Positions 1 through 60,626 of a DNA stretch of 60,626 nt are shown here, piece after piece. The stretch comes from Pseudomonas virus PBPA162. Location of the stretch: the sequence record NC_070971.1, one strand, 5' to 3'. The stretch's first letter is position 1, and each line of letters starts with the position of its first letter. Both the position numbers and the translations under genes were made by a program. Below the pieces are notes generated by a model. It saw nothing but the letters and a program-made list of their open reading frames with translations. It did not search any database and was not told the DNA's origin.

Positions 1-249
1 CAGCAGCAGCCGCAGACCATGGTCGACACCAGCGCCCAGCAGCCGTGGGCCGCCCAGGGCGCCGGCCAGGTAGCCCAGCAGCCCATGCAGCAGCCCATGC
101 AGGCCCAGCAGCAGCCGCAGCAAGTGCAGGCGCAGGTACAGCCGCAGGCGCAGCCGCAGGTGCAGGCACAGCCCCAGCAGGCCGCTGTGGCGCAAGACCC
201 GGCAGCCGTGGCAGGCGCAGCAACCCCGCCGTGGCACAACCCGCAGTAA
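1..249 (+). CDS. C-terminal part of DUF669 / SSB-like protein. Q/P/A-rich low-complexity tail, continues in frame from 59985..60626 if the genome is circular.
   Basis: Frame 1 is open from base 1 and stops at 247-249. The gene at 59985 ends exactly on a codon boundary at 60626 with no stop. The QPQVQA-type repeat continues seamlessly across the junction. Confidence 0.6.
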   Translation, partial: QQQPQTMVDTSAQQPWAAQGAGQVAQQPMQQPMQAQQQPQQVQAQVQPQAQPQVQAQPQQAAVAQDPAAVAGAATPPWHNPQ

Positions 250-276
250 TCTGTGACGTTGTAAACTGAACAAATA

Positions 277-301
277 CCCCCGCTCCGGCGGGGGTATTTT
301 T
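277..301 (+). terminator. Rho-independent terminator
   Basis: Hairpin CCCCCGC-tccg-GCGGGGG followed by TATTTTT. Confidence 0.7.
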
Positions 302-317
302 GAATGAAGGAGATATC

Positions 318-1232
318 ATGACCGTTTATGTAGCGCACGACGTCAAGGCGGCGATTGAAGCCGCAATTGAAGAGGACCAGGGCGCCACCTATCGCATGTG
401 GTTAGGTAGGGTTATTCCCCACATGGGGGACGCGTACAACGCAGAGAACCATCCGTTCCGCTCCCATATGGGGGCCAGTATGATTGGCAAAGAGTGCGGG
501 CGTGCTATCTGGTATAGTTGGAACTGGGTTACCCGTCCTAAGTTCAGCGGTCGTATGCTGCGCCTGTTCAACCGGGGTCACCTGGAGGAAGCGCGCTTCA
601 TTGCGCAGCTACTGACCATCGGGGTCAAGGTGTGGCAGCAGGACGCCAACGGTAAACAGTACCGAATCAGTGACGCCGGGGGTCACTTTGGCGGCAGTGG
701 GGACGGCATCGCCGCGTGCCTGCCTGGCATTAACGCCGACCAACAAGTTTTGCTGGAGTTCAAGACCCACAGCGAAAAAAGCTTCAAGGACTTGGTAGCC
801 AACGGCGTTCGTGAATCCAAGCCAGAACACTTCTTTCAGATGCAAACGTACATGCACAAGATGGGCCTTTGCTTGGCATTGTACGGGGCTGTCAACAAGA
901 ACAATGACGAAACCTACTGGGAGTGGGTTGTCCTGGAGCCGGAAACCGGTGAACAGCTTATCGACCGTGCTGTCAAGCTGGTTGGCTTCGACGGCGTACC
1001 CCCGCGCATGAGTGAAAGCCCAGGGGCGTGGAAGTGTAAAATGTGCGATCACCGCCCGGTATGCCACCTTGGGGCGGCACCGGACGTCAACTGCCGCACC
1101 TGCGCATACAGCCGCCCGGGAACCGATGGCACAGGGTTATGGTACTGCCACCAGGGGATGACGCCTGAGCCGCTCAAGGACGAAATCAAATACAACGGTT
1201 GCAACCACTACACCAAAAGGGCTTCACTGTAA
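318..1232 (+). CDS. PD-(D/E)xK exonuclease with C-terminal Cys cluster (Cas4/RecB-like)
   Basis: RBS AAGGAG lies 6 nt before the ATG at 318. An E-x-K-type motif (LLEFKTHSEK) is present, and a terminal Cys cluster (CKMCDHRPVC...CRTC...C) is typical of Fe-S Cas4-like nucleases. Confidence 0.5.
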   Translation: MTVYVAHDVKAAIEAAIEEDQGATYRMWLGRVIPHMGDAYNAENHPFRSHMGASMIGKECGRAIWYSWNWVTRPKFSGRMLRLFNRGHLEEARFIAQLLTIGVKVWQQDANGKQYRISDAGGHFGGSGDGIAACLPGINADQQVLLEFKTHSEKSFKDLVANGVRESKPEHFFQMQTYMHKMGLCLALYGAVNKNNDETYWEWVVLEPETGEQLIDRAVKLVGFDGVPPRMSESPGAWKCKMCDHRPVCHLGAAPDVNCRTCAYSRPGTDGTGLWYCHQGMTPEPLKDEIKYNGCNHYTKRASL

Positions 1233-3013
1233 TGACTGCCGTATCACTTGGACAAGCAATTCGCATGCGCTCTTATCAACAGGAGTGCATTGAAACACTT
1301 TGGGATTACTTCCGCAAGAATGGCGGTAACCCTGTGTGCGCCCTTCCAACTGGTACGGGCAAGTCTGTGGTTATTGCGGGCTTTATCAAGTCCGTGCTCG
1401 ACCAGTTCCCCAACCAGCGCATTATGGTGCTGACGCACGTCAAGGAATTGGTTGAGCAGAACCATGCTAAACTTATATCAATTTGGCCAACCGCTCCCGC
1501 TGGCGTGTACAGCGCTGGTTTGAAGCGCCGCGACACCCTTAACAACATCATCTTTGGGGGAGTTGCGTCTGTTGCCAAGAAAGGGCATCTGTTCGGGCAT
1601 GTGGACCTCATCATCATTGATGAATGCCATCTTGTTAGCCCGTCCGATATGACCATGTACCGCAAGCTTATCGACCTACTTACCCAGGTAAACCCCTACC
1701 TGAAGGTTATCGGCTTTACTGCCACCCCCTGGCGTCTTGGACACGGTAGGATCACAGAAGGGGAGGGGTCGGTATTTACGGACGTTTGCTTTGACATAAC
1801 CACAGTAGCGGCCTTCAACCGGCTCATTGCCGAAGGCTACCTCTGCCCTCTGGTACCGCGCCCCACAAATGTCAAGCTCAACCTCGATGGCGTTAACATG
1901 CGTGGGGGTGAGTTTATTCCTAAGGAATTGCAAGCCGCCGTAGACATTGAAGTTGTGACGCGGGCAGCCCTCAACGAGTGCATGCAGTACCACGGCGTGC
2001 GCAAGAAGTGGCTCATATTTGCGTCCGGTGTAAACCATGCCATAAACATCAAGGACATCCTACACGAGTTTGGACTGGAAGGGGCTGTTGTACACAGCAA
2101 GATGACGGAGGAGGAACGTGACTTACACATCACCAACTTCAAGGCGGGTAAGTACACGTTCCTTGTGAACAACAACATCTTGACTACAGGGTTCGATGAC
2201 CCTGAAATTGATATGATTGTCATCCTGCGCCCAACCGCGTCCAGCGTTCTATGGGTTCAGATGCTTGGCCGTGGTACCCGCCCACATCCCAGCAAAACCA
2301 ACTGCCTGGTACTGGACTTTGCTCGTAACGGCAAGCGCCTTGGCCCAATCAACGACCCGCTTATCCCGCGCAAGCCTGGTAAGGGTGGGGCTGGCGGTGC
2401 ACCGGTGAAGGAATGCCCGGTATGCGGAAACGACGTGCACGCCTCGCTGCGGTTCTGTGATTCGTTCCTGCCTCCAGAGTTTGTTGTCAAATGCACGCAC
2501 GAGTTTGAGTTCAAAGTCAAGCTTGTAGGGGAAGCGTCAGAAGACGAGATTGTACGCGGGGACTTGCCGGTAGTAGAAGACTTCAAAGTGGACAACGTAA
2601 CCTATATGCTGCACAAGAAGGCGGATAAACCTGACAGTGTGAAGGTTACATACTTCTGCACAGATGCCAACACTGGCAAGTCCCGTATGTTCCAAGAGTT
2701 TGTGTGCCTGGAGCACCAAGGGCGGGCTGCTGGTGCGGCCAAGCGGTGGGTAGCGGCACGAAGCGACGTAGCTGTTGGTACCACCCAGGGGTTGCTAAAC
2801 CTGGCGGATACCCTTCGTGTGGCTAGGTACATTAAAGTCTGGACAAACCAAACATACCCAACTATTCTTAACCATTGTTTCGAAGGAACATGTTTCGGGA
2901 CGGTTGAGCCGGACGACTCGCCCGCACCTGTTGCCCAAGTTGTAACAGGGCATGCAAACATCCGTCTAGCCATCCCTACCCCCACGCCAGCGGACACCGA
3001 AGGATACTTCTAA
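1232..3013 (+). CDS. SF2 DEAD/DEAH-box DNA helicase with C-terminal Zn-ribbon region
   Basis: TAATG start overlaps the upstream stop. Walker A ALPTGTGKS, DECH box (IIIDECH), SAT-like FTATPW and motif VI QMLGRGTR are present. A CPVCGN...RFC zinc ribbon lies in the C-terminal region. Confidence 0.7.
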   Translation: MTAVSLGQAIRMRSYQQECIETLWDYFRKNGGNPVCALPTGTGKSVVIAGFIKSVLDQFPNQRIMVLTHVKELVEQNHAKLISIWPTAPAGVYSAGLKRRDTLNNIIFGGVASVAKKGHLFGHVDLIIIDECHLVSPSDMTMYRKLIDLLTQVNPYLKVIGFTATPWRLGHGRITEGEGSVFTDVCFDITTVAAFNRLIAEGYLCPLVPRPTNVKLNLDGVNMRGGEFIPKELQAAVDIEVVTRAALNECMQYHGVRKKWLIFASGVNHAINIKDILHEFGLEGAVVHSKMTEEERDLHITNFKAGKYTFLVNNNILTTGFDDPEIDMIVILRPTASSVLWVQMLGRGTRPHPSKTNCLVLDFARNGKRLGPINDPLIPRKPGKGGAGGAPVKECPVCGNDVHASLRFCDSFLPPEFVVKCTHEFEFKVKLVGEASEDEIVRGDLPVVEDFKVDNVTYMLHKKADKPDSVKVTYFCTDANTGKSRMFQEFVCLEHQGRAAGAAKRWVAARSDVAVGTTQGLLNLADTLRVARYIKVWTNQTYPTILNHCFEGTCFGTVEPDDSPAPVAQVVTGHANIRLAIPTPTPADTEGYF

Positions 3014-3672
3014 TGTACATTGTAATTGACCGGGAAGACTGCGTATTCCTGCCAATCAAGCACCACAGCCTTCAGGCTGTGTGCAATCTTACCTGGCTGG
3101 AAGCCAGCCATGCACACCACACGCACATAATGGACTTGTATGACCATAATAGCCTGCGCGGGTTCACGGATATGGAGTTGTTCCTCCTGTACAAGAACAC
3201 TACCGGTCTAGAGCGCCCTCCTCGCATGGGGGATGCTCTTCGTAACATCTTGCTACACATGGCCCAGGCTATCCCCGAAACCGAAATCAACATCGGTAAG
3301 CTCATTGTACAGTGTGACGGGGTTACGGAAGAGCAGGTGCTTGAAAGTAGCTGGCGGTATGACCACACAGGCTACCGGGCCCAAGTGCAGGAGTCATTGT
3401 TTAAGCTGGAGCCTGTGCGTATGGCACCGCTGGCCGACGAAGTTGCCGCCGCTAAGGCCCGCCCCGTGCGCCAGGCTGCACCAAAGCCCGTACCCGCACC
3501 TACCCCCGCCCCAGCGCCGCAAGCCGCGCCAACGGCGGCGCCTGGGCCAATACCGGCACCCTGGGGCCGTACCCCGGCCATGCACACCCAGGGCCAGGTA
3601 CAAGCACCGGTGAAAAACGTCCAACCCACTCCCCAAGTGACATCACAGTTTAAGAAGCCTTGGGAAAAATAA
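3013..3672 (+). CDS. Hypothetical protein with Pro/Ala-rich C-terminus
   Basis: TAATG overlap with the helicase stop and a long ORF. No recognisable domain. Confidence 0.45.
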   Translation: MYIVIDREDCVFLPIKHHSLQAVCNLTWLEASHAHHTHIMDLYDHNSLRGFTDMELFLLYKNTTGLERPPRMGDALRNILLHMAQAIPETEINIGKLIVQCDGVTEEQVLESSWRYDHTGYRAQVQESLFKLEPVRMAPLADEVAAAKARPVRQAAPKPVPAPTPAPAPQAAPTAAPGPIPAPWGRTPAMHTQGQVQAPVKNVQPTPQVTSQFKKPWEK

Positions 3673-3685
3673 TGCGAAAAGGGGG

Positions 3686-3714
3686 TTGCACTCCCCTAAC
3701 ACCAGCGTTATAGT
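3686..3714 (+). promoter_or_regulatory. Sigma70-like promoter TTGCAC-N17-TATAGT, preceded by AAAAGGGGG
   Basis: Hexamers are at 3686-3691 and 3709-3714. The RBS-equipped gene at 3775 lies 60 nt downstream. Confidence 0.45.
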
Positions 3715-3774
3715 GCACCCCACATCGCCACTTTAACGCGACTATTTCAACCAACCCATAAATGAGGTAATACC

Positions 3775-4353
3775 ATGAGCGACAAGACCCCGGAAATGCT
3801 GGAAGCCGAACGCATCGAAGCCGAGCGCAAAGCTGCCGAAAAGAAAGCTGCCAAGGAAGAGAAGGCCCGCGTCAAGGCCGAGGAAAAGAAAGCCGCCGCC
3901 GCAGCGCGTGAAGCCGCCCGCCAGCCGGAACAGAACGGCATCCGCCGTCCGAAGCCGGAAACCGTTTGCGGTCGCCTGTGGGCCATCATGGACGGCGTCA
4001 GCGCTGAGCTGGGCCAGCCGGCGCCCATCAGCCGCGTACACGCCATCGCCACCGCCGAAGCCATCAACGACGCCACCATCCGCACCCAGTACGCCCGCTG
4101 GCGTAAATTCCACGGCGTCGCCGGTCGCGTAGAAGACCCGGCCAAAGCCGAGCAAGAAGCGCAGAAGGCCGCCGCCAAGGCAGCCGAGAAGGCGGAGAAG
4201 GAAGCAGCCAAGAAGGCCGAGGCCGAAGCCAAGCGTCTGCAGAAGGAAGAAGCCAAAGCCGCCAAGGCCGCTGAAAAAGAAGCCGCCAAGAAAGCCGAAG
4301 CCGAGCGCAAAGCTGCCGAAGCCGCCGCTGCCGCTGCCGCCAAGGGCGAGTAA
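3775..4353 (+). CDS. Lys/Ala/Glu-rich (histone-H1/AlgP-like repeat) protein. Central domain is shared with the 47001..47675 protein.
   Basis: RBS GAGGT. KAAEK-type repeats at both ends. The central segment NGIRRPKPE...ATIRTQYARWRKFHG is homologous to the C-terminus of the 47001 protein. Confidence 0.6.
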   Translation: MSDKTPEMLEAERIEAERKAAEKKAAKEEKARVKAEEKKAAAAAREAARQPEQNGIRRPKPETVCGRLWAIMDGVSAELGQPAPISRVHAIATAEAINDATIRTQYARWRKFHGVAGRVEDPAKAEQEAQKAAAKAAEKAEKEAAKKAEAEAKRLQKEEAKAAKAAEKEAAKKAEAERKAAEAAAAAAAKGE

Positions 4354-4369
4354 CCAGGCCTGCGTCATG

Positions 4370-4399
4370 AAAGCCCCGCCAAGTGCGGGGCTTTTTATC
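4370..4399 (+). terminator. Rho-independent terminator
   Basis: AAGCCCCGC-caagt-GCGGGGCTT followed by TTTTAT. Confidence 0.75.
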
Positions 4400-4416
4400 A
4401 CTTGAGGATTACATCC

Positions 4417-5196
4417 ATGCTTCTAAACAACCAGATTCCGGTCAAAACCCTACCCAACGACGACATAGGCGTTGTTGAAGTACACAGTATCTTTGCCACC
4501 ATTCAAGGTGAAGGACCGTTTGCCGGAAGGCCCGCAGTGTTTGTGCGTCTAAGTGGGTGCAATCTGCAATGCCCTAAGTGTGACACCGAGTACACTGGAG
4601 GAAACCCCCTAACTCCCAGGGCAATAGTGGAGTTAGTGCGCTTTGAGAACAAAATGGCGGACTACGACATCCACAACCCGACCGACCATGTTGACGTGCC
4701 GGACAAGGTACGGCCAAAGCTTTTGCCAGCCAATGCCCAAAACCGCCTTGTGGTTATCACTGGCGGCGAACCTATGCGGCAACCTATCGCCCCATTGGTC
4801 GAAGCACTGCTTGACGCGGGCATGCAGGTTCAGATCGAAACCAACGGCACCTTGTTCCGTGACCTGCCCTACAGCGACCCCAACCTGACCATCGTGTGCA
4901 GCCCGAAGACGGGGGCGGTTAACCACAAGCTGAAACCTCACGTCCGCCACTTGAAATACGTCGCCGCGTTTGATAACATGGCGGAGGATGGACTGCCGGT
5001 TAGCGCGCTGGACCATCCCAACGGCGGATTGCTGGCACGCCCATGGCCAAGCTTCAAGGGCGTCATTTACCTTCAGCCTGTGGACGAGAAAAATGAAGAC
5101 TTGAACAAAGAAAACATGGACGCAGTAGTTAAGTCCTGCCAACGGCACGGATACACCCTGTGCCTGCAAATGCACAAAATCATTGAGGTAGAATAA
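4417..5196 (+). CDS. queE: 7-carboxy-7-deazaguanine synthase QueE (radical SAM)
   Basis: RBS GAGGA 8 nt upstream of the ATG (alternative TTG at 4402). CxxxCxxC-type radical-SAM cluster motif (SGCNLQCPKCDT) and conserved IQGEGPFAGRP. Confidence 0.8.
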   Translation: MLLNNQIPVKTLPNDDIGVVEVHSIFATIQGEGPFAGRPAVFVRLSGCNLQCPKCDTEYTGGNPLTPRAIVELVRFENKMADYDIHNPTDHVDVPDKVRPKLLPANAQNRLVVITGGEPMRQPIAPLVEALLDAGMQVQIETNGTLFRDLPYSDPNLTIVCSPKTGAVNHKLKPHVRHLKYVAAFDNMAEDGLPVSALDHPNGGLLARPWPSFKGVIYLQPVDEKNEDLNKENMDAVVKSCQRHGYTLCLQMHKIIEVE

Positions 5197-5417
5197 TGCA
5201 AGCCCCTACAGCGGCGGAAGTAACGCAAAAAGACATCTCACTCCGAAACGTCCTAGTTGAATCGGGTCACTGGAAGTGCTGTCTTAACTGTTGCGAATGG
5301 GGTGCACCGGACAACAACCAAACCCTTCAACCACTCTGCCGAAAATACAACATGGTACCACCACCCAAGGTCATTGTTCTTGGGTGCGTTGAACACATGC
5401 CAGATATACCATTCTAG
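5196..5417 (+). CDS. Small Cys-rich hypothetical protein (CCxxCC motif) embedded in the que cluster
   Basis: TAATG overlap with the queE stop. WKCCLNCCEW plus additional Cys and His. No known family recognised. Confidence 0.4.
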   Translation: MQAPTAAEVTQKDISLRNVLVESGHWKCCLNCCEWGAPDNNQTLQPLCRKYNMVPPPKVIVLGCVEHMPDIPF

Positions 5418-5428
5418 GAGAAGCAAAC

Positions 5429-6487
5429 ATGAAAAAAGCATTGGTAGTTCTTTCCGGCGGCCAGGACAGCACAACTTGCCTGTTTGATGCAGTCCGCAAA
5501 TTTGGCAAGAAAGCAGTGCACTGCATTGCTTTTGATTACGGGCAGCGTCACGCCATCGAACTGCAAAGCGCCAGAACTGTGGCGGTGATAGCGGGAGTTG
5601 AGCTGGAAGAAATTGACGTGCAGGGTATCCTGCACAGTACCAGCCCGCTCACCTCAGACACGCCACCTGACCAATACGAAAGCTTCCATCAGATGGAAGA
5701 AGTAGTTGGTGACAAGGTTGAAAAGACGTTTGTACCGATGCGCAACAGCCTGTTCCTGACCATTGCGGCAAACCGTGCCGTAGAGCTGGGTTGCACCACT
5801 GTGGTTACCGGGGTGTGCGGCCAGGACAACGCCAATTACCCAGACTGTACCGAGGAATTCATCAAAAAGATCGAGTCCTCCATCAACCAATCCCTCGGCC
5901 TGATCTATCGTAACGGGGCGGTTACGACCACGGATGAACGGTACATCCACATCAGTACCCCGCTCATGCACATGAGCAAAGCCCAATCTGTGGCTTTCGC
6001 CATGGGTATCCCTGGTTGCATGAAAGCATTGGCCTACAGCCATACCAGCTACGACGGCGAGTATCCCCCTGTCAAACATAACCACAGCAACTTGCTGAGG
6101 GCTCAAGGCTTCATTGAAGCCTTACTCCCGGATCCGTTGGTGCTTCGTGGGTGGTTGGACGGACTGATGCAATTGCCGGGCACCGTCAACTATATGGACC
6201 CGTGGCATTACGTGTTCAGCTACGGCCTGTGCTCGGTTAAAGACCTGGAGCCCCACGATTGGGCGTACCAGATGACCGAGAAGTACGAGAACTTCAATGT
6301 CGGCGACGTCGTTTGGCCATACAATATGTATGACTTTGGCATGGCCAAGAGTAAGACAGAGTTCAGCATGGTGGCCCACATTAACATTTGTCGGTCGCCC
6401 GCCGCTGAGCACTGCTTCTACACCATTCCTGCGTCCAATGTCAAGCGCATTAGCATCACTGATGCAATTGGCCTGATGGCAATTTAA
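5429..6487 (+). CDS. queC: QueC-like 7-cyano-7-deazaguanine synthase homolog. Divergent metal site and ~120-aa C-terminal extension.
   Basis: RBS AGGAG. PP-loop SGGQDS. The conserved QueC core runs to about residue 230. The expected C-terminal CxnCxxCxxC zinc motif is replaced by SHTSYDG...KHNHSN. An extra C-terminal domain of unknown function follows. Confidence 0.7.
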   Translation: MKKALVVLSGGQDSTTCLFDAVRKFGKKAVHCIAFDYGQRHAIELQSARTVAVIAGVELEEIDVQGILHSTSPLTSDTPPDQYESFHQMEEVVGDKVEKTFVPMRNSLFLTIAANRAVELGCTTVVTGVCGQDNANYPDCTEEFIKKIESSINQSLGLIYRNGAVTTTDERYIHISTPLMHMSKAQSVAFAMGIPGCMKALAYSHTSYDGEYPPVKHNHSNLLRAQGFIEALLPDPLVLRGWLDGLMQLPGTVNYMDPWHYVFSYGLCSVKDLEPHDWAYQMTEKYENFNVGDVVWPYNMYDFGMAKSKTEFSMVAHINICRSPAAEHCFYTIPASNVKRISITDAIGLMAI

Positions 6488-6490
6488 CGC

Positions 6491-6519
6491 TTGTGACGAC
6501 TGGGGTTAGTTGGTACAAT
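6491..6519 (+). promoter_or_regulatory. Sigma70-like promoter TTGTGA-N17-TACAAT embedded in inverted repeat CTGGGGTTA-N10-TAACCCCAG
   Basis: Hexamers are at 6491-6496 and 6514-6519. The 9-bp perfect inverted repeat at 6500-6508 / 6519-6527 brackets the -10 element. Confidence 0.45.
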
Positions 6520-6544
6520 AACCCCAGTTAATGAGGAGACTGGT

Positions 6545-6742
6545 ATGAGCGAAATCAAGATAGAAACCAAATTCGTTGACGGCCCGTTGAATGGTCAATA
6601 CGGATATGTCAACATTCAAAGGGAACAATCAAGCCTGCGACTTCGCTTTGGACAGAACATCGGTCGGTACGTGCGGCACAAAAGGGATCTGTGCATGTAC
6701 TGGCATCAAGAACCCACCAACATTTCCCATAAACCGGAGTAA
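6545..6742 (+). CDS. Small hypothetical protein within the que cluster
   Basis: Strong RBS GAGGAG 7 nt upstream. 65 aa, no known motif. Confidence 0.45.
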   Translation: MSEIKIETKFVDGPLNGQYGYVNIQREQSSLRLRFGQNIGRYVRHKRDLCMYWHQEPTNISHKPE

Positions 6743-6746
6743 CCAC

Positions 6747-7205
6747 ATGAGCAAGAAATACCGCTCTACCAAAACCTACGGGCACGAACAGGGCCTGTCC
6801 TGCTGCTTCCGCCAATGGCGCGCTACGCACAGCCATTGCTCCCTGTTGCACGGCTACGCCATTTCCGTGGCCCTGGAGTTCGAAGCCGACGAGCTGGATC
6901 AACGCAACTGGGTTGTCGATTTCGGCGCGCTGGGTGAGGTCAAGGAATTCCTGCAATACAGCTTCGACCACACCCTGATGGTCGCCCAGGACGACCCCGA
7001 GCTGGACACGCTGACCGGCCTTAATGGGCTGGGCCTGGCACGCTGCATTGTGCTTCCGCGGGTTGGCTGCGAGGCCTTCGCTGAGTACATTGCGGATTTT
7101 GTCCAGGGCTGGCTACAACGCGAAGGCCTGGCCCCCCGTGTCGACCTGGCAAAGGTTGAAGTTCGTGAACATGGCGCTAACAGCGCCATCTACTATCCGC
7201 AGTAA
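6747..7205 (+). CDS. queD: 6-carboxy-5,6,7,8-tetrahydropterin synthase QueD
   Basis: RBS GGAG. C-x3-H-G-Y motif (CSLLHGY) and the size are typical of QueD/PTPS. The in-frame upstream extension to 6591 was rejected because it overlaps the preceding gene. Confidence 0.75.
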   Translation: MSKKYRSTKTYGHEQGLSCCFRQWRATHSHCSLLHGYAISVALEFEADELDQRNWVVDFGALGEVKEFLQYSFDHTLMVAQDDPELDTLTGLNGLGLARCIVLPRVGCEAFAEYIADFVQGWLQREGLAPRVDLAKVEVREHGANSAIYYPQ

Positions 7206-7214
7206 GGACAAGAG

Positions 7215-7838
7215 ATGAGCGACAAGTATTCACAACTGGTTGAAGATTCCGTCCGCGGCATTCTGAAGGAAGTCGACCCAACGTCCCTGATCCAGGTCCC
7301 CGATGACCGCTACGTCACCGGTCGCCGCAAGGAACTGCGCCCCGGCCTGACCGACACCCCCAAGCGGGTTGCAAAGGCCTGGAAGCACTGGACCGGCGGC
7401 TACGATATCAACGTGGCGGAACTGCTGTCTGTCAAGTTCAAGGACGGCGGCGAAAGCTATGACCAAATGGTGCTGGTCAAGGACATCCCGCTGTACAGCA
7501 AGTGCGAGCACCACCTGGCGGACATCTTCGGCACCGCAACGGTCGCCTACATCCCCAACCCGGAACACGGGGTAGTTGGTCTGTCCAAGATCAGCCGCGT
7601 AGTGGATGCCTATGCCCGTCGCCTGCAAACCCAGGAACGTATCACCGTACAGGTGGCCGATGCCCTCGATGAGCACCTGGCCGCCCTGGGTGTTGGTGTG
7701 GTTATCAAGGCTCGGCACATGTGCATGGAAAGTCGCGGCCTGTGCCAGCAGGGCCATCACACGGTAACCGTGCAACTGCGCGGCCTGCTGCGCAATGACC
7801 CCGGCCTGCGACAAGAGTTCCTTTCTGTTGCACGCTAA
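7215..7838 (+). CDS. folE: GTP cyclohydrolase I FolE
   Basis: Zinc-ligand motifs CEHH (SKCEHHL) and HMCMESRG are conserved in FolE. Confidence 0.8.
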   Translation: MSDKYSQLVEDSVRGILKEVDPTSLIQVPDDRYVTGRRKELRPGLTDTPKRVAKAWKHWTGGYDINVAELLSVKFKDGGESYDQMVLVKDIPLYSKCEHHLADIFGTATVAYIPNPEHGVVGLSKISRVVDAYARRLQTQERITVQVADALDEHLAALGVGVVIKARHMCMESRGLCQQGHHTVTVQLRGLLRNDPGLRQEFLSVAR

Positions 7839-7856
7839 CTGGGGTTAGGGTACAAT
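7828..7856 (+). promoter_or_regulatory. Sigma70-like promoter TTGCAC-N17-TACAAT followed by hairpin plus T-rich motif CGGTACGCCCCTTTCTTTT
   Basis: Hexamers are at 7828-7833 and 7851-7856. The spacer shares ACTGGGGTTAG with the promoter at 6491. Confidence 0.45.
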
Positions 7857-7911
7857 AGGGGCCTACTTCGGTACGCCCCTTTCTTTTGACTGATAGTAAA
7901 AGCGGTGAGGT

Positions 7912-8850
7912 ATGGCAAACAACACTGGCGTAAACGTCTTTCTTGCGGCGGTCTACACCAACAACTACATGCGCGGGCAGAAGCTGTACGAGAACCTGAA
8001 TGACCACGAAAAGGCTATCACACGCAACCTGCCCAACATCCTTGAATCTTGGCACTACGTGGGCGCGCAGCGCTACGTGGACCAAATGCGCGCAGACGGG
8101 GCCAAAGTATTCCTGGACTCCGGCGCCTTCTCTGCATGGACACTGGGAGCCACAATGAGCCTCCCGGACTACTGCGAGTACATCAAAACCAACATGGACA
8201 TCCTGCGGGTTGAGGACGGCGACGTCATGGCGTCTGTACTGGACGGTATCGGCGACCCGCTGCAAACCTGGCGCAACCAGTACGAGATGGAACTGCGCGG
8301 TGTACGCCCGCTGCCATGCTTCCACTTCGGGGAACCGGAGGAATATCTGGAGCACTACGTCAAGAACTATAACTACATCACCATCGGTGGCATGGTTGGC
8401 AAGACGCCAGAAACCCTTACCCGGTGGTTGGACCGCATGTGGGACCGCCACATGGTGGACGGCTCTGGCAGGGCTAAGATCAAGGTGCACGGCTTCGGGC
8501 TTACATCCATCCCGCTCATGGAGCGCTACCCCTGGTACAGTTGTGACTCCTCGTCCTGGATCCAGGCAACGGCGTTCGGTACGGTAGTGAGCCCGCAGTT
8601 CGGCCCGTTGCGCGTGTCGGACAAATCACCCAGCCGGCATGACGCCGGACAGCATGTGTGCAACCTCAGCCAGCAAGAGCAAGAAGCCGTGTTCCGGCAT
8701 TTTGAGCAGGCAGGTTTCACGTACGAAAGGCTGTCTACGGTGTACGAAAGCCGGGCAGCTTTTAACCTGTGGGCGTATACTGTTATCCAGGGTCTAGTTA
8801 ACGCTAAAAACGACGGCGTGTTCCGCCAACGCATACAGGAGTTATTCTAA
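7912..8850 (+). CDS. dpdA: DpdA-like 7-deazaguanine DNA transglycosylase (TGT superfamily)
   Basis: RBS GAGGT. LDSGAFS matches the TGT catalytic DSGGF motif. The TGT zinc subdomain is absent, as in phage DpdA. Its position next to preQ0 biosynthesis genes supports the call. Confidence 0.65.
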   Translation: MANNTGVNVFLAAVYTNNYMRGQKLYENLNDHEKAITRNLPNILESWHYVGAQRYVDQMRADGAKVFLDSGAFSAWTLGATMSLPDYCEYIKTNMDILRVEDGDVMASVLDGIGDPLQTWRNQYEMELRGVRPLPCFHFGEPEEYLEHYVKNYNYITIGGMVGKTPETLTRWLDRMWDRHMVDGSGRAKIKVHGFGLTSIPLMERYPWYSCDSSSWIQATAFGTVVSPQFGPLRVSDKSPSRHDAGQHVCNLSQQEQEAVFRHFEQAGFTYERLSTVYESRAAFNLWAYTVIQGLVNAKNDGVFRQRIQELF

Positions 8851-8925
8851 TGTTCATCGCGTACCCCTACAACAATCACGTGCTGGGAATCTTCACTACT
8901 AAAGAGGCAGACGAGGGTCAGCCCA

Positions 8926-9909
8926 ATGCTTAAAGAATTGAAGTTTGTACAGGGTGCTGTGGGCAAGAAGGAGTTCATCCCTGCCGTTACCCACTTCTGT
9001 TTCGAGAACGGCACTGTGCGCTCGTACAACGGCACAATGGCCCTGTGCACCCCGATCGACTGCGCCCTGGAGTGCAAGCCCCTGGCCGTACCCATGGTGG
9101 CGGCTATCAGCAAGTGCACCGAAACCATTGCGCTGAGCATTACCCCCACCGGCAAGCTCAGCATCAAATCCGGCAATTTTAAGGCCCTCGTCCCGTGCAA
9201 CAATGATGACGTGCAGGTGCACGTACTGCCAGAGGGCGACTTCATTGAGTTCGACGGCCAGGCCCTGCTAGATGGCCTCAAGGCTGTGCAGCCGTTCATT
9301 GGCACCGACGCATCCCGGCAGTGGGGTATGGGCGTGCTGATCAAGGGCAAGAGCCTGTTTGCCACTAACAACGTCTGCCTGATTGAATACTGGGTTGGCG
9401 CCGACTTCCCGCGTGTGGTTAACCTTCCCCGCGCAGCGGTGGCTGAGCTACTCCGTATTGGCGAATGTCCAATTGGTGCCCAGTGCACCGATACAAGCAT
9501 GACTTTCCACTACAGCAGCGGCAAGTGGCTGCGCACGTCCCTGTACAGCACGCAATGGCCGGACTTGGAAGCCGTACTTAACCGACCAGGCAACTTGCGC
9601 CCAATTGACCCGATGTTTTGGAGCGGGCTGGACAGCCTGAAAATGTTCACCGACCGTAACGGCTCTGTGCTGATAAGCGACGGTATGATGCGCACGCACG
9701 AAGATATTGGCGAGGGTGCCTGCTTCGAGCTTGACTGGTGCCAGGCGCCAGAGACGGCGGAAGAGTTTAAGCACCCCAGCCTGTGGAACGTAAGCATGCT
9801 GAGCCTGTTGCAAGGGGTAGCCACACAGTTGGACCTGAGCGCGTACCCGTCACCGTGCTTGTTCCAAGGTCAGCGTATCCGTGGCGCCATTATTGGTATG
9901 CGCCTGTGA
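8926..9909 (+). CDS. DNA polymerase sliding clamp (DnaN/beta-clamp-like)
   Basis: The length fits a three-domain beta clamp. The C-terminal ...IIGMRL resembles the clamp terminal MPMRL motif, and the internal VNLPRAAVAELLRI resembles clamp domain III. Confidence 0.55.
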   Translation: MLKELKFVQGAVGKKEFIPAVTHFCFENGTVRSYNGTMALCTPIDCALECKPLAVPMVAAISKCTETIALSITPTGKLSIKSGNFKALVPCNNDDVQVHVLPEGDFIEFDGQALLDGLKAVQPFIGTDASRQWGMGVLIKGKSLFATNNVCLIEYWVGADFPRVVNLPRAAVAELLRIGECPIGAQCTDTSMTFHYSSGKWLRTSLYSTQWPDLEAVLNRPGNLRPIDPMFWSGLDSLKMFTDRNGSVLISDGMMRTHEDIGEGACFELDWCQAPETAEEFKHPSLWNVSMLSLLQGVATQLDLSAYPSPCLFQGQRIRGAIIGMRL

Positions 9910-10274
9910 TGAAGCAACGGGTGTTGGTATGCGGTGGGCGGCAGTTTGCCGACTGGCAGCACCTGTGCCGCGTAATGGCCCTGGTAGCGCCCTGGTGCGC
10001 CGCCAGGCCGTTGCTAATACATGGGGGCGCCCCTGGTGCCGACACGCTAGCAGGTCGCTGGGCGGCGCTTAACGGGTGGCCCTGTGCAGTGGTAGCGGCC
10101 AACTGGGACTTTTACGGCAAGGCTGCTGGTAGTCTTCGCAACCAATGGATGCTAAGCATGCTAGAGCCTGATCTGGTAGTAGCGTTACCGGGAGGAGTAG
10201 GAACAGCACATATGGTACGCATAGCTCGCAAAGCGGGCGTAGACGTCTACGTCGCCTCTACAGGGCAGGTTTAA
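9909..10274 (+). CDS. SLOG-family (DUF2493/YpsA-like) Rossmann nucleotide-binding protein
   Basis: TGATG start coupling. GG..GAD and PGGVGT glycine-rich motifs (LVCGGRQFADW, IHGGAPGADTLA). Confidence 0.5.
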   Translation: MKQRVLVCGGRQFADWQHLCRVMALVAPWCAARPLLIHGGAPGADTLAGRWAALNGWPCAVVAANWDFYGKAAGSLRNQWMLSMLEPDLVVALPGGVGTAHMVRIARKAGVDVYVASTGQV

Positions 10275-10292
10275 GCCCTTATCGGAGTTACC

Positions 10293-10499
10293 ATGTACAC
10301 TAAAGAAACATTCAAGCTAAGCCGTCTAATCGCAGAGGCCGTGCTGCAAGACGAACTTACCGAAGGTTGTGACGTTGCCGCAGGGTTGTTTGGGCCAAAC
10401 CTGACAGCGCTGGTGAGCAACATTGCCCACCACCTTGCGGACTACCTGCCAACCCACTATCTAAACACCTTGCTGGGGGACTGTAAAGATGCGGAGTGA
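10293..10499 (+). CDS. Hypothetical protein
   Basis: RBS GGAG, 68 aa. Confidence 0.4.
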   Translation: MYTKETFKLSRLIAEAVLQDELTEGCDVAAGLFGPNLTALVSNIAHHLADYLPTHYLNTLLGDCKDAE

Positions 10500-12669
10500 T
10501 GCACTGGGTCTTTTCTGGCGTGACGAACCCCCAGTCAAGAAGACCGCAGCGCCCAAGGTAAAGCGTAAGCCGCCTACGCCCACATGGCTGAACGATGACT
10601 ACCTGCCAGGCCTGGAAGAAGCCCTCAACGCCCAGCTACCCGTCATGAGCGACGGCATGCTTGCCCGCTGGGGCGAGCTTCCAACCGGGCGCGGTACCAT
10701 GGTGTTTGACGTTGAGATTTACAAGAACTACTTCCTGGCTGCCTTCCACCATCTGGAAAGCGGCCAGCTTGTGTATGTTGAATCGGATGCCTTCGGTACC
10801 ATCGACGTACGCAAGCTTGACTACATCATGACCCACTTCCTGACGGTGGGCTTCAACAGCATCCCCTTTGACTGCCCAATAACCACACTGGCGCTGGCCG
10901 GGGTTAGTGTGCCGCGCATCAAAGAAGCGGTTGATATGCTCATTCAGGAAGAGATGCCCTGGCGGGATATGCTCAAGTTGTACAAGGTCAAGCAGCGCCG
11001 GGACTTCAACCACATTGACCTACGCGAAGTAGCCCCGCTGAGCGGCAGCCTGAAGATTTACTCAGGGCGGTTGCACGCCAAGCGCATGCAAGACTTGCCC
11101 TTCCCGCCGGACCGCGTCCTTACCGACGACCAGATAGCAATCACCCGCTATTACTGCTGCAACGACTTGGCCAATACCAAGCTGATGTATGAAAGCCTGG
11201 CTGGTCAGTTGGATCTACGGGTGCAGATGAGCGCTGAATACAACATTGACCTACGCAGTAAGTCGGACGCGCAAATTGCAGAATACGTCATTGGCGCAGA
11301 AGTTGCCAAGCTTACCGGCGACCGCTGCCACCGGCCCGTAGTACCGCCAGGCACGGCGTACCGCTACCGTACGCCCAACTACATGCAGCACTTCCAAACG
11401 CAGACGATGCGGGACGTGCTCAAGGTAGTGCAGGACGCCAAGTTCATTGTAGCAGACCATGGTTCTATTGAAACGCCGCCAACCATTGGAGACTTGAAGG
11501 TTCCCATTGGAAAGGGCGTGTACACCATGGGCATTGGCGGCCTGCACAGTACGGAGAAGAAGACGGCACACATTTCGTCCACCGAGTACAAGCTGTTTGA
11601 TATCGACGTAACGTCCTACTACCCGTCCATTATCCTCAACCAGGGCTTGTTCCCCCACCATATGGGACAAGCCTTCCTTACGGTCTACCGCAACCTTGTA
11701 AACCGTCGTATCAGCGCCAAGCGTGCTAAGCAAGCTCTGATTGCCGCATCGCTCAAGATCGTTATTAACGGCTCGTATGGCAAGCTTGGCTCTAAGTGGT
11801 CTATCCTATATGCACCGGATCTTCTGGTGCAGGTAACAATGACCGGTCAGCTTAGCCTGCTGCTGCTCATTGAATGGTTCGAGATGCAAGGCATTCAGGT
11901 TGTGAGTGCCAACACGGACGGCATTGTGGTTAAGCCGCACGTAAGTCAAGTAGACCTCATGCACCAGACCATTAAGTACTGGGAGCACGTGACCAACTTT
12001 GAGATGGAACACACCGAGTACTCCGGACTATACAGCAAAGACGTAAACAACTACATTGCTGTCAAGACCGACGGTAGCGTTAAGGGCAAGGGCCTGTACG
12101 CCAACCCCTGGGCGGACGGCGAGGGGGACCGTGCACCATGGATGCACAAGAACCCAGCTACGCAGATATGCGTGAAGGCGGTGACGGAGCTGCTCAGCCG
12201 TGGTACACCTGTTGCCAAAACAATCATGAACTGCACAGATCTAACCCAGTTTGTGAGCGTGCGCTCTGTGCGTGGCGGCGCAGTGCAGGTGCTAGAAAAG
12301 TCAGTGCCGCCTGCGCATAGGTCCATGGAAGAGCTTGTGCACCTTGCCGGGTTCCAACCCTACCACGGTGGTATGTACGTCTTACCGGGAACCGAGGGCC
12401 GAGCATGGACACTGGCCGAAGCGTACGACACCGCCTTGGGCATGCTAACCACACCGGAAAAGTGTGTGTACCTGGGAAAGTCCGTGCGCTGGTACTACGC
12501 CACCGGCAACAATGGTGAGCTAGTGTACGCCGAGTCTGGTAACAAGGTTGCCAAGTCGGACGGGGCCAAGCCGCTCATGGACCTACCCGACAGCATGCCG
12601 CAGGACATCAACTATGAGTGGTACATAACCGAAGCCGAAAAGATCCTAACGCACATAGGATACGTGTAA
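10489..12669 (+). CDS. Family B DNA polymerase with N-terminal 3'-5' exonuclease domain
   Basis: Exo I FDVE. PolB motif A DIDVTSYYPSII and motif B KIVINGSYGKLG. The motif C region is SANTDGIVV (variant). Confidence 0.8.
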   Translation: MRSDALGLFWRDEPPVKKTAAPKVKRKPPTPTWLNDDYLPGLEEALNAQLPVMSDGMLARWGELPTGRGTMVFDVEIYKNYFLAAFHHLESGQLVYVESDAFGTIDVRKLDYIMTHFLTVGFNSIPFDCPITTLALAGVSVPRIKEAVDMLIQEEMPWRDMLKLYKVKQRRDFNHIDLREVAPLSGSLKIYSGRLHAKRMQDLPFPPDRVLTDDQIAITRYYCCNDLANTKLMYESLAGQLDLRVQMSAEYNIDLRSKSDAQIAEYVIGAEVAKLTGDRCHRPVVPPGTAYRYRTPNYMQHFQTQTMRDVLKVVQDAKFIVADHGSIETPPTIGDLKVPIGKGVYTMGIGGLHSTEKKTAHISSTEYKLFDIDVTSYYPSIILNQGLFPHHMGQAFLTVYRNLVNRRISAKRAKQALIAASLKIVINGSYGKLGSKWSILYAPDLLVQVTMTGQLSLLLLIEWFEMQGIQVVSANTDGIVVKPHVSQVDLMHQTIKYWEHVTNFEMEHTEYSGLYSKDVNNYIAVKTDGSVKGKGLYANPWADGEGDRAPWMHKNPATQICVKAVTELLSRGTPVAKTIMNCTDLTQFVSVRSVRGGAVQVLEKSVPPAHRSMEELVHLAGFQPYHGGMYVLPGTEGRAWTLAEAYDTALGMLTTPEKCVYLGKSVRWYYATGNNGELVYAESGNKVAKSDGAKPLMDLPDSMPQDINYEWYITEAEKILTHIGYV

Positions 12670-12676
12670 ATTGTTC

Positions 12677-12705
12677 TTGTAGAGCTTGTTTACACGCGTT
12701 ATACT
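12677..12705 (+). promoter_or_regulatory. Putative promoter TTGTAG-N17-TATACT
   Basis: Located between the polymerase stop and the next gene. A hairpin AAGGCCGT-N8-ACGGCCTT follows at 12721..12744. Confidence 0.35.
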
Positions 12706-12760
12706 AGCTGCAACACAACAAAGGCCGTGTCAATTCACGGCCTTTCCACAGGAGCAAACC

Positions 12761-13324
12761 ATGAACATACGCAAACGAGAAGAGTACAAGCTTATCACTG
12801 AATACTACGGTGACCGTACGGCCCGCCGCAGCGGCGTACCCCTCATGAACCACATTCGGGAGGGGTTGGAGTTGTTGAATATGTTTGGGGCCAGCGATAC
12901 GGCCAAACAAGCATTCTGCTTGCACCCGCTGCTCCAGGGCGATATGGAGCTCGGCACCAACGTGCAGAACATAGCCCTCAATTCCCAGGTTAACCCCAAT
13001 GCGCTTACGCAGGCCCTGCTGTACAGGGAAGCGGCCAACCGCTATCTGTGCTCACCCATGACCGATCCGTGGGGACCGGCTACGGCCACCAGGGCAGTAC
13101 GCCCAATGACCCTTTCTCCGCACGTATACTTTATGCTGTGTGCGGACAAGTTGCAAAACCAGAAGGACTTCGACATTTACCACAAGGACACGCACCCGCG
13201 TAGTAAATATCTTGCCAAATACTTCAAGAACTGGCTGACCATACTGGGCGTGGTACCAGAGGAGCAACTGGCGTATCATCAACACCTGATCATGAGCGAA
13301 CACAGGATTAACGGCGATGACTGA
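12761..13324 (+). CDS. Hypothetical protein
   Basis: RBS AGGAG 7 nt upstream. 187 aa, no confident domain. Confidence 0.5.
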   Translation: MNIRKREEYKLITEYYGDRTARRSGVPLMNHIREGLELLNMFGASDTAKQAFCLHPLLQGDMELGTNVQNIALNSQVNPNALTQALLYREAANRYLCSPMTDPWGPATATRAVRPMTLSPHVYFMLCADKLQNQKDFDIYHKDTHPRSKYLAKYFKNWLTILGVVPEEQLAYHQHLIMSEHRINGDD

Positions 13325-14663
13325 CAAACCTGAGCAACTTAGCTTCAACGGGTGTACCACCAAAGCCCAAGCTGCCAACCTATCATTGAAAAGCGCAAGC
13401 GATGGACGAATTCTGGCGGCTAAACCCTCCCCGGTGCAGTCCGAGCAGGCAGAGGCGGAGCAGCCGGAGGTGGTGGCTCGCGTCGTGCATTCGAATCCTG
13501 TCGTCCTCGCCCAGTGCGGTCCGCTCAATGCAAACGATGAACTGATGACTGTCGCGCAGCATGCAGCCAGCGTCGCCAGTTGGGCAGAAATGTTCAATCG
13601 AGTGGAGCAAGAGCGCGACGCCGCCCTGGCCAGGGCGGCGGAGCTAGAAGCGGCCATTAGTTCGGCATTATCCCAGCATGGCGTCAAATTCATGGACCCG
13701 CCTGATGGCGGAGATGTTCCGTTGATAGAGCAGCTTTACCGAATGTCTCAGGCATTGTCAGAACTGGAGAAGCCAGACCCTGATTACACACAGCACCCGC
13801 AGATCGTAGGGTACGCTCGAAAAAAGGAACTTGCGCCACTGCTCGATCCGTGCCAACCTGACGGTAGCTACATCTACATTGGGCTGGACCACCCGGCATG
13901 CTGGGCGGAAGAAGCCCCTTATGAGTTCTTGATCCCCTTGTACGCCGCTCCTGTTACGCCGGCTCTGCCTGAAGACGTGCGTGTCCTGTTGTCCAGGGCA
14001 CAGGCTGAAATAGAGTACTTAGCGGAGTGCCTGGAGAATGTATGCGAGGACGACGAAGAGCTTGACGTGGCTCAAGACATCAAGGAGAGCATTGCTGTAG
14101 CTGACAAAATAGCGCACCTGATTGCAAGCGCTCCCGTGTCCAAAACCGCCGCGCCAGTACAGGACGAGTCCAGTTTGCCGGATGTGTGCGACGGCAAAGA
14201 GCAGGACGCTTTCGAGGAGTGGGCGACTAAGCAAGGCATGAACATGCAATGCCACCCAATGCACTGGTTGTTCTTGGACACCAAAACTATGAGCGCACGA
14301 CAAGGTTGGAAGGCCGCACTCAAGTACGTCCGTGCACACATTGCCGCCGTGTCCGCCAAGTCTCAGCAACGAGTTCCGGATGACGTTGAAACTTTCCTCA
14401 ACGAAGTTCGCGCCGAGCTGCTGCGGGCAAGGTCCAAGTTTCCCGGCGACCGCATTATGACTATCGCTCTTGCCGAAGAGTTCGGCGAGCTGTGCAAAGC
14501 GGTGCTGGACGAACCGGCTGCGAATGTACGCAAGGAAGCGGTACAAACCGCCGTCATGGCTGCACGCGTGGTTCTGGATGGCGACGGCTCTGTTACGGCG
14601 TGGCGCGCCGAACGCGGGCTAGACCCTCTCACCGCTCCCGGCAAGGAAGGCCCCAATGAGTAA
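13317..14663 (+). CDS. Hypothetical protein with C-terminal MazG-like NTP pyrophosphohydrolase domain
   Basis: ATGA overlap coupling. The C-terminal IALAEEFGELCKAVLDE...VMAARVVLD resembles the MazG EExGE helix pair. Confidence 0.5.
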   Translation: MTDKPEQLSFNGCTTKAQAANLSLKSASDGRILAAKPSPVQSEQAEAEQPEVVARVVHSNPVVLAQCGPLNANDELMTVAQHAASVASWAEMFNRVEQERDAALARAAELEAAISSALSQHGVKFMDPPDGGDVPLIEQLYRMSQALSELEKPDPDYTQHPQIVGYARKKELAPLLDPCQPDGSYIYIGLDHPACWAEEAPYEFLIPLYAAPVTPALPEDVRVLLSRAQAEIEYLAECLENVCEDDEELDVAQDIKESIAVADKIAHLIASAPVSKTAAPVQDESSLPDVCDGKEQDAFEEWATKQGMNMQCHPMHWLFLDTKTMSARQGWKAALKYVRAHIAAVSAKSQQRVPDDVETFLNEVRAELLRARSKFPGDRIMTIALAEEFGELCKAVLDEPAANVRKEAVQTAVMAARVVLDGDGSVTAWRAERGLDPLTAPGKEGPNE

Positions 14664-14976
14664 GGCCCTGTTGCCGGCGCAATGCACGGACAAATCCCAA
14701 CACCCCAAGTTTCGTAATGGTTGGAACTCGTGCATTAGCGAGATGCTACGAATGCGTATCGGCCAAGGCCCAACAGTAACGCTTGAGCTCGACAAGCAAA
14801 CTGTTGCATACTTGCGTCAGTTGAACGTTATGGCCAAGGGGCGCGCTGACCAGCTTTCAATGTGTACCCGATGCGACCCGGCCCAACGTGAGTTCATGGC
14901 TTCACTTAGCAACTGGCTGGAAGGGCTGGTTGCCAAATGCAACGAGGAGAACGGCAATGCTGAGATACCCGTATAA
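14656..14976 (+). CDS. Hypothetical protein
   Basis: Overlapping start. 106 aa. Confidence 0.4.
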   Translation: MSKALLPAQCTDKSQHPKFRNGWNSCISEMLRMRIGQGPTVTLELDKQTVAYLRQLNVMAKGRADQLSMCTRCDPAQREFMASLSNWLEGLVAKCNEENGNAEIPV

Positions 14977-15181
14977 CCACAATAAGGCGCCCACCACCGT
15001 GGGCCTGGTCGCCAACCTGGCGCTTCTAGCCTTTATGGTGTTCACCATCTGGCTTGTGGGCGAGTGGGGTTGGGAAGACGAGCAGCACCAGCGCGATGTA
15101 TATTGCAGCATGGTCAAAACCGAAGCTTGGCCGGACTACGCCAAGCGCTACGAGCTGGAGTGTAAAGATGTCGAAAAGTGA
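14957..15181 (+). CDS. Small membrane protein
   Basis: RBS GAGGAG. One predicted TM helix (VGLVANLALLAFMVFTIWLVGEW). Confidence 0.4.
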   Translation: MLRYPYNHNKAPTTVGLVANLALLAFMVFTIWLVGEWGWEDEQHQRDVYCSMVKTEAWPDYAKRYELECKDVEK

Positions 15182-15386
15182 ATTCGTGTACCACCTAAAA
15201 CCCGTAGGCAAGCGCAACGGCGGGCCGGTAGCCCTGTATGTGGCGCGTAAGGGCCTGGGGCGCCTGCTGCTGGGCCGTTGGCGCCTGGCCGGTACCTACC
15301 CCACGGCAACCCAAGCCGGTGCAGCAGCAAAGCGCCTGGCGCGTGAACAGGGCTACCGGCACGGTGTGTGCATAACCCACCGCTGA
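15168..15386 (+). CDS. Small basic hypothetical protein (possible DNA-binding)
   Basis: ATG overlaps the upstream stop. Arg/Lys-rich, 72 aa. Confidence 0.4.
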   Translation: MSKSEFVYHLKPVGKRNGGPVALYVARKGLGRLLLGRWRLAGTYPTATQAGAAAKRLAREQGYRHGVCITHR

Positions 15387-15403
15387 GCCCAACGCGCAGT
15401 CAA

Positions 15404-15432
15404 TAAAAAGCCCGGTCTAGCCGGGCTTTTTA
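15404..15432. terminator. Bidirectional rho-independent terminator between convergent blocks
   Basis: AAAAAGCCCGG-tcta-GCCGGGCTTTTT has an A-run and a T-run flanking a perfect hairpin. Converging genes end at 15386 (+) and 15444 (-). Confidence 0.8.
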
Positions 15433-15443
15433 GTTCCTTGGGT

Positions 15444-16493
15444 TTAGCCAAGGTTGAAGGTGAGGACAATGGCGCCGTACTGGAAGCTGCGGATGGTAAC
15501 CTCGTCCAGCAGCTTTTCAGTTTGGACCCGGTCACCACGGGAGTACATGGCGTTGGTATCCCAGGACTCCAGGGCAATAATGATTTTGCCGGCACCCGCC
15601 TGTACAAACGTCATTTCAGCACCTGCCGGCCAGTCCCTGGGGATGGTCAGGGTTACGTTGTTGTTGGAGTTAACCATAAAGCTTTTGCCGGCGTCGGACA
15701 GCGTGAGCTTACGGCTGGCGGTAATGGTGTCGCCAGCATGGAAAGTACCCCCGGCGTGTGTGGTTATAATGCGAGGGTCCAGGAACTCCCGCGTAATCTT
15801 ACCGATATGCGTGACAGCGCTGCGCATATCGTTGAAGTTTTCCAGCACATACTTGTCGCAGGTGCCGGTGCCCTGGTTGGTTGGTTGGATAACGTGCTGG
15901 GTAGCAATGAACTCTTTGACTTTGCTCTTGTTGCAGTTCAGGCGAATTTCTTGCCCAATGGCAAAGTCGATTGGCGTGTTGATACTTGTCAAGTTAAAGA
16001 CGCAAATAATGTGGCCGTCCAGACGGTTACCACCTTGCGCACCTTCTTGGTCATCCAGGCCGCCAATCATATGGAACAAGCCAGCCGGGATCACAGCCTT
16101 GGACGGGTTGTTGGCATAGCTTGCGGCCACATGCTCGAACACAACACCACAGTTGTCCCGAACCACGTAGTAGTCCGGAACGAAGCTGGTGGCGGTACTG
16201 ATGCTGGTGTTGATACGAGAAAGGCCCCCAGTTTCAACCCAAGTTTGGTTTCGACGCCCATATGTCTTGTTGTCGTTGGGGGCTTCGATGAGGTATTGGG
16301 TGTGAGGGTTTGCCTGCGCAACGTGCGCGGCAATGGCGGCATCGATGGCAGGCTGCGGGTTGCTACCTGCGCCTATCATTTGCTCCAGTTGACCACAAGC
16401 TGTAGCCAGGCGGCTGAAGTTGGTATCAACTTCAGAGTTAGTCAGTTTGCGGCCCAGCGGGACGCGGTAGAACATATCGAGTTGGAGTGCCAT
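15444..16493 (-). CDS. Putative tail fiber / receptor-binding protein
   Basis: Last gene of the tail module. The N-terminus resembles tail-fiber attachment regions and the C-terminus is variable. Confidence 0.45.
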   Translation of the reverse strand: MALQLDMFYRVPLGRKLTNSEVDTNFSRLATACGQLEQMIGAGSNPQPAIDAAIAAHVAQANPHTQYLIEAPNDNKTYGRRNQTWVETGGLSRINTSISTATSFVPDYYVVRDNCGVVFEHVAASYANNPSKAVIPAGLFHMIGGLDDQEGAQGGNRLDGHIICVFNLTSINTPIDFAIGQEIRLNCNKSKVKEFIATQHVIQPTNQGTGTCDKYVLENFNDMRSAVTHIGKITREFLDPRIITTHAGGTFHAGDTITASRKLTLSDAGKSFMVNSNNNVTLTIPRDWPAGAEMTFVQAGAGKIIIALESWDTNAMYSRGDRVQTEKLLDEVTIRSFQYGAIVLTFNLG

Positions 16494-16496
16494 GGT

Positions 16497-16691
16497 TTAC
16501 ACCTTCTTAATGGAGCACTTTACATCATCACAAGCCTGGATCCAAGCTTGCACCTTCGGGGGTAGTTGGATGCCTTGTTCTTGCAAGCACTTGGCAAGCT
16601 CAACCATTGCGTCTAACTGCTCCCCAACTTCGGGGTATTGTTCGCGCCGTAGACGCTGGTAATCAACTTTGTGTTGGAGCTTCATACTCAA
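16497..16691 (-). CDS. Hypothetical protein (tail module)
   Basis: 64-aa ORF tightly packed between tail genes. Confidence 0.4.
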   Translation of the reverse strand: MSMKLQHKVDYQRLRREQYPEVGEQLDAMVELAKCLQEQGIQLPPKVQAWIQACDDVKCSIKKV

Positions 16692-17121
16692 CCTCTACTT
16701 CAAACGCCTGGTATGGGAACGGGTCCACTTCCACGATGAACGTACCGCTGTGGCTGAAGCTCAGTTCAATGTCTGTACCGTCGGCGGTGTACTCTACGCC
16801 CTCAATGCGCAGCGTAGCGCCCTGTGGTACCCCTACAAGCACGTTTTCGCGCAGGGTGTAGGGTAGCATGGGGCGGGCTACTAACGCACCGCCTTGCACG
16901 TACCAAAGGGCCTTGCTGGCCGAATAATTGTCGTGGCGCAGGTACAAGCGCCCCATGGCGTTGCTTTCTACACAGCGGGGCTGACAGAACATGCTGCCGG
17001 TAATGAAACCGCGTTCATCGTGGGTGATATAGCCTACCGGAGTTAAGTCCTCCGGTAGGCCGCTTGGGGTTGGTGGGTCAACAAAGTTGACAGGTGTGTA
17101 TAAGCCTGCGTATTCGGTCAT
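16663..17121 (-). CDS. Hypothetical tail protein
   Basis: Overlapping start/stop with neighbours in the tail operon. Confidence 0.4.
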   Translation of the reverse strand: MTEYAGLYTPVNFVDPPTPSGLPEDLTPVGYITHDERGFITGSMFCQPRCVESNAMGRLYLRHDNYSASKALWYVQGGALVARPMLPYTLRENVLVGVPQGATLRIEGVEYTADGTDIELSFSHSGTFIVEVDPFPYQAFEVEVEYEAPTQS

Positions 17122-20100
17122 CGCATTGCTGCCTGTGCAAGAAGGTTCTGGTAGGTTAGCTTAACGAATCGCCCTGGGGCGCCAGGAGCCTGGCATTGTA
17201 CCTCAATGTTATAGGTTCCAGCATTGAAGAAGCGCCCAAGCGTGAGGGTAAGGCTGGATTGGGACCATTCATGTACCCCGGTGTCCAACTCCACCGAACC
17301 GTCAACTAGGATGCGGAACCGATAGGGAACCGTGCCGTTTGTGTGCATTACAGAGGTCCAGGTAATTACAACCCCGCCGTAGTTAGGTAGAACAAGATTG
17401 AGCGACAGGCAAGTGCGCATATCGGTAGTACCCTGCCACTCGTCATCCCAACGGTTGTAGTTGGGGATGGTAACCGCGTTGCCAGCAATCTTAATAGTGT
17501 CAACCGACAAGTCCTGGATCTTGGCAGTACTAATAGACGCGTCAGCAATCTGCGCGCTGGCAATGGTGGCTTGGCGGATAAAGGCACCGTGCATATACAC
17601 GTTGCTTCCCTCTACCACCAGCGGGGTTACCAGCGGGTCATTAATCTGGCTGGTGGTAAAGGCAATGCGCCCAGCCTGAAGAATGATTTCACTGTTGTGC
17701 TGCGTCGGGTCGTTGAAGTCCGGTACAACCCCGATACCAATACCCGCAGTAATCAGCTTGCCGTCACTGCGTAGCTGCGTGCGAAGGGTAATAAGGGACT
17801 TCATTGCACCGTCAAGGGTGGCTTCCACTTCCTGGGTGATTTGAGCAATAGCAGTGTTCTGGTTGTCGATTTGTGCCTGCACGGTGTTGAACTGAGCGGC
17901 TACTGCGGTAAAGCCGTCAGTCGTCTGTGTGGCTAGGTTGGTGATCTGGCTCTGTAAGCCCTCACCGCCCTCGATGATGCTATCGATCTCATCACGCATA
18001 GCTTTGGTAAGCTGGCTGCGGCCAATCTGCTCGGTCAGGTACGGAAGCAACAGGTTGGGGTCTTCGGTGGGCTTACCTTCCACCGCACCCATGTTGTTGT
18101 ACCAGGGGCCTTGACGACCAGCTTTGTCCGTCACCGCAGCGAATACATAGATGCGCTGGCCAGGCTGGACGTTGTCCAGTACAGCGCTGGTAATTGGGTA
18201 CGCGTATTCGCCAAGAACCTTGGAGTTAGCCGGTCCCGGGAGCGGGTCCGTAGACACGACAATGGTGGTGTAGGCCGCAATGATTTTGCTGTTGGGGGTT
18301 AGCTCCCAGGTAATGCCTACTGACCACATGCCCGGCACTGTTTCCAGCTTGGCAATTTCCGGCAGGCCCAGGGCGGAGCCGCTCAGCTCGCCCGCCCATG
18401 TAGCCCACGGGCCGGCTGTGGCGCCAATGGCACGCACGCGCACCTGAACCTCACCCGGTGGAATGTTGGCAAGGATTGCGGTGCGCTGGGTGCTGTCAAC
18501 TAGCGTGTTCCACTCCATAGCAGCAATTGAGTACTGCAACTGGTAGGAAGTGGCGCCCACGGCTGGAGTCCACTGAATGGCTTGCTCGCCGGCGTTGGTG
18601 GTCTCAGTTACCGTAATTTGGTCAACGATGGGTCCAACCGGGGGACGCGGAAGGTTGGACCCACTTTCCGGAGGAGGTACCGGAAGGCCGTTCTCCATGG
18701 TGTAGATATGAGGAATGTATTCCAGGGCGGTGATGTTGTACGTGTCATCGCCCCGTGCTTGCACCTTGTTGACCAGGGCTTTGAGTCCTGCCTTACCCAC
18801 AGGGCCAGCCTGGTACAGCGTGCGCTCGCTACGGACACCGTCACTGATGTAGATAGCCTGGCGCTGCGCCACGGTGCCACCAACGATGCACCCGAACGAG
18901 TTAGGCTCGTTGACCAGCGACGGGTCCGGGGTGATTGGGAAGGGGCCGTGGGCACTGCCATCCCGCTTGCGGAAGGCAATGACGCAGTTGTTGTTAGGGA
19001 ACAGGATCGGCTCTGTGGTACGCAGCACGCCAGTCTGAGCGTTAAAGCTTTTAACCACACCGCTATAGCCCCAGTCCGCCACGTCGTGGCTGATTTGGAT
19101 GAGGTCATTGTAGCGAACAATCTGCCCTTCCATCTCAACGCTGAACCGGATATTGCGGCGGCGGTAACGGTTGCTTGCGGCCAGGAACATGCCTTCCCGA
19201 TAGGCCTGGTCACGATTGGTCACGCCGAACAGCTCTACCGTAGCCGCTTTGGTTGCGGCAACGTTAGGCAGCTTGCACTCTACCTCTTTCCTGGTCCAAG
19301 TGGTGCTGTCCAGGTATTGGATGATGACATAGTTGGGTGTGCTGCTGGTCGGCCAGTTGTAGTCAAAGCTCAGCGAACCCTGTACGATGTTGCGCGGTTG
19401 GAACATCTGCACTGGCAGGGACTGCGGCTCTTCGCGGATGAACTCTACTTTGCCGGCGTAGTAGATTGGCGCAGCGCGCCCGGCACGCAGAACCTTTTGC
19501 AGTGCTTCCCATACAGAGATTGTGGTGTCGAAGATGCCGTTAAACGTGTCACCCCGCGACTTCCAAATGTCGTGTAGACGGTACAACCCCGCCATATCGA
19601 TGCGGGACGTAGCCAGGCCTTTGCCATAGTCGGCGTTATGAAGGATGTCCGCAGCCGCCCATGTGATGCTATTGTCGGTAACCGGCTTTGGCGTCCAGCC
19701 CCCAGCAGGACTCCAGGTTTGCACCTTGCCAGTAGCTTCCACGGTGAAGGCCCGCATGGTGCTGCTGTTGAGCACCTCGGTAGCCTTCATCTTGAGGGCC
19801 AGCAGGGTTACGTTACCGTAGTTGAACCCATCGTCTCGCTTGAGATATGCACGCAGGCCCGCCCATTGGACATCATTCTGGATGCGGCTGTTGTCTTGGT
19901 TGGACAGGCCGGCACGGGTGGCCCACAGTGCGTACCGCCCCGGTGGCACGTCGATGATATGGGTAACGCGCTGCGGGGTCTGCGTGGCAAAACTCTGTGT
20001 GCCGGTACCCAGCTCCCGCCGCTGGCCAACCAACTGGCCCTGATCGTTGACTTGCTGAATATACGTGGTTAGCGTAACACTGGACGAGCGCACATTGCCC

Positions 20101-20993
20101 TGATCGTCAATGTGGTAGCAGCCACCTGGCCAGACAAAGTCCAGGCCCACGCGGGTTGTGATTGTACCAGGCTGGCCAACGATGTAAGGGCCAGACAGGA
20201 GACCGTTTTCCAGCTTGATGCCTTGCACAGCCTCGGACGTAACGACGTTGTCCGGGAACAGGGTTACCGCCTGGTACGGCTGCACAAGCTCAGTCTTGAC
20301 GTCCGCAAAGTTGCTTAGCGGGGTCTGGTCCATGTAGATGTTGTGAAGCTCTACCTCACCGCAGGACAGTGCGAACAACTGGTAGAGGTACTGCTCATTA
20401 CCTTCAAACTCGGTGTAGGGCTGGCTGGCCAAGTCGGGGGTAAAGCGCATTCGCCCGTACAAGCGCGGTACGGCGCTCAGCAAGCGCGCCTGGTTACCGC
20501 TGCTGGTAAGGCTATAGGTAGGGCTAGCCCCGTCCTTGCCGCTCAGGTTGGCCGCCTGGGGCTTGGGTACGCCCGCCATACCGGGCATCAGCAGGGCGGC
20601 AGAGGCAACCAATAACCACAAGGAAGCACCGCCAGTGAACGGCGCGGCTACGATGGCGGCGATGGCGGTAATGATACCCAGGCCCTTGGAGCCACCCTTC
20701 TTACCCTTGCCCGCAAGGCGCTCGACACGGATAGCGTCGCCGGGTTGCACCATGTAGTCAAATTGACCCTCGGACTCCAGCAACCAGTCTCCATTGAGTT
20801 GAACAACAAACGGCGTCATGCGCTCATACTTGCAAGCCTCGTCGTCCCATTTGACAAAGCCCAAGTCTTCGAGCAACTCGTACAGAGTTTTACCATCCGC
20901 GACCACTTGCTTGGGCGTGTGGATGTCAAACTGGTTGTAAGCCACAAGGCTTGCATGGCTGTCTTGCGGCAGCAGTTTAATGAGATCAGTCAT
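17118..20993 (-). CDS. Central tail fiber / host specificity protein J-like (with gpI-like N-terminal domain)
   Basis: 1291 aa. Its position after K-like and L-like genes matches lambda. The N-terminus is gpI-like, with a hydrophobic stretch followed by a Gly/Lys segment. Confidence 0.7.
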   Translation of the reverse strand: MTDLIKLLPQDSHASLVAYNQFDIHTPKQVVADGKTLYELLEDLGFVKWDDEACKYERMTPFVVQLNGDWLLESEGQFDYMVQPGDAIRVERLAGKGKKGGSKGLGIITAIAAIVAAPFTGGASLWLLVASAALLMPGMAGVPKPQAANLSGKDGASPTYSLTSSGNQARLLSAVPRLYGRMRFTPDLASQPYTEFEGNEQYLYQLFALSCGEVELHNIYMDQTPLSNFADVKTELVQPYQAVTLFPDNVVTSEAVQGIKLENGLLSGPYIVGQPGTITTRVGLDFVWPGGCYHIDDQGNVRSSSVTLTTYIQQVNDQGQLVGQRRELGTGTQSFATQTPQRVTHIIDVPPGRYALWATRAGLSNQDNSRIQNDVQWAGLRAYLKRDDGFNYGNVTLLALKMKATEVLNSSTMRAFTVEATGKVQTWSPAGGWTPKPVTDNSITWAAADILHNADYGKGLATSRIDMAGLYRLHDIWKSRGDTFNGIFDTTISVWEALQKVLRAGRAAPIYYAGKVEFIREEPQSLPVQMFQPRNIVQGSLSFDYNWPTSSTPNYVIIQYLDSTTWTRKEVECKLPNVAATKAATVELFGVTNRDQAYREGMFLAASNRYRRRNIRFSVEMEGQIVRYNDLIQISHDVADWGYSGVVKSFNAQTGVLRTTEPILFPNNNCVIAFRKRDGSAHGPFPITPDPSLVNEPNSFGCIVGGTVAQRQAIYISDGVRSERTLYQAGPVGKAGLKALVNKVQARGDDTYNITALEYIPHIYTMENGLPVPPPESGSNLPRPPVGPIVDQITVTETTNAGEQAIQWTPAVGATSYQLQYSIAAMEWNTLVDSTQRTAILANIPPGEVQVRVRAIGATAGPWATWAGELSGSALGLPEIAKLETVPGMWSVGITWELTPNSKIIAAYTTIVVSTDPLPGPANSKVLGEYAYPITSAVLDNVQPGQRIYVFAAVTDKAGRQGPWYNNMGAVEGKPTEDPNLLLPYLTEQIGRSQLTKAMRDEIDSIIEGGEGLQSQITNLATQTTDGFTAVAAQFNTVQAQIDNQNTAIAQITQEVEATLDGAMKSLITLRTQLRSDGKLITAGIGIGVVPDFNDPTQHNSEIILQAGRIAFTTSQINDPLVTPLVVEGSNVYMHGAFIRQATIASAQIADASISTAKIQDLSVDTIKIAGNAVTIPNYNRWDDEWQGTTDMRTCLSLNLVLPNYGGVVITWTSVMHTNGTVPYRFRILVDGSVELDTGVHEWSQSSLTLTLGRFFNAGTYNIEVQCQAPGAPGRFVKLTYQNLLAQAAMR

Positions 20994-21385
20994 TCGAGAA
21001 TCCTGTAGAATTTAAGCCGGCCGAATCCCATGTTGCGCAGGACCGAAGGGGAAGTAGCAATGACGCCAAAATCTTCGCAGCAATGTAGCACCTTACCCCC
21101 GTCGATGTCTAGGTAAAGCCCTACGTGCGGCCAGTCCCCATCGCGCATACGCACTGCATCACCGTGTTGCGGCTCGCTTACAAGGCGCCACTTGCCAGCA
21201 GCCACCTGTCCATCGTACACAGCCTTGCAACCAACCCTATCACCGATGGGCGCGAAGGGCAGTTGCTTGCCGAAGTACGTGCGCATGCAGTGCTGTAGGA
21301 AGTGCCAGCAGTCCCACTCGTCCGGGCCGTCCGCCCCAGCGCGGTACGCCATGCCAATGTACTTGGACGCTTCTTCCCCAGTCAT
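20990..21385 (-). CDS. NlpC/P60-family tail assembly protein (gpK-like)
   Basis: Cys-His signature (DCWHF...H) in the position of gpK. Confidence 0.55.
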   Translation of the reverse strand: MTGEEASKYIGMAYRAGADGPDEWDCWHFLQHCMRTYFGKQLPFAPIGDRVGCKAVYDGQVAAGKWRLVSEPQHGDAVRMRDGDWPHVGLYLDIDGGKVLHCCEDFGVIATSPSVLRNMGFGRLKFYRILE

Positions 21386-21918
21386 CGTACCAACCCCTTG
21401 AAGATTTCCGGTTTGTAGGTTTTGTTGGGGAAGGGCCAGTTGTGCACCTCCTCCAAGGTGGCGGTACCGCTAACCATGAAGATGTCCACCGTTACCTGTG
21501 CCAGTTCGAACATGAACGGCACGTCCACTTCCGGGCCTACCAGGCGGTTGGAGTCCAGGTAAGGGCGGTAGTACATCTTGAACGGTTCGTAGGAAATAGC
21601 AGCCTGCTCGATATGGCGGGTCAGGTCGCGGCCAACGTTAGCCAGGCGGACGGAAAGCTGAGGCATCTGCCCTTCACCCACGTCCGGCAGCGTAAAGTCG
21701 AAGTCGGCAGCAGTGAACTTGACCACCTGTCCGCCGTCCATCGGTGCACCCGGTTCCAACCGTGCCTCTAGGTCGTCGTGGCCGATACACAGGCGAACAG
21801 CCATGTGGTTACCATCGTCATCCTGGAGCAGCGGGTGATGCAGCTCCAGGGTATCGTACATTAGCTCTTCGTTATTGACTGAAGCGATAGCCTCAATGCA
21901 TGCTTTGCTGTAGCTCAT
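21382..21918 (-). CDS. Minor tail protein (gpL-like position)
   Basis: Gene order M-L-K-I/J. Confidence 0.45.
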   Translation of the reverse strand: MSYSKACIEAIASVNNEELMYDTLELHHPLLQDDDGNHMAVRLCIGHDDLEARLEPGAPMDGGQVVKFTAADFDFTLPDVGEGQMPQLSVRLANVGRDLTRHIEQAAISYEPFKMYYRPYLDSNRLVGPEVDVPFMFELAQVTVDIFMVSGTATLEEVHNWPFPNKTYKPEIFKGLVR

Positions 21919-22742
21919 TCTACATAATCCTCTGCGAAGTATCCGTCACTATACCCGTTGATGTCCCCTGGTGCAAAGCCAGCGGCTTCCTGATAATCGT
22001 TGTAGTTAATGATGGGCAAGTCTTCCGTTGTCACTTCGAATGACACCTCATATATACCGTTGTAAGGACGCTCAACCGGGGTTCCGCTGAACTGGGCACG
22101 CACCTGGGTAAAGCCGCCCAGCGCCGCAGGCACCTTGCTACGCCAGAAGAAGGCCCCGCCGCAAAGCGTGTGGTAGTAGAACTGAATGAAGATTTCACGC
22201 TGGTCCGGCGTCAGGATGACGCTATGCTGAAACTTGCCAACCTGATTCAAACGGCGTACCCGGCTTTCCGGGGTACTTTGCGGGTTGATGTCGGACAGGA
22301 TAAGCGGGTCAACCCTGCTCATGCTGTACTGGTCGGATTCGTAGTCGGGGAGCTGGGATGGCCACACAGGCAGCACACCCTTGGCCGGGTAGGCAAACTT
22401 GGGCATACGCTGCATAAAGCGACCGCTCACCTTCCACCGCCCGCCAGGTTGGGGCGTGTAGGTGGGAGCTCCGTCCAGGCACCGCACGTTAATCATGGTG
22501 TTACCGGGGCCGGGTAGGTCAACCCAGTTGTTTCCAAAGGCGTTGTCGTAACGCATCCATCCGTCAAAGATGCCGCGTTGGTGCATGCTTAGATCCCAGG
22601 TAAACGTCATCACAAGGGGGTTGGAAGCCCCCTTGCGACGTACGCGGGTAGTGTCATCATCCATCTTAGTCCCCTTTTGGGGACTAAGATAGGAACCCTG
22701 GTATCCTTCACGCACCGGTCGGGGTAACGTGGTCGGGTACAT
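21915..22742 (-). CDS. Minor tail / distal tail protein (gpM-like position)
   Basis: Immediately follows the tape measure gene. Confidence 0.4.
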   Translation of the reverse strand: MYPTTLPRPVREGYQGSYLSPQKGTKMDDDTTRVRRKGASNPLVMTFTWDLSMHQRGIFDGWMRYDNAFGNNWVDLPGPGNTMINVRCLDGAPTYTPQPGGRWKVSGRFMQRMPKFAYPAKGVLPVWPSQLPDYESDQYSMSRVDPLILSDINPQSTPESRVRRLNQVGKFQHSVILTPDQREIFIQFYYHTLCGGAFFWRSKVPAALGGFTQVRAQFSGTPVERPYNGIYEVSFEVTTEDLPIINYNDYQEAAGFAPGDINGYSDGYFAEDYVE

Positions 22743-25700
22743 TAGTTAGCTCCAATGCTCGGTTGTAGGTTGAATGCGTCTTTGGTTGCGTCAAACAGCT
22801 CGCCGCGACGGTTACGCATTTGGCCAGCCAGGTTATCCGATACTTGGTCGATCAGGACGGTCAGGTTGAGGTTACCTTTCTCGTCTTGCTCTTCCCTGGT
22901 AGTCACTTGCGCACCAGCGTTGTTGATGATCTGAATGTTAACGCCAGAGTTGCCATTGTACGGCGAACCACCGTTATTAGCAACCAAGGAACTAGCCCGT
23001 CCGCTTGCCAATGCTTCCAGGTTGTTAACACCCAGCCTTCGAGTAGCTTGAGCGTTGAAGACGTATTCTTGGCCGTGTACAACACCTGCCACCTGTTTGG
23101 TTCCGTAGTTGCCGGTGTACCCGCCCTTCTCGTACCCCGCCACGTTCTGGCTCTTAATAGCCTGCACGTTGGCCAGGCCCGCCACAATGGCCGCACCAGC
23201 CGCAGCAGCACCCAGGGCAGGGCCTACAATGGGTATGCCCGCCATCGCCGCGTACGCAGCCGTAGCGGCCTGGTACGTGTTGATTACGGCCTGGGCAATG
23301 GCAGCAGCCTTACCGATGGCTGCCAGCTTCTTGTTACCGCTGCTGGACATCTGTGCCATCATGCCAAAGAAGCTATCCGCCTGTGCCAGGTACTTACCGA
23401 CGTACTCCACCTGGGCTTGGTACTTCAGCTTTTCAGCGGTTTGAGCGCTAATAACGTCAGCCTGCCTAGCCGCATCAATGCGCGCAAGGAAGTCCTTGTA
23501 TTGCTGCTCGTATGCGTTCCAAGCCTCGATAGTACCTTGCATGGCGTCTTCGCCAAAGATGTTAACCACAGACTGGGCTGCCTGGCCGCCGCTAATCTGA
23601 CCGGAGCGCTTGAGGTCACCTGTTGCGCCAATGCGGTCGATTTCGTCGCGCTGCTTATAGACAGTGTCCTGCAACACGGCATTGCGGGCTGCGTTCGCAC
23701 GGGCCGCTTCACGCTCCGCCTCGACACGACGCTTGATAGCCTCGGTGGCTTCGTTAGTGAGCTGGATGTTCTTGCTTTCCAGATCCCGACGAATTTCGAG
23801 CATCTTAGCCGCGTCCTGCTGGGCGTCACCAACCAGCTTATAGGACTCGATTTGCTCATCCAGCTTGCGGGTTGCCGCACCGATGGGGTCCAGGGCATCC
23901 CGATACTTTTGACGCAGGCGTTCCATAATTCGGACTGCTTCTTCCTGCGAAATAAGCATCTTCTTGGTTGCCGGGTCCATGGTTTGGGTAGCCTTGGTGA
24001 GCACTTCCTGAGCTCGGGCGAGCCGCTTGATGGCGTTTTCGGTAGGGTCAACCTCACCGCGAACGTTGGCCAATGCCTTCTTGAGCTTTTCCAGTTCCCG
24101 TGCAGCTTTCTTAGCGGCCTTGTCGTCCACGCCAGCCGTTTGGGTAAGGTTGGCACCTTCACCACGAAGCTGGGCCTCTTGCAGGGCCTTGGCGTCCTTG
24201 ATGCGCTGGTTAGCGATTTCCCGGGACCGCTTACCGATAACGTCAAACACCTTACCAACGTAGTCCACATTCATGGCGTCAGTGAAAGACTTCTTCAGTT
24301 CATCTAGAGCGGCTTTGTTGTTTTCACCAATCTCGATGCGCGGAAGTTCAATCTTGGTTTTGTCCAGGAACTCGGTCAGGCCTTTGGCCGCCTGCGGGGC
24401 GAAGTAGGCCATGCCTTCTGCAATTTTACGCAGTGCAATTTGCCAGCCATTGAGTAGCGTTTCGATGGCACTGATACCAACGTTGGCGGCGCTCTTCATG
24501 ATGCCGTCCATGTACTTCGGCCAGTTGTCCCACAGCTTGGTCGCCGCGTCATACGCACCCACAAAGGTGCCGATCAACGTGTTGGCGTTGTTCTTCATGA
24601 CCGAAGCAAGATAAGCGCCAAGGTTACGGAACTGCTCACCCCAGCCGTCGGTTTTGGCAGACAGCCAGTCAATAGCCACACCCCAAGCCGCACGCACAGC
24701 GTCCGCAGCGATTACCAGGCCGTCACCCATCACGGATAGCGTTCCTTTGGCAACATCTTTCAGGGTAACTACCTTGTCTTCGGTGACTTTGATCTGGTCG
24801 CCGAAGTAGTACAGGGCAGCGGCAGCAGCGGCAACAGCGCCCGCAATGAGGCCGATGGGGTTGGCCAGCAGGGCGGCGTTGACGCCAAAGATAGCGGTCT
24901 TCAGACGGTTGAGGTTGGCAATGAGGCCGGGACCAAGGTTGACAGCCATGGCAGTGCCAAGGCCTACGACGGCTACCGTGGTTAGCTCCATGTTCTTACC
25001 AAGGGCCAGCATAGCGGTAGACATTGCCCGCGTGATGCCGGTAGCCTTGTCGAACTCACCAACGCTTTGCAGGAAGTTGTTCCGCAGAACGTTGAACGAC
25101 TGGCCCAGCGTCGGGATGGTCTTCTTGAAGCGCTCGTCAATGTCAGCAGCCGCCGCGCTAAATGCTTCACGCATAACTTGAGACGTAATCTTGCTGTCAC
25201 TTGATAGCTTCTTCAGCTCGGACCGGGTGACCCCCAGCCGTTTGGCAATCATATCCGCAACCACAGGCAAGTTCTCCATGATGGAGCGGAATTCGTCACC
25301 TTGCAACCTGCCGGAGCCGAATGCCTGTGCCAACTGGAGCAGGCCCGCCGCCGATTCGGTGGCAGTAGCTCCCGACACAACGATAGCCTTGTTGATGGTT
25401 TCGGTCATGCGCAGGGTTTCAGCCTGCCCAGCCCCAAGGTCGCGCATCGCCAAGTCAAAGCGTTGGAAGGATGTAGCAACGTCCTGTACCGGCTGGCGGG
25501 TGCGGTCGGCCAGTTCAAACATTTCCTTGGTCAGTCGGTTGACCGTTTCCATGCTTGGGGCCAAGTTGACCAGCTTGTTACCCAGAGCGGTGTATGCGTC
25601 GGCCATGCCGAGCACTTCCTTTGCGCCCATGCTGACACCAGTAGCCCCAGCCACCGCGCCAAGCGCCCCAGCAGTACCAGGCCCAGACACTTGCGGACGG

Positions 25701-26584
25701 TTGCGAAGTTCCTGGTTGGCTTTACGCTGGGCTTCGGCCAGGCGCAAGGCTGCCAGGGCGGCACGGTCGTTTGCAGCCGCCGCATTGGCCGCCTGCGTGC
25801 GCTGCCGCTGCTGTTCGGTGGCCAGGCGCTGGGTAGCTACCTGTGCGTTGGTAGCGGCTGTTGCTGCGCGGCTTTGGGCCGCTGCCACGTTGGATAACGC
25901 AGCTTGCGCTTGCGCGGCTGCCGTGGCGGTGCGTTGCTGTTCCGTGTTGAAGCGCTGTTGGGCCGTGGCGGCCTGAGCCTGGGACGCGGCCAAGCGGGAT
26001 TGCGCTTGCTGAACCTGAACAGCCGCCGCTGCGGTACGCTGCTGTTCGGTTGCAAGACGCTGTGCTTCTACCGCAGCACGGGCCGTTGCCGTAGCAAGGT
26101 TCTGCAGAGCGGTCTGTGCAGCAGTCTGCGCAGCAGTCATGCGGGCCGATTCGGCCGTCGCGCGGGACTGCGCCTGGCTTAGCTTGGCCAGTTCCTGGTT
26201 AGCCCGTGCCTCTGCTGCTACAGCCTTCTGCAAGGCCGCCTCAGTACCCGCCATTGCCGCCTGTAACTTCTGCTGCTCTACCGCAACTTTGGATTGGCTA
26301 ATGGCAAGCTTGGCGTTGGCTGCGTCCAGCTTACTGGCTGCTGTGGCCAGTTTGGTATTGGATACCGCAAGCTGGTCATTCGACTTGATAACGCTTTGGG
26401 CAGTGCGCAACATCCGGTTGAGGTCAGTAACCACACTGGCGCCCAACTTGATGCCGCCAAGCGTCTTGTTTAGCTTAGTGATATTTTCGTGTGCAAGAAT
26501 GGCGGCAGAAGACAGGGAGCGCACACGCTCAACCGCCTTTTCGCCGCCAGTCTCGCGAATGACAATATCAATTTGATCGGACAT
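22742..26584 (-). CDS. Tail tape measure protein
   Basis: 1280 aa, highly alpha-helical and Ala/Gln-rich with internal tandem repeats. Its position after the chaperones fits. Confidence 0.85.
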   Translation of the reverse strand: MSDQIDIVIRETGGEKAVERVRSLSSAAILAHENITKLNKTLGGIKLGASVVTDLNRMLRTAQSVIKSNDQLAVSNTKLATAASKLDAANAKLAISQSKVAVEQQKLQAAMAGTEAALQKAVAAEARANQELAKLSQAQSRATAESARMTAAQTAAQTALQNLATATARAAVEAQRLATEQQRTAAAAVQVQQAQSRLAASQAQAATAQQRFNTEQQRTATAAAQAQAALSNVAAAQSRAATAATNAQVATQRLATEQQRQRTQAANAAAANDRAALAALRLAEAQRKANQELRNRPQVSGPGTAGALGAVAGATGVSMGAKEVLGMADAYTALGNKLVNLAPSMETVNRLTKEMFELADRTRQPVQDVATSFQRFDLAMRDLGAGQAETLRMTETINKAIVVSGATATESAAGLLQLAQAFGSGRLQGDEFRSIMENLPVVADMIAKRLGVTRSELKKLSSDSKITSQVMREAFSAAAADIDERFKKTIPTLGQSFNVLRNNFLQSVGEFDKATGITRAMSTAMLALGKNMELTTVAVVGLGTAMAVNLGPGLIANLNRLKTAIFGVNAALLANPIGLIAGAVAAAAAALYYFGDQIKVTEDKVVTLKDVAKGTLSVMGDGLVIAADAVRAAWGVAIDWLSAKTDGWGEQFRNLGAYLASVMKNNANTLIGTFVGAYDAATKLWDNWPKYMDGIMKSAANVGISAIETLLNGWQIALRKIAEGMAYFAPQAAKGLTEFLDKTKIELPRIEIGENNKAALDELKKSFTDAMNVDYVGKVFDVIGKRSREIANQRIKDAKALQEAQLRGEGANLTQTAGVDDKAAKKAARELEKLKKALANVRGEVDPTENAIKRLARAQEVLTKATQTMDPATKKMLISQEEAVRIMERLRQKYRDALDPIGAATRKLDEQIESYKLVGDAQQDAAKMLEIRRDLESKNIQLTNEATEAIKRRVEAEREAARANAARNAVLQDTVYKQRDEIDRIGATGDLKRSGQISGGQAAQSVVNIFGEDAMQGTIEAWNAYEQQYKDFLARIDAARQADVISAQTAEKLKYQAQVEYVGKYLAQADSFFGMMAQMSSSGNKKLAAIGKAAAIAQAVINTYQAATAAYAAMAGIPIVGPALGAAAAGAAIVAGLANVQAIKSQNVAGYEKGGYTGNYGTKQVAGVVHGQEYVFNAQATRRLGVNNLEALASGRASSLVANNGGSPYNGNSGVNIQIINNAGAQVTTREEQDEKGNLNLTVLIDQVSDNLAGQMRNRRGELFDATKDAFNLQPSIGAN

Positions 26585-27017
26585 AACGTCCCCCTATCAG
26601 TTTCACCTTATGCATGGCTTCGATGCCCTTGGCGATAGCATTCTTGGTCATGCCTTCCGGAGCTTGTGGGGACCACCCTTCGTCCAGATCGGTAATGTAG
26701 CTTAGGTTGTTACCGATATGAACTACGTCTTCCCCAATAAGGGTGTCAAGCATTTGCACACCCTGCGCGATTGTAGCACGCACGTTTGCCGGACGGGTAC
26801 TCTGATATTTTCCGGGCGCATGTGGCGCAATTAGATACGCCACCGGCTGGTTAATAGCAACACGCCAGTTAGACACGGCAAGGCCCGTATCAACTGGCGT
26901 GGTATTGGCTAGCTCGGTCAGGACAACTACCGCAACTTCCCGCTTCATCTCTACGATGTTGTACTCCATATCGGAAGCGGTTTTCTTCATCTTGGCAGCG
27001 AACTGTTTAAGGTTCAT
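26568..27017 (-). CDS. HK97 gp10-like protein
   Basis: Motif TPVDTGLAVSNWRV resembles the HK97 gp10-family signature PVDTGxLRxSW. Confidence 0.45.
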   Translation of the reverse strand: MNLKQFAAKMKKTASDMEYNIVEMKREVAVVVLTELANTTPVDTGLAVSNWRVAINQPVAYLIAPHAPGKYQSTRPANVRATIAQGVQMLDTLIGEDVVHIGNNLSYITDLDEGWSPQAPEGMTKNAIAKGIEAMHKVKLIGGRYVRSN

Positions 27018-27358
27018 TTCTGCACCCCTTTGGACGCTCGATTACGGGCTTCCGTCAATTTGTTGCTCTGATAGTTGCAATACGCCTTATCAAGCTCTTG
27101 TATCACACGAATGGCATACTTACGGTCTTCCTTGTTGTACCACTCGTTTTCGTCTAACCACACAAGGATCTCGCTGTAGGGTATTGGCCCTTCCCCTATC
27201 TCAGTCATGGCACGGCTGCTAGATAGTTCCCGCATAGCCTCTAGGTACACGTCAAGGCCTGGAAGTAGCTGCGGCGCGTTGCGCATGGCTTCAGGCAAAG
27301 GCCCGCCGAATTGGCGGGCCTTCTCCATGACTACGGCTTCATCCTTACCGTAGGTCAA
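27014..27358 (-). CDS. Tail assembly chaperone T-frame extension. Expressed as a G-T fusion by -1 frameshift, with no own ATG.
   Basis: The ORF is in the -1 frame relative to G. It is open from the slippery site through 27014 and begins only with TTG. Confidence 0.5.
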   Translation of the reverse strand: MTYGKDEAVVMEKARQFGGPLPEAMRNAPQLLPGLDVYLEAMRELSSSRAMTEIGEGPIPYSEILVWLDENEWYNKEDRKYAIRVIQELDKAYCNYQSNKLTEARNRASKGVQK

Positions 27359-27378
27359 CTGATAGAGGAGGACCTCTG

Positions 27379-27801
27379 TCAGTTTTTTACGTCAGCTTCC
27401 AGCATACCTTCACGGAAGGTGACCATTGCGCCGGCGATAGTCTGAACCTCTGCAAACAGGTCCGGGAGCAGGTTGAACAGGTATACGATGTTGTCCTCGG
27501 TGCAATCCAGCAGCGCACCACCTTCGTCGCGTACCATGCTCCAATCCCTGACTACGGTCTTGGCGTAAACTTCCACCATGATACCGCGCAGGACTTCGGC
27601 GTCGATGGTGTCGTTTTCGATCTGACGACGATGCGGCTTGAGGGCCACTTCCATGACGCGCTGGAATGCGGCGTTACCTCCGCCAGCACGCGCAATGGTC
27701 ATGGTGATCTTTTCACCGGTTTCTTCGTCGACGCCGAACTCGACAACGCGTCCGTCTTTTTCCAGGGATTTGTCGGTTTTATACTGCTTGAAGAGGCTCA
27801 T
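27379..27801 (-). CDS. Tail assembly chaperone G-like. Ends at slippery heptamer A_AAA_AAC.
   Basis: Located between the major tail and tape measure genes. Terminal codons are GAC GTA AAA AAC TGA. Confidence 0.6.
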   Translation of the reverse strand: MSLFKQYKTDKSLEKDGRVVEFGVDEETGEKITMTIARAGGGNAAFQRVMEVALKPHRRQIENDTIDAEVLRGIMVEVYAKTVVRDWSMVRDEGGALLDCTEDNIVYLFNLLPDLFAEVQTIAGAMVTFREGMLEADVKN

Positions 27802-27826
27802 ATGGTATCTCCGTTGGTGTTGTTAC

Positions 27827-29338
27827 TTACGCCCAGGAGGGCAGTTGGGGGAAGTGCACATACAGCAGAGTATGCCCGAAAGGCGACTCGGCTGCAACGT
27901 TTTCCAGCGGAATAGTTACGGCGCTGTTGAGCTCCACGCCCAGCATGCCGCCGCCAAGGGTCAACAGCGGGATGTCGTAGACGATGCCGTTGTTGTTCTT
28001 GACCAGGATGATATCCATGGTAACGTCGCTGTTGTTGTTGATGGCGTTCAGTGCACGTACGTCTTGGAAGTACGCGGTGGTAGAGCCGCCCACTTCGAAG
28101 TTGCCAACGTTGATGTCGAAGTTGCCCAGGACACCAATGGCTTTGGCACCGGCGCCGCCGTTGTTAATGGTGATGGTCATTTCGGTAGCGTACATGAACA
28201 GCGGGTCATGCTGGCCAACCAGTTGGAACGCCAGGCGGCGAACGTCGCTGGAGGTGTTGAACGCGTCTTGTTTGACAAGGGCCGGACGTGAACCAGGCAA
28301 AAGGCCTTGCGCCCCGCTACGGGCCTGGGAGTCGCACGCAACGAAGGCAAACTCCGCGGTCACCTTGTCGGCAGACGCAACGTTGATGGTCAGTTCGTTG
28401 GCAACCGAGCCGGTGACGTACTGGCTCATAACGCCGTCGGCGTCATTACCCAGGGTACGCTCGAACGCGAAGGTGAAGCGCTCGATTAAGGCAGGGTCGG
28501 GTTCGTTGCGGATGACGGTACCCAGGCGCACTTGCAGGCTGACGCCGGTTCCGGCTTGGGCTTCGCGGGTCTTCCAGCTCACCTTGTCCAGGACGAGGTA
28601 ATCAGCGCTGATGCGACCAACGCGGGCGAAGCCCTTGCTGTTCGGGAAGCTGGTAGAAGCTTCTTCACCGCCGAGGAAGATCCATTCGCCGCCAATGACA
28701 CCCAGTGCAGCGGCGATGCCGGTAGCGCTCAGACGCAGCTCACCATTGGTGAGGGTGATAGACGCAGCACCCGCCGCGAAGCTGTGGCCAACCTGTACCA
28801 GGCTAGCGGTTGCTGGCGGGTTAGCTTCGGCGGCCAGGCCGGCGCACAGCACGCTAGTGCCGTCGATGGCGGTGACCAGCTTAACGCCGTTGTTAGCAGC
28901 AGTGCTGAAGCCCTGGGCCATAACCACACTACCAACCTTCAGCTTGGCCGCCACCGTTGCGTTTACCGCGTAGCCGTCGGCCACGGTTACCGCAGTGATG
29001 GGCAGCGGTGCGGTGTTCAGCGGCGTGGTGGTTGCACGTTCGCGGGCAGCCGCAAACATGAAGCCTTCCATGAAGTGCTGGTGGTTCAGGTTGGTGAGGT
29101 CGCTGGTGTAGCCGGCGGAAGCTTCCTTGTCGGTTACTACGCCCTTCTGGTTCTGGCGGCTGGCGTTGATGGGCTGGCGGGCTACGGTGGTGGTGGTGCC
29201 ACCAAAGTCGCCGTAGCTGTTAGGCTCCAGCGGACGCCAGATTGGTGCGTCTTCGGCTTCGTTCAAGCACTTTTCCAACGCGTAGCGTAGGCCAGTGTTG
29301 TTCGAATCCACTTTGTATACAGGACAGTTCCGAGCCAT
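27827..29338 (-). CDS. Putative major tail protein (large, 503 aa)
   Basis: RBS AGGAG upstream of the ATG at 29338. Its position before G/GT and its Gly/Ala/Thr-rich composition fit. Confidence 0.5.
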   Translation of the reverse strand: MARNCPVYKVDSNNTGLRYALEKCLNEAEDAPIWRPLEPNSYGDFGGTTTTVARQPINASRQNQKGVVTDKEASAGYTSDLTNLNHQHFMEGFMFAAARERATTTPLNTAPLPITAVTVADGYAVNATVAAKLKVGSVVMAQGFSTAANNGVKLVTAIDGTSVLCAGLAAEANPPATASLVQVGHSFAAGAASITLTNGELRLSATGIAAALGVIGGEWIFLGGEEASTSFPNSKGFARVGRISADYLVLDKVSWKTREAQAGTGVSLQVRLGTVIRNEPDPALIERFTFAFERTLGNDADGVMSQYVTGSVANELTINVASADKVTAEFAFVACDSQARSGAQGLLPGSRPALVKQDAFNTSSDVRRLAFQLVGQHDPLFMYATEMTITINNGGAGAKAIGVLGNFDINVGNFEVGGSTTAYFQDVRALNAINNNSDVTMDIILVKNNNGIVYDIPLLTLGGGMLGVELNSAVTIPLENVAAESPFGHTLLYVHFPQLPSWA

Positions 29339-29349
29339 GGCGGATACTC

Positions 29350-29778
29350 CTATTGGATTGAATCGTAGGTGAAGTCTACAATCACGTGAAGCTGGCTCCA
29401 CATGTCCCTGCTGTCCACTTCGCGGATGCCAGGATTGCGGAACCATACGTGACAGGTTGTTGCCTTGCGGTACGCCGACACAATCGCATACGCCAGCTTG
29501 TACAGCTCGGTATTACCCTGCCCAATAGGGCAGTGGAGTTGAATAAACAGCTTACCATTGCTGGTCCACCGTTTCAACTCCTCAAGGGGTCCAGTCAGTG
29601 AAGACTGAAACCCATTGTTGTGGCGGAGTATAGCACGCGCCCAAGTGCCAGCACCAGCATTATCCCCCATGGGTAAGTCGTCAAACTTGACGTTGCTCAT
29701 GGTGTGGCCATACTGCCGCCATGCGTCATAGAACGGGGTTAGGATTTCGTTCCTTGCCTGGATATAGTCAACGCTCAC
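29350..29778 (-). CDS. Hypothetical protein (tail terminator/completion position)
   Basis: Position only. Confidence 0.35.
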   Translation of the reverse strand: MSVDYIQARNEILTPFYDAWRQYGHTMSNVKFDDLPMGDNAGAGTWARAILRHNNGFQSSLTGPLEELKRWTSNGKLFIQLHCPIGQGNTELYKLAYAIVSAYRKATTCHVWFRNPGIREVDSRDMWSQLHVIVDFTYDSIQ

Positions 29779-30149
29779 CGGTTAACTCCAAATGCGTACA
29801 GCAGCACGGTGGCCCCAGGTTGCAGCACCTGGCACCATTCCACTTTGTAGCGCTGACCGGCATCGGTCAATACATGGAATGTTTCCAGATGGTTTTGGTC
29901 CCCTGCTACTAGAACAATGTTGTCAGCAGTCTTGTGCAAATCCCAATCCTGCCAGGATGACCCAAAGTCGTTACCTTTGAACGGCACCATTACCCCCATC
30001 AGTGGTCCAATAACCACAGGGGTGCTAGTGCCGCCGTTCCAAGGCTGGTCCGGGTCCGTTTGTACTTCAATCTTCTCAAAGCCAAAAGGCCGACCGTGTT
30101 TAGCGATCAGCCTTTTTGCTAGGAGCAGATACTTCTCATGCTGCACCAT
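29775..30149 (-). CDS. Hypothetical head-tail joining protein
   Basis: Position only. Confidence 0.35.
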   Translation of the reverse strand: MVQHEKYLLLAKRLIAKHGRPFGFEKIEVQTDPDQPWNGGTSTPVVIGPLMGVMVPFKGNDFGSSWQDWDLHKTADNIVLVAGDQNHLETFHVLTDAGQRYKVEWCQVLQPGATVLLYAFGVNR

Positions 30150-30652
30150 TACCGGTAAACCCTTCCGTTACTGGGACGCACAAGGCCCCGCATCAGGGAA
30201 TCGGCGGCGGGATATGGTCGAACAAGAACTCCTCCCATTCCGACGCCTCCAGTTTTAAACGATTTCTTTTCTTGGATCGGTCCGACTTTCTCGAGTGTTT
30301 CCGTAACAACGAATCCCGATTCATCCAGGACCGGCTCTGCGTATAAAGGATGCTGGCTTGATCGGATTGCATACTCGCACACCGCCTTTTTCAGCGAGTC
30401 CGGAATGCCGTCCCATTTCTTGCGAGGGAATGACAGGGCCTGAGTATCCGTCAGGCGGGTAGAAAGGAACAAACAACCCCAGCGGGTTTCAACATAGTCC
30501 GTTGCAGCGACAATGCTTTGTTCCTTTTTCTCCACCGTCAGGTCCGCCCACTCCTGGCGCCCGCGCAATGCAAAGTACGCGTCAGCATACGCCACATCAA
30601 TATATGCGTTTGCGTTCGGCAGCCCTGATCCATCTTCAACAATGAGACTCAT
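30149..30652 (-). CDS. Head-tail connector/adaptor (gp6-like)
   Basis: The N-terminal YIDVAYADAYFALRG resembles the gp6-like connector motif. Confidence 0.45.
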   Translation of the reverse strand: MSLIVEDGSGLPNANAYIDVAYADAYFALRGRQEWADLTVEKKEQSIVAATDYVETRWGCLFLSTRLTDTQALSFPRKKWDGIPDSLKKAVCEYAIRSSQHPLYAEPVLDESGFVVTETLEKVGPIQEKKSFKTGGVGMGGVLVRPYPAADSLMRGLVRPSNGRVYR

Positions 30653-30826
30653 TCGTTACTCCGTATATATCTCGGCGAAGTAGTCTTCAGCGTAAGAGTT
30701 CCCTTCGCCCCCAGGTGGGGGCGGTTCGGAGCTTTTCTCCCGGGAACGCTTACGGTTCCAATACAATTGCGCTTGAAGGAGCGCTTTGACGGAACGTTTG
30801 GAAGAAAAGCCCGCGAACCGCGCCAT

Positions 30827-31495
30827 TTACTTGGACCCCGGAATGCGCTTACGCTTGTTCAGGGCGTCGTCCAGAGGGGAAACCCCGAGCCGCTTGGCCA
30901 GCTCGGCGCCCATGCGGGCAAGCTCTTTCAGCTCCGGCGCGTTCTGGATACGCATCTCGGTATGCTTGCGTTGGGCCATCAGGTAGGCGGTGATGACGCT
31001 CTGCGAGTTGGTGGTGCCACGCATACGCGAAAGCTCGCTTTCGGCCTTGTAGACGTAATCTTGTACCTGGCGGATCTCAGCCTCAACCTTGGAGCGCATA
31101 TCCATCAGCTCCGCAATGCGGGCATGGGCCGACTCCAGATGCCCTTCCAGGACAGCAGTGGGGTTTTCTTCCTTCACGCCCTCGTCGGCCTCGGTTTCCG
31201 GCTGGGCTTGGGTGGGCTGAGCGGTAGTGGTAACCACATTGGTAGGCTCGGCGGCTTGCTCGGGCGCCGGCGTGCTTTCGGTGGCATTGTCGGTGCCAGG
31301 TTCGGTGGCCGTGGTAGCGGCCTGGCGGGCCTTGTCGCGGCTGAACTCCGGGTCGGCGCGAACAACGTCTTCGCGGGTGTACTTGGCACCGCTGAAGGCA
31401 TTCACGATGGCCAGGGCAGGTTCACCGGTTTGGGTCCAGTGGGCGTTGTTTTCCGGGTCCAACTTGGACAGGGCGTCTTTCAGTTTCTCGGTCAT
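30827..31495 (-). CDS. Hypothetical protein with acidic T/P-rich linker (head module)
   Basis: 222-aa ORF between the capsid and connector genes. Confidence 0.45.
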   Translation of the reverse strand: MTEKLKDALSKLDPENNAHWTQTGEPALAIVNAFSGAKYTREDVVRADPEFSRDKARQAATTATEPGTDNATESTPAPEQAAEPTNVVTTTAQPTQAQPETEADEGVKEENPTAVLEGHLESAHARIAELMDMRSKVEAEIRQVQDYVYKAESELSRMRGTTNSQSVITAYLMAQRKHTEMRIQNAPELKELARMGAELAKRLGVSPLDDALNKRKRIPGSK

Positions 31496-31584
31496 AGCGA
31501 CCTCCAGTAAAAGGGACTACAGCCCCCGCAGTATATGGGCTGTAGTCGTTATGCGCAAGCGTTAAGGTTGGAGATAGTAGGTTG

Positions 31585-31812
31585 TTATGAACCCTCATGG
31601 GGTTCAGGTTCGGGTTCGGGTTCGGGGACTTCGTTGGTCATAGCTTCAATTTGCTCGAAGGTATAACCTTGTTGCCTTAACAAAGTATCCAGGATATAGC
31701 TTTTACTGAAGGACAAACGTTGTGCTTGTTCTTCTAACCATGCGAGAAACCAAGTGCTGTGACGCAGTCGCTCCAGCTTTCGGTGGCGTACGTAACGTGG
31801 GCGGCTTCGCAT
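31585..31812 (-). CDS. Small hypothetical protein with EPEPEPEP tail
   Basis: RBS AAGGAG immediately after the capsid-gene terminator. Confidence 0.45.
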   Translation of the reverse strand: MRSRPRYVRHRKLERLRHSTWFLAWLEEQAQRLSFSKSYILDTLLRQQGYTFEQIEAMTNEVPEPEPEPEPHEGS

Positions 31813-31830
31813 AGATATTTCTCCTTGTAG

Positions 31831-31858
31831 AAAAAAGCCCCGGATGACCGGGGCTTTT
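31831..31858 (-). terminator. Rho-independent terminator after the major capsid gene
   Basis: On the minus strand, AAGCCCCGG-tcat-CCGGGGCTT is followed by TTTTTT. Confidence 0.6.
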
Positions 31859-31872
31859 GACGTTACCAGCGA

Positions 31873-32907
31873 TTAGTACTCGCGAGTAACCAGCTTGGCG
31901 ATGCGAATCATCTTGCGCTCGCTCCAGGCACGGCTCCAGCTCGACGCAGCAGCCAGGTTGCCGGCGCTGCTGGCGTTGGACGGACCGCCGTTCGGGAAGC
32001 CCTGGCCGATGAAGGCGTAGCCTTTCGGGTGCATTGCCCATTCCACGCGGTTGTACAGGATTTCCTGACCGCCACCGTTACCGGAGTCTTCCTTACGCTC
32101 GACAGCCGTCGGCACCTTGGGCGAGTTCTGACCGAATGCGAATGCGCCAGCACCCATGATCCAGGTTTCGAACACGCCGTTGCCATCGGTGGGCATGCCG
32201 TCGTCGACGATGACTTCCCGGCCCAGGAAGGTGGGGATCAGGATCTCGCCGCGTGCGTCGGGGATGAAGTCGATCAGGTTGTTCTTCTGCATGCGAGCGT
32301 ACACAACCGAATGCACCATGACCATGCGGAGGTCTTCCATGCGGTCGCCCATGGTCAGGCAGCCATCGATGAAGGCCTCGGCGCTGAAGTCGGTCACGCC
32401 CTTGACGTACGCGGAGCCGCTGATGTCGTGGATCATGTCGTTCTGCGTCTGGTTACCGGCAGGGGTAGCCAGGGCGTTGGCCGCAAACACACCCTTCACG
32501 GTGGAGACGAAGAGCTGTTGCAAACGGCGGACCCAGTAGTCCGACACGCGGTTGGCGATAGCGTTCATGGGGTCCGGGCCTGCCAGTGCGGCAGTGAGGT
32601 CCATGCTCGACCAGGAGTTGTTACGGCTCAGACGAACCTGCACTTCGGTAGCGGTGCCGATCTTGTTCGGCGTGGACTTGACCGCCGGATCGTCGCTGCT
32701 GATGTTTTCCTCGTCGTTGTCCAGATCCTTGAACGACGGGATGTTGAAGGTCAGACCTCCGCCGCCCAGCAGGTTGCTGAGCTCTTGGCTGTACTCGACC
32801 GCGCTGGACTGGATCAGTCGCGAACGTTCGCGGGTGATTTGTTGAACATATCCGGTAAAGATCTCCGGGACCACAACATCGGAAATTCGAGTTACGCCCT
32901 GACTCAT
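31873..32907 (-). CDS. Major capsid protein
   Basis: RBS AGGAG. 344 aa. Its position after the scaffold and before the connector genes fits, and it is flanked by terminators as expected for high expression. Confidence 0.7.
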   Translation of the reverse strand: MSQGVTRISDVVVPEIFTGYVQQITRERSRLIQSSAVEYSQELSNLLGGGGLTFNIPSFKDLDNDEENISSDDPAVKSTPNKIGTATEVQVRLSRNNSWSSMDLTAALAGPDPMNAIANRVSDYWVRRLQQLFVSTVKGVFAANALATPAGNQTQNDMIHDISGSAYVKGVTDFSAEAFIDGCLTMGDRMEDLRMVMVHSVVYARMQKNNLIDFIPDARGEILIPTFLGREVIVDDGMPTDGNGVFETWIMGAGAFAFGQNSPKVPTAVERKEDSGNGGGQEILYNRVEWAMHPKGYAFIGQGFPNGGPSNASSAGNLAAASSWSRAWSERKMIRIAKLVTREY

Positions 32908-33025
32908 GTGGCGTCTCCTATTCTATTGAGTGAAGGTGATTTGACCCGCCACATAGCCCGGTCAAATAAAATGGCTTCAAGCCATGCCCGGGAGCTTAGC
33001 TTGAAGCCAAGGTGGATGTCAAGCC

Positions 33026-33838
33026 TTATTTTTCGGGGATGGGACCGCCAATGGTGGTACCGGCGGACTCAGCCATGCGCTTGGCCACTTCGGCGCCTCG
33101 TTCCTTGAAGATTTGGCCCTGTTTGGTCATGTTCCAACCGGCCTTGCTCCACGGGTTAACACCGCCGCCGGTGCCGTTGCCGCCGCCCACAGCGCCGCCA
33201 CCGTGGCTAGCCGGCCACCAGTGCGCACGGTTGGTACGCAGTTCGTTGAAGAAGCCTTCCGCGTCCAGGCCTTCGCCGTACGGGCTGCCTTCTTTAACGC
33301 GAACAGAGCCGTCTTCAGTAACCACAAGGTGGCGCTCGGCGAGCATCTGGGCGTCTTCGATGGCGCTCGGTAGCATCTTGAGCTTGTCAGCTGCCACGCG
33401 AACGGCGTCGTGCACAGTGCGGATGGTGCGCTCGGCGGTCAGGCTTTCAACGGTGGACTTGGCTTCGGCCAGTTGCTTGGTCAGCTCGCTGACTTGGCGC
33501 TCCAGCGGGCGGGTCTTGGAGGCCAGGCGGGCTTCTACCAGCTCATCGACCTTCTTCGGGTCTTTGGAGGCGGCCGCAGCGGCTTCCAGTTCGTCGAAGC
33601 GGTCCAGACGGGAAACGACGTCTTCGATGTCCATGCCGTCCAGAGCGGAGAAGACTTGCTTGGTGCGCTTGTGCGCGTCGCGCTCGGCTTGCAGGGCCTT
33701 CTGTACACGGTCGACGTCGGCCTGGGTTTTCATGCCCTCGACACCAACCAGATGGAACTCGCCATCTTTCTCTTCGTACAGGCTGTGGAACTTAGCATCC
33801 ACTTCGGACAGGTCTTTGACGATCAGTTTCAGTTTCAT
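33026..33838 (-). CDS. Scaffolding protein
   Basis: Charged coiled-coil protein between the portal and capsid genes. Confidence 0.55.
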   Translation of the reverse strand: MKLKLIVKDLSEVDAKFHSLYEEKDGEFHLVGVEGMKTQADVDRVQKALQAERDAHKRTKQVFSALDGMDIEDVVSRLDRFDELEAAAAASKDPKKVDELVEARLASKTRPLERQVSELTKQLAEAKSTVESLTAERTIRTVHDAVRVAADKLKMLPSAIEDAQMLAERHLVVTEDGSVRVKEGSPYGEGLDAEGFFNELRTNRAHWWPASHGGGAVGGGNGTGGGVNPWSKAGWNMTKQGQIFKERGAEVAKRMAESAGTTIGGPIPEK

Positions 33839-33878
33839 TGAGGTACTCCCGGCGCATGCCGCTTAGTAAAGCCCAGGA

Positions 33879-35381
33879 TCATTCCTGGGCAGGGTTGATT
33901 ACAGGCGCCCCCGGTGCTGTGCCGTCTGGCCCAGCCCCTGGCGCGCCCGTTACCTCGGGTACCAGACCCGAAGCTTGTTCTTTCTGGATGGCAGCCAATT
34001 CATTGATGTAATCCATGACTGTCATTCCACGGTCAGCCAACGCAGCGTGCAGACTTTCCAAGCTGATGGGCAAGCCCATTTGTTTGGCAGTCATCAGGTC
34101 AACGAAGTTTCGGCCTTCCAGCGAGAAGTTGACGTACTCGGTATTCGGCGTAACCTTGACCTTGCTTTCGTCCAGTCCCATCCAACGGGCGATGAAACGA
34201 AGTGCTCGCTCCAGGCCTGCCGCACCAGTGGTAGCGATCTGGTTGAGCGTGGCAGTTTGTGCGTTGAAGCGGGTACTAAGCGCAACGCCCGACTCTTGCT
34301 GAGCGCCTTCGGCTTGCACCAACCGACCGGCCTTAATTTGCGCCCTTTTACGGTCGTTGTCAAGCGCGATTCGCTGTTCTTGCAAACCGCTACCGCTAAC
34401 GCCAATATACTTGGCATCGCCTTTCTCGTCAACGTCAATACGGGAACCCGCACCAACGCGGATGGCGCCGTCGTTGCAGCCGTCTGCCTGATTCATACCA
34501 CCTTTAACCACAAGGGTATCTTGGCCCTGCATGAATAGGTTCTGGCGGTAGTCAGCTTCGCCTTGGTAAATGCCGATGCAGTCGTACAGAAGGCTGGCCA
34601 GCGGAGGGATGTCGGGCTTGGGCAGCAAGTCCTTGGTGTTAATGAACACGAAAGGAATTGCGTCCAGTTCACGGCCCTGGATTTGCAGTGACACCAGGCT
34701 TTGCGGGTTCCACTCCAGGTTATCCCCGGAGAAGACGCCGCAGCGGTACGGGGCGTTCTCCTCGTTACTGACCAGATCACCTAGCACGAGAACCCGGTAC
34801 TGCTCTTTCTGCTGCCAGGTGAAACCGTCTTCCGCCCGGCGATACCCGCTTTCGTTGAGCACCACAAGGTTGAGAACACCCCGACCATCACTGTACTCGG
34901 TAGCATCCCAGTTGGGAATGTTCTCGCACTCGTACATGGCAAGGTAGGGCCTGGGGCTTTCGCCAGGAAGGGGCGTCTGGAAGTCAGCCAGTATACCCAG
35001 GCGACCGACAAGCACCTGCTCAACGTTCAGCCGGCGGTGAATGGCGCTCAGCGGCTCACCAGCGGGGCTAGCATGTTCGCGCAGATACTCCATCTCGGGC
35101 GGCAGCTCGACGATAGCAGCTTTCTGGTGCATGAGGCCGACCAGAATTTCTACCGCTTCCTGGACGTACTCGGGAACCCTGGCGCGTTGCTTGTAGGCGG
35201 TGTAGGCCTTGTAGCCCACCCCGTTATATTCCATTCCGTCAAGCTCCATGCCGACGGTTGCGGGGAGATACGTCACGCCTTGTTGCTTGACTTTCTCAGG
35301 CCCTTCGTAGAAGTCGCGAAGCTTCTTCCACAGCCCGGAATACTTTTCGTATTCCGGATGTTGACTTTTTAGACCGGACAT
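33879..35381 (-). CDS. Portal protein
   Basis: 500 aa, immediately downstream of the large terminase. Confidence 0.7.
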   Translation of the reverse strand: MSGLKSQHPEYEKYSGLWKKLRDFYEGPEKVKQQGVTYLPATVGMELDGMEYNGVGYKAYTAYKQRARVPEYVQEAVEILVGLMHQKAAIVELPPEMEYLREHASPAGEPLSAIHRRLNVEQVLVGRLGILADFQTPLPGESPRPYLAMYECENIPNWDATEYSDGRGVLNLVVLNESGYRRAEDGFTWQQKEQYRVLVLGDLVSNEENAPYRCGVFSGDNLEWNPQSLVSLQIQGRELDAIPFVFINTKDLLPKPDIPPLASLLYDCIGIYQGEADYRQNLFMQGQDTLVVKGGMNQADGCNDGAIRVGAGSRIDVDEKGDAKYIGVSGSGLQEQRIALDNDRKRAQIKAGRLVQAEGAQQESGVALSTRFNAQTATLNQIATTGAAGLERALRFIARWMGLDESKVKVTPNTEYVNFSLEGRNFVDLMTAKQMGLPISLESLHAALADRGMTVMDYINELAAIQKEQASGLVPEVTGAPGAGPDGTAPGAPVINPAQE

Positions 35382-36985
35382 TAAGTTCCCCTTGTCTTGC
35401 CAGTCCTAGCCCCGGTATTGGTGCTGAGGATTTTGTATCGCACTTCATCCCCCAGGTGGTCTTCGGACTCGGTGTCAACGTCGTCCGGATCAACCTCGTC
35501 CCTTGGCAGGCACGGGAACAGTTCGAGGAAGTCTGTGCAGGTGTTGAATACATACATGCCAGGCCTGGTACGGGGAACGCGACGATCGGTGAGCTGCCCA
35601 TCGTCATCCCTGGCGTACTGTACCTTAGCATTCTCCAGGTATGAACGGACCCGTTCCCAGCCACTCTTACGGCTACCGGGCGATTTGTCCGAACGCCGCC
35701 ACCATACACCACTGTATACCTTGCCGTCAATAACAACTTCTTTCTGCATATCTGCGGCAATGCTGTTGCCGTTCATAAGATCGAAGATGCTATTGTCCGC
35801 TGGGCCTGGTTGGGCTCGGCCATGGATACCCATGCGCATTTCGCGCACAACAATACCGCGTGTGATTTCGCTGGCAAGCATACGCAGGCCTTCGTTAGCT
35901 TTGCCTGTGCTACCGTACCACTCACCAATACGGAACAAGTCACCCTTAACCGTGGACATCCAAGTACCGTCAGGCAGTTGTACGTCGCTGCCATCACTTT
36001 CAGCCCACCAGCCAACCGAGAACGGACGGCTTGAACCGTAGTCGAAGGAACGGTCAATCTTCCAATGATGTGGGATAGTGAACGGAGCGATAAAGTGCTG
36101 TTCCTGATCCCAAACATCGTCGAACATACCACCAGCAACGACGTCCCAACTACCGCCAAGCCATGCCTTGCGCTTATTGGGGTCTTTGATCTTTTCTAGC
36201 TCTGCCACGTACTCAGGATCAAGATACTTGTTCTCTTTGTACGTGCCAAAGATGTGTGTCTGCACCTTCTCGATCACTTGCCGCTTTTGCGTGCGAGGGT
36301 TGAACACGTCAGTAGCCACACGGTGGAAGCGGCCAGGCGGTGCCACGTCGATGAAGCGCTTCTTCACCCAGTTGTGACCGGCACCGAACGGGTTGCATGT
36401 TGCAAACACTTCCAACGGGATTGGCGGAATCAGGTAGCTTCGCGCATGCCGGTGCCACTCGTCGCACAGCACCATGCGCCCCGTCTTGTCATAAATCGAG
36501 CCATCATAGTACAGCGGATGGTCTTCTGGGCGGAACGAGCTACGGTTACACGACATCAACGCTTCAAACAGCGTGTCCGTCGGGTACTTGGTAAGTTCGT
36601 TCCAACCAATGAAGGGAAACTCCTGACCGTGGTAATCCCAGTAGTCCTCATCGCGGCTTGCTGTGCGGAAAAGAAGCTCTTCCCCACTAGGCCATACCCA
36701 ACGAAAGTCTGACTTGGAACTGAGGAAGCGAGCACCGTCCTTGAACTCCGGGAACCAGCGTTGGGACTTGGACACCAAGTCATCCAAGTTCTTGTAACGA
36801 CGGTCAAAGATCACCCCTCTCCAGTGCCGGCCATACCCCTGGCCAACCCTGCGCCGAAATCGCATCAACTGTGCGTCGGTCTTACCAGGGCCACGGGAGC
36901 CGTGGTATAGCATGATGTGTGCAGGGCACGACATCGCAAGCGTTTGCGACCCAGGCAGAGGAGTCCATACAACTTTCTTATTCAT
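35381..36985 (-). CDS. terL: Terminase large subunit
   Basis: Walker A GSRGPGKTD near the N-terminus. ATGA coupling with the upstream small-subunit gene. Confidence 0.85.
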   Translation of the reverse strand: MNKKVVWTPLPGSQTLAMSCPAHIMLYHGSRGPGKTDAQLMRFRRRVGQGYGRHWRGVIFDRRYKNLDDLVSKSQRWFPEFKDGARFLSSKSDFRWVWPSGEELLFRTASRDEDYWDYHGQEFPFIGWNELTKYPTDTLFEALMSCNRSSFRPEDHPLYYDGSIYDKTGRMVLCDEWHRHARSYLIPPIPLEVFATCNPFGAGHNWVKKRFIDVAPPGRFHRVATDVFNPRTQKRQVIEKVQTHIFGTYKENKYLDPEYVAELEKIKDPNKRKAWLGGSWDVVAGGMFDDVWDQEQHFIAPFTIPHHWKIDRSFDYGSSRPFSVGWWAESDGSDVQLPDGTWMSTVKGDLFRIGEWYGSTGKANEGLRMLASEITRGIVVREMRMGIHGRAQPGPADNSIFDLMNGNSIAADMQKEVVIDGKVYSGVWWRRSDKSPGSRKSGWERVRSYLENAKVQYARDDDGQLTDRRVPRTRPGMYVFNTCTDFLELFPCLPRDEVDPDDVDTESEDHLGDEVRYKILSTNTGARTGKTRGT

Positions 36986-37506
36986 TCCAAGGCGCTCTTC
37001 TGGAGTTGTTTCTGGTAGTCGCCGGCACCCTCTTCCCACTTGGTTACGTCAGCAATTTCAGGAACCATAATGACACCGCCACGGTTAGCCAGGTCCGCTT
37101 GGTCGCGGCTGTTGGCGTCCATACCGTACATGGCACCCAGCTTAGTCAGCGCGTTTACACGGGCCGACTGGCTGCTGCCAGGGCCACGGTAGTGCGCTTC
37201 GCGCAGCAAGCCAGCACGGATCATACGCTTGGTCTGCTCTTCCTCGGTATCTGCGTTTTCCGGGTCCGAGATTTCAAGCTTCTTGATGCGTTGCTGAACG
37301 TAGGGCTCTTGAATGAACTTGTCCGCATATGCCGTTGCGAAGCTTGGACCATAGCCACACCGAAGGGCGGCGGCTACCTTGTCGTAGTCCAGCATGTATT
37401 GCTCAACGAAGCGATCACGCGCAAGCCGTTCGGCCGCGCTCAGTTCGCGAGCCATGGCTTCTTCGGACCAGAACGACACGTCGTGTTCTTCTTCGTTGTC
37501 AAACAT
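36982..37506 (-). CDS. Putative terminase small subunit
   Basis: Immediately upstream of terL and translationally coupled to it. RBS GGAGA before the second ATG (37506). Confidence 0.45.
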   Translation of the reverse strand: MFDNEEEHDVSFWSEEAMARELSAAERLARDRFVEQYMLDYDKVAAALRCGYGPSFATAYADKFIQEPYVQQRIKKLEISDPENADTEEEQTKRMIRAGLLREAHYRGPGSSQSARVNALTKLGAMYGMDANSRDQADLANRGGVIMVPEIADVTKWEEGAGDYQKQLQKSALE

Positions 37507-37530
37507 CTTGTTTCTCCGCTCCATAAAACA

Positions 37531-37562
37531 ACGCCCCGACTATAAACTAGAACGGGGCGCCG
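37531..37562 (-). terminator. Hairpin plus U-tract upstream of terS (minus strand)
   Basis: CGCCCCG-N14-CGGGGCG, followed on the minus strand by TTGTTTT. Confidence 0.4.
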
Positions 37563-37571
37563 TTGCAAGCA

Positions 37572-37853
37572 TCATTGAGTTAGGTTCTGTGCCGACTCAA
37601 TAGCTTTGATTAGTTGTGTGTACCTTAATAGGCATCCTTCATATGCAACTTTGTACGCCAGGTAGTTGATAGTGAGGCTTTCACCGTCCACTAACTCAAC
37701 GGTCAATGGGGGCCGGCACGGCGCCATCAATGCCGGGCTTGGGGCCACTGCCACCAACTTCTGAACCACCATCGGTTCCGCACTGCGTTGGCTCGAGCAC
37801 GCAGATAAGAGCGCGATCAATACGAATGCGGTACAACTCTTGAACTTTTTCAT
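37572..37853 (-). CDS. o-spanin (outer-membrane lipoprotein, Rz1-like)
   Basis: Signal peptide plus lipobox LLSAC. Pro-rich. Overlaps the i-spanin gene in another frame. Confidence 0.6.
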   Translation of the reverse strand: MKKFKSCTAFVLIALLSACSSQRSAEPMVVQKLVAVAPSPALMAPCRPPLTVELVDGESLTINYLAYKVAYEGCLLRYTQLIKAIESAQNLTQ

Positions 37854-38199
37854 TGGTCACCTTCAAACTTGAAAGCTGCTGGCGGATGTTGTGGCTACGC
37901 GTATCCAGGGCATTAACTTTGTCCTGTAGATACAAAACGTGTTTGGCATCATCTTTGCGCAGCATGGTAAGAGTTTCAAGTGACTTCTGTGTCATCTCAT
38001 ACGCGGCTTCCGTCAAGGTTAGCCGCTTGGACAACTGTTCCGCGTAGTCCTGGCTGTTGCGAAGCTCCGTTCGCAACTCAGCCCTAGACACGAAAAAAGA
38101 CAGCGCAAGCCCTCCAACTGCGAGAACCAATCCGAGCAAGACATAATTCGCGATTAGACTCTGTTTGTTCCGCAAGAATTGAAAAGCCGCGCTGAACAT
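37696..38199 (-). CDS. i-spanin (Rz-like)
   Basis: N-terminal TM helix followed by a coiled-coil periplasmic domain. The o-spanin gene is partly embedded in it. Confidence 0.55.
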   Translation of the reverse strand: MFSAAFQFLRNKQSLIANYVLLGLVLAVGGLALSFFVSRAELRTELRNSQDYAEQLSKRLTLTEAAYEMTQKSLETLTMLRKDDAKHVLYLQDKVNALDTRSHNIRQQLSSLKVTNEKVQELYRIRIDRALICVLEPTQCGTDGGSEVGGSGPKPGIDGAVPAPIDR

Positions 38200-38203
38200 T
38201 CTG

Positions 38204-38551
38204 TCATTCCTCAGGTTTGGGTTCTTTGCGGATGATCCCTAAGCGTTTGTAGACAACTTTCTCTACAACCACCATGGAGGCTCTTGCACCCAGCCATCCA
38301 AGGACACCCACCACCGCGCCAGTCCATTGGTCACTTAGCCCCATAGCCTGGCAAAGCAACACTACCACAATACCGGTAAAGCCTGCTCCCATTCCTTGCA
38401 CCACAGAACGGGACCATTGAATGCGCCCCTGATCCATGGTACGAAGCAGCTCACCTAGGAAGCCACCGGCGGCTGAAAAGGCTGCGTATCCGGTCAGCTT
38501 CAACCACCACCACCAACCCGGATCGTTAAGCAGCTCAATCATGTTCCGCAT
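38204..38551 (-). CDS. Holin
   Basis: Small protein with 2-3 TM segments and a charged C-terminus, located between the endolysin and spanins. Confidence 0.55.
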   Translation of the reverse strand: MRNMIELLNDPGWWWWLKLTGYAAFSAAGGFLGELLRTMDQGRIQWSRSVVQGMGAGFTGIVVVLLCQAMGLSDQWTGAVVGVLGWLGARASMVVVEKVVYKRLGIIRKEPKPEE

Positions 38552-38642
38552 CCTTCCCCTAGTAGGTACGCCGTCATACTAAACAAAAAGGGGCCTGATG
38601 GCAAGCACTTCGCCAGCAGACCCCTTAACTTTCGACAAACGG

Positions 38643-38984
38643 TTATTTGAAACCGTTGTGCTCCAGGCTGTAATGGTTGCCGTCGTTGAAGCGGCCACCC
38701 CAGGTACCACCCAGGCTTTCCCAGTATTCGCCAAGCGGCTTGTGGTCTTCGCTGCTGGTCAGGAACTTGCCGTCCTTGAACAGGTTGAAGTCCACCGCCA
38801 GCCGGCTCTTGTGGGTACTGGACGCGTGACCGTAGCCTTTCTTAACCCCAACCTCGCCGTGCAAGCGAGGGTCGCGGAAGGCGTCGCCAAAGGTCAGCTC
38901 ATACCCGTTGGTGTACGCGTATTCGATCAGCAAACCGATCATGCGGGTGAAACGACGTTGCTTTTGACCCAGTGTCTCGCTCAT
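38643..38984 (-). CDS. Endolysin, peptidase M15 (L-Ala-D-Glu / VanY-like)
   Basis: RBS AAGGAG. Zn-ligand motifs HGE, SxHxxRLAVD and DGNHY. Confidence 0.7.
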   Translation of the reverse strand: MSETLGQKQRRFTRMIGLLIEYAYTNGYELTFGDAFRDPRLHGEVGVKKGYGHASSTHKSRLAVDFNLFKDGKFLTSSEDHKPLGEYWESLGGTWGGRFNDGNHYSLEHNGFK

Positions 38985-38994
38985 TTCAAGCTCC

Positions 38995-39483
38995 TTAGTT
39001 GGTGGGCTGGAAAGTATGCGGCTCCCAGTTGCCAGAGTCAAGGTAGAGTTCGACGCGGTAGCGGAACCACTTCTTGAAATCGTCGTAGCTGAGGGTAGCC
39101 CGAACACTGACAGTTCCCCGGCTGGGAATCTTGCCGATGTTGCAGATGAGCAGTTGGGTGTTCATAACCACAAGCCAGGGCTTGCGGCTCTGCCGGTAGA
39201 TGACGATCGGTTCGCCGCCGAACTCTTTGGCCGCAACCTGGCATTGGTTCCACCAAGTGTTGACTGCCAAGTTCTCCTGACGTTTGATTTCCAATGCCAG
39301 GTCAAAGGGGTTGCTCAGGTCGGACCCACCGACCGCGCTCTGGTTCTGGTTGCGCTGAATGACCGGCTTATAGACCATCCCCAAGCCACGTTCTTTCAGA
39401 ACCAAAGAAATGATCGCGTTCAAATCGTCCGCAATCTCCCGTTCCCCATTCGCACCCTTCTTCCTGATGTTGATCGACGTCAT
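38995..39483 (-). CDS. Holliday junction resolvase (Hjc/RecU-like PD-(D/E)xK)
   Basis: The N-terminal KKGANGEREIADDL resembles the Hjc KGxxxEREL motif. DL...ALEIKRQE provides the D..ExK catalytic triad. Confidence 0.55.
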   Translation of the reverse strand: MTSINIRKKGANGEREIADDLNAIISLVLKERGLGMVYKPVIQRNQNQSAVGGSDLSNPFDLALEIKRQENLAVNTWWNQCQVAAKEFGGEPIVIYRQSRKPWLVVMNTQLLICNIGKIPSRGTVSVRATLSYDDFKKWFRYRVELYLDSGNWEPHTFQPTN

Positions 39484-39730
39484 TCCGTATCTCCGAATTG
39501 TCACAGGCCGCCATGATTTGGCTACGCTTTGATGCGTCGTTGCCCGGCCCGTAGATAGTTGCTGTAGTAGAGTAGAGCCAAAAGCCCGCAGCCTTGTCCT
39601 TGACGGCCAGGGCAGCGGCCTTTACCTGGGCTTCGCTGACCCCGGAGTCGCGGGCGGCCAACACCTTGTCAATCTGCGCGTCGCCAACCGAACAAATGGC
39701 AGTAGCCAGTACAACCCCGAAAGTAAACAT
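39368..39730 (-). CDS. Possible small secreted protein (overlaps the resolvase by ~116 nt)
   Basis: Signal-peptide-like N-terminus. No clear RBS, and the long same-strand overlap lowers confidence. Confidence 0.25.
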   Translation of the reverse strand: MFTFGVVLATAICSVGDAQIDKVLAARDSGVSEAQVKAAALAVKDKAAGFWLYSTTATIYGPGNDASKRSQIMAACDNSEIRNDVDQHQEEGCEWGTGDCGRFERDHFFGSERTWLGDGL

Positions 39731-39769
39731 GCTGTGCGCCCCGTGTAGCCCTGCTACTGCGTTAAAAAG

Positions 39770-39815
39770 CCCTGGCCTACCCGTAGGTACTGCCAGGGCG
39801 CTTGCACCGCGTGGC
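39770..39815 (-). terminator. Rho-independent terminator (minus strand)
   Basis: GCCCTGGC-N16-GCCAGGGC, followed on the minus strand by TTTTT. Confidence 0.5.
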
Positions 39816-39861
39816 AGCCCAGTATGGGCCGTTTGGCGGCTTGCTGCAATTATAACACTGG

Positions 39862-40551
39862 TTAGTTGAGCGTTACAACCGGTTTCTTGAACATAGCCTG
39901 GAGCTCAGCCGCCAGGTTTTCAGCCCTGCGACCCCTGGTAGCCCAGGAACACGGGCGGCTGAGGGATGTAAGCCAGGCGCAAACCTCGCTCAGGTTGGTC
40001 CAACGAAGCTTTTCGTGGAAAGACCCGCCATCACTGTACAGCACGTTCCAACGGTGATCCGGATGGACCGGGTCTGCGTACGCCACCACAAGAATCATCT
40101 TCTTCTGAGCGTGGAGTTCCACGTAGAAGTCAACCACCACCTTGGTAGCGGCGCACAGCTTGACGTTTTCGATGAAGCGCTCGGGGATTTCGCACGCCTT
40201 GGTGATGCGCCGCATGAACTCCCCTTCGGGACGTGGGGGTTGGTGTGGCGCTACCGGCAACGGCATACCGTCGCGCACCTCGCCTTCCTGGGCTGGCACC
40301 GGCTCTTCGGCCGTAGTCATTTCATCCTTGTGTATGTTGATCCAGCGGCTCAGCGCATCCCGGGCCTCGGTAATGTCCTTGAGCTTGCTCTTGCCGCCAG
40401 TGCGCTCGCCGCAAAGCAGAATTTTCTTGGAAGCATGGTGCAGAGCCCCGGACGGGTCTTGCAGATTGAACATTTTGTGCACCATGTACACATCAATCTC
40501 GCTCACCCCTTCCGGGACGGGTTTGAAGTACTTGCGGTAAGGCTTGTTCAT
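39862..40551 (-). CDS. DUF3310-domain protein
   Basis: The N-terminal KYF...SEIDVYMV...ALHHASKKILLCGERTGGKSKLKDITEARDAL matches the DUF3310 pattern. Confidence 0.5.
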   Translation of the reverse strand: MNKPYRKYFKPVPEGVSEIDVYMVHKMFNLQDPSGALHHASKKILLCGERTGGKSKLKDITEARDALSRWINIHKDEMTTAEEPVPAQEGEVRDGMPLPVAPHQPPRPEGEFMRRITKACEIPERFIENVKLCAATKVVVDFYVELHAQKKMILVVAYADPVHPDHRWNVLYSDGGSFHEKLRWTNLSEVCAWLTSLSRPCSWATRGRRAENLAAELQAMFKKPVVTLN

Positions 40552-40799
40552 TTTGCCTCCTCGGCGGATTGGACGCGTTTTTTCAGCAGGGCTAGAACTT
40601 CCTCGTACTCCGGCCAGTCACTTTCGATGACAATAGCCTTGAAGTCGGGGTTGGCGCCGCGTTGCGCACGACACATTCCCTGGATTTGGGCCAGTTTGTC
40701 AAGGGAACGCACCAGACTTTCCGCAACTTCCGGCGAAGTTTCGCGCAAACGGTCCAATTCAGCGAGTTTGAAGAGAAAATAGCGGTTTTCCAGGCTCAT
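40548..40799 (-). CDS. Hypothetical protein
   Basis: RBS GGAGA before the ATG at 40799. Confidence 0.4.
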   Translation of the reverse strand: MSLENRYFLFKLAELDRLRETSPEVAESLVRSLDKLAQIQGMCRAQRGANPDFKAIVIESDWPEYEEVLALLKKRVQSAEEAK

Positions 40800-40800
40800 A

Positions 40801-41136
40801 TCATTCTCCGTAAGGGGTTGACACCATGGGAATGGCATCTTCCATGGGGTTTTTGGGCTCGAGCACTTCATACCAGCCACCAACAGCCGTACCGCCGAGG
40901 ATTGCACTCATGAGGTACTTGTAGTTGTCGCCCAGGGTGCTGCCCGGAACCACAATGGCCAGCTTACGGATGCCGACGCGCGTCTCGTTTGCCGCATACT
41001 CGCCAAAAATGCGCAAACGCGCTTCGTCATCCACGATCAGATCCGCGATGCGGAAGCCAACTGGCAGCCGCACAGCAAAGGTCTGGCCCAGTTCAAGATA
41101 GCTTATGTCTACGTTAAATATCTGGAACTTGTTCAT
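40801..41136 (-). CDS. Hypothetical protein
   Basis: RBS AAGGAG before the ATG at 41136. Confidence 0.4.
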   Translation of the reverse strand: MNKFQIFNVDISYLELGQTFAVRLPVGFRIADLIVDDEARLRIFGEYAANETRVGIRKLAIVVPGSTLGDNYKYLMSAILGGTAVGGWYEVLEPKNPMEDAIPMVSTPYGE

Positions 41137-41140
41137 GTGG

Positions 41141-42013
41141 TTACTCCTTACCCTGCTGGGCGTTGTACTCTTCGATGGCTTCTGCGTACGGAACCAGATT
41201 AAGCTCCAGGTATACGAACGGACGCATATCTTCCTTGCCCATCCACATACGCCCGCCAACCGCCCGCACAGCCTTGCCGCTAACGGGGTTTTCGCCAACC
41301 TCGAACAGGTTGCGCGGAGTCTGTTCCTCCAGGCAAAAGCCCTGGTAAACCTTGCCAGGCTCCAGTTCGTCAAATTGCAGGTAAGTGCGCTTTTTGGTCT
41401 GGTCAACCTTGGCCGCTGTAACGGTAGCCTTGTTGAAGTGGTTACGCACTACCTGCAAAGCTTCCATCGCGCACGAAGCCTGGACACGGTAGTAGCCCAG
41501 GCCTTCCTGCCTTGTGTGGAGACCGTTACCAAGGAACGCATATTCGGTCAGCCAGGCGTAATCCCCGCCATCAGGTTTGACGTAGTACACCTCATTGCCC
41601 TGGCCAGGCGTACATTGGGGGTTGGCGATCTCAGGATTGCGCTCCGATTTTGCAACCGGTTGATGGCTGAGGTGCATGAGCGGCCTTTCCTGCCCACACA
41701 TAACCACAAGGGCGGCTGGCTGGGTTGCCGACGGACGCTCTTGGGTGAATCCAACGGTCTGTACCCACTCGGCACGAATGCATACGTCACGATCGGACGA
41801 CACCCGCACCAATTCCCTGTGCACAGGTGCAGGCGTACCGTCGTCGTGGTAGGTGATGCTCAGATCATAGCGAAGGCCTGGTTCCATGGTACGTCGCTCG
41901 GCATACACAGCAGCGATGTTTCCGGGGATGTGGTTCAAGTTGACAGGAGCGGTGAGATCCGCAACCTGATGATAAACACCAATGACGCAAGACGGACGTT
42001 CAGATTGACTCAT
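41141..42013 (-). CDS. Hypothetical protein
   Basis: RBS AAGGA. 290 aa. Confidence 0.5.
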   Translation of the reverse strand: MSQSERPSCVIGVYHQVADLTAPVNLNHIPGNIAAVYAERRTMEPGLRYDLSITYHDDGTPAPVHRELVRVSSDRDVCIRAEWVQTVGFTQERPSATQPAALVVMCGQERPLMHLSHQPVAKSERNPEIANPQCTPGQGNEVYYVKPDGGDYAWLTEYAFLGNGLHTRQEGLGYYRVQASCAMEALQVVRNHFNKATVTAAKVDQTKKRTYLQFDELEPGKVYQGFCLEEQTPRNLFEVGENPVSGKAVRAVGGRMWMGKEDMRPFVYLELNLVPYAEAIEEYNAQQGKE

Positions 42014-42166
42014 GGTTAGTTCCTTACAGGTGTGAGATGAATGAAAATTACCCGGCGACTATATTTTGAGGGTGGCCGCACCGGTACGCCCTTCTTTTAG
42101 GGGTACCCCAGGGGGTGGCTGACCTTTAGCCCCCAGGTGGGGGCCTGGCCTCGGCCCGCTAGTGCA

Positions 42167-42283
42167 TCATTCTTTGCGTTTTGTTCCGCAATGACCGCAC
42201 CACTTGGACCCCTGGTGTACGAACCAGCGGTGCTTGCTGGTGCCGCCGTTGATGGCTCCGCACTTGTGGCATACCTGCTTCAT
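42167..42283 (-). CDS. Small zinc-ribbon protein (38 aa, CxxC...CxxC)
   Basis: RBS AAGGGGA before the ATG at 42283. Translates to MKQVCHKCGAINGGTSKHRWFVHQGSKWCGHCGTKRKE. Confidence 0.35.
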   Translation of the reverse strand: MKQVCHKCGAINGGTSKHRWFVHQGSKWCGHCGTKRKE

Positions 42284-42296
42284 GATGCTGCTCCCC

Positions 42297-42395
42297 TTAG
42301 ACCAGGGCCGGCACGATGGCCGCCATTGCTACCACAGCGCCTGCTGCCAGGGCCACCATTGCTACCGCGTACTCTACTGCCGCTTGGTTCCACAT
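42297..42395 (-). CDS. Small hydrophobic peptide (32 aa)
   Basis: RBS GGAG 9 nt before the ATG at 42395. Translates to MWNQAAVEYAVAMVALAAGAVVAMAAIVPALV. Confidence 0.3.
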   Translation of the reverse strand: MWNQAAVEYAVAMVALAAGAVVAMAAIVPALV

Positions 42396-42429
42396 GATGT
42401 TTACTCCGTTGTTGGTTGGTATGGGAGCC

Positions 42430-42459
42430 ATTGTACAGGCGTTAGCTACACCCGTGCAA
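42430..42459 (-). promoter_or_regulatory. Leftward sigma70-like promoter TTGCAC-N18-TACAAT, preceded by AAAAAAGGGGG
   Basis: On the minus strand, the -35 hexamer is at 42459-42454 and the -10 at 42435-42430. It drives the small genes and the late block. Confidence 0.45.
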
Positions 42460-42483
42460 CCCCCTTTTTTGAAATACTTCACG

Positions 42484-42699
42484 TCACCAGGGACGTGCCG
42501 GTGCCTGGCACAGCGGCTCCCACAAATGCGGAGCGACGGCGCTGATGTAGTTGTACAGCATGTGGGCCAGCAGCAGACCAGCCTGACCCTGGGCAATACG
42601 TGCCAAAAGCGCTGTCTGCCGCTCGCACGCCTGCCCTTGCACCATGGCGCTAACCGCCAGGCTGAACTCCATCATGGTTACGGCTTTTATGTCTTGCAT
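42484..42699 (-). CDS. Possible small protein (71 aa)
   Basis: RBS GAGGGG 8 nt before the ATG at 42699. Alternative + strand ORFs look like Ala-rich shadows. Confidence 0.3.
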   Translation of the reverse strand: MQDIKAVTMMEFSLAVSAMVQGQACERQTALLARIAQGQAGLLLAHMLYNYISAVAPHLWEPLCQAPARPW

Positions 42700-42879
42700 G
42701 GGTGGTACCCCTCTGTTGTGTAGGCCTGCATTGTACCCATCCGCTCCAGCCAAAAACAAGGCCTTTTTACCCTGGCCGGTGCCCTTCCCTGGTAACCACG
42801 TCCAACCCTCCGCCAAGGCGTCCAAAACAGGCCTAAAACAGCCCAAAAACAGCGTTTGGATGCACCATCTAACACTCTG

Positions 42880-43560
42880 CTGCAAATACCCTAAAAATAG
42901 CCAAAAACTTTTTATTATTTTCCGTTTTATATCCAAAAAGGGGTTTAGCACTTTTTATTATTTTGCAAAATTGGGGTGTTTTTTCTAACGGGCGTTATTT
43001 ACCAATCCTTACTATGAGGGGGCGTTAAAAAGAACGGGCGTTATTTACTAGATTGGTAAGAAAATGGTAAACGGCAAAATTGGCAGCAAGCCCTAGTAAC
43101 CATAGTGTTTACAGTAAAATAAAATTAAGTACCGTAAGGGAGCTAGGGTAGGGTGGTAAAAGGGGTTTAGCAGTTTTTTTAAAAAAGTGAAAAACCCGTT
43201 TTTACCCCCCCCCTTTTACTACCTTACCATTTACTACCCCCCCCCTATTTGGGGTTTTGCATTAAATATTATTTTATTGCTTAGACTTACCAAAATAATA
43301 TTATTCTCTGCCTTACTTTGCCCTGGTATTTGCGCCTGGTTTGCCTGGGTTGTGTGGACGTACGTGTTGGGTGTTTGTGGGTGTTATGTGCTGGTATGTG
43401 CCTGGTTTTGCTCTTCCCAGGGAAACATGCCTTAAAACGGCCTGGCGTGGCCCTGGTGCGTTGGCACGGCCAACCCGGTACCTAGGCATACCCTTTGGCC
43501 TAAACGTTGCGCTACGGCGCTATTTGGTGCCTTGCTGGCGTGCTATGCCTGGTGCCTACC
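42880..43560. repeat. Non-coding iteron region: AT-rich direct repeats, C9/C10 tracts and a GCCTGG iteron block
   Basis: AAAAGGGGTTTAGCA twice, AACGGGCGTTATTTAC twice, TTTTTATTATTTT twice, poly-C runs at ~43204 and ~43236, and at least 7 copies of (T)GCCTGG(T) between 43320 and 43560. Confidence 0.55.
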
Positions 43561-43619
43561 TGTGGTTATGTTGTCCTATGGGCTTTGCGGGGCGCGGGCG
43601 TATAAAGGCGGTTAGGGTG

Positions 43620-43648
43620 TTGACGGGCATCCAAGGCCTGGGTACTAT
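43620..43648 (+). promoter_or_regulatory. First rightward early promoter TTGACG-N17-TACTAT
   Basis: Hexamers at 43620-43625 and 43643-43648. The gene with RBS GAGGTG starts at 43700. Confidence 0.45.
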
Positions 43649-43699
43649 GGCTGCCACTGGGTTGCACGGTGCGGCCTGGGTTAACCACAGAGGTGAACT

Positions 43700-44050
43700 A
43701 TGCAACATACTGAACGTGAAAGCCTGCGGGCTGTGGCGGCCATGGTGGACCAGGCTATCGAGAAGTGCATCGCGGACATGCGTCCTTTCAGCCTGCTGCC
43801 GGTAAGCAAGCTCGACGCTGTGACCTACATGTTTGACGCGCCTGGTGCTGCCTGGCGCACTGTGGTTACCAGGGAGCAGCGCGTAGCGGCCAGGGGCGTT
43901 ACCAGGGAGCTGGCAACCAAGCGCCTGATGGTCGGCCTGGTGGGTGCTGCGGCCCAGGCTGTGCTCATCAGTAACGCCTACACGCCACGCCAGGCGCAGT
44001 ACGCGGCCAGCCAGGCGGCTTGGGCGCGGCGCTGGTTGGTTACGCTCTAG
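43700..44050 (+). CDS. Early hypothetical protein
   Basis: RBS GAGGTG. Confidence 0.5.
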   Translation: MQHTERESLRAVAAMVDQAIEKCIADMRPFSLLPVSKLDAVTYMFDAPGAAWRTVVTREQRVAARGVTRELATKRLMVGLVGAAAQAVLISNAYTPRQAQYAASQAAWARRWLVTL

Positions 44051-44086
44051 TGGAATAGAAAGGGCGCTGCTAGTTCCAAACATGTA

Positions 44087-44115
44087 TTGGATGCAATCGG
44101 CGGCACCCGTATAAT
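44087..44115 (+). promoter_or_regulatory. Promoter TTGGAT-N17-TATAAT
   Basis: Consensus -10. A conserved ATAATGG.CCAC.TCA motif downstream is shared with the promoter at 45440. Confidence 0.5.
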
Positions 44116-44153
44116 GGGCCACATCAACCACACAAACACAGCAGGTACATCAA

Positions 44154-44738
44154 ATGGCTAACATCACCCACACCAACCACACCAACATCGCTACCCAGTT
44201 CTGGACCCTGTACGCTGCGGACATCATGGTACGCGTCGAGGCCCAGCGGGCCGAGGAAGAGCGCGCCCTGCGTGCCAACCTCAGCAATGTCGACCACTAC
44301 ACCATCGAGGACTTGCAGGGCGTCATCGCCTTCCACGAGCAGAATGGCCGCACCCGCCGCGCCAACATCGCCCGCGTCATGCTGGCCCAGCGCCTTGCCC
44401 AGGTGGACGACACCATGCACAAGCTGGTCGACCTGTATACCACCTGGGCCACCGGCGATGACCAGGAACTGGTTGACCTGGCCCTGCAAAACATCACCAA
44501 GTACACTGCCGTCCTGCTGGCCGACAAGGAGAAGGCCTCCAAAGCAGAAGCCATCGACGGGCTCAACCTGGCCGCCAGCTACCTGGCACGCCACGGCTAC
44601 GAAGCCAAGGTTCAGGTTGAGGCAATGCGGGTAATTGTCAAGGACCCGGTGCGGTCCAACGGCCAGGTGGTTTCGCATAACCACGTAAGCATGCGTGCCC
44701 TGCACCAGGCAATCCGCTTTGTCCAGGAGCGCTCGTAA
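44154..44738 (+). CDS. Early hypothetical protein
   Basis: 194-aa ORF after the promoter. Confidence 0.5.
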   Translation: MANITHTNHTNIATQFWTLYAADIMVRVEAQRAEEERALRANLSNVDHYTIEDLQGVIAFHEQNGRTRRANIARVMLAQRLAQVDDTMHKLVDLYTTWATGDDQELVDLALQNITKYTAVLLADKEKASKAEAIDGLNLAASYLARHGYEAKVQVEAMRVIVKDPVRSNGQVVSHNHVSMRALHQAIRFVQERS

Positions 44739-44772
44739 GAGCGCTTCACACCTGTTACCCGGGAGCCCAGCC

Positions 44773-45135
44773 ATGAACCAACTTGCAGAAACCATCAAAC
44801 TTGGCATGTTGCGTGCATTGCAGACGGAGCAACTGCGTCACATGTGCGTTCACGTAATGGCCGTAGCCGACCACCGCGGAATCAGCTACACCAACGCGTT
44901 CAACTTCATGTACTGGGTTGAACGCACCATCGGCCCCTACAAGGATGCTATGCAGTATCTGTGCCAACATCACCCGGACTTGGAGATGGAGCGTCGCAAG
45001 CTGTTCGGTACAGACGAGGAGCGCCGGCGACCCATCTTCTACACCCCCTGGCGCATGACCTTGCACAAAAAGCTGGCCCTGTACTGGTGCAACCTGTACG
45101 TCTGGGCTTATTACGATTTGGTCAAAAGGGTTTAG
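44773..45135 (+). CDS. Early protein, paralog A of a tandem pair
   Basis: RBS GGGAG. It shares its N-terminus and the C-terminal WCNLYVWAYYDLVK motif with the next gene. Confidence 0.5.
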   Translation: MNQLAETIKLGMLRALQTEQLRHMCVHVMAVADHRGISYTNAFNFMYWVERTIGPYKDAMQYLCQHHPDLEMERRKLFGTDEERRRPIFYTPWRMTLHKKLALYWCNLYVWAYYDLVKRV

Positions 45136-45137
45136 TT

Positions 45138-45443
45138 ATGGGAACTGTCGCTCAGTTGATTAAAATCGGAATGGAGCGCGCCATACTGTGCGGCGAACTC
45201 AACCACATGTGCTTCCGCCTGGCGGAGGTCAAAGACTTTGACGAAATCACCCAAAAGGAGTTGACACTATTCAATAGCTGGATACGCACGGTGCTAGAGC
45301 GCCAGCCGTGGTTCGGAGTTAGGGGCTTCCTCAACCGTAGGAACCCAGCGGTGTTCGAGGAAGAACCCCATTGCATGGTCGAGGAGTCCAACTGGTGTAA
45401 TTTCTACGTGTGGACCTACTATGATTTGATCAAAAAGGGTTGA
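45138..45443 (+). CDS. Early protein, paralog B of a tandem pair
   Basis: Starts 2 nt after paralog A. The C-terminal WCNFYVWTYYDLIK matches. Confidence 0.5.
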   Translation: MGTVAQLIKIGMERAILCGELNHMCFRLAEVKDFDEITQKELTLFNSWIRTVLERQPWFGVRGFLNRRNPAVFEEEPHCMVEESNWCNFYVWTYYDLIKKG

Positions 45444-45468
45444 CGCAGGGTGGCCATGGACGCATAAT
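45440..45468 (+). promoter_or_regulatory. Promoter TTGACG-N17-CATAAT, preceded by AAAAGGG
   Basis: Hexamers at 45440-45445 and 45463-45468. Confidence 0.5.
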
Positions 45469-45504
45469 GGCCACGTCACAAAGCAACAGCCCTGGAGGGC
45501 CGCC

Positions 45505-45705
45505 ATGAGCCAGATCGTAGATGTCAAGCAAATTGCAATCAACCCCGAGCGTCGCCCGGCCTACAACGCGGTCATGGTGCGCTGGCTGATGCAAGAAGCT
45601 GAACTCCACCGTAGCTGCGGGCGCACCGCTACCCTGTTCTGCATTGTGCGCAACCGCCCGGACGGCACCTGGCGCCAGATTGTGCAGCTTGTGGCTAGCG
45701 AGTAA
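45505..45705 (+). CDS. Small hypothetical protein
   Basis: RBS GGAGGG. Confidence 0.45.
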   Translation: MSQIVDVKQIAINPERRPAYNAVMVRWLMQEAELHRSCGRTATLFCIVRNRPDGTWRQIVQLVASE

Positions 45706-45738
45706 CTTCTAAAACCATAAGCCCAGGAGGGTAAGACC

Positions 45739-45903
45739 ATGAACGCAGCACTGGCAAGGCTTCAGAACAAGCGCGCTTGGCTGCTCCGCGATATGCTTTC
45801 GAGCAGATGGCACGGCTTCAGCTTTGCCGGCCACCCGTGGGCCAAGCAAGTTCGAGCACTGCATGACGAAGCCAAGTGTATCCGCGAACACCACAACCGC
45901 TAA
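45739..45903 (+). CDS. Small hypothetical protein (54 aa, below the ORF-track cutoff)
   Basis: Strong RBS CAGGAGGG 7 nt upstream. Translates to MNAALARLQNKRAWLLRDMLSSRWHGFSFAGHPWAKQVRALHDEAKCIREHHNR. Confidence 0.4.
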   Translation: MNAALARLQNKRAWLLRDMLSSRWHGFSFAGHPWAKQVRALHDEAKCIREHHNR

Positions 45904-45944
45904 CAACCCAGCCCGGTGCGCCAGGGCTTCACCGAGGGTAAAAC

Positions 45945-46361
45945 ATGAACGCTGATGAACTGTTCCGTGCATGCATTGGCCATGCCATAGCCAACGTTGA
46001 GTACAGGAATTATTGCCTGTACTTCCAAATGTCCAATGGTACTCATTTCCAGTTGCAAGCTGATGAGGGTGAGTATGATTACTATAGCTGCCAGTACCTG
46101 GAGGTAAAGCAGCCTGTCCACGCATTTGTAGGCGACACACTTACCGGCCTGGAGTTGCTACAAGGCCCGGAAACCCACACGCCCCAGGACTACCATTGTG
46201 TTACCTACGTCCGCATTGCCACTAGCGGCGGGGTTATCCAATGTGAGTTGCATACAATGCACAATGGGTATGGTTCGCCTGCTTGTCTTGAGGTATGTGT
46301 CAGCCAGGTACAAGGGAGACCCTGCGCCACCAATGCCTGCCTGGACCACAAATACCCGTAA
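45945..46361 (+). CDS. Cys-rich hypothetical protein
   Basis: RBS GAGGGT. 138 aa with multiple Cys/His. Confidence 0.5.
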   Translation: MNADELFRACIGHAIANVEYRNYCLYFQMSNGTHFQLQADEGEYDYYSCQYLEVKQPVHAFVGDTLTGLELLQGPETHTPQDYHCVTYVRIATSGGVIQCELHTMHNGYGSPACLEVCVSQVQGRPCATNACLDHKYP

Positions 46362-46406
46362 CTATCCGGCCCTGGTACGCCAGGGCTGTTCCCTGGGAAG
46401 CGAAAA

Positions 46407-46607
46407 ATGGAAGCATACGAACTATTCGCCTTCGATACAAAAGAACCTGGCTCGGCTGTGCTGGAACTTGGACCCAACTGGTTTGCCGGGTTCAGCTTTA
46501 GCAAGGACGGCCTGTATCACCTGGCCTACGTCGATGGGGACTGGGTAACCGAGCGCACGCCCTGGTTGCCAACACCAGCAACGGAGGGTTCACGTAATGC
46601 GGGCTGA
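46407..46607 (+). CDS. Small hypothetical protein
   Basis: 66-aa ORF in the early operon. Confidence 0.4.
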   Translation: MEAYELFAFDTKEPGSAVLELGPNWFAGFSFSKDGLYHLAYVDGDWVTERTPWLPTPATEGSRNAG

Positions 46608-46770
46608 AGCAATGGTTGTAGTAGCAATCTGCCTCATGCTTGCGGGCGCCGTCCTGTCCAGCATAGGTGCCAGCCAACGGCCAGCCCTGGCCGGCTTTGT
46701 TAGCCTGGTGTTGGGTGTTCTGCTGAGCATTGCTGCAAGCCAGCTTGTGGTTATTGCAATGCTGGGATAG
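46597..46770 (+). CDS. Small membrane protein (57 aa, 2 TM)
   Basis: RBS GGAGGG before the ATG at 46597. Hydrophobic. Confidence 0.4.
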   Translation: MRAEAMVVVAICLMLAGAVLSSIGASQRPALAGFVSLVLGVLLSIAASQLVVIAMLG

Positions 46771-46855
46771 TACTGACCATGGTTGGTATGGCGCTGTTTG
46801 CGATAGCGTGCCTGGTGTTGTGCCTGGCAATGTGGGACGACTTGAACCCTTAACC

Positions 46856-46882
46856 AAGCCCGCCAACGTGCGGGCTTTTTAG
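46856..46882 (+). terminator. Rho-independent terminator
   Basis: AAGCCCGC-caacg-TGCGGGCTT followed by TTTTAG. Confidence 0.7.
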
Positions 46883-46917
46883 TTCTAGTTGCAAAGCTAC
46901 TTATGCGAAAATGGATG

Positions 46918-46946
46918 TTGCGCCACATCGCTAACCTCCGTAATAT
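46918..46946 (+). promoter_or_regulatory. Promoter TTGCGC-N17-TAATAT
   Basis: Follows the terminator and precedes the gene with RBS GAGGT at 47001. Confidence 0.45.
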
Positions 46947-47000
46947 GCTTACCAACAGGGCAGCAAAGCCCAACCAACCAAACCAACCGAGGTAACTAAA

Positions 47001-47675
47001 ATGGCTAACGTAAAATTCTACTCCAGCAAGTCCAACGCTAAGCGCGCTGCAACCCAAGCTGGCATCAACGTTGAAACCGCAACCCTGCTGGAGCAAGATG
47101 GCAAGTTCGCTTATGTTGCTGCTGACCACACCGAAGCCACCAACAACATGCTTCGCGCCATCGCCGCTATCGCCGAGTACCACTGCGTACCGGAACTGGA
47201 CCTGGAAACCCTGGACCGTAACGGCCTCAACGGTGTGTGCCCGCACTGCGGCATCGACCACCTGGACAACGGCTGGACCGACTTCGAGTCCACCGTAGAC
47301 GCACAGGGCTCCGTACAGGCCGCCCGCAAGGTGCAGAGCCATGAGTACGCCTGCCTGGGCTGCGGTGGCGAGTGGGGTCCGCTGGTAGGTTCCAGCAAGC
47401 CGCGTGCCAAGTCCACCAAAGCCGGCAGCGGCATCAAGATCGAAAAGAACCGCCCGGAGCGCAACGGCGTTACCCGTCCCAGCGCCGGAGGTCAGTGCGA
47501 CAAGGTATGGACCAAGCTGGACGAGATGGCCGCAGGTGGCAAGGTGCCCGCCATCAAAGACGTAAAAGAGTGGGCCAAGGAAGTTGGCATGGCGGATGCA
47601 ACTGCCAGCACTCAGTACGCCCGGTGGCGCAAGTACATGGGCATCGTTGGTCGCCAAACAGAGATGCCGGTCTAA
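47001..47675 (+). CDS. Zn-ribbon protein with C-terminal TQYARWRK domain shared with the 3775 protein
   Basis: CPHCG...CLGCGG zinc ribbon. The C-terminal RNGVTRP...ATASTQYARWRKYMGI is homologous to the 3775..4353 protein. Confidence 0.55.
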   Translation: MANVKFYSSKSNAKRAATQAGINVETATLLEQDGKFAYVAADHTEATNNMLRAIAAIAEYHCVPELDLETLDRNGLNGVCPHCGIDHLDNGWTDFESTVDAQGSVQAARKVQSHEYACLGCGGEWGPLVGSSKPRAKSTKAGSGIKIEKNRPERNGVTRPSAGGQCDKVWTKLDEMAAGGKVPAIKDVKEWAKEVGMADATASTQYARWRKYMGIVGRQTEMPV

Positions 47676-48388
47676 TGGGTAAGGCGATCGAAAAGGCTTC
47701 GGTGATGTACGCCGAAGCCTGTCACCAAGCGCGGGCAAACCCAGGTTTGCAAGTGCGCCTGGAGCCACATCCGGAAGCTGTTTTGCTTGTGCGCTACAAC
47801 CCGGACACCAACCGTATTACCCAGGTGATTCGCCGTAACAGCACTGTACGCAAGGTGACCCGGCAAGTTGCCATCCAAACTCTGGAGTCCTATTACATGC
47901 TTTACAACGATATTGACGCACTCATCCATAATCTTGTAGTTGAGCACAAAGAACTCAACCGCAGTCAGGTGAGCCTGTTTGAAGGCTTGTGGAACTTTGG
48001 CCAGTACATGGGGGTCAACCAGCGCGGGGTGATGGGTCTGTTGCAAGATATGGACAGAGCGCAAGTTGCGTGCGAGTTGGCCAGTGTTATTAAGAAGTGC
48101 GTCAACCAAGCTATTAGCGGGGTTGCCCTTAGCGATGTGTACCAATGGGCCCAGCACTATGGGTACCAAGTATTCCTGAAGAGCCGCCAGCCATATGCGG
48201 ACTCCCAGACGGGATACAAGGGCAAGGGCGGGCGCCGCTATAACCTGGGAGCCGAAGGGGCTATGTGGTGGGTAGGCGCTTCAGGTCAGTGGCAGTACAA
48301 ACCATGTGGTTACCTTCACCCTGGGCGTCGGGCGGACGGCAAGCGTTGGACCATGCATGCAACTTTCGAGGGTGTTACAAGTGCCTAA
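47675..48388 (+). CDS. Hypothetical protein
   Basis: TAATG coupling. 237 aa. Confidence 0.5.
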   Translation: MGKAIEKASVMYAEACHQARANPGLQVRLEPHPEAVLLVRYNPDTNRITQVIRRNSTVRKVTRQVAIQTLESYYMLYNDIDALIHNLVVEHKELNRSQVSLFEGLWNFGQYMGVNQRGVMGLLQDMDRAQVACELASVIKKCVNQAISGVALSDVYQWAQHYGYQVFLKSRQPYADSQTGYKGKGGRRYNLGAEGAMWWVGASGQWQYKPCGYLHPGRRADGKRWTMHATFEGVTSA

Positions 48389-48605
48389 GTTCCTGAAGTT
48401 AGTTGTGTATTATATGACTTTTCAAGTCTTGGTATTGTCTGCATTTATTGGAGGTGTATATTTTCTTGCATATTTTATTCACAGCAACCCGGAATTAGCC
48501 ATATATGCCGTGTTAGTGGTATTTGTAGTTCTTCCGATAGTTGGTGTATCTGTTTTTAAGGCAAAGCAAAAACTGCGTCAGGAGAAGTACAATGTCAGGA
48601 AGTAA
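48381..48605 (+). CDS. AT-rich small membrane protein (2 TM)
   Basis: RBS GAGGG before a GTG start. Strongly AT-skewed codon usage compared with neighbouring genes. Confidence 0.4.
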   Translation: MPKFLKLVVYYMTFQVLVLSAFIGGVYFLAYFIHSNPELAIYAVLVVFVVLPIVGVSVFKAKQKLRQEKYNVRK

Positions 48606-48846
48606 CCCCAAACCGTTCAAACACACCGCCAAGCGTAACGACCGTCCGGGTATATGTTTGCGCTGTGGGCAGGACGTTGCCAGGGGTAATGGGGTGTACA
48701 GCAAAAAGCGGGGAGGGCTCATGCACGTCCTCTGCTCTGTTGGTAGTAACCCAATCGCCCGACCAAAGCCCAAGCGTAAGAGCCTTAGCGGGCTGGGGAA
48801 AGCTGCACTTGCAATGGCCCCGGAGGACTGGTATGAAATCGACTAG
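48592..48846 (+). CDS. Small basic Zn-ribbon protein
   Basis: RBS AGGAG. CLRCG...HVLC. Confidence 0.45.
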   Translation: MSGSNPKPFKHTAKRNDRPGICLRCGQDVARGNGVYSKKRGGLMHVLCSVGSNPIARPKPKRKSLSGLGKAALAMAPEDWYEID

Positions 48847-49231
48847 CGGCGTTGACCCTCGACTTCTGATGGATTACAGGGTTAAGGCTGTGCAGAACCT
48901 GTCAGCAATGATCGATGCTTTGGGCTATGCGCCAAGTGCATGTGTTGCCAGCGTTATCGGGCTACCGTCAAACGTCCCGACTTCGGTGCTCAACAACACA
49001 CCCAAAGGTGGAACTACGGTGGTATGGGTGCTTTACAAACAGACCAACCATTCTAAGCCCGTTGGCTATGTAGCCATGCACTTTGGACAAAGCTTGATCA
49101 TTGATAGCAACATGCCTGAATTGCACGCCTGTGAGCCAGAGCTCCATCTCAAGTGGGTTACCCAACTGGACGCAGAAAGCGTCGGCAAATACCGCAACTG
49201 GAGCGACTTCGTTACTTTCCGGGCTTCGTAG
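48833..49231 (+). CDS. Hypothetical protein
   Basis: RBS GGAGG before the ATG at 48833. Confidence 0.45.
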   Translation: MKSTSGVDPRLLMDYRVKAVQNLSAMIDALGYAPSACVASVIGLPSNVPTSVLNNTPKGGTTVVWVLYKQTNHSKPVGYVAMHFGQSLIIDSNMPELHACEPELHLKWVTQLDAESVGKYRNWSDFVTFRAS

Positions 49232-49297
49232 ATAAAGCTTGCCTACAGGCCTTAACGACCGTACCATAGCCACACATTCACCAAGAGGACTTTAGGA

Positions 49298-49654
49298 ATG
49301 AACGACAAACCTGCTAAACTGCTTCTGGGCGATCTGCTCAACTGGAACAACGCGCGTGTTCAAAAGCTGGAATCCATCGAGCCCTTCCCGTACCCTCAAA
49401 TCCAGGAACTGCTGGACAACGCCATCCTAGTTGCGCGGGAGCAACAGCGTCATTGCTGGAATTGCGTCAACACGTACGGCGGGAGCTACGTCGCCAAGCC
49501 CTGGATGATCGAGCGTTATACCATGCCTCATATCATCAATATGCGCCAGCCTGACGGTGACCGCCTGGGCAAAATGGACGCGTTCTTTTACCTATGCGCC
49601 ATGGACGACCTATTCCGGAAAGGTAAGCTGGAGATTTATCATGATCAACAATAA
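49298..49654 (+). CDS. Hypothetical protein
   Basis: 118-aa ORF after the possible promoter TTGCCT-N17-TACCAT at 49239..49267. Confidence 0.45.
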   Translation: MNDKPAKLLLGDLLNWNNARVQKLESIEPFPYPQIQELLDNAILVAREQQRHCWNCVNTYGGSYVAKPWMIERYTMPHIINMRQPDGDRLGKMDAFFYLCAMDDLFRKGKLEIYHDQQ

Positions 49655-50030
49655 CCACAAGAAGGTTGGGTTTGCCGCCAACGTCTGCCACGCCCTGGTT
49701 ACCCTCATGACCGGCGGCATTTGGATTGTGGTATGGGTTGCGCACCACATCATGGTTGCACGCCACAACGACCGAGTGGACCGGGAGCAGCGCCACGCTG
49801 AAACCATGCGGGCTTACGGCTCCGGTCACACCACCCAGGTGGTGCACCAGGCGATTCCTGACGGTTACGTGCTGGTCAAGGAGTGCTACGCAGAGGTTGC
49901 CCGCAGCCGGGAAATTATGCTGGACGCTCTGGACCTACTGCGGGATAACCTGGCTATGCAACCAAACGACGGTGTCACCAAGCGCCAACTGCGCAAGGTT
50001 GAACATCTAATTGAAATCCTCGACAAATAG
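49641..50030 (+). CDS. Membrane protein
   Basis: RBS GGAGA. One TM helix near the N-terminus. Confidence 0.45.
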   Translation: MINNNHKKVGFAANVCHALVTLMTGGIWIVVWVAHHIMVARHNDRVDREQRHAETMRAYGSGHTTQVVHQAIPDGYVLVKECYAEVARSREIMLDALDLLRDNLAMQPNDGVTKRQLRKVEHLIEILDK

Positions 50031-50038
50031 GTAAAAAG

Positions 50039-50347
50039 ATGAGCCTGCTCCTTTCCGGTGTACTAACTGCCTGCCTTGCTTCCCCAGCGGGTCAACTCTA
50101 CTGCCGCATTGAAGTAAGCAACTTGGACAAGCCTGGGTACGGCCTAACCGAGTGCCAGCTTGCTGCAAATCGCCTTCGGGACCGCATGCAAAAGGTCATG
50201 AACCTTGTTGTAGCGGAGCATGCGGAGTTTTCCGAGGCTAAGGTATGGGCCACCTGCGTACGGCAAACCCACGTCTACGACTGGGTTACCGTTGCAAAGG
50301 ATGGCTTGGAAAGCGCGGGTCATACTGTGGAGGTGCGCTTCAAATGA
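50039..50347 (+). CDS. Lipoprotein (signal peptide plus lipobox LTAC)
   Basis: The N-terminal MSLLLSGVLTAC fits SPII. Early gene. Confidence 0.5.
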   Translation: MSLLLSGVLTACLASPAGQLYCRIEVSNLDKPGYGLTECQLAANRLRDRMQKVMNLVVAEHAEFSEAKVWATCVRQTHVYDWVTVAKDGLESAGHTVEVRFK

Positions 50348-50574
50348 ACGACAAGATTGTAAAGGGGTGCATTAACGCAGGCCTTGGCATTATTGTTGGA
50401 GTTGAGTACAAGGTGCTTGCCATAGACGAATGTTCGTCGTATAGCAAGGCCTATGTACAACGCGCTTGGATGAAATGTGTGGCCCAGCGCTGTAAACAAA
50501 ACTGGGTCGCCCGAAAGGGTAATGCCAAGCGACCCAATACCGGCCCGCGTGGTCGCTACGGTCAGCTCCTGTAA
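50344..50574 (+). CDS. Small hypothetical protein
   Basis: RBS GAGGTG. ATGA coupling. Confidence 0.4.
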   Translation: MNDKIVKGCINAGLGIIVGVEYKVLAIDECSSYSKAYVQRAWMKCVAQRCKQNWVARKGNAKRPNTGPRGRYGQLL

Positions 50575-50585
50575 GGGGAATAGCA

Positions 50586-50984
50586 ATGGAAATCACTAAG
50601 TCCGCCATCAACGTAACCACGATGGCCTATAGCCAGGTTGAGTATATCCTGGACGACGCAAAGCGCCGTGGTATCAATGCGCTGCTGGTCACAAACTCCC
50701 AGTCCGAATACGAATTTTGGAAGGGTAAGGGCGTTGCCTGCGAGCAGTGGCGTAACGTTCTGCGTGACCAACCAGCCCAGGCACAGTGCTCCGTCATTAT
50801 GATGGACATCACACCGCAGGACTTCCGCCGCTGGTGCCAGGCGAAGTCGGGTACCACCAAGAGCTGCGCCATGTGTGGTAATTGGAAGCTGGTTCTACTG
50901 CGCAGCCAGAACAAGAAGCTTTGCCCAGACTGCGGCAACGAGATTGACTGGGATTTGGCACCCGGCCAGAGGGCCATTGTATGA
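50586..50984 (+). CDS. Hypothetical protein with C-terminal zinc ribbon
   Basis: RBS AAGGGGA. CAMCG...CPDCG. Confidence 0.5.
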   Translation: MEITKSAINVTTMAYSQVEYILDDAKRRGINALLVTNSQSEYEFWKGKGVACEQWRNVLRDQPAQAQCSVIMMDITPQDFRRWCQAKSGTTKSCAMCGNWKLVLLRSQNKKLCPDCGNEIDWDLAPGQRAIV

Positions 50985-51229
50985 GCAAGTACCGTCAGAT
51001 GTACCTCGACCTGTTTGAAAGCATCTTACAGTCCTTGCAAAACTGTGCACGAATGGACCACCAAGTAACGCACATCAAACTGTCCCACCTGGCCTACTGC
51101 CTTTTGCGCAGCCATGCCGCCGAACGCTTCACGCTAGGTGACCCCAGTGGGCCAAGCCCTGACAGGTTTATGGGATACCCGTTTCGGGTTGAAAACCTCG
51201 GGGCCGCACTCTACCAAGTGGCCTACTAA
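50981..51229 (+). CDS. Small hypothetical protein
   Basis: ATGA coupling. Confidence 0.45.
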   Translation: MSKYRQMYLDLFESILQSLQNCARMDHQVTHIKLSHLAYCLLRSHAAERFTLGDPSGPSPDRFMGYPFRVENLGAALYQVAY

Positions 51230-51235
51230 CAGGTG

Positions 51236-51265
51236 TTGCACACAGGAACGGGGTCGGTGTATACT
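51236..51265 (+). promoter_or_regulatory. Promoter TTGCAC-N18-TATACT embedded in inverted repeat GAACGGGG-N14-CCCCGTTC
   Basis: Hexamers at 51236-51241 and 51260-51265. The inverted repeat at 51246-51253 / 51268-51275 brackets the -10 element. Confidence 0.45.
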
Positions 51266-51295
51266 GGCCCCGTTCACACATTTGGAGGGGTAAAA

Positions 51296-51706
51296 ATGAG
51301 TCAACTTAAAGAAGGTGTAATCCGCTGGGACGTGGTAGAGCACGACCGCGGACTGGGCGGAATCCTATCACTTCGCGGCATGCTGAAGATGGGTGATACG
51401 GTTTACGAAAGGCACATGTACCTTCACCTGTTCAGCAAAAGCAAGCCCAAGTGTATGCAGTACAAGGTGAACCCTCACGTGCTGCGCACCAGTATGCTGC
51501 AAGCCAAGGCTGCACTTGAGCTGTGCCGTTTGCGGCACCACAAGATCCAGGTGACGGTACATACTGTGCACCTTCCAACCAACCTGACACCCAATCAGCA
51601 ACGGGTGCTTGACAAGGTACAGGAACTGCTGTCAGGGACGTTCGGCAATGCGTTGGAAGAGTTGTCCACATTGGACGAATTTGAAGACCGGTGGCAGGGA
51701 GACTGA
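51296..51706 (+). CDS. Hypothetical protein
   Basis: RBS GGAGGG. Confidence 0.5.
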   Translation: MSQLKEGVIRWDVVEHDRGLGGILSLRGMLKMGDTVYERHMYLHLFSKSKPKCMQYKVNPHVLRTSMLQAKAALELCRLRHHKIQVTVHTVHLPTNLTPNQQRVLDKVQELLSGTFGNALEELSTLDEFEDRWQGD

Positions 51707-51708
51707 CA

Positions 51709-52524
51709 ATGAGTTTGCACCCTTTGCTTCAAAGCATGTTTGGCGTGCGCGACGGGCGGGAGCTGGTGCATAGCACCGCCCCGCAGGCCGCCAGCAAGGC
51801 CCCTGGTGCCGCCGTAGCGGCTACCCGTAACCAACCCCCTACCCAGGGGAAAATTGGCCCTGCGCCCTGGGACAAGCAACCCGTGCCCAAGGCTGGCATG
51901 GAACCCTACGAGTTCACCAAAAACCACAAAGGGGTTAAGCTTGTAATTGATAACCCAGGTGCATCTGCTCCAATAACTGAAGCGTATATTTCGCACGTCA
52001 AAATTGTGGCGGCGGATAAGGGATTTGCAAAGCCAACCGATCCGTCTTACAAGTGGGATGTGTTGTGGGCGCTTCCGGTAATTGGGTACGTGAGCTTTGA
52101 AGCTATTGCCAACGTCAAGGACTGCGTTCCGCCGCCAAGCGTGTGTCCGTGCTGCGGTCACAACGAAGTAACTTTAATAGACAATTCCGAGGTATATGGC
52201 GGCGTAACTTACGGGCAATGGCCATACATCTACTATTGCAGCAAGTGCGAAGCGCGGGTAGGCTTGCACCGGTTTACCCACCTAGCACTTGGATATATGG
52301 CGGATGCTGAAACACGCGAACTGCGTAAGTTTGCTAAGTCAGGATTCCTGCACTGGAAGGGTTCAAAGTCTTGGACCACCAACCAAGCCTACTCCCAACT
52401 AGCTAACAAGTTGGACATACCCAGGGAACAATGCCACTTTGGGATGTTTGATGCCGGGATGTGCCGCAAAGTAATATCCATGTGGCCGGAGCTGGGATTA
52501 CCTAAAAGTTACTGGATGAAATAA
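51709..52524 (+). CDS. Zn-ribbon-containing hypothetical protein
   Basis: RBS GGGAG. CPCCGH...CSKCE. Confidence 0.5.
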   Translation: MSLHPLLQSMFGVRDGRELVHSTAPQAASKAPGAAVAATRNQPPTQGKIGPAPWDKQPVPKAGMEPYEFTKNHKGVKLVIDNPGASAPITEAYISHVKIVAADKGFAKPTDPSYKWDVLWALPVIGYVSFEAIANVKDCVPPPSVCPCCGHNEVTLIDNSEVYGGVTYGQWPYIYYCSKCEARVGLHRFTHLALGYMADAETRELRKFAKSGFLHWKGSKSWTTNQAYSQLANKLDIPREQCHFGMFDAGMCRKVISMWPELGLPKSYWMK

Positions 52525-52525
52525 G

Positions 52526-53164
52526 ATGAAACTTGACTTTGAATTCGATGCAACCCTTTACGAGCCTGTAGACGGAAGCGAAGAGGACCAGCTTGACGCC
52601 AAGCGTACCCGTGTGGCTAAGAAGGCCGAGGGCGAACACCACTCCGTACCCACAACCCTCAATGGCGGCAGGGGTAACCGTGCAATCCATTACGGCGACA
52701 TCGGGCACCCCGACGAGCTGCCACAGGCCCACCGCCAGTATGTAGGGGCGGCGCCGAGCGAGTTCCGGGATACGGCTGATTACACCGTATGGTACCAGGC
52801 AACCCGCTTCCCTCCGCTGTACCGGGAAAAGCCCAAGCGCATTGACCCCTTTGAACCGGATGCCATTTACAAAATGATGGACGCAGCACAGTTCAGCGAG
52901 CATCTTGGACGGCACATAACCACATGGGAAGATGGCTGCCGTCATGCGCTTTTGCAAGCGGCTGAATACCGCCAGGACGACATCGACGAGCTCGGGGTAA
53001 TGCGCCGGGAGTTGCTGGGCATCAAAGAAAAGAAAGCCCGCGACGAGGAACTTTTGCAGGCAACTAACGAATGGCGTGATGCTGTTCGGGAGCGAAAAGA
53101 AGCACTGGCATTACATGACGAACGCGTCCGTTTAGCCAGGGAAAAAATGAAAGCCCTGAAATAA
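52526..53164 (+). CDS. Hypothetical protein
   Basis: 212-aa ORF with a charged C-terminal helix. Confidence 0.5.
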   Translation: MKLDFEFDATLYEPVDGSEEDQLDAKRTRVAKKAEGEHHSVPTTLNGGRGNRAIHYGDIGHPDELPQAHRQYVGAAPSEFRDTADYTVWYQATRFPPLYREKPKRIDPFEPDAIYKMMDAAQFSEHLGRHITTWEDGCRHALLQAAEYRQDDIDELGVMRRELLGIKEKKARDEELLQATNEWRDAVRERKEALALHDERVRLAREKMKALK

Positions 53165-53223
53165 CTTGCCGTCCATACACCAGTTAGGGTACTTTATGGG
53201 CCTTTATAACTTAGGAGAATCCC

Positions 53224-53454
53224 ATGACAACCCTACAAGACAATTTTGACAGCACCTATATTACTTCCACAGAAGTTTGCGAAAAGATGCAAGTGAGTCG
53301 TGTCACTTTGCATTACCACCGCAAGAACGGGCGACTTCCGCAGCATGCAACCCTGCCGGGTGGGCAAATCACCATTTGGCGGCGTGACGAAATGATGCCG
53401 GTCATGGAAGAGTGGTCCCGCAAGCTCTACGGGAAGGTGCTTTGGGAGAAGTAA
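53224..53454 (+). CDS. AlpA/Xis-like helix-turn-helix DNA-binding protein
   Basis: RBS AGGAG. STEVCEKMQVSRVTLHYHRKNGRLP...ITIWRRDE fits the HTH_17 pattern. Confidence 0.5.
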   Translation: MTTLQDNFDSTYITSTEVCEKMQVSRVTLHYHRKNGRLPQHATLPGGQITIWRRDEMMPVMEEWSRKLYGKVLWEK

Positions 53455-53457
53455 GGC

Positions 53458-55887
53458 ATGCAATTTTGGCACTCCATCCCCCAGGAGCTCCGGGCTCTGC
53501 CGCAATGGTGCTTCACGTACCCGGCTGACCCCGACCCTAAGCGCCGGAAAGCCCCGCGAAAGCGGGGCGGATATCTGGCCAGTGACACCAACCCGCAGGA
53601 TTGGATGACTTTTGAGGAGGCCTGCCAAAACGCAATGCAGTGTAACGGTCACATCGGTTTTATGCTGTCGGAAACCGATCCGTATGCCTGCATTGACCTG
53701 GACGTCGTGGACCAGGAAACGCAAACCGCCAAAGGGGTAACTGTGGACCCCACCCTTTGGACAACCCAGGAACAGCTCAACCGTTTTTGGGCCATTGCGC
53801 AAGCCATGACCAGCTACGCCGAACGAAGCGTTGGCGGCAAGGGTATGCACATTTGGGTCAAAGGTGCTATTGGTCGCGGCTGTAAGCGCGACGGCGTGGA
53901 GGTATACAGCCAGGAACGGTTCATCATCTGTACTGGCCAACCGGTTATGAACTTGCCCATTATTGACCGGCAGAACCTGTTGCAACAAATGGTTGCGGAG
54001 ATGCGCAAGCATCAGCAGCGGCAAAGGGCGGAGCTGGTTGAAGTAGAGCAAGAGTTGGAAGACTTTGAAGTAATGGACTTGGCCATCAATGCGGAAAACA
54101 GCGACAAGTTCAATACGCTGTGCAGCATGCGTGCCAACTGTGACCACACGGGCGAGCCTGGTGACTGGCACATCTTGGGCTATAAGTCACAGTCCGAAGC
54201 TGACCTTGCCCTTATGTCCATCTTCACCTTCTACAGCAAGTCCAACGAGCAGTGCCGTCGGTTGTTCCGTATGACCGGCTTGGGCAAGCGCGCCAAATCC
54301 ATGGCAGACGACCGCCACCTGAACCTAATGCTGTCCATGATTCGTGGCCGGCAAGCCGAGCAGGAGGCCGTGGAGGCCGAGGAGATTGAGCGAGCCGCAG
54401 CAATGGCTATGCGCATGATGCACGAAGCCAAGATGCGTGAGGACGCCAAGAAGACCACCATACTGCACGCCCCTGGGGCGGTGGAGCCGGTGGTGCTCGA
54501 ACAGCCCGTGTCCGCTGCTGTGGTTAATGCCGGACCCTCTGTGCATGTGGAGGATGATGGGGAGGGGCTTAGCTGGCCCCCAGGGATGGTGGGTAAGATT
54601 GCCCAGTTCGTATACCAGAGCAGCCCCCGCCCTGCCAAGGAAATCAGCATCGCTACCGCGATTGCGGTCATGGCTGGCATCTGCGGGAAGGCGTTCGGGT
54701 TCACAAACTCTGGTCTTAACATGTACTTGACTCTTATTGCGAGGTCTGGAGTGGGTAAGGAAGCCATGCACAGCGGTGCCAGTAACGTCATTCAAGCTAT
54801 TGCCAGCCGGCAACCACCGGCAGCCAGGTTTGTTGACTTTACCCGCTATGCGTCCGGTCCTGCCCTCAGCAAGGCCGTAGCAGCAAACCCGTGCTTTGTC
54901 AATATCGTTGGCGAGTGGGGTCGGCGCCTGGAGCGTATGGCTATGGAGGGTGGACGGGACACAGTGAACCAGGAACTGCGCACCGTTATGACTGACCTAT
55001 ACCAGAAGTCTGGTGGTAACAGTGTAGTTGGCGGTATCGGCTACTCGAACAAGGAAGGAAACGTTGCCAGTGTGACCGGGGTTGCATATAGCATGATTGG
55101 CGAGTCCACCCCGGACACGTTCTACCGTGCACTTACCCCTGCCATGATGGAAGACGGCTTCCTTAGCCGGTTCCTCATTATTGAATATACCGGTAAGCGT
55201 CCAAAGCTGAACCTAAACCAAATTAGCGAGCCGGACAAAGCCCTGGGTGACGCCCTGGCCGAACTGGCAACGCACGCCATGACGGTTACGGACAGGGGCG
55301 AACGGGTACCCGTGCAACGCACCGGGGAAGCAGCAAAGCTCATCGCCGACTTTGAAGCTGAGTGCGACGAGCGCATTGACGCAACTGACCTGGAAATGTA
55401 CCGGCAGATGTGGAACCGTGCAAGTTTGAAGGTTATGCGCCTGTCCAGCCTGCTGGCGGTTGGCGACAACTGGATCAGCCCGTGCGTGACTGCGGAGCAT
55501 GTGCAATGGGCATTGGACTGCGTACGTAAAGACATACGCACAATGAACCGTCGAATCCAAGATGGCGACGTGGGCCATGCGGACGACAGCAACCGCATGC
55601 TAAAAATTAGCCAGGTGCTACGCGGATACATGGAAGGGCACTACGAAGGAACTAACCTGGCGTTGCAAGCGAAAGGCATCATTCGCAGGTCCGATATCTA
55701 CAACCGAGTGCGTAACCTTACGCACTTCAAAGGAACAGGCAAGGGGCCGAGCTCTAGCCAATTGCTTGACAGCGCCCTTCGTTCCATGGTCGACAACGGT
55801 CAGTTGCGCGAAATGGACAAGGGCAAAATGGAACGGGAGTTTGGCGTTAGTGGGCGAACGTTCCGCATCATTAGCTTAGAGGGTTAA
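53458..55887 (+). CDS. Primase-polymerase (PrimPol) fused to C-terminal P-loop/helicase-like domain
   Basis: N-terminal IDLDVVD and GKGMHIWVKG motifs. The large C-terminal domain carries a GVGKE P-loop-like segment. Confidence 0.7.
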   Translation: MQFWHSIPQELRALPQWCFTYPADPDPKRRKAPRKRGGYLASDTNPQDWMTFEEACQNAMQCNGHIGFMLSETDPYACIDLDVVDQETQTAKGVTVDPTLWTTQEQLNRFWAIAQAMTSYAERSVGGKGMHIWVKGAIGRGCKRDGVEVYSQERFIICTGQPVMNLPIIDRQNLLQQMVAEMRKHQQRQRAELVEVEQELEDFEVMDLAINAENSDKFNTLCSMRANCDHTGEPGDWHILGYKSQSEADLALMSIFTFYSKSNEQCRRLFRMTGLGKRAKSMADDRHLNLMLSMIRGRQAEQEAVEAEEIERAAAMAMRMMHEAKMREDAKKTTILHAPGAVEPVVLEQPVSAAVVNAGPSVHVEDDGEGLSWPPGMVGKIAQFVYQSSPRPAKEISIATAIAVMAGICGKAFGFTNSGLNMYLTLIARSGVGKEAMHSGASNVIQAIASRQPPAARFVDFTRYASGPALSKAVAANPCFVNIVGEWGRRLERMAMEGGRDTVNQELRTVMTDLYQKSGGNSVVGGIGYSNKEGNVASVTGVAYSMIGESTPDTFYRALTPAMMEDGFLSRFLIIEYTGKRPKLNLNQISEPDKALGDALAELATHAMTVTDRGERVPVQRTGEAAKLIADFEAECDERIDATDLEMYRQMWNRASLKVMRLSSLLAVGDNWISPCVTAEHVQWALDCVRKDIRTMNRRIQDGDVGHADDSNRMLKISQVLRGYMEGHYEGTNLALQAKGIIRRSDIYNRVRNLTHFKGTGKGPSSSQLLDSALRSMVDNGQLREMDKGKMEREFGVSGRTFRIISLEG

Positions 55888-55889
55888 CA

Positions 55890-56630
55890 ATGAAAGACTA
55901 CATGCAGCAAGCCGATGTAACCATGAGCCCTGTGTACGCAGGTGGACAAGTGGACGACTACTTCCTTACCAGCCTGCTCACCAATTATGTCGGGCTTACC
56001 GACACGCTGGACAGCGTTAAGAAAGCGCTGTTTTACGGCAAGGGGGACTTTGTTGACCATGGCTCGCAAACGTGCGAGCACTGGCCCCAAACCCTGGTAG
56101 CCAACAGCCAGGGCGCCATTACCCGCGACCAGGCCGTTGAGCTGGTGCATGGCATTATCGGCGTCGCCACCGAGGCCGGGGAAATGGTTGCCGCGTTACT
56201 GGAAAGCTTCAACAATGGGAAACCCCTGGACCTTGTCAACATGGTTGAGGAAACCGGTGACGTAATGTGGTACCTGGCGGCCATCCTGAAGAACTGCAAC
56301 TCCACCTTCGAAAAGGCCCAGCAAATCAACATCCAGAAGCTGCGTCAACGCTTTGGCGACAAGTTCAGTTCCTACGATGCACTGAACCGTAACCTGGACG
56401 CCGAGCGCAAGATCCTGGAGGGTAACGACGGCAAGGTACCCGTGGAAGGCGAAGTAAAACACCTGGATGATGGCTGTATCATCAACCACAAGGGCGTCGA
56501 GCGCCTTGTATTCCACAAGGATGGTAAAACCTACGTGTCTTCGCGTGTGGTTAACACTTGCAAGCTCACCAATACCGTTAAGACGCTGAACAGCGTTTAC
56601 CGGGTTTCGCAACTGGACTGGATTAACTAA
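55890..56630 (+). CDS. MazG-like nucleotide pyrophosphohydrolase with C-terminal extension
   Basis: RBS GAGGG. GVATEAGEMVAALLE...EETGDVMWYLAAIL forms the EExGE/ExxD helix pair. Confidence 0.6.
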   Translation: MKDYMQQADVTMSPVYAGGQVDDYFLTSLLTNYVGLTDTLDSVKKALFYGKGDFVDHGSQTCEHWPQTLVANSQGAITRDQAVELVHGIIGVATEAGEMVAALLESFNNGKPLDLVNMVEETGDVMWYLAAILKNCNSTFEKAQQINIQKLRQRFGDKFSSYDALNRNLDAERKILEGNDGKVPVEGEVKHLDDGCIINHKGVERLVFHKDGKTYVSSRVVNTCKLTNTVKTLNSVYRVSQLDWIN

Positions 56631-56699
56631 TCGGCTTGGGGTTGCTATTACGGCAGCCCCAAGTTACTATAACCACAGTTAACCACAGGAGTAACTAGC

Positions 56700-57128
56700 A
56701 TGACCCTTATCCCGCAAAACCCCGTCAGCCAGGTGGACTTGACCGAATGGTACAACATCCAAGCTGAGCTAAAGCGGCTCAAGGCTGCGGAAAGCGTGCT
56801 GCGGTCCAAAATCTACAAGGGCCTGTTCCCCAACGCCATCGAGGGCACCAACAGCCACCCCCTGGACGGGGGCTATGTGCTCAAGGCCGTGCGCAAGGTT
56901 GAACGCAAAATTGACGTTGCGGCGTTCAAGGCGTTGCGTGCCGAGGAGGACAGCGACTTCACCAACCTGCCGCTCGACGCCCTGGTAGTGTACAAGCCGG
57001 AAGTTGTGATGCGTGCGTACCGCGCCCTGTCGGACGAGCAGCGCCACCTGTTCGACCAGGCCCTGACCATCAAGGACGGCTCGCCCAGCCTTGAAATTGT
57101 GCTACCGGCCTCGGCTAAGGCGCAGTAA
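56700..57128 (+). CDS. Hypothetical protein
   Basis: RBS AGGAG. A hairpin CTTGGGGTTGC-N7-GCAGCCCCAAG lies upstream at 56636..56664. Confidence 0.5.
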   Translation: MTLIPQNPVSQVDLTEWYNIQAELKRLKAAESVLRSKIYKGLFPNAIEGTNSHPLDGGYVLKAVRKVERKIDVAAFKALRAEEDSDFTNLPLDALVVYKPEVVMRAYRALSDEQRHLFDQALTIKDGSPSLEIVLPASAKAQ

Positions 57129-57598
57129 TGGCCGTAGTCACAATATTTAGCGACGCTTCCTATTGTGACCGCTACAAGGTAGCAGGGTACGCATTTCGCG
57201 TATCTTGCTGCCGGGGCCTTCGCAAAGGCAGCGGAAGCGTATTGGACGGCGTACCGGACAATAACGTGGCCGAGATGCTTGCTGTGGTTAAAGCACTGGA
57301 CTCTGCTGTTGAAAGCGGAATGGTACATAAAGGAGACAGCATCATTCATTACTGCGACAGCCAGGTTGCCATTAAGCGCCTGGAGCAAGGGGTTAATGCG
57401 CGTTCGTGTGAGGCTGAAAAAAGTTTGCACAAACGGTTGAAAACTCTTAGCGAGCGTTATACACTTTGCCTTGAGTTGAGGCATATGCGGGGCCATGGGG
57501 GCTATCGCGGGCCTCACAGGGCTTCCATGTCGGACTGCGACATTCTAGCACGTCAATCCATGAACCAAGCCCGTCGGGCTAAAAGGGGTCAACAATGA
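57128..57598 (+). CDS. Ribonuclease H
   Basis: TAATG coupling. IFSDASY, NVAEMLAVVKAL, YCDSQ and a C-terminal GHGG...D fit the RNase H D-E-D-D pattern. Confidence 0.6.
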   Translation: MAVVTIFSDASYCDRYKVAGYAFRVSCCRGLRKGSGSVLDGVPDNNVAEMLAVVKALDSAVESGMVHKGDSIIHYCDSQVAIKRLEQGVNARSCEAEKSLHKRLKTLSERYTLCLELRHMRGHGGYRGPHRASMSDCDILARQSMNQARRAKRGQQ

Positions 57599-58161
57599 GC
57601 GTAAACAAACAACACATGCTTTCCATGCTTCAGTCCAACTACACCACCGTCCGGGTAGTGTTCGAGGAGGTAGAAGCGTACAAGGGCACTGCGCCGAGCA
57701 TGAACGCCAATGAGCACGAAATGCACAGCGCACCGTGGGCCGGCGCACCGATGCCGCCGCCGATGAAGGGCGCGGGAACCGGACCGCAGCACGCCTACAG
57801 CTACAAGGTGGACAACGATATGGGCGTGCAAGTTAACGACGTGGTGGTTGTACCTGCCAGCGGGCGGCTTAAACTGGCCCTGGTGGTGCAGGTAGACGAA
57901 ACCCCGGACATCGACCTGACGGTTAACTGGGAATACCAGTGGGTTGCGGCAAAAGTCGACCTGTCCAACTTCTACGCCATGCTGGACAAGGAAAAGCGCT
58001 TCAAGACCCTGATGTTCGAGGCCGAGCGTGCCAAGCAACGCGAAAGCATGCTCAACGACATCAAGGCCCTGCTCCCGACCGAGGGCGAGGCTGGTGACCT
58101 GGCACGCGAAGCCCTGGGCCTGTTCAACCACAAGCTGGTCGTCGACGGTACTACCGAGTAA
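57595..58161 (+). CDS. Hypothetical protein
   Basis: ATGA coupling. 188 aa. Confidence 0.45.
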   Translation: MSVNKQHMLSMLQSNYTTVRVVFEEVEAYKGTAPSMNANEHEMHSAPWAGAPMPPPMKGAGTGPQHAYSYKVDNDMGVQVNDVVVVPASGRLKLALVVQVDETPDIDLTVNWEYQWVAAKVDLSNFYAMLDKEKRFKTLMFEAERAKQRESMLNDIKALLPTEGEAGDLAREALGLFNHKLVVDGTTE

Positions 58162-58202
58162 CCCAACCGGGGCGCGCAAGCGCCCCTACCTAGGACATGT
58201 AC

Positions 58203-59171
58203 ATGAAAGAGACGCAAGCGTACAAGGCGTGTGACTGGGACGAGGCTAAGCAATCCCTGCCCGCCGTTATCATGCCCAAGATTGACGGCGTGCGCGCCCA
58301 CGCGCCGGGTGTTCGCATCCTGGCGCGTAGCAACAAGCCGTTTGGCAACAAGCACACCAACTACTTCTTCACTGACGAGATGGTCCACGGGTTTGATGGC
58401 GAGCTTGCCGCTGAGCACGAAACCCACCCGGATCTGTGCCGCCTAACCACAAGCGCCACCAGCACCAGGGCCGGCGAGCCGTTCCTGCTCTGGCATTTGT
58501 TCGACTACATCACCGACGGCACCCGCCCGCTGGGCTACCTGTCCCGGCTCGGCTACCTGGCAGACCGCGTGCATGAATTGCAAGCCATGCCCGGTAGCAG
58601 GGAAGGTATCGCCGGACGCCTGCGCCTGGTGCCGTGGCAGATCGTCCACAGCCTTGACGAAATCGAGGAGGTTGACGAGAAGAACCTGTTGGCGGGGTAC
58701 GAGGGCAGCATTTTGCGATCGCCGTCCGGCCTGCACAAGCAAGGCCGTGGTACCCTGCGGGAACAAGGCTTCTTGCGCATCAAGCGCTTCATCCAGGAAG
58801 ACGCTGTTGTGGTTAGCCTGGAGCAGGGCAACACCAACACCAACCCTGCTTTAATCAATGAAGTGGGATACCAGTACCGAACCAGCCATCAGCAGGGGAT
58901 GGTCCCCAATGGTATGGTGGGCGCACTCATCTGCCGCACTATCAAGGACGCAGTTGACCCGTTCACCAAGAAGGTGCTCATTGCAGCCGGGTCCGAAATT
59001 CGGGTTGGTCCTGGTCGTATGACCGAAAAGGAAGCCAAGATGTACTGGGAAAACCAACACATGTTGCTTGGGCGCGTTATCTCGTACAAGTTCTTCCCGA
59101 AAGGGTTGAAGGACAAGCCGCGCTTCCCTACTTTTGAAGTGTTGCGTGCGCCTGAGGATGTTGTAACTTAA
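58203..59171 (+). CDS. ATP-dependent DNA ligase
   Basis: KxDGxR motif I (MPKIDGVRA), motif IV EGSILR and motif V LRIK. RBS AGGA 7 nt before the second ATG. Confidence 0.7.
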   Translation: MKETQAYKACDWDEAKQSLPAVIMPKIDGVRAHAPGVRILARSNKPFGNKHTNYFFTDEMVHGFDGELAAEHETHPDLCRLTTSATSTRAGEPFLLWHLFDYITDGTRPLGYLSRLGYLADRVHELQAMPGSREGIAGRLRLVPWQIVHSLDEIEEVDEKNLLAGYEGSILRSPSGLHKQGRGTLREQGFLRIKRFIQEDAVVVSLEQGNTNTNPALINEVGYQYRTSHQQGMVPNGMVGALICRTIKDAVDPFTKKVLIAAGSEIRVGPGRMTEKEAKMYWENQHMLLGRVISYKFFPKGLKDKPRFPTFEVLRAPEDVVT

Positions 59172-59231
59172 ACAGTTGCAACTTCATTTAACGCCTGGTA
59201 GCATTACCGGGCCTAACAACTGGGACTTCCA

Positions 59232-59966
59232 ATGAGCTTCCAAATCACTTCAGCAAACCAAGCTACGCAGTTCCACGGCGTTAAAGCGCTGGTATACGGA
59301 CCCCCTGGGATGGGTAAGACCGTACTGTCAGCCACCGCCCCGAACCCGCTGCTGATCAGTGCCGAGTCCGGCCTGCTTAGCCTGCGTAAAGATAACCTTG
59401 AACGTCTTTTTGGCGCCGGTCGTGCGGACATCTGCTACGACGTGCCGGTCGTCCAGATCAGTAACGTGACCGACCTCACCAACGTTTACAACTGGCTGGC
59501 CAACGATCAGGCGTCCATGGTATACCAAACCATCTGCCTGGACAGCATTAGCGAGATTGCGGAAGTAGTCCTCAATAACGCTAAGAAGCAGGTTAAAGAC
59601 CCGCGCCAGGCGTACGGTGAGCTAATCACCCAAATGGAAAACCTCATCCGCCTGTTCCGCGACCTTCCCGGTCGGCATGTGTACATGGCTGCCAAGATGG
59701 AGCCTCAGAAGGATGAATCCACCGGCATCGTTAAATACATGCCGTCCATGCCAGGCACCAAACTCGGTCCGAAGCTGCCGTACTTCTTCGATGAAGTGTT
59801 GCGCTTTGGTACCGCAAAAGACCCGCAGACTCAGCAAGAGTATCGGTTCCTGCAAACTTACCCCGATATGCAGTATGAGGGTAAGGACCGGTCCGGTGCG
59901 CTTGACGCTGTGGAGTACCCGCACCTGGGTAACATCTTCTCCAAAATCATGGCCGTTGCGGCCTAA
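59232..59966 (+). CDS. Sak4-like (AAA_24) recombination ATPase
   Basis: Walker A GPPGMGKT. It is adjacent to a DUF669 SSB-like gene, which is the typical phage Sak4/SSB pairing. Confidence 0.65.
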   Translation: MSFQITSANQATQFHGVKALVYGPPGMGKTVLSATAPNPLLISAESGLLSLRKDNLERLFGAGRADICYDVPVVQISNVTDLTNVYNWLANDQASMVYQTICLDSISEIAEVVLNNAKKQVKDPRQAYGELITQMENLIRLFRDLPGRHVYMAAKMEPQKDESTGIVKYMPSMPGTKLGPKLPYFFDEVLRFGTAKDPQTQQEYRFLQTYPDMQYEGKDRSGALDAVEYPHLGNIFSKIMAVAA

Positions 59967-59984
59967 CTACGAGGAAATAGCCAC

Positions 59985-60626
59985 ATGGCACAACTCAACT
60001 TCAACGCTCAATCCGTAACCCCCGACACCGGCATCGTCGACCCGATCCCCGCTGGCTGGGTTGTCGCTCAAGTTACCGAATCCGACATCAAAGCTACGCA
60101 AAGCGGCGGCGCCCGCCTGGCAACTACCTTCACCGTTCTGCAACCTCAGCAGTACGCCGGTCGGAAAGTGTTCACCGGGTTCAACATCAAGAACGACAAC
60201 CCCACCGCGCAGGAAATCGCGTTCAAGCAGCTCAGCGCCCTGGCACACGCCGTCGGCGTTCTGCAAATCCAGGATAGCCAGCAGTTGCACGGCATCCCGC
60301 TGCACATCCGCCTCAAGGTGCGTCCGGCCAAGGACGGCTACGAAGCCTCCAACGACATCACTGCTTACCGCTCCATGAGCGAGCCGCAGAAGCTGGTTGG
60401 CGAAGGCTCCGCAGTACCTGGCGTAGCTGTTCCGGGCAATGCTCCGGTCATGGGCGGCGCCCCGACCATGGCGCCGCAGATGGCACCGCAGATGGGTATG
60501 GCCCAGCCCGCCCCCATGCAGCAGCCGCAGGTTACCCCGGCCCAAGTTGCCCAGGCGCAGGTTACCCAGCCGCAGGTCCAGGTACAGCCGCAGGTTCAAG
60601 CACAACCCCAAGTGCAACAGCAGCAG
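59985..60626 (+). CDS. DUF669 / SSB-like protein, N-terminal part (no stop in window, continues at 1..249)
   Basis: RBS GAGGA. The N-terminal MAQLNFNAQSVTPDTGIVDPIPAGWVVAQVTESDIKATQSGGARLATTFTV...GRKVF matches the DUF669 pattern. The ORF runs off the window end in frame. Confidence 0.65.
   Translation, partial: MAQLNFNAQSVTPDTGIVDPIPAGWVVAQVTESDIKATQSGGARLATTFTVLQPQQYAGRKVFTGFNIKNDNPTAQEIAFKQLSALAHAVGVLQIQDSQQLHGIPLHIRLKVRPAKDGYEASNDITAYRSMSEPQKLVGEGSAVPGVAVPGNAPVMGGAPTMAPQMAPQMGMAQPAPMQQPQVTPAQVAQAQVTQPQVQVQPQVQAQPQVQQQQ

Follow-up and report, generated by a model that had tools for sequence, protein, structure and literature searches.

Physical Genome Ends in the Closest Described Phages

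Physical genome ends have been mapped in Iggy, 9g, HdSG1, and Salva, the phages with which we compare Pseudomonas virus PBPA162. Iggy, a member of the same genus, has a direct terminal repeat (DTR) of 1091 bp that was mapped with Nanopore reads (Olsen et al. 2023, PMC10484667). No coordinates for this DTR appear in the paper, and the repeat array, the GA-poor island, and the non-coding core considered below go unmentioned there (PMC10484667). In the Nonagvirus 9g, a hotspot of read starts was located at position 28243 (Kulikov et al. 2014, PMC4276943), which sits in the 605-bp divergent intergenic region of that genome. The HdSG1 record (MK373795) contains an exact terminal duplication of 3363 bp that ends at the same base as the 9g hotspot, and the Salva record carries an annotated PhageTerm repeat that starts in the divergent intergenic region of Salva. 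The direction of the repeat differs among these phages, running into the replication arm in 9g and HdSG1 and into the lysis/terminase arm in Salva.

Some features of these regions have parallels in other systems. The left end of coliphage T7 consists of a terminal repeat with short repeat arrays, followed by the strong host-polymerase promoters A1–A3 and the first early genes, and a hairpin intermediate has been proposed for the duplication of its terminal repeat. In the R-sites of lambda cosB and in pacL and pacR of SPP1, short recurring words flank the cleavage point. In iteron-type origins (lambda ori, P4 ori/crr, and plasmid iterons), an array of direct repeats abuts an AT-rich stretch.

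The window analyzed here is the complete PBPA162 record (NC_070971.1; 60,626 nucleotides), the circularly permuted genome of an Iggyvirus in the subfamily Queuovirinae. The initial annotation had pointed out that the record boundary cuts the DUF669 gene, and the open reading frame does run across it (59967..249). PBPA162 shares with 9g and HdSG1 its subfamily, a bidirectional plan, and, very probably, a physical end in the divergent intergenic region. However, this region measures 997 bp in PBPA162 and 605 bp in 9g, the DTR is 1091 bp in Iggy and 3363 bp in HdSG1, 9g has neither the pair of poly-C tracts nor the GA depletion of PBPA162, and nothing can be aligned between PBPA162 and 9g/HdSG1 past short motifs. 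In Iggy, of the same genus, the region is ~91–95% identical, the gp04-like protein and DpdA, which in Iggy modifies 97% of GA sites, are identical, as are the poly-C tracts, the repeats, and the GA depletion. Iggy differs in having one 11-nt unit fewer at 42824–42853 and a different allele of 43350–43400.

Organization of the Divergent Hub

We refer to the place where the two divergent gene arms part as the hub (table 1). The initial annotation had described it as a divergent control region of 1.7 kb (42014–43700). Divergent control agrees with the consensus sigma-70-type promoters that face outward on both sides, but the extent was overestimated: about 0.7 kb (42014–42702) is coding, with three small minus-strand open reading frames (ORFs) that are annotated in relatives, and the gene-free portion spans only 42703–43699. 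The stretch 42880–43320, called strikingly AT-rich, has a GC content of 35.4% compared with 56.4% for the whole genome and includes the lowest 300-nt GC value of the window. The described features were all recovered in place. Pfam and PHROG searches of the neighboring small proteins assigned no function, the Pfam zinc-ribbon matches of the 38-aa ORF being weak and under the curated cut-off, and searches for the first early protein in IMG/VR and by exact-protein look-up gave no distant relatives, only empty results or chance single matches.

Consensus matches to divergent sigma-70-type promoters, with hexamers spaced 16–18 nt, precede the first genes on both strands, and the hexamers are conserved among relatives. 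About 25 nt separate PL from the ribosome-binding site of the downstream 72-aa ORF, the design of P2 is repeated at 3677–3714 (+), and the conserved block stops ~18 nt downstream of PR2. The interval of ~860 bp between PL and PR contains no conserved ORF, and the promoter matches within it, such as TTGCTT-16-TATTAT at 43277–43304, are all weak. The exact 15-mer AAAAGGGGGTTGCAC, which occurs twice in the genome and had been taken for a separate phage-specific promoter element, resolves into an A-tract/G-run and, after it, the −35 hexamer (TTGCAC) of a sigma-70-type promoter. The AAAAGGGGTTTAGCA copies, which had been linked to the same element, have no usable −10 element, and the GGGGTTTAGCA elements were rejected as promoters because no usable −10 lies at 16–18 nt. 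As the hairpin-capable leader of PR does not vary in sequence, it offers no covariation test.

Table 1. Features of the PBPA162 hub and its flanks, in window coordinates
Feature	Position	Strand	Description
38-aa ORF	42167..42283	-	Homologue of Iggy gp03, also annotated in HTN2; zinc-ribbon-like CxxC...CxxC pattern
32-aa hydrophobic ORF	42297..42395	-	GGAG ribosome-binding site ahead; homologue of Iggy gp02
P2, leftward sigma-70-type promoter	42430..42476	-	TTGCAC-18-TACAAT, AAAAAAGGGGG ahead
72-aa ORF, first of leftward arm	42484..42702	-	No known family; homologue of Iggy gp01
PL, leftward sigma-70-type promoter	42730..42759	-	TTGTTT-18-TACAAT; position-weight scan, consensus match only
11-nt tandem repeat AAAACAG(G/C)CC(T/A)	42824..42853	+	One unit absent from Iggy, HTN2, and PaP002
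AT-rich core	42880..43320	.	35% GC, without conserved ORF
Island poor in GA/TC, the dPreQ0 modification target	42880..43620	.	Counts and shuffles
Terminus-flanking repeat set	42987..43048	+	Two exact AACGGGCGTTATTTAC around GGGGGCGTTAAAAAG (43018–43032); AATCCTT at 43004–43010
Putative genome end, outer boundary of DTR	43018..43019	.	Iggy record opening; position inferred
DTR, favored extent ~1.09 kb, early-arm side	43019..44110	+	Iggy's 1091 bp mapped onto PBPA162; alternative 41915–43018
G-run block GGGAGCTAGGGTAGGGTGGTAAAAGGGG	43138..43165	+	G-quadruplex-capable; left arm of imperfect 94-nt palindrome
C9 tract pair within 24-nt direct repeat	43194..43249	+	Second tract C9–C10 in relatives
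CCTGG(T) array, one strand	43322..43553	+	Copies at 43322, 43335, 43344, 43401, 43441, 43452, 43548
PR, rightward early promoter	43620..43648	+	TTGACG-17-TACTAT; hexamers invariant in relatives
Hairpin-capable leader	43657..43680	+	CTGGGTTGCA CGG TGCGGCCTGGG, between PR and start codon; invariant
First early gene, 116 aa	43700..44050	+	Product QDB70887; found only in Iggyviruses
PR2, second rightward promoter	44087..44115	+	TTGGAT-17-TATAAT

Conservation and Repeats of the Non-coding Core

All relatives that we found are Iggyviruses. The core is 92–98% identical across seven of them, whereas the adjoining gene has only 46–68% protein identity. One-nucleotide insertions and deletions among relatives argue against a coding function of the core, which, in keeping with cis-acting DNA, matched no RNA family and showed no covariation. 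This conservation and the GA depletion both appear to be undescribed so far. A search of IMG/VR with the 16-mer repeat AACGGGCGTTATTTAC gave no distant relatives, and it, a search of JGI metagenomes with two conserved patterns, and a search of a plasmid collection for similarity to any plasmid origin returned empty results or chance single matches only. A scan of IMG/VR for CCTGGTAT...CCTGGTAT was discarded because the pattern is too unspecific to use.

Homopolymers of at least 8 bases occur only twice in the genome, as C9 tracts at 43205–43213 and 43237–43245 that are separated by TTTTACTACCTTACCATTTACTA. The two tracts had been described as C9/C10 homopolymers; the pair is present, but both members are C9 in PBPA162. 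The direct repeats reported for the AT-rich stretch were confirmed, with two exact copies of AACGGGCGTTATTTAC (42987–43002 and 43033–43048), three of GGGGTTT(A/T)GCA (42940, 43162, and 43251), and two of TTTTTATTATTTT. The annotation had allowed that the poly-C tracts might prove to be assembly artefacts. Consistent with assembly or sequencing errors in the tracts and repeats, some relatives' assemblies break at homopolymers and the second tract differs in length by one base between records. However, seven other independent assemblies of relatives, produced by different laboratories with different platforms, contain the same tracts and repeats, and we regard such errors as effectively refuted already.

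Location and Type of the Genome Ends

Homology to Iggy, 9g, HdSG1, and Salva indicates that one physical end of the genome very probably lies in the hub. The Iggy record opens at the position equivalent to 43018/43019, which falls within a 10-bp two-allele patch (43013–43022), and four further independent assemblies break between 42114 and 43244. The HTN2 record opens 32 bp from the Iggy opening point, the breaks of Pa-V and Pa-oumiga fall at the poly-C tracts, and those of Pa-X at other homopolymers, positions which indicate that some breaks are assembly effects or copied starts of earlier records. Given that the Iggy GenBank record (60628 bp, 90 CDS) and the paper (60626 bp, 85 CDS) differ, the record may open at a point other than the mapped end. 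Short Logan contigs (L026 and L027) were rejected as evidence of a terminus because they end at strain-variable sites and not at the putative terminus.

From the putative terminus on, the order of elements in PBPA162 is that of 9g: terminus, AT-rich stretch, CCTGGT array, promoter with a TACTAT −10 element, and early genes. AATCCTT upstream and GGCGTTA downstream of the terminus, mapped in 9g/HdSG1 and putative in PBPA162, are common to both, in a test devised after the match was seen and with an overall alignment that is not significant; by this post hoc test, only 0.5% of PBPA162 junctions have a 7-mer in common with the 9g terminus on both sides. Alignments of the whole region to the intergenic regions of 9g and CAjan were no better than shuffles (Smith–Waterman z ~0 for 9g); the likeness to 9g lies in short motifs.

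By homology, the ends are most likely a DTR and not cos. Phages with demonstrated DTR ends have large terminases akin to that of PBPA162, which shows 62% identity to that of 9g/HdSG1 (61.7% for JenK1, from the same genus, Nonagvirus) and 64.1% to that of Salva (tblastn) and has Pfam matches to Terminase_6N and Terminase_3 only. The proposal in the initial annotation that the genome ends lie here is in keeping with the boundaries of relatives in the equivalent divergent intergenic region, but the suggestion of cos is not. A cos site belonging to a lambda- or HK97-like packaging system would fit the absence of terminal overlap from the HTN2 and Iggy records and the loose resemblance of the repeats, two exact 16-mers and a half-site packed into 62 bp around the putative cut, to the R-sites of cosB beside cosN. 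We nevertheless consider it extremely unlikely given the 1091-bp DTR reported for Iggy (PMC10484667), the exact terminal duplication of HdSG1, the PhageTerm-predicted repeat of Salva, a large terminase of the Terminase_6N and not the GpA type, and the lack of an IHF site in the core that could assist at a cosB. The likeness to lambda cosB and to SPP1 pacL/pacR lies in the repeats around the putative cut, to which the small terminase may bind; cohesive ends, however, are not expected in PBPA162.

The direction in which the DTR extends is less certain. The 1091-bp repeat could not be placed by sequence alone because conservation falls at both candidate inner boundaries and the relatives disagree on direction. 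We lean modestly toward the early-arm side, based on the element order in 9g/HdSG1 and on an inner boundary that would, on that side, fall within conserved intergenic DNA.

The CCTGG(T) Array

GCCTGG occurs seven times in 43320–43700, the genome maximum, compared with 0.45 ± 0.79 per 380 nt genome-wide, in agreement with the block of at least seven copies that had been reported. The array is one-stranded, given nine occurrences of CCTGG and one of CCAGG, and additional CCTGG(T) copies at 43637 and 43675 overlap PR and the PR leader, respectively. Five array copies are invariant in all relatives despite variable surroundings. Spacing is irregular (13, 9, 57, 40, 11, and 96 nt), and the copies have 5–7 bases in common. 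Analogous arrays are found in 9g, with three regular copies 26–27 bp apart as opposed to the 7–9 irregular copies of PBPA162, and in CAjan, with four copies; both have the same orientation, toward the replication arm, and have the 19-mer CCTGGTATTTCCGGCACAC in common. The CCTGGT array was not found in NP1 or Salva. From these sequence comparisons, we posit that the array may be an undescribed protein-binding array with counterparts in Nonagvirus and Seuratvirus, perhaps a signal for packaging or initiation that some of the Queuovirinae have in common. It offers a concrete candidate cis-signal across three genera with different hosts.

An origin of replication, at which the CCTGGT copies would be iterons for a phage initiator such as the 809-aa PrimPol-helicase and the 35%-GC stretch an unwinding element helped by flanking transcription, is only weakly suggested, and we think it rather unlikely, while noting that it may coexist with a terminal function. 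The lowest GC of the genome (42880–43320) directly abuts the one-strand array, as in iteron origins; the region is extremely conserved without a coding or RNA signal, its avoidance of GA suits a site that is read on both modified and unmodified DNA, the phage encodes a PrimPol-helicase (DUF3987 and NrS-1 polymerase HBD domain), a polymerase, and a clamp, and conservation of the array extends to 9g and CAjan, both of which have homologous primases. However, iteron origins typically have at least three near-identical direct repeats of ~17–22 bp in helical phasing, whereas the copies here are irregularly spaced with a very short common core. Searches of the core for a DnaA box with at most one mismatch and for the IHF consensus found neither, the initiator gene is not adjacent (53458–55887, 10 kb away), and there is no similarity to plasmid origins. 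GC skew is uninformative because it tracks the direction of transcription, and CAjan has a separate AT-rich repeat region within its replication arm that is more origin-like.

The same copies could instead be operators in a purely transcriptional control region, where a phage regulator would bind them to switch PR and PL, with the AT-rich core as a target of the host nucleoid proteins MvaT/MvaU or as curved upstream DNA and the genome ends located elsewhere. The outward-facing promoters agree with this, as do the CCTGG copies that overlap the PR spacer and leader and the putative transcription regulators encoded by relatives; the authors who described 9g suggested that its divergent promoters are regulated and pointed to two putative regulators (PMC4276943). 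We judge this improbable because it leaves unexplained both the mapped ends of 9g, HdSG1, and Salva in the equivalent region and the five assemblies that break in the hub; moreover, most array copies lie 70–300 nt upstream of PR, beyond typical operator distance, and the 9g promoter has no CCTGG copy.

The GA/TC-Poor Island

GA/TC, the target of dPreQ0 modification, is strongly depleted in the core. Positions 43019–43620 contain 13 occurrences compared with 73 expected from base composition (~5-fold depletion), a count that none of 5000 shuffles matched and that is the genome minimum for 600-nt windows. The observed/expected ratio is 0.18, whereas the genome gives 0.79 ± 0.15; ratios for the remaining dinucleotide pairs in the island range from 0.70 to 1.58 (AG/CT 0.81), none depleted to the same degree. 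The depletion is present in seven Iggyviruses and absent from 9g (observed/expected 0.80) and Salva. At the 250-nt scale, comparably GA-poor windows occur elsewhere, near positions 26 and 15201. As a caution on the depletion, dinucleotide counts can be skewed where a sequence consists largely of a few recurring words.

One possible explanation, which we advance tentatively, is that the core of ~700 bp is a deliberately modification-free island: Iggyviruses, which exchange almost every G of a GA for dPreQ0, would have purged GA/TC where the terminase, and possibly replication or regulatory proteins, read the DNA, with the CCTGGT copies as their undescribed binding array. If so, recognition would be the same for nascent DNA as for modified virion DNA, and the island would pinpoint where the phage cannot tolerate modification, making it a testable question which proteins dPreQ0 blocks. 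The island would also be a natural experiment in how sequence-specific proteins are hindered by 7-deazaguanine in the major groove.

Proposed Function of the Hub

The explanation of the hub as a whole that we favor, and hold to be somewhat probable, is a concatemer junction cut by the terminase that combines a DTR, outward promoters, and protein-binding repeats kept free of GA. Host RNA polymerase would start at the outward sigma-70-type promoters, leftward from PL and P2 and rightward from PR and PR2. In replicating concatemers, the hub would be the junction where the terminase introduces one of two fixed cuts, at ~43018/43019, between the two exact AACGGGCGTTATTTAC repeats. Approximately 1.1 kb, most likely 43019 to ~44110, would then be present at both ends of virion DNA as a DTR that takes in PR and the first early gene in addition to the AT-rich core with its two C9 tracts and the CCTGGT array. 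The repeats adjacent to the cut and the CCTGGT array would bind phage proteins, for which we favor the small terminase, a replication initiator or a regulator of early genes also being possible. In binding sites kept free of GA, G would never be replaced by dPreQ0, and proteins would meet the same DNA surface on modified and nascent genomes. Ends located in the hub as a DTR and not as cos matter for genome records, for the rebooting and engineering of therapeutic-candidate phages, and for packaging-competent constructs.

The divergent hub most likely holds a genome end together with the first promoters, an arrangement that is ordinary for this phage group; what is unusual is the high conservation and the near-lack of the modification motif. 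The layout may also be likened to that of T7 in its fixed terminus, short DTR, repeat arrays, host-type early promoters, and first early gene, an analogy by which we do not claim membership: the sequences and the phage groups are unrelated, and PBPA162 is a siphovirus without a phage RNA polymerase.

Structured Elements

The G/U-rich sequence of the hub folds extensively, and a non-coding RNA or long structured 5′ leader could run from the weak promoter match at 43277–43304 through the CCUGG array. This seems very unlikely to us. An Rfam scan of 41500–44500 gave no known family above noise, only sub-threshold miRNA-like matches caused by the palindrome. RNAalifold applied to seven sequences of 43300–43699 detected no covarying helices (covariation term −0.13, with compensatory changes in 3 of 119 pairs), and the −35 element (TTGCTT) is weakened in three relatives. 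At the DNA level, positions 43134–43227 form a large predicted hairpin (dG −26 kcal/mol, z −2.45), which was rejected as a conserved structure because HTN2 and PaP002 change one arm from AAAA to TTTT without compensation and so lose it. Although not conserved in relatives, this imperfect palindrome lies near the putative genome end, a further point in the analogy to T7.

Genome context and promoter layout

The region at 42014-43700 is the already described terminal and divergent-promoter region of the Queuovirinae, here in a further member. Its extreme conservation, its pair of poly-C tracts, a CCTGGT array shared across genera and a GA-poor island, which we found unmentioned in the literature searched, are all open to experiment. 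By blastn, the region matches only Iggyviruses, siphophages of Pseudomonas aeruginosa in the subfamily Queuovirinae, and the product of 43700-44050 has the same sequence as QDB70887 of Pseudomonas virus PBPA162. As the initial annotation had noted, the window boundary splits an ORF with a DUF669 domain (59967..249), which makes the window a complete genome with an arbitrary opening point. The layout annotated in the sister phage Iggy bears out the placement of the region between a minus-strand arm starting at 42702 (small genes, RusA, lysis, terminase and structural genes) and a plus-strand arm starting at 43700 (early and replication genes and the preQ0/DpdA cluster). The proposed 1.7-kb divergent control region thus stands as a divergent hub, but it is not non-coding over 42014-42702, where three small minus-strand ORFs are annotated in relatives.

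The boundary-spanning DUF669 protein has a long Q/P/A/V-rich low-complexity tail (window 60468-60626 and 1-249) encoded by tandem repeats (TRF: 72-180 and 60468-60577), and this stretch is also GA/TC-poor. The sizes given for Iggy and PBPA162 are 60626 and 61286 bp (Olsen et al. 2023; PMC10484667), the records being 60628 and 60626 bp, and gene numbers in that paper are shifted by 3 relative to RefSeq; perhaps the published sizes were mixed up, or unreleased versions are meant.

A weight-matrix scan placed four predicted promoters, leftward PL and P2 and rightward PR and PR2, all directed outward from an 860-bp stretch with only weak promoter matches. The sequence AAAAGGGGGTTGCAC, previously taken for an upstream element of the phage promoters, is instead an A-tract/G-run lying ahead of a sigma-70-type -35 hexamer, and its two exact occurrences in the genome, at 3677 (+) and 42454 (-), belong to TTGCAC-17-TATAGT and TTGCAC-18-TACAAT, respectively. 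The former is a second P2-type promoter (3677-3714, +; AAAAGGGGG precedes the -35 hexamer) in the gap between an ORF ending at 3672 and one starting at 3775, and is predicted to be, likely, a middle-gene promoter of the rightward arm.

Promoters of the divergent region and opening points of related assemblies, in window coordinates
Feature	Position	Strand	Description
PL	42759 to 42730	-	TTGTTT-18-TACAAT, before a 72-aa ORF
P2	42459 to 42430	-	TTGCAC-18-TACAAT
PR	43620-43648	+	TTGACG-17-TACTAT, 52 nt upstream of the first early gene
PR2	44087-44115	+	TTGGAT-17-TATAAT
Iggy opening	43018/43019
HTN2 opening	43050/43051
Knedl opening	42868/42869
Pa-V and Pa-oumiga opening	poly-C pair		46-bp overlap
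Pa-X	42115-42464		lacks this stretch

Composition and conservation of the AT-rich core

All features listed for the core (42880-43320) in the initial annotation are present in the sequence. Its GC content of 35.4%, versus 56.4% overall, is the genome minimum, and it holds the only two homopolymers of at least 8 bases in 60.6 kb (43205-43213 and 43237-43245, 32 bp apart). Both are C9 in the window, so the two poly-C tracts stand and a C10 tract does not. The short direct repeats include the exact 16-mer AACGGGCGTTATTTAC twice, 46 bp apart, and GGGGTTT(A/T)GCA three times. Because the same tracts and repeats occur in every independent assembly in an alignment of six relatives and one Logan assembly, we regard them as real, and this recurrence rules out poly-C tracts as assembly artefacts. 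Beside the core, at 42824-42853, an 11-nt unit, AAAACAG(G/C)CC(T/A), varies in copy number among Iggyviruses, with one unit missing from Iggy, HTN2 and PaP002.

Across five relatives, the fraction identical to the window is 0.92-0.98 over 42900-43299 and at least 0.90 through most of 42014-44100, compared with 0.72-0.84 in the neighboring leftward gene and 0.79-0.89 past 44133; the adjoining 290-aa protein shares just 46-68% identity in Knedl, HTN2 and PaP002. Conservation of a non-coding stretch above its coding flanks indicates that the core carries dense, putatively cis-acting function. Its only variable spot is a 10-bp patch with two alleles at 43013-43022, exactly at the terminus inferred below: TATGAGGGGG in PBPA162, Iggy, HTN2 and PaP002, and GTTACTCGGC in Knedl, Pa-oumiga and Pa-X.

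Comparison of the relatives' annotations reveals no consistent ORF in the 860-bp stretch between the outward promoters, the annotated ORFs differing in identity and strand, and 1-nt indels separate the relatives there. The region matches no Rfam family, and RNAalifold finds no covariation in the alignment of relatives. A 94-nt imperfect palindrome near 43180 was considered as a conserved structure and rejected, being lost in HTN2 and PaP002. Given the lack of a consistent ORF, Rfam match, covariation or maintained palindrome, the stretch most likely functions as DNA.

A directional CCTGGT array

The at least seven GCCTGG copies reported earlier were recovered as seven in 43320-43700, versus 0.45 ± 0.79 per equal-sized window, and CCTGG outnumbers CCAGG there 9 to 1. 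Five CCTGGT and four CCTGG(G/C) copies at 43322-43675 all lie on the strand reading toward the replication arm, and five array copies are invariant across all Iggyviruses, even within two-allele surroundings. Nonagvirus 9g has three CCTGGT copies (CCTGGTATnTTCGnCA) spaced 26-27 bp apart and Seuratvirus CAjan has four, in both phages with the place and orientation seen in PBPA162; the 19-mer CCTGGTATTTCCGGCACAC is common to one 9g copy and one CAjan copy. In CAjan, 13 kb contain five occurrences counting both strands, four of them clustered inside 100 bp at the junction. NP1 lacks the array, as do the examined segments of Salva and 20Sep420. Judged from sequence comparison, it is probably a protein-binding array, with the small terminase (36982-37524), an initiator or a regulator as candidate ligands.

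The divergent region of Nipunavirus NP1 (KX129925, 48747-49145), which lacks the array, contains TAAGGGAG followed by a G8 run beside an AT-rich stretch, echoing GTAAGGGAG and the G-runs of Iggyviruses. In PBPA162, the last small gene of the rightward arm (15168-15386, +) encodes a 72-aa basic protein and contains four GCCTGG copies; after it, where the arms converge, lies a perfect bidirectional terminator hairpin (AAAAAGCCCGGTCTAGCCGGGCTTTTT, 15405-15431).

Predicted genome ends

The termini of Iggy were mapped with Nanopore reads to a direct terminal repeat (DTR) of 1091 bp, published without coordinates (Olsen et al. 2023; PMC10484667). Five assemblies of relatives open within the region; since homopolymers or co-linearisation account for some of the breaks, we sought relatives with mapped ends. 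Phage 9g has a read-start hotspot at 28243, within a 605-bp divergent intergenic region and 473 nt before the first early gene (Kulikov et al. 2014; PMC4276943). The GenBank record of HdSG1 (MK373795) carries an exact 3363-bp terminal duplication whose outer boundary is at the 9g hotspot base, between ATCTAA and GAGCCGCCCCGCGGCGTTACTATAACG. Salva (Beaumontvirinae), with a PhageTerm-predicted repeat of 3973 bp, is opened inside a 1.2-kb divergent intergenic region. The PBPA162 large terminase shares 62-64% identity with those of the Nonagvirus and Salva groups. Both the Iggy opening point and the 9g terminus are preceded by AATCCTT and followed by GGCGTTA; in a post hoc test, only 0.5% of junctions in the PBPA162 genome have a 7-mer in common with the 9g context on each side. 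We conclude that homology supports a predicted physical end within the core, most likely between 43018 and 43019. The earlier proposal of cos- or pac-type ends is upheld by this homology as to location and fails as to cos: the large terminase matches Terminase_6N, the core has no IHF site, and we conclude that the predicted ends are DTRs by homology.

Mapping 1091 bp from the Iggy opening onto the window gives two candidate DTRs, 43019 to ~44110 and 41915-43018. We somewhat favor the former, because the order of elements leading into the early arm is the same in 9g and HdSG1 (terminus, AT-rich stretch, CCTGGT array, promoter with a TACTAT -10, early genes) and because its inner boundary would lie in conserved intergenic DNA, whereas that of the alternative would lie inside a highly variable gene; against the early-arm direction, the Salva repeat extends into the other arm.

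Avoidance of the modification motif

In Iggy, DpdA places dPreQ0 strictly at GA, with 97% of GA sites modified (Olsen et al. 2023; PMC10484667), and the PBPA162 enzyme (7912-8850) is 100% identical to it. At 43019-43620 we count 13 GA/TC against 73 expected from base composition (observed/expected 0.18; a count as low in 0 of 5000 shuffles), although repeat-rich sequence may bias dinucleotide counts; no other dinucleotide pair is comparably depleted (0.70 to 1.58; AG/CT 0.81). Among 600-nt windows genome-wide (0.79 ± 0.15) this is the minimum, two other windows being about as GA-poor at the 250-nt scale. The ratio is 0.16-0.19 in 7 of 7 Iggyviruses, in contrast to 0.80 in 9g, 0.96 in Salva, 0.69 in NP1 and 0.57-0.59 in non-coding regions of CAjan, whose enzyme has GA and GGC motifs. 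The Iggy paper does not mention this island (PMC10484667). The most economical reading is that putative proteins reading this DNA are intolerant of 7-deazaguanine or need to act equally on modified and nascent DNA.

The stretch 15201-15450 equals the core in its scarcity of GA/TC (5 seen, 28 expected). Genome-wide, GA/TC is the most under-represented dinucleotide pair (observed/expected 0.78, versus about 1.0-1.13 in Salva and NP1), and avoidance by the phage of its own modification motif may extend beyond the core.

Compatibility with a replication origin

The pairing of an AT-rich stretch with a repeat array would be consistent with the candidate origin proposed initially, and the phage encodes a PrimPol-helicase (53458-55887); such a role could coexist with a terminal function. 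Against an origin, the array is irregular. The core has no DnaA or IHF sites, the region resembles no plasmid origin in a search of a plasmid collection, and GC skew tracks transcription direction.

CAjan (NC_028776) has a 630-bp AT-rich non-coding stretch inside the replication arm (9963-10593), with many TAGGGTA/TACCCTA repeats in both orientations, which resembles PBPA162 43136-43250 (GGGAGCTAGGGTAGGG and the C9 tracts) and has more the look of an origin than the divergent junction does. Salva (MW393850) has a perfect DnaA box, TTATCCACA, and repeated ACGGATAC words at ~620-640, in its 934-bp non-coding left end and inside the PhageTerm repeat.
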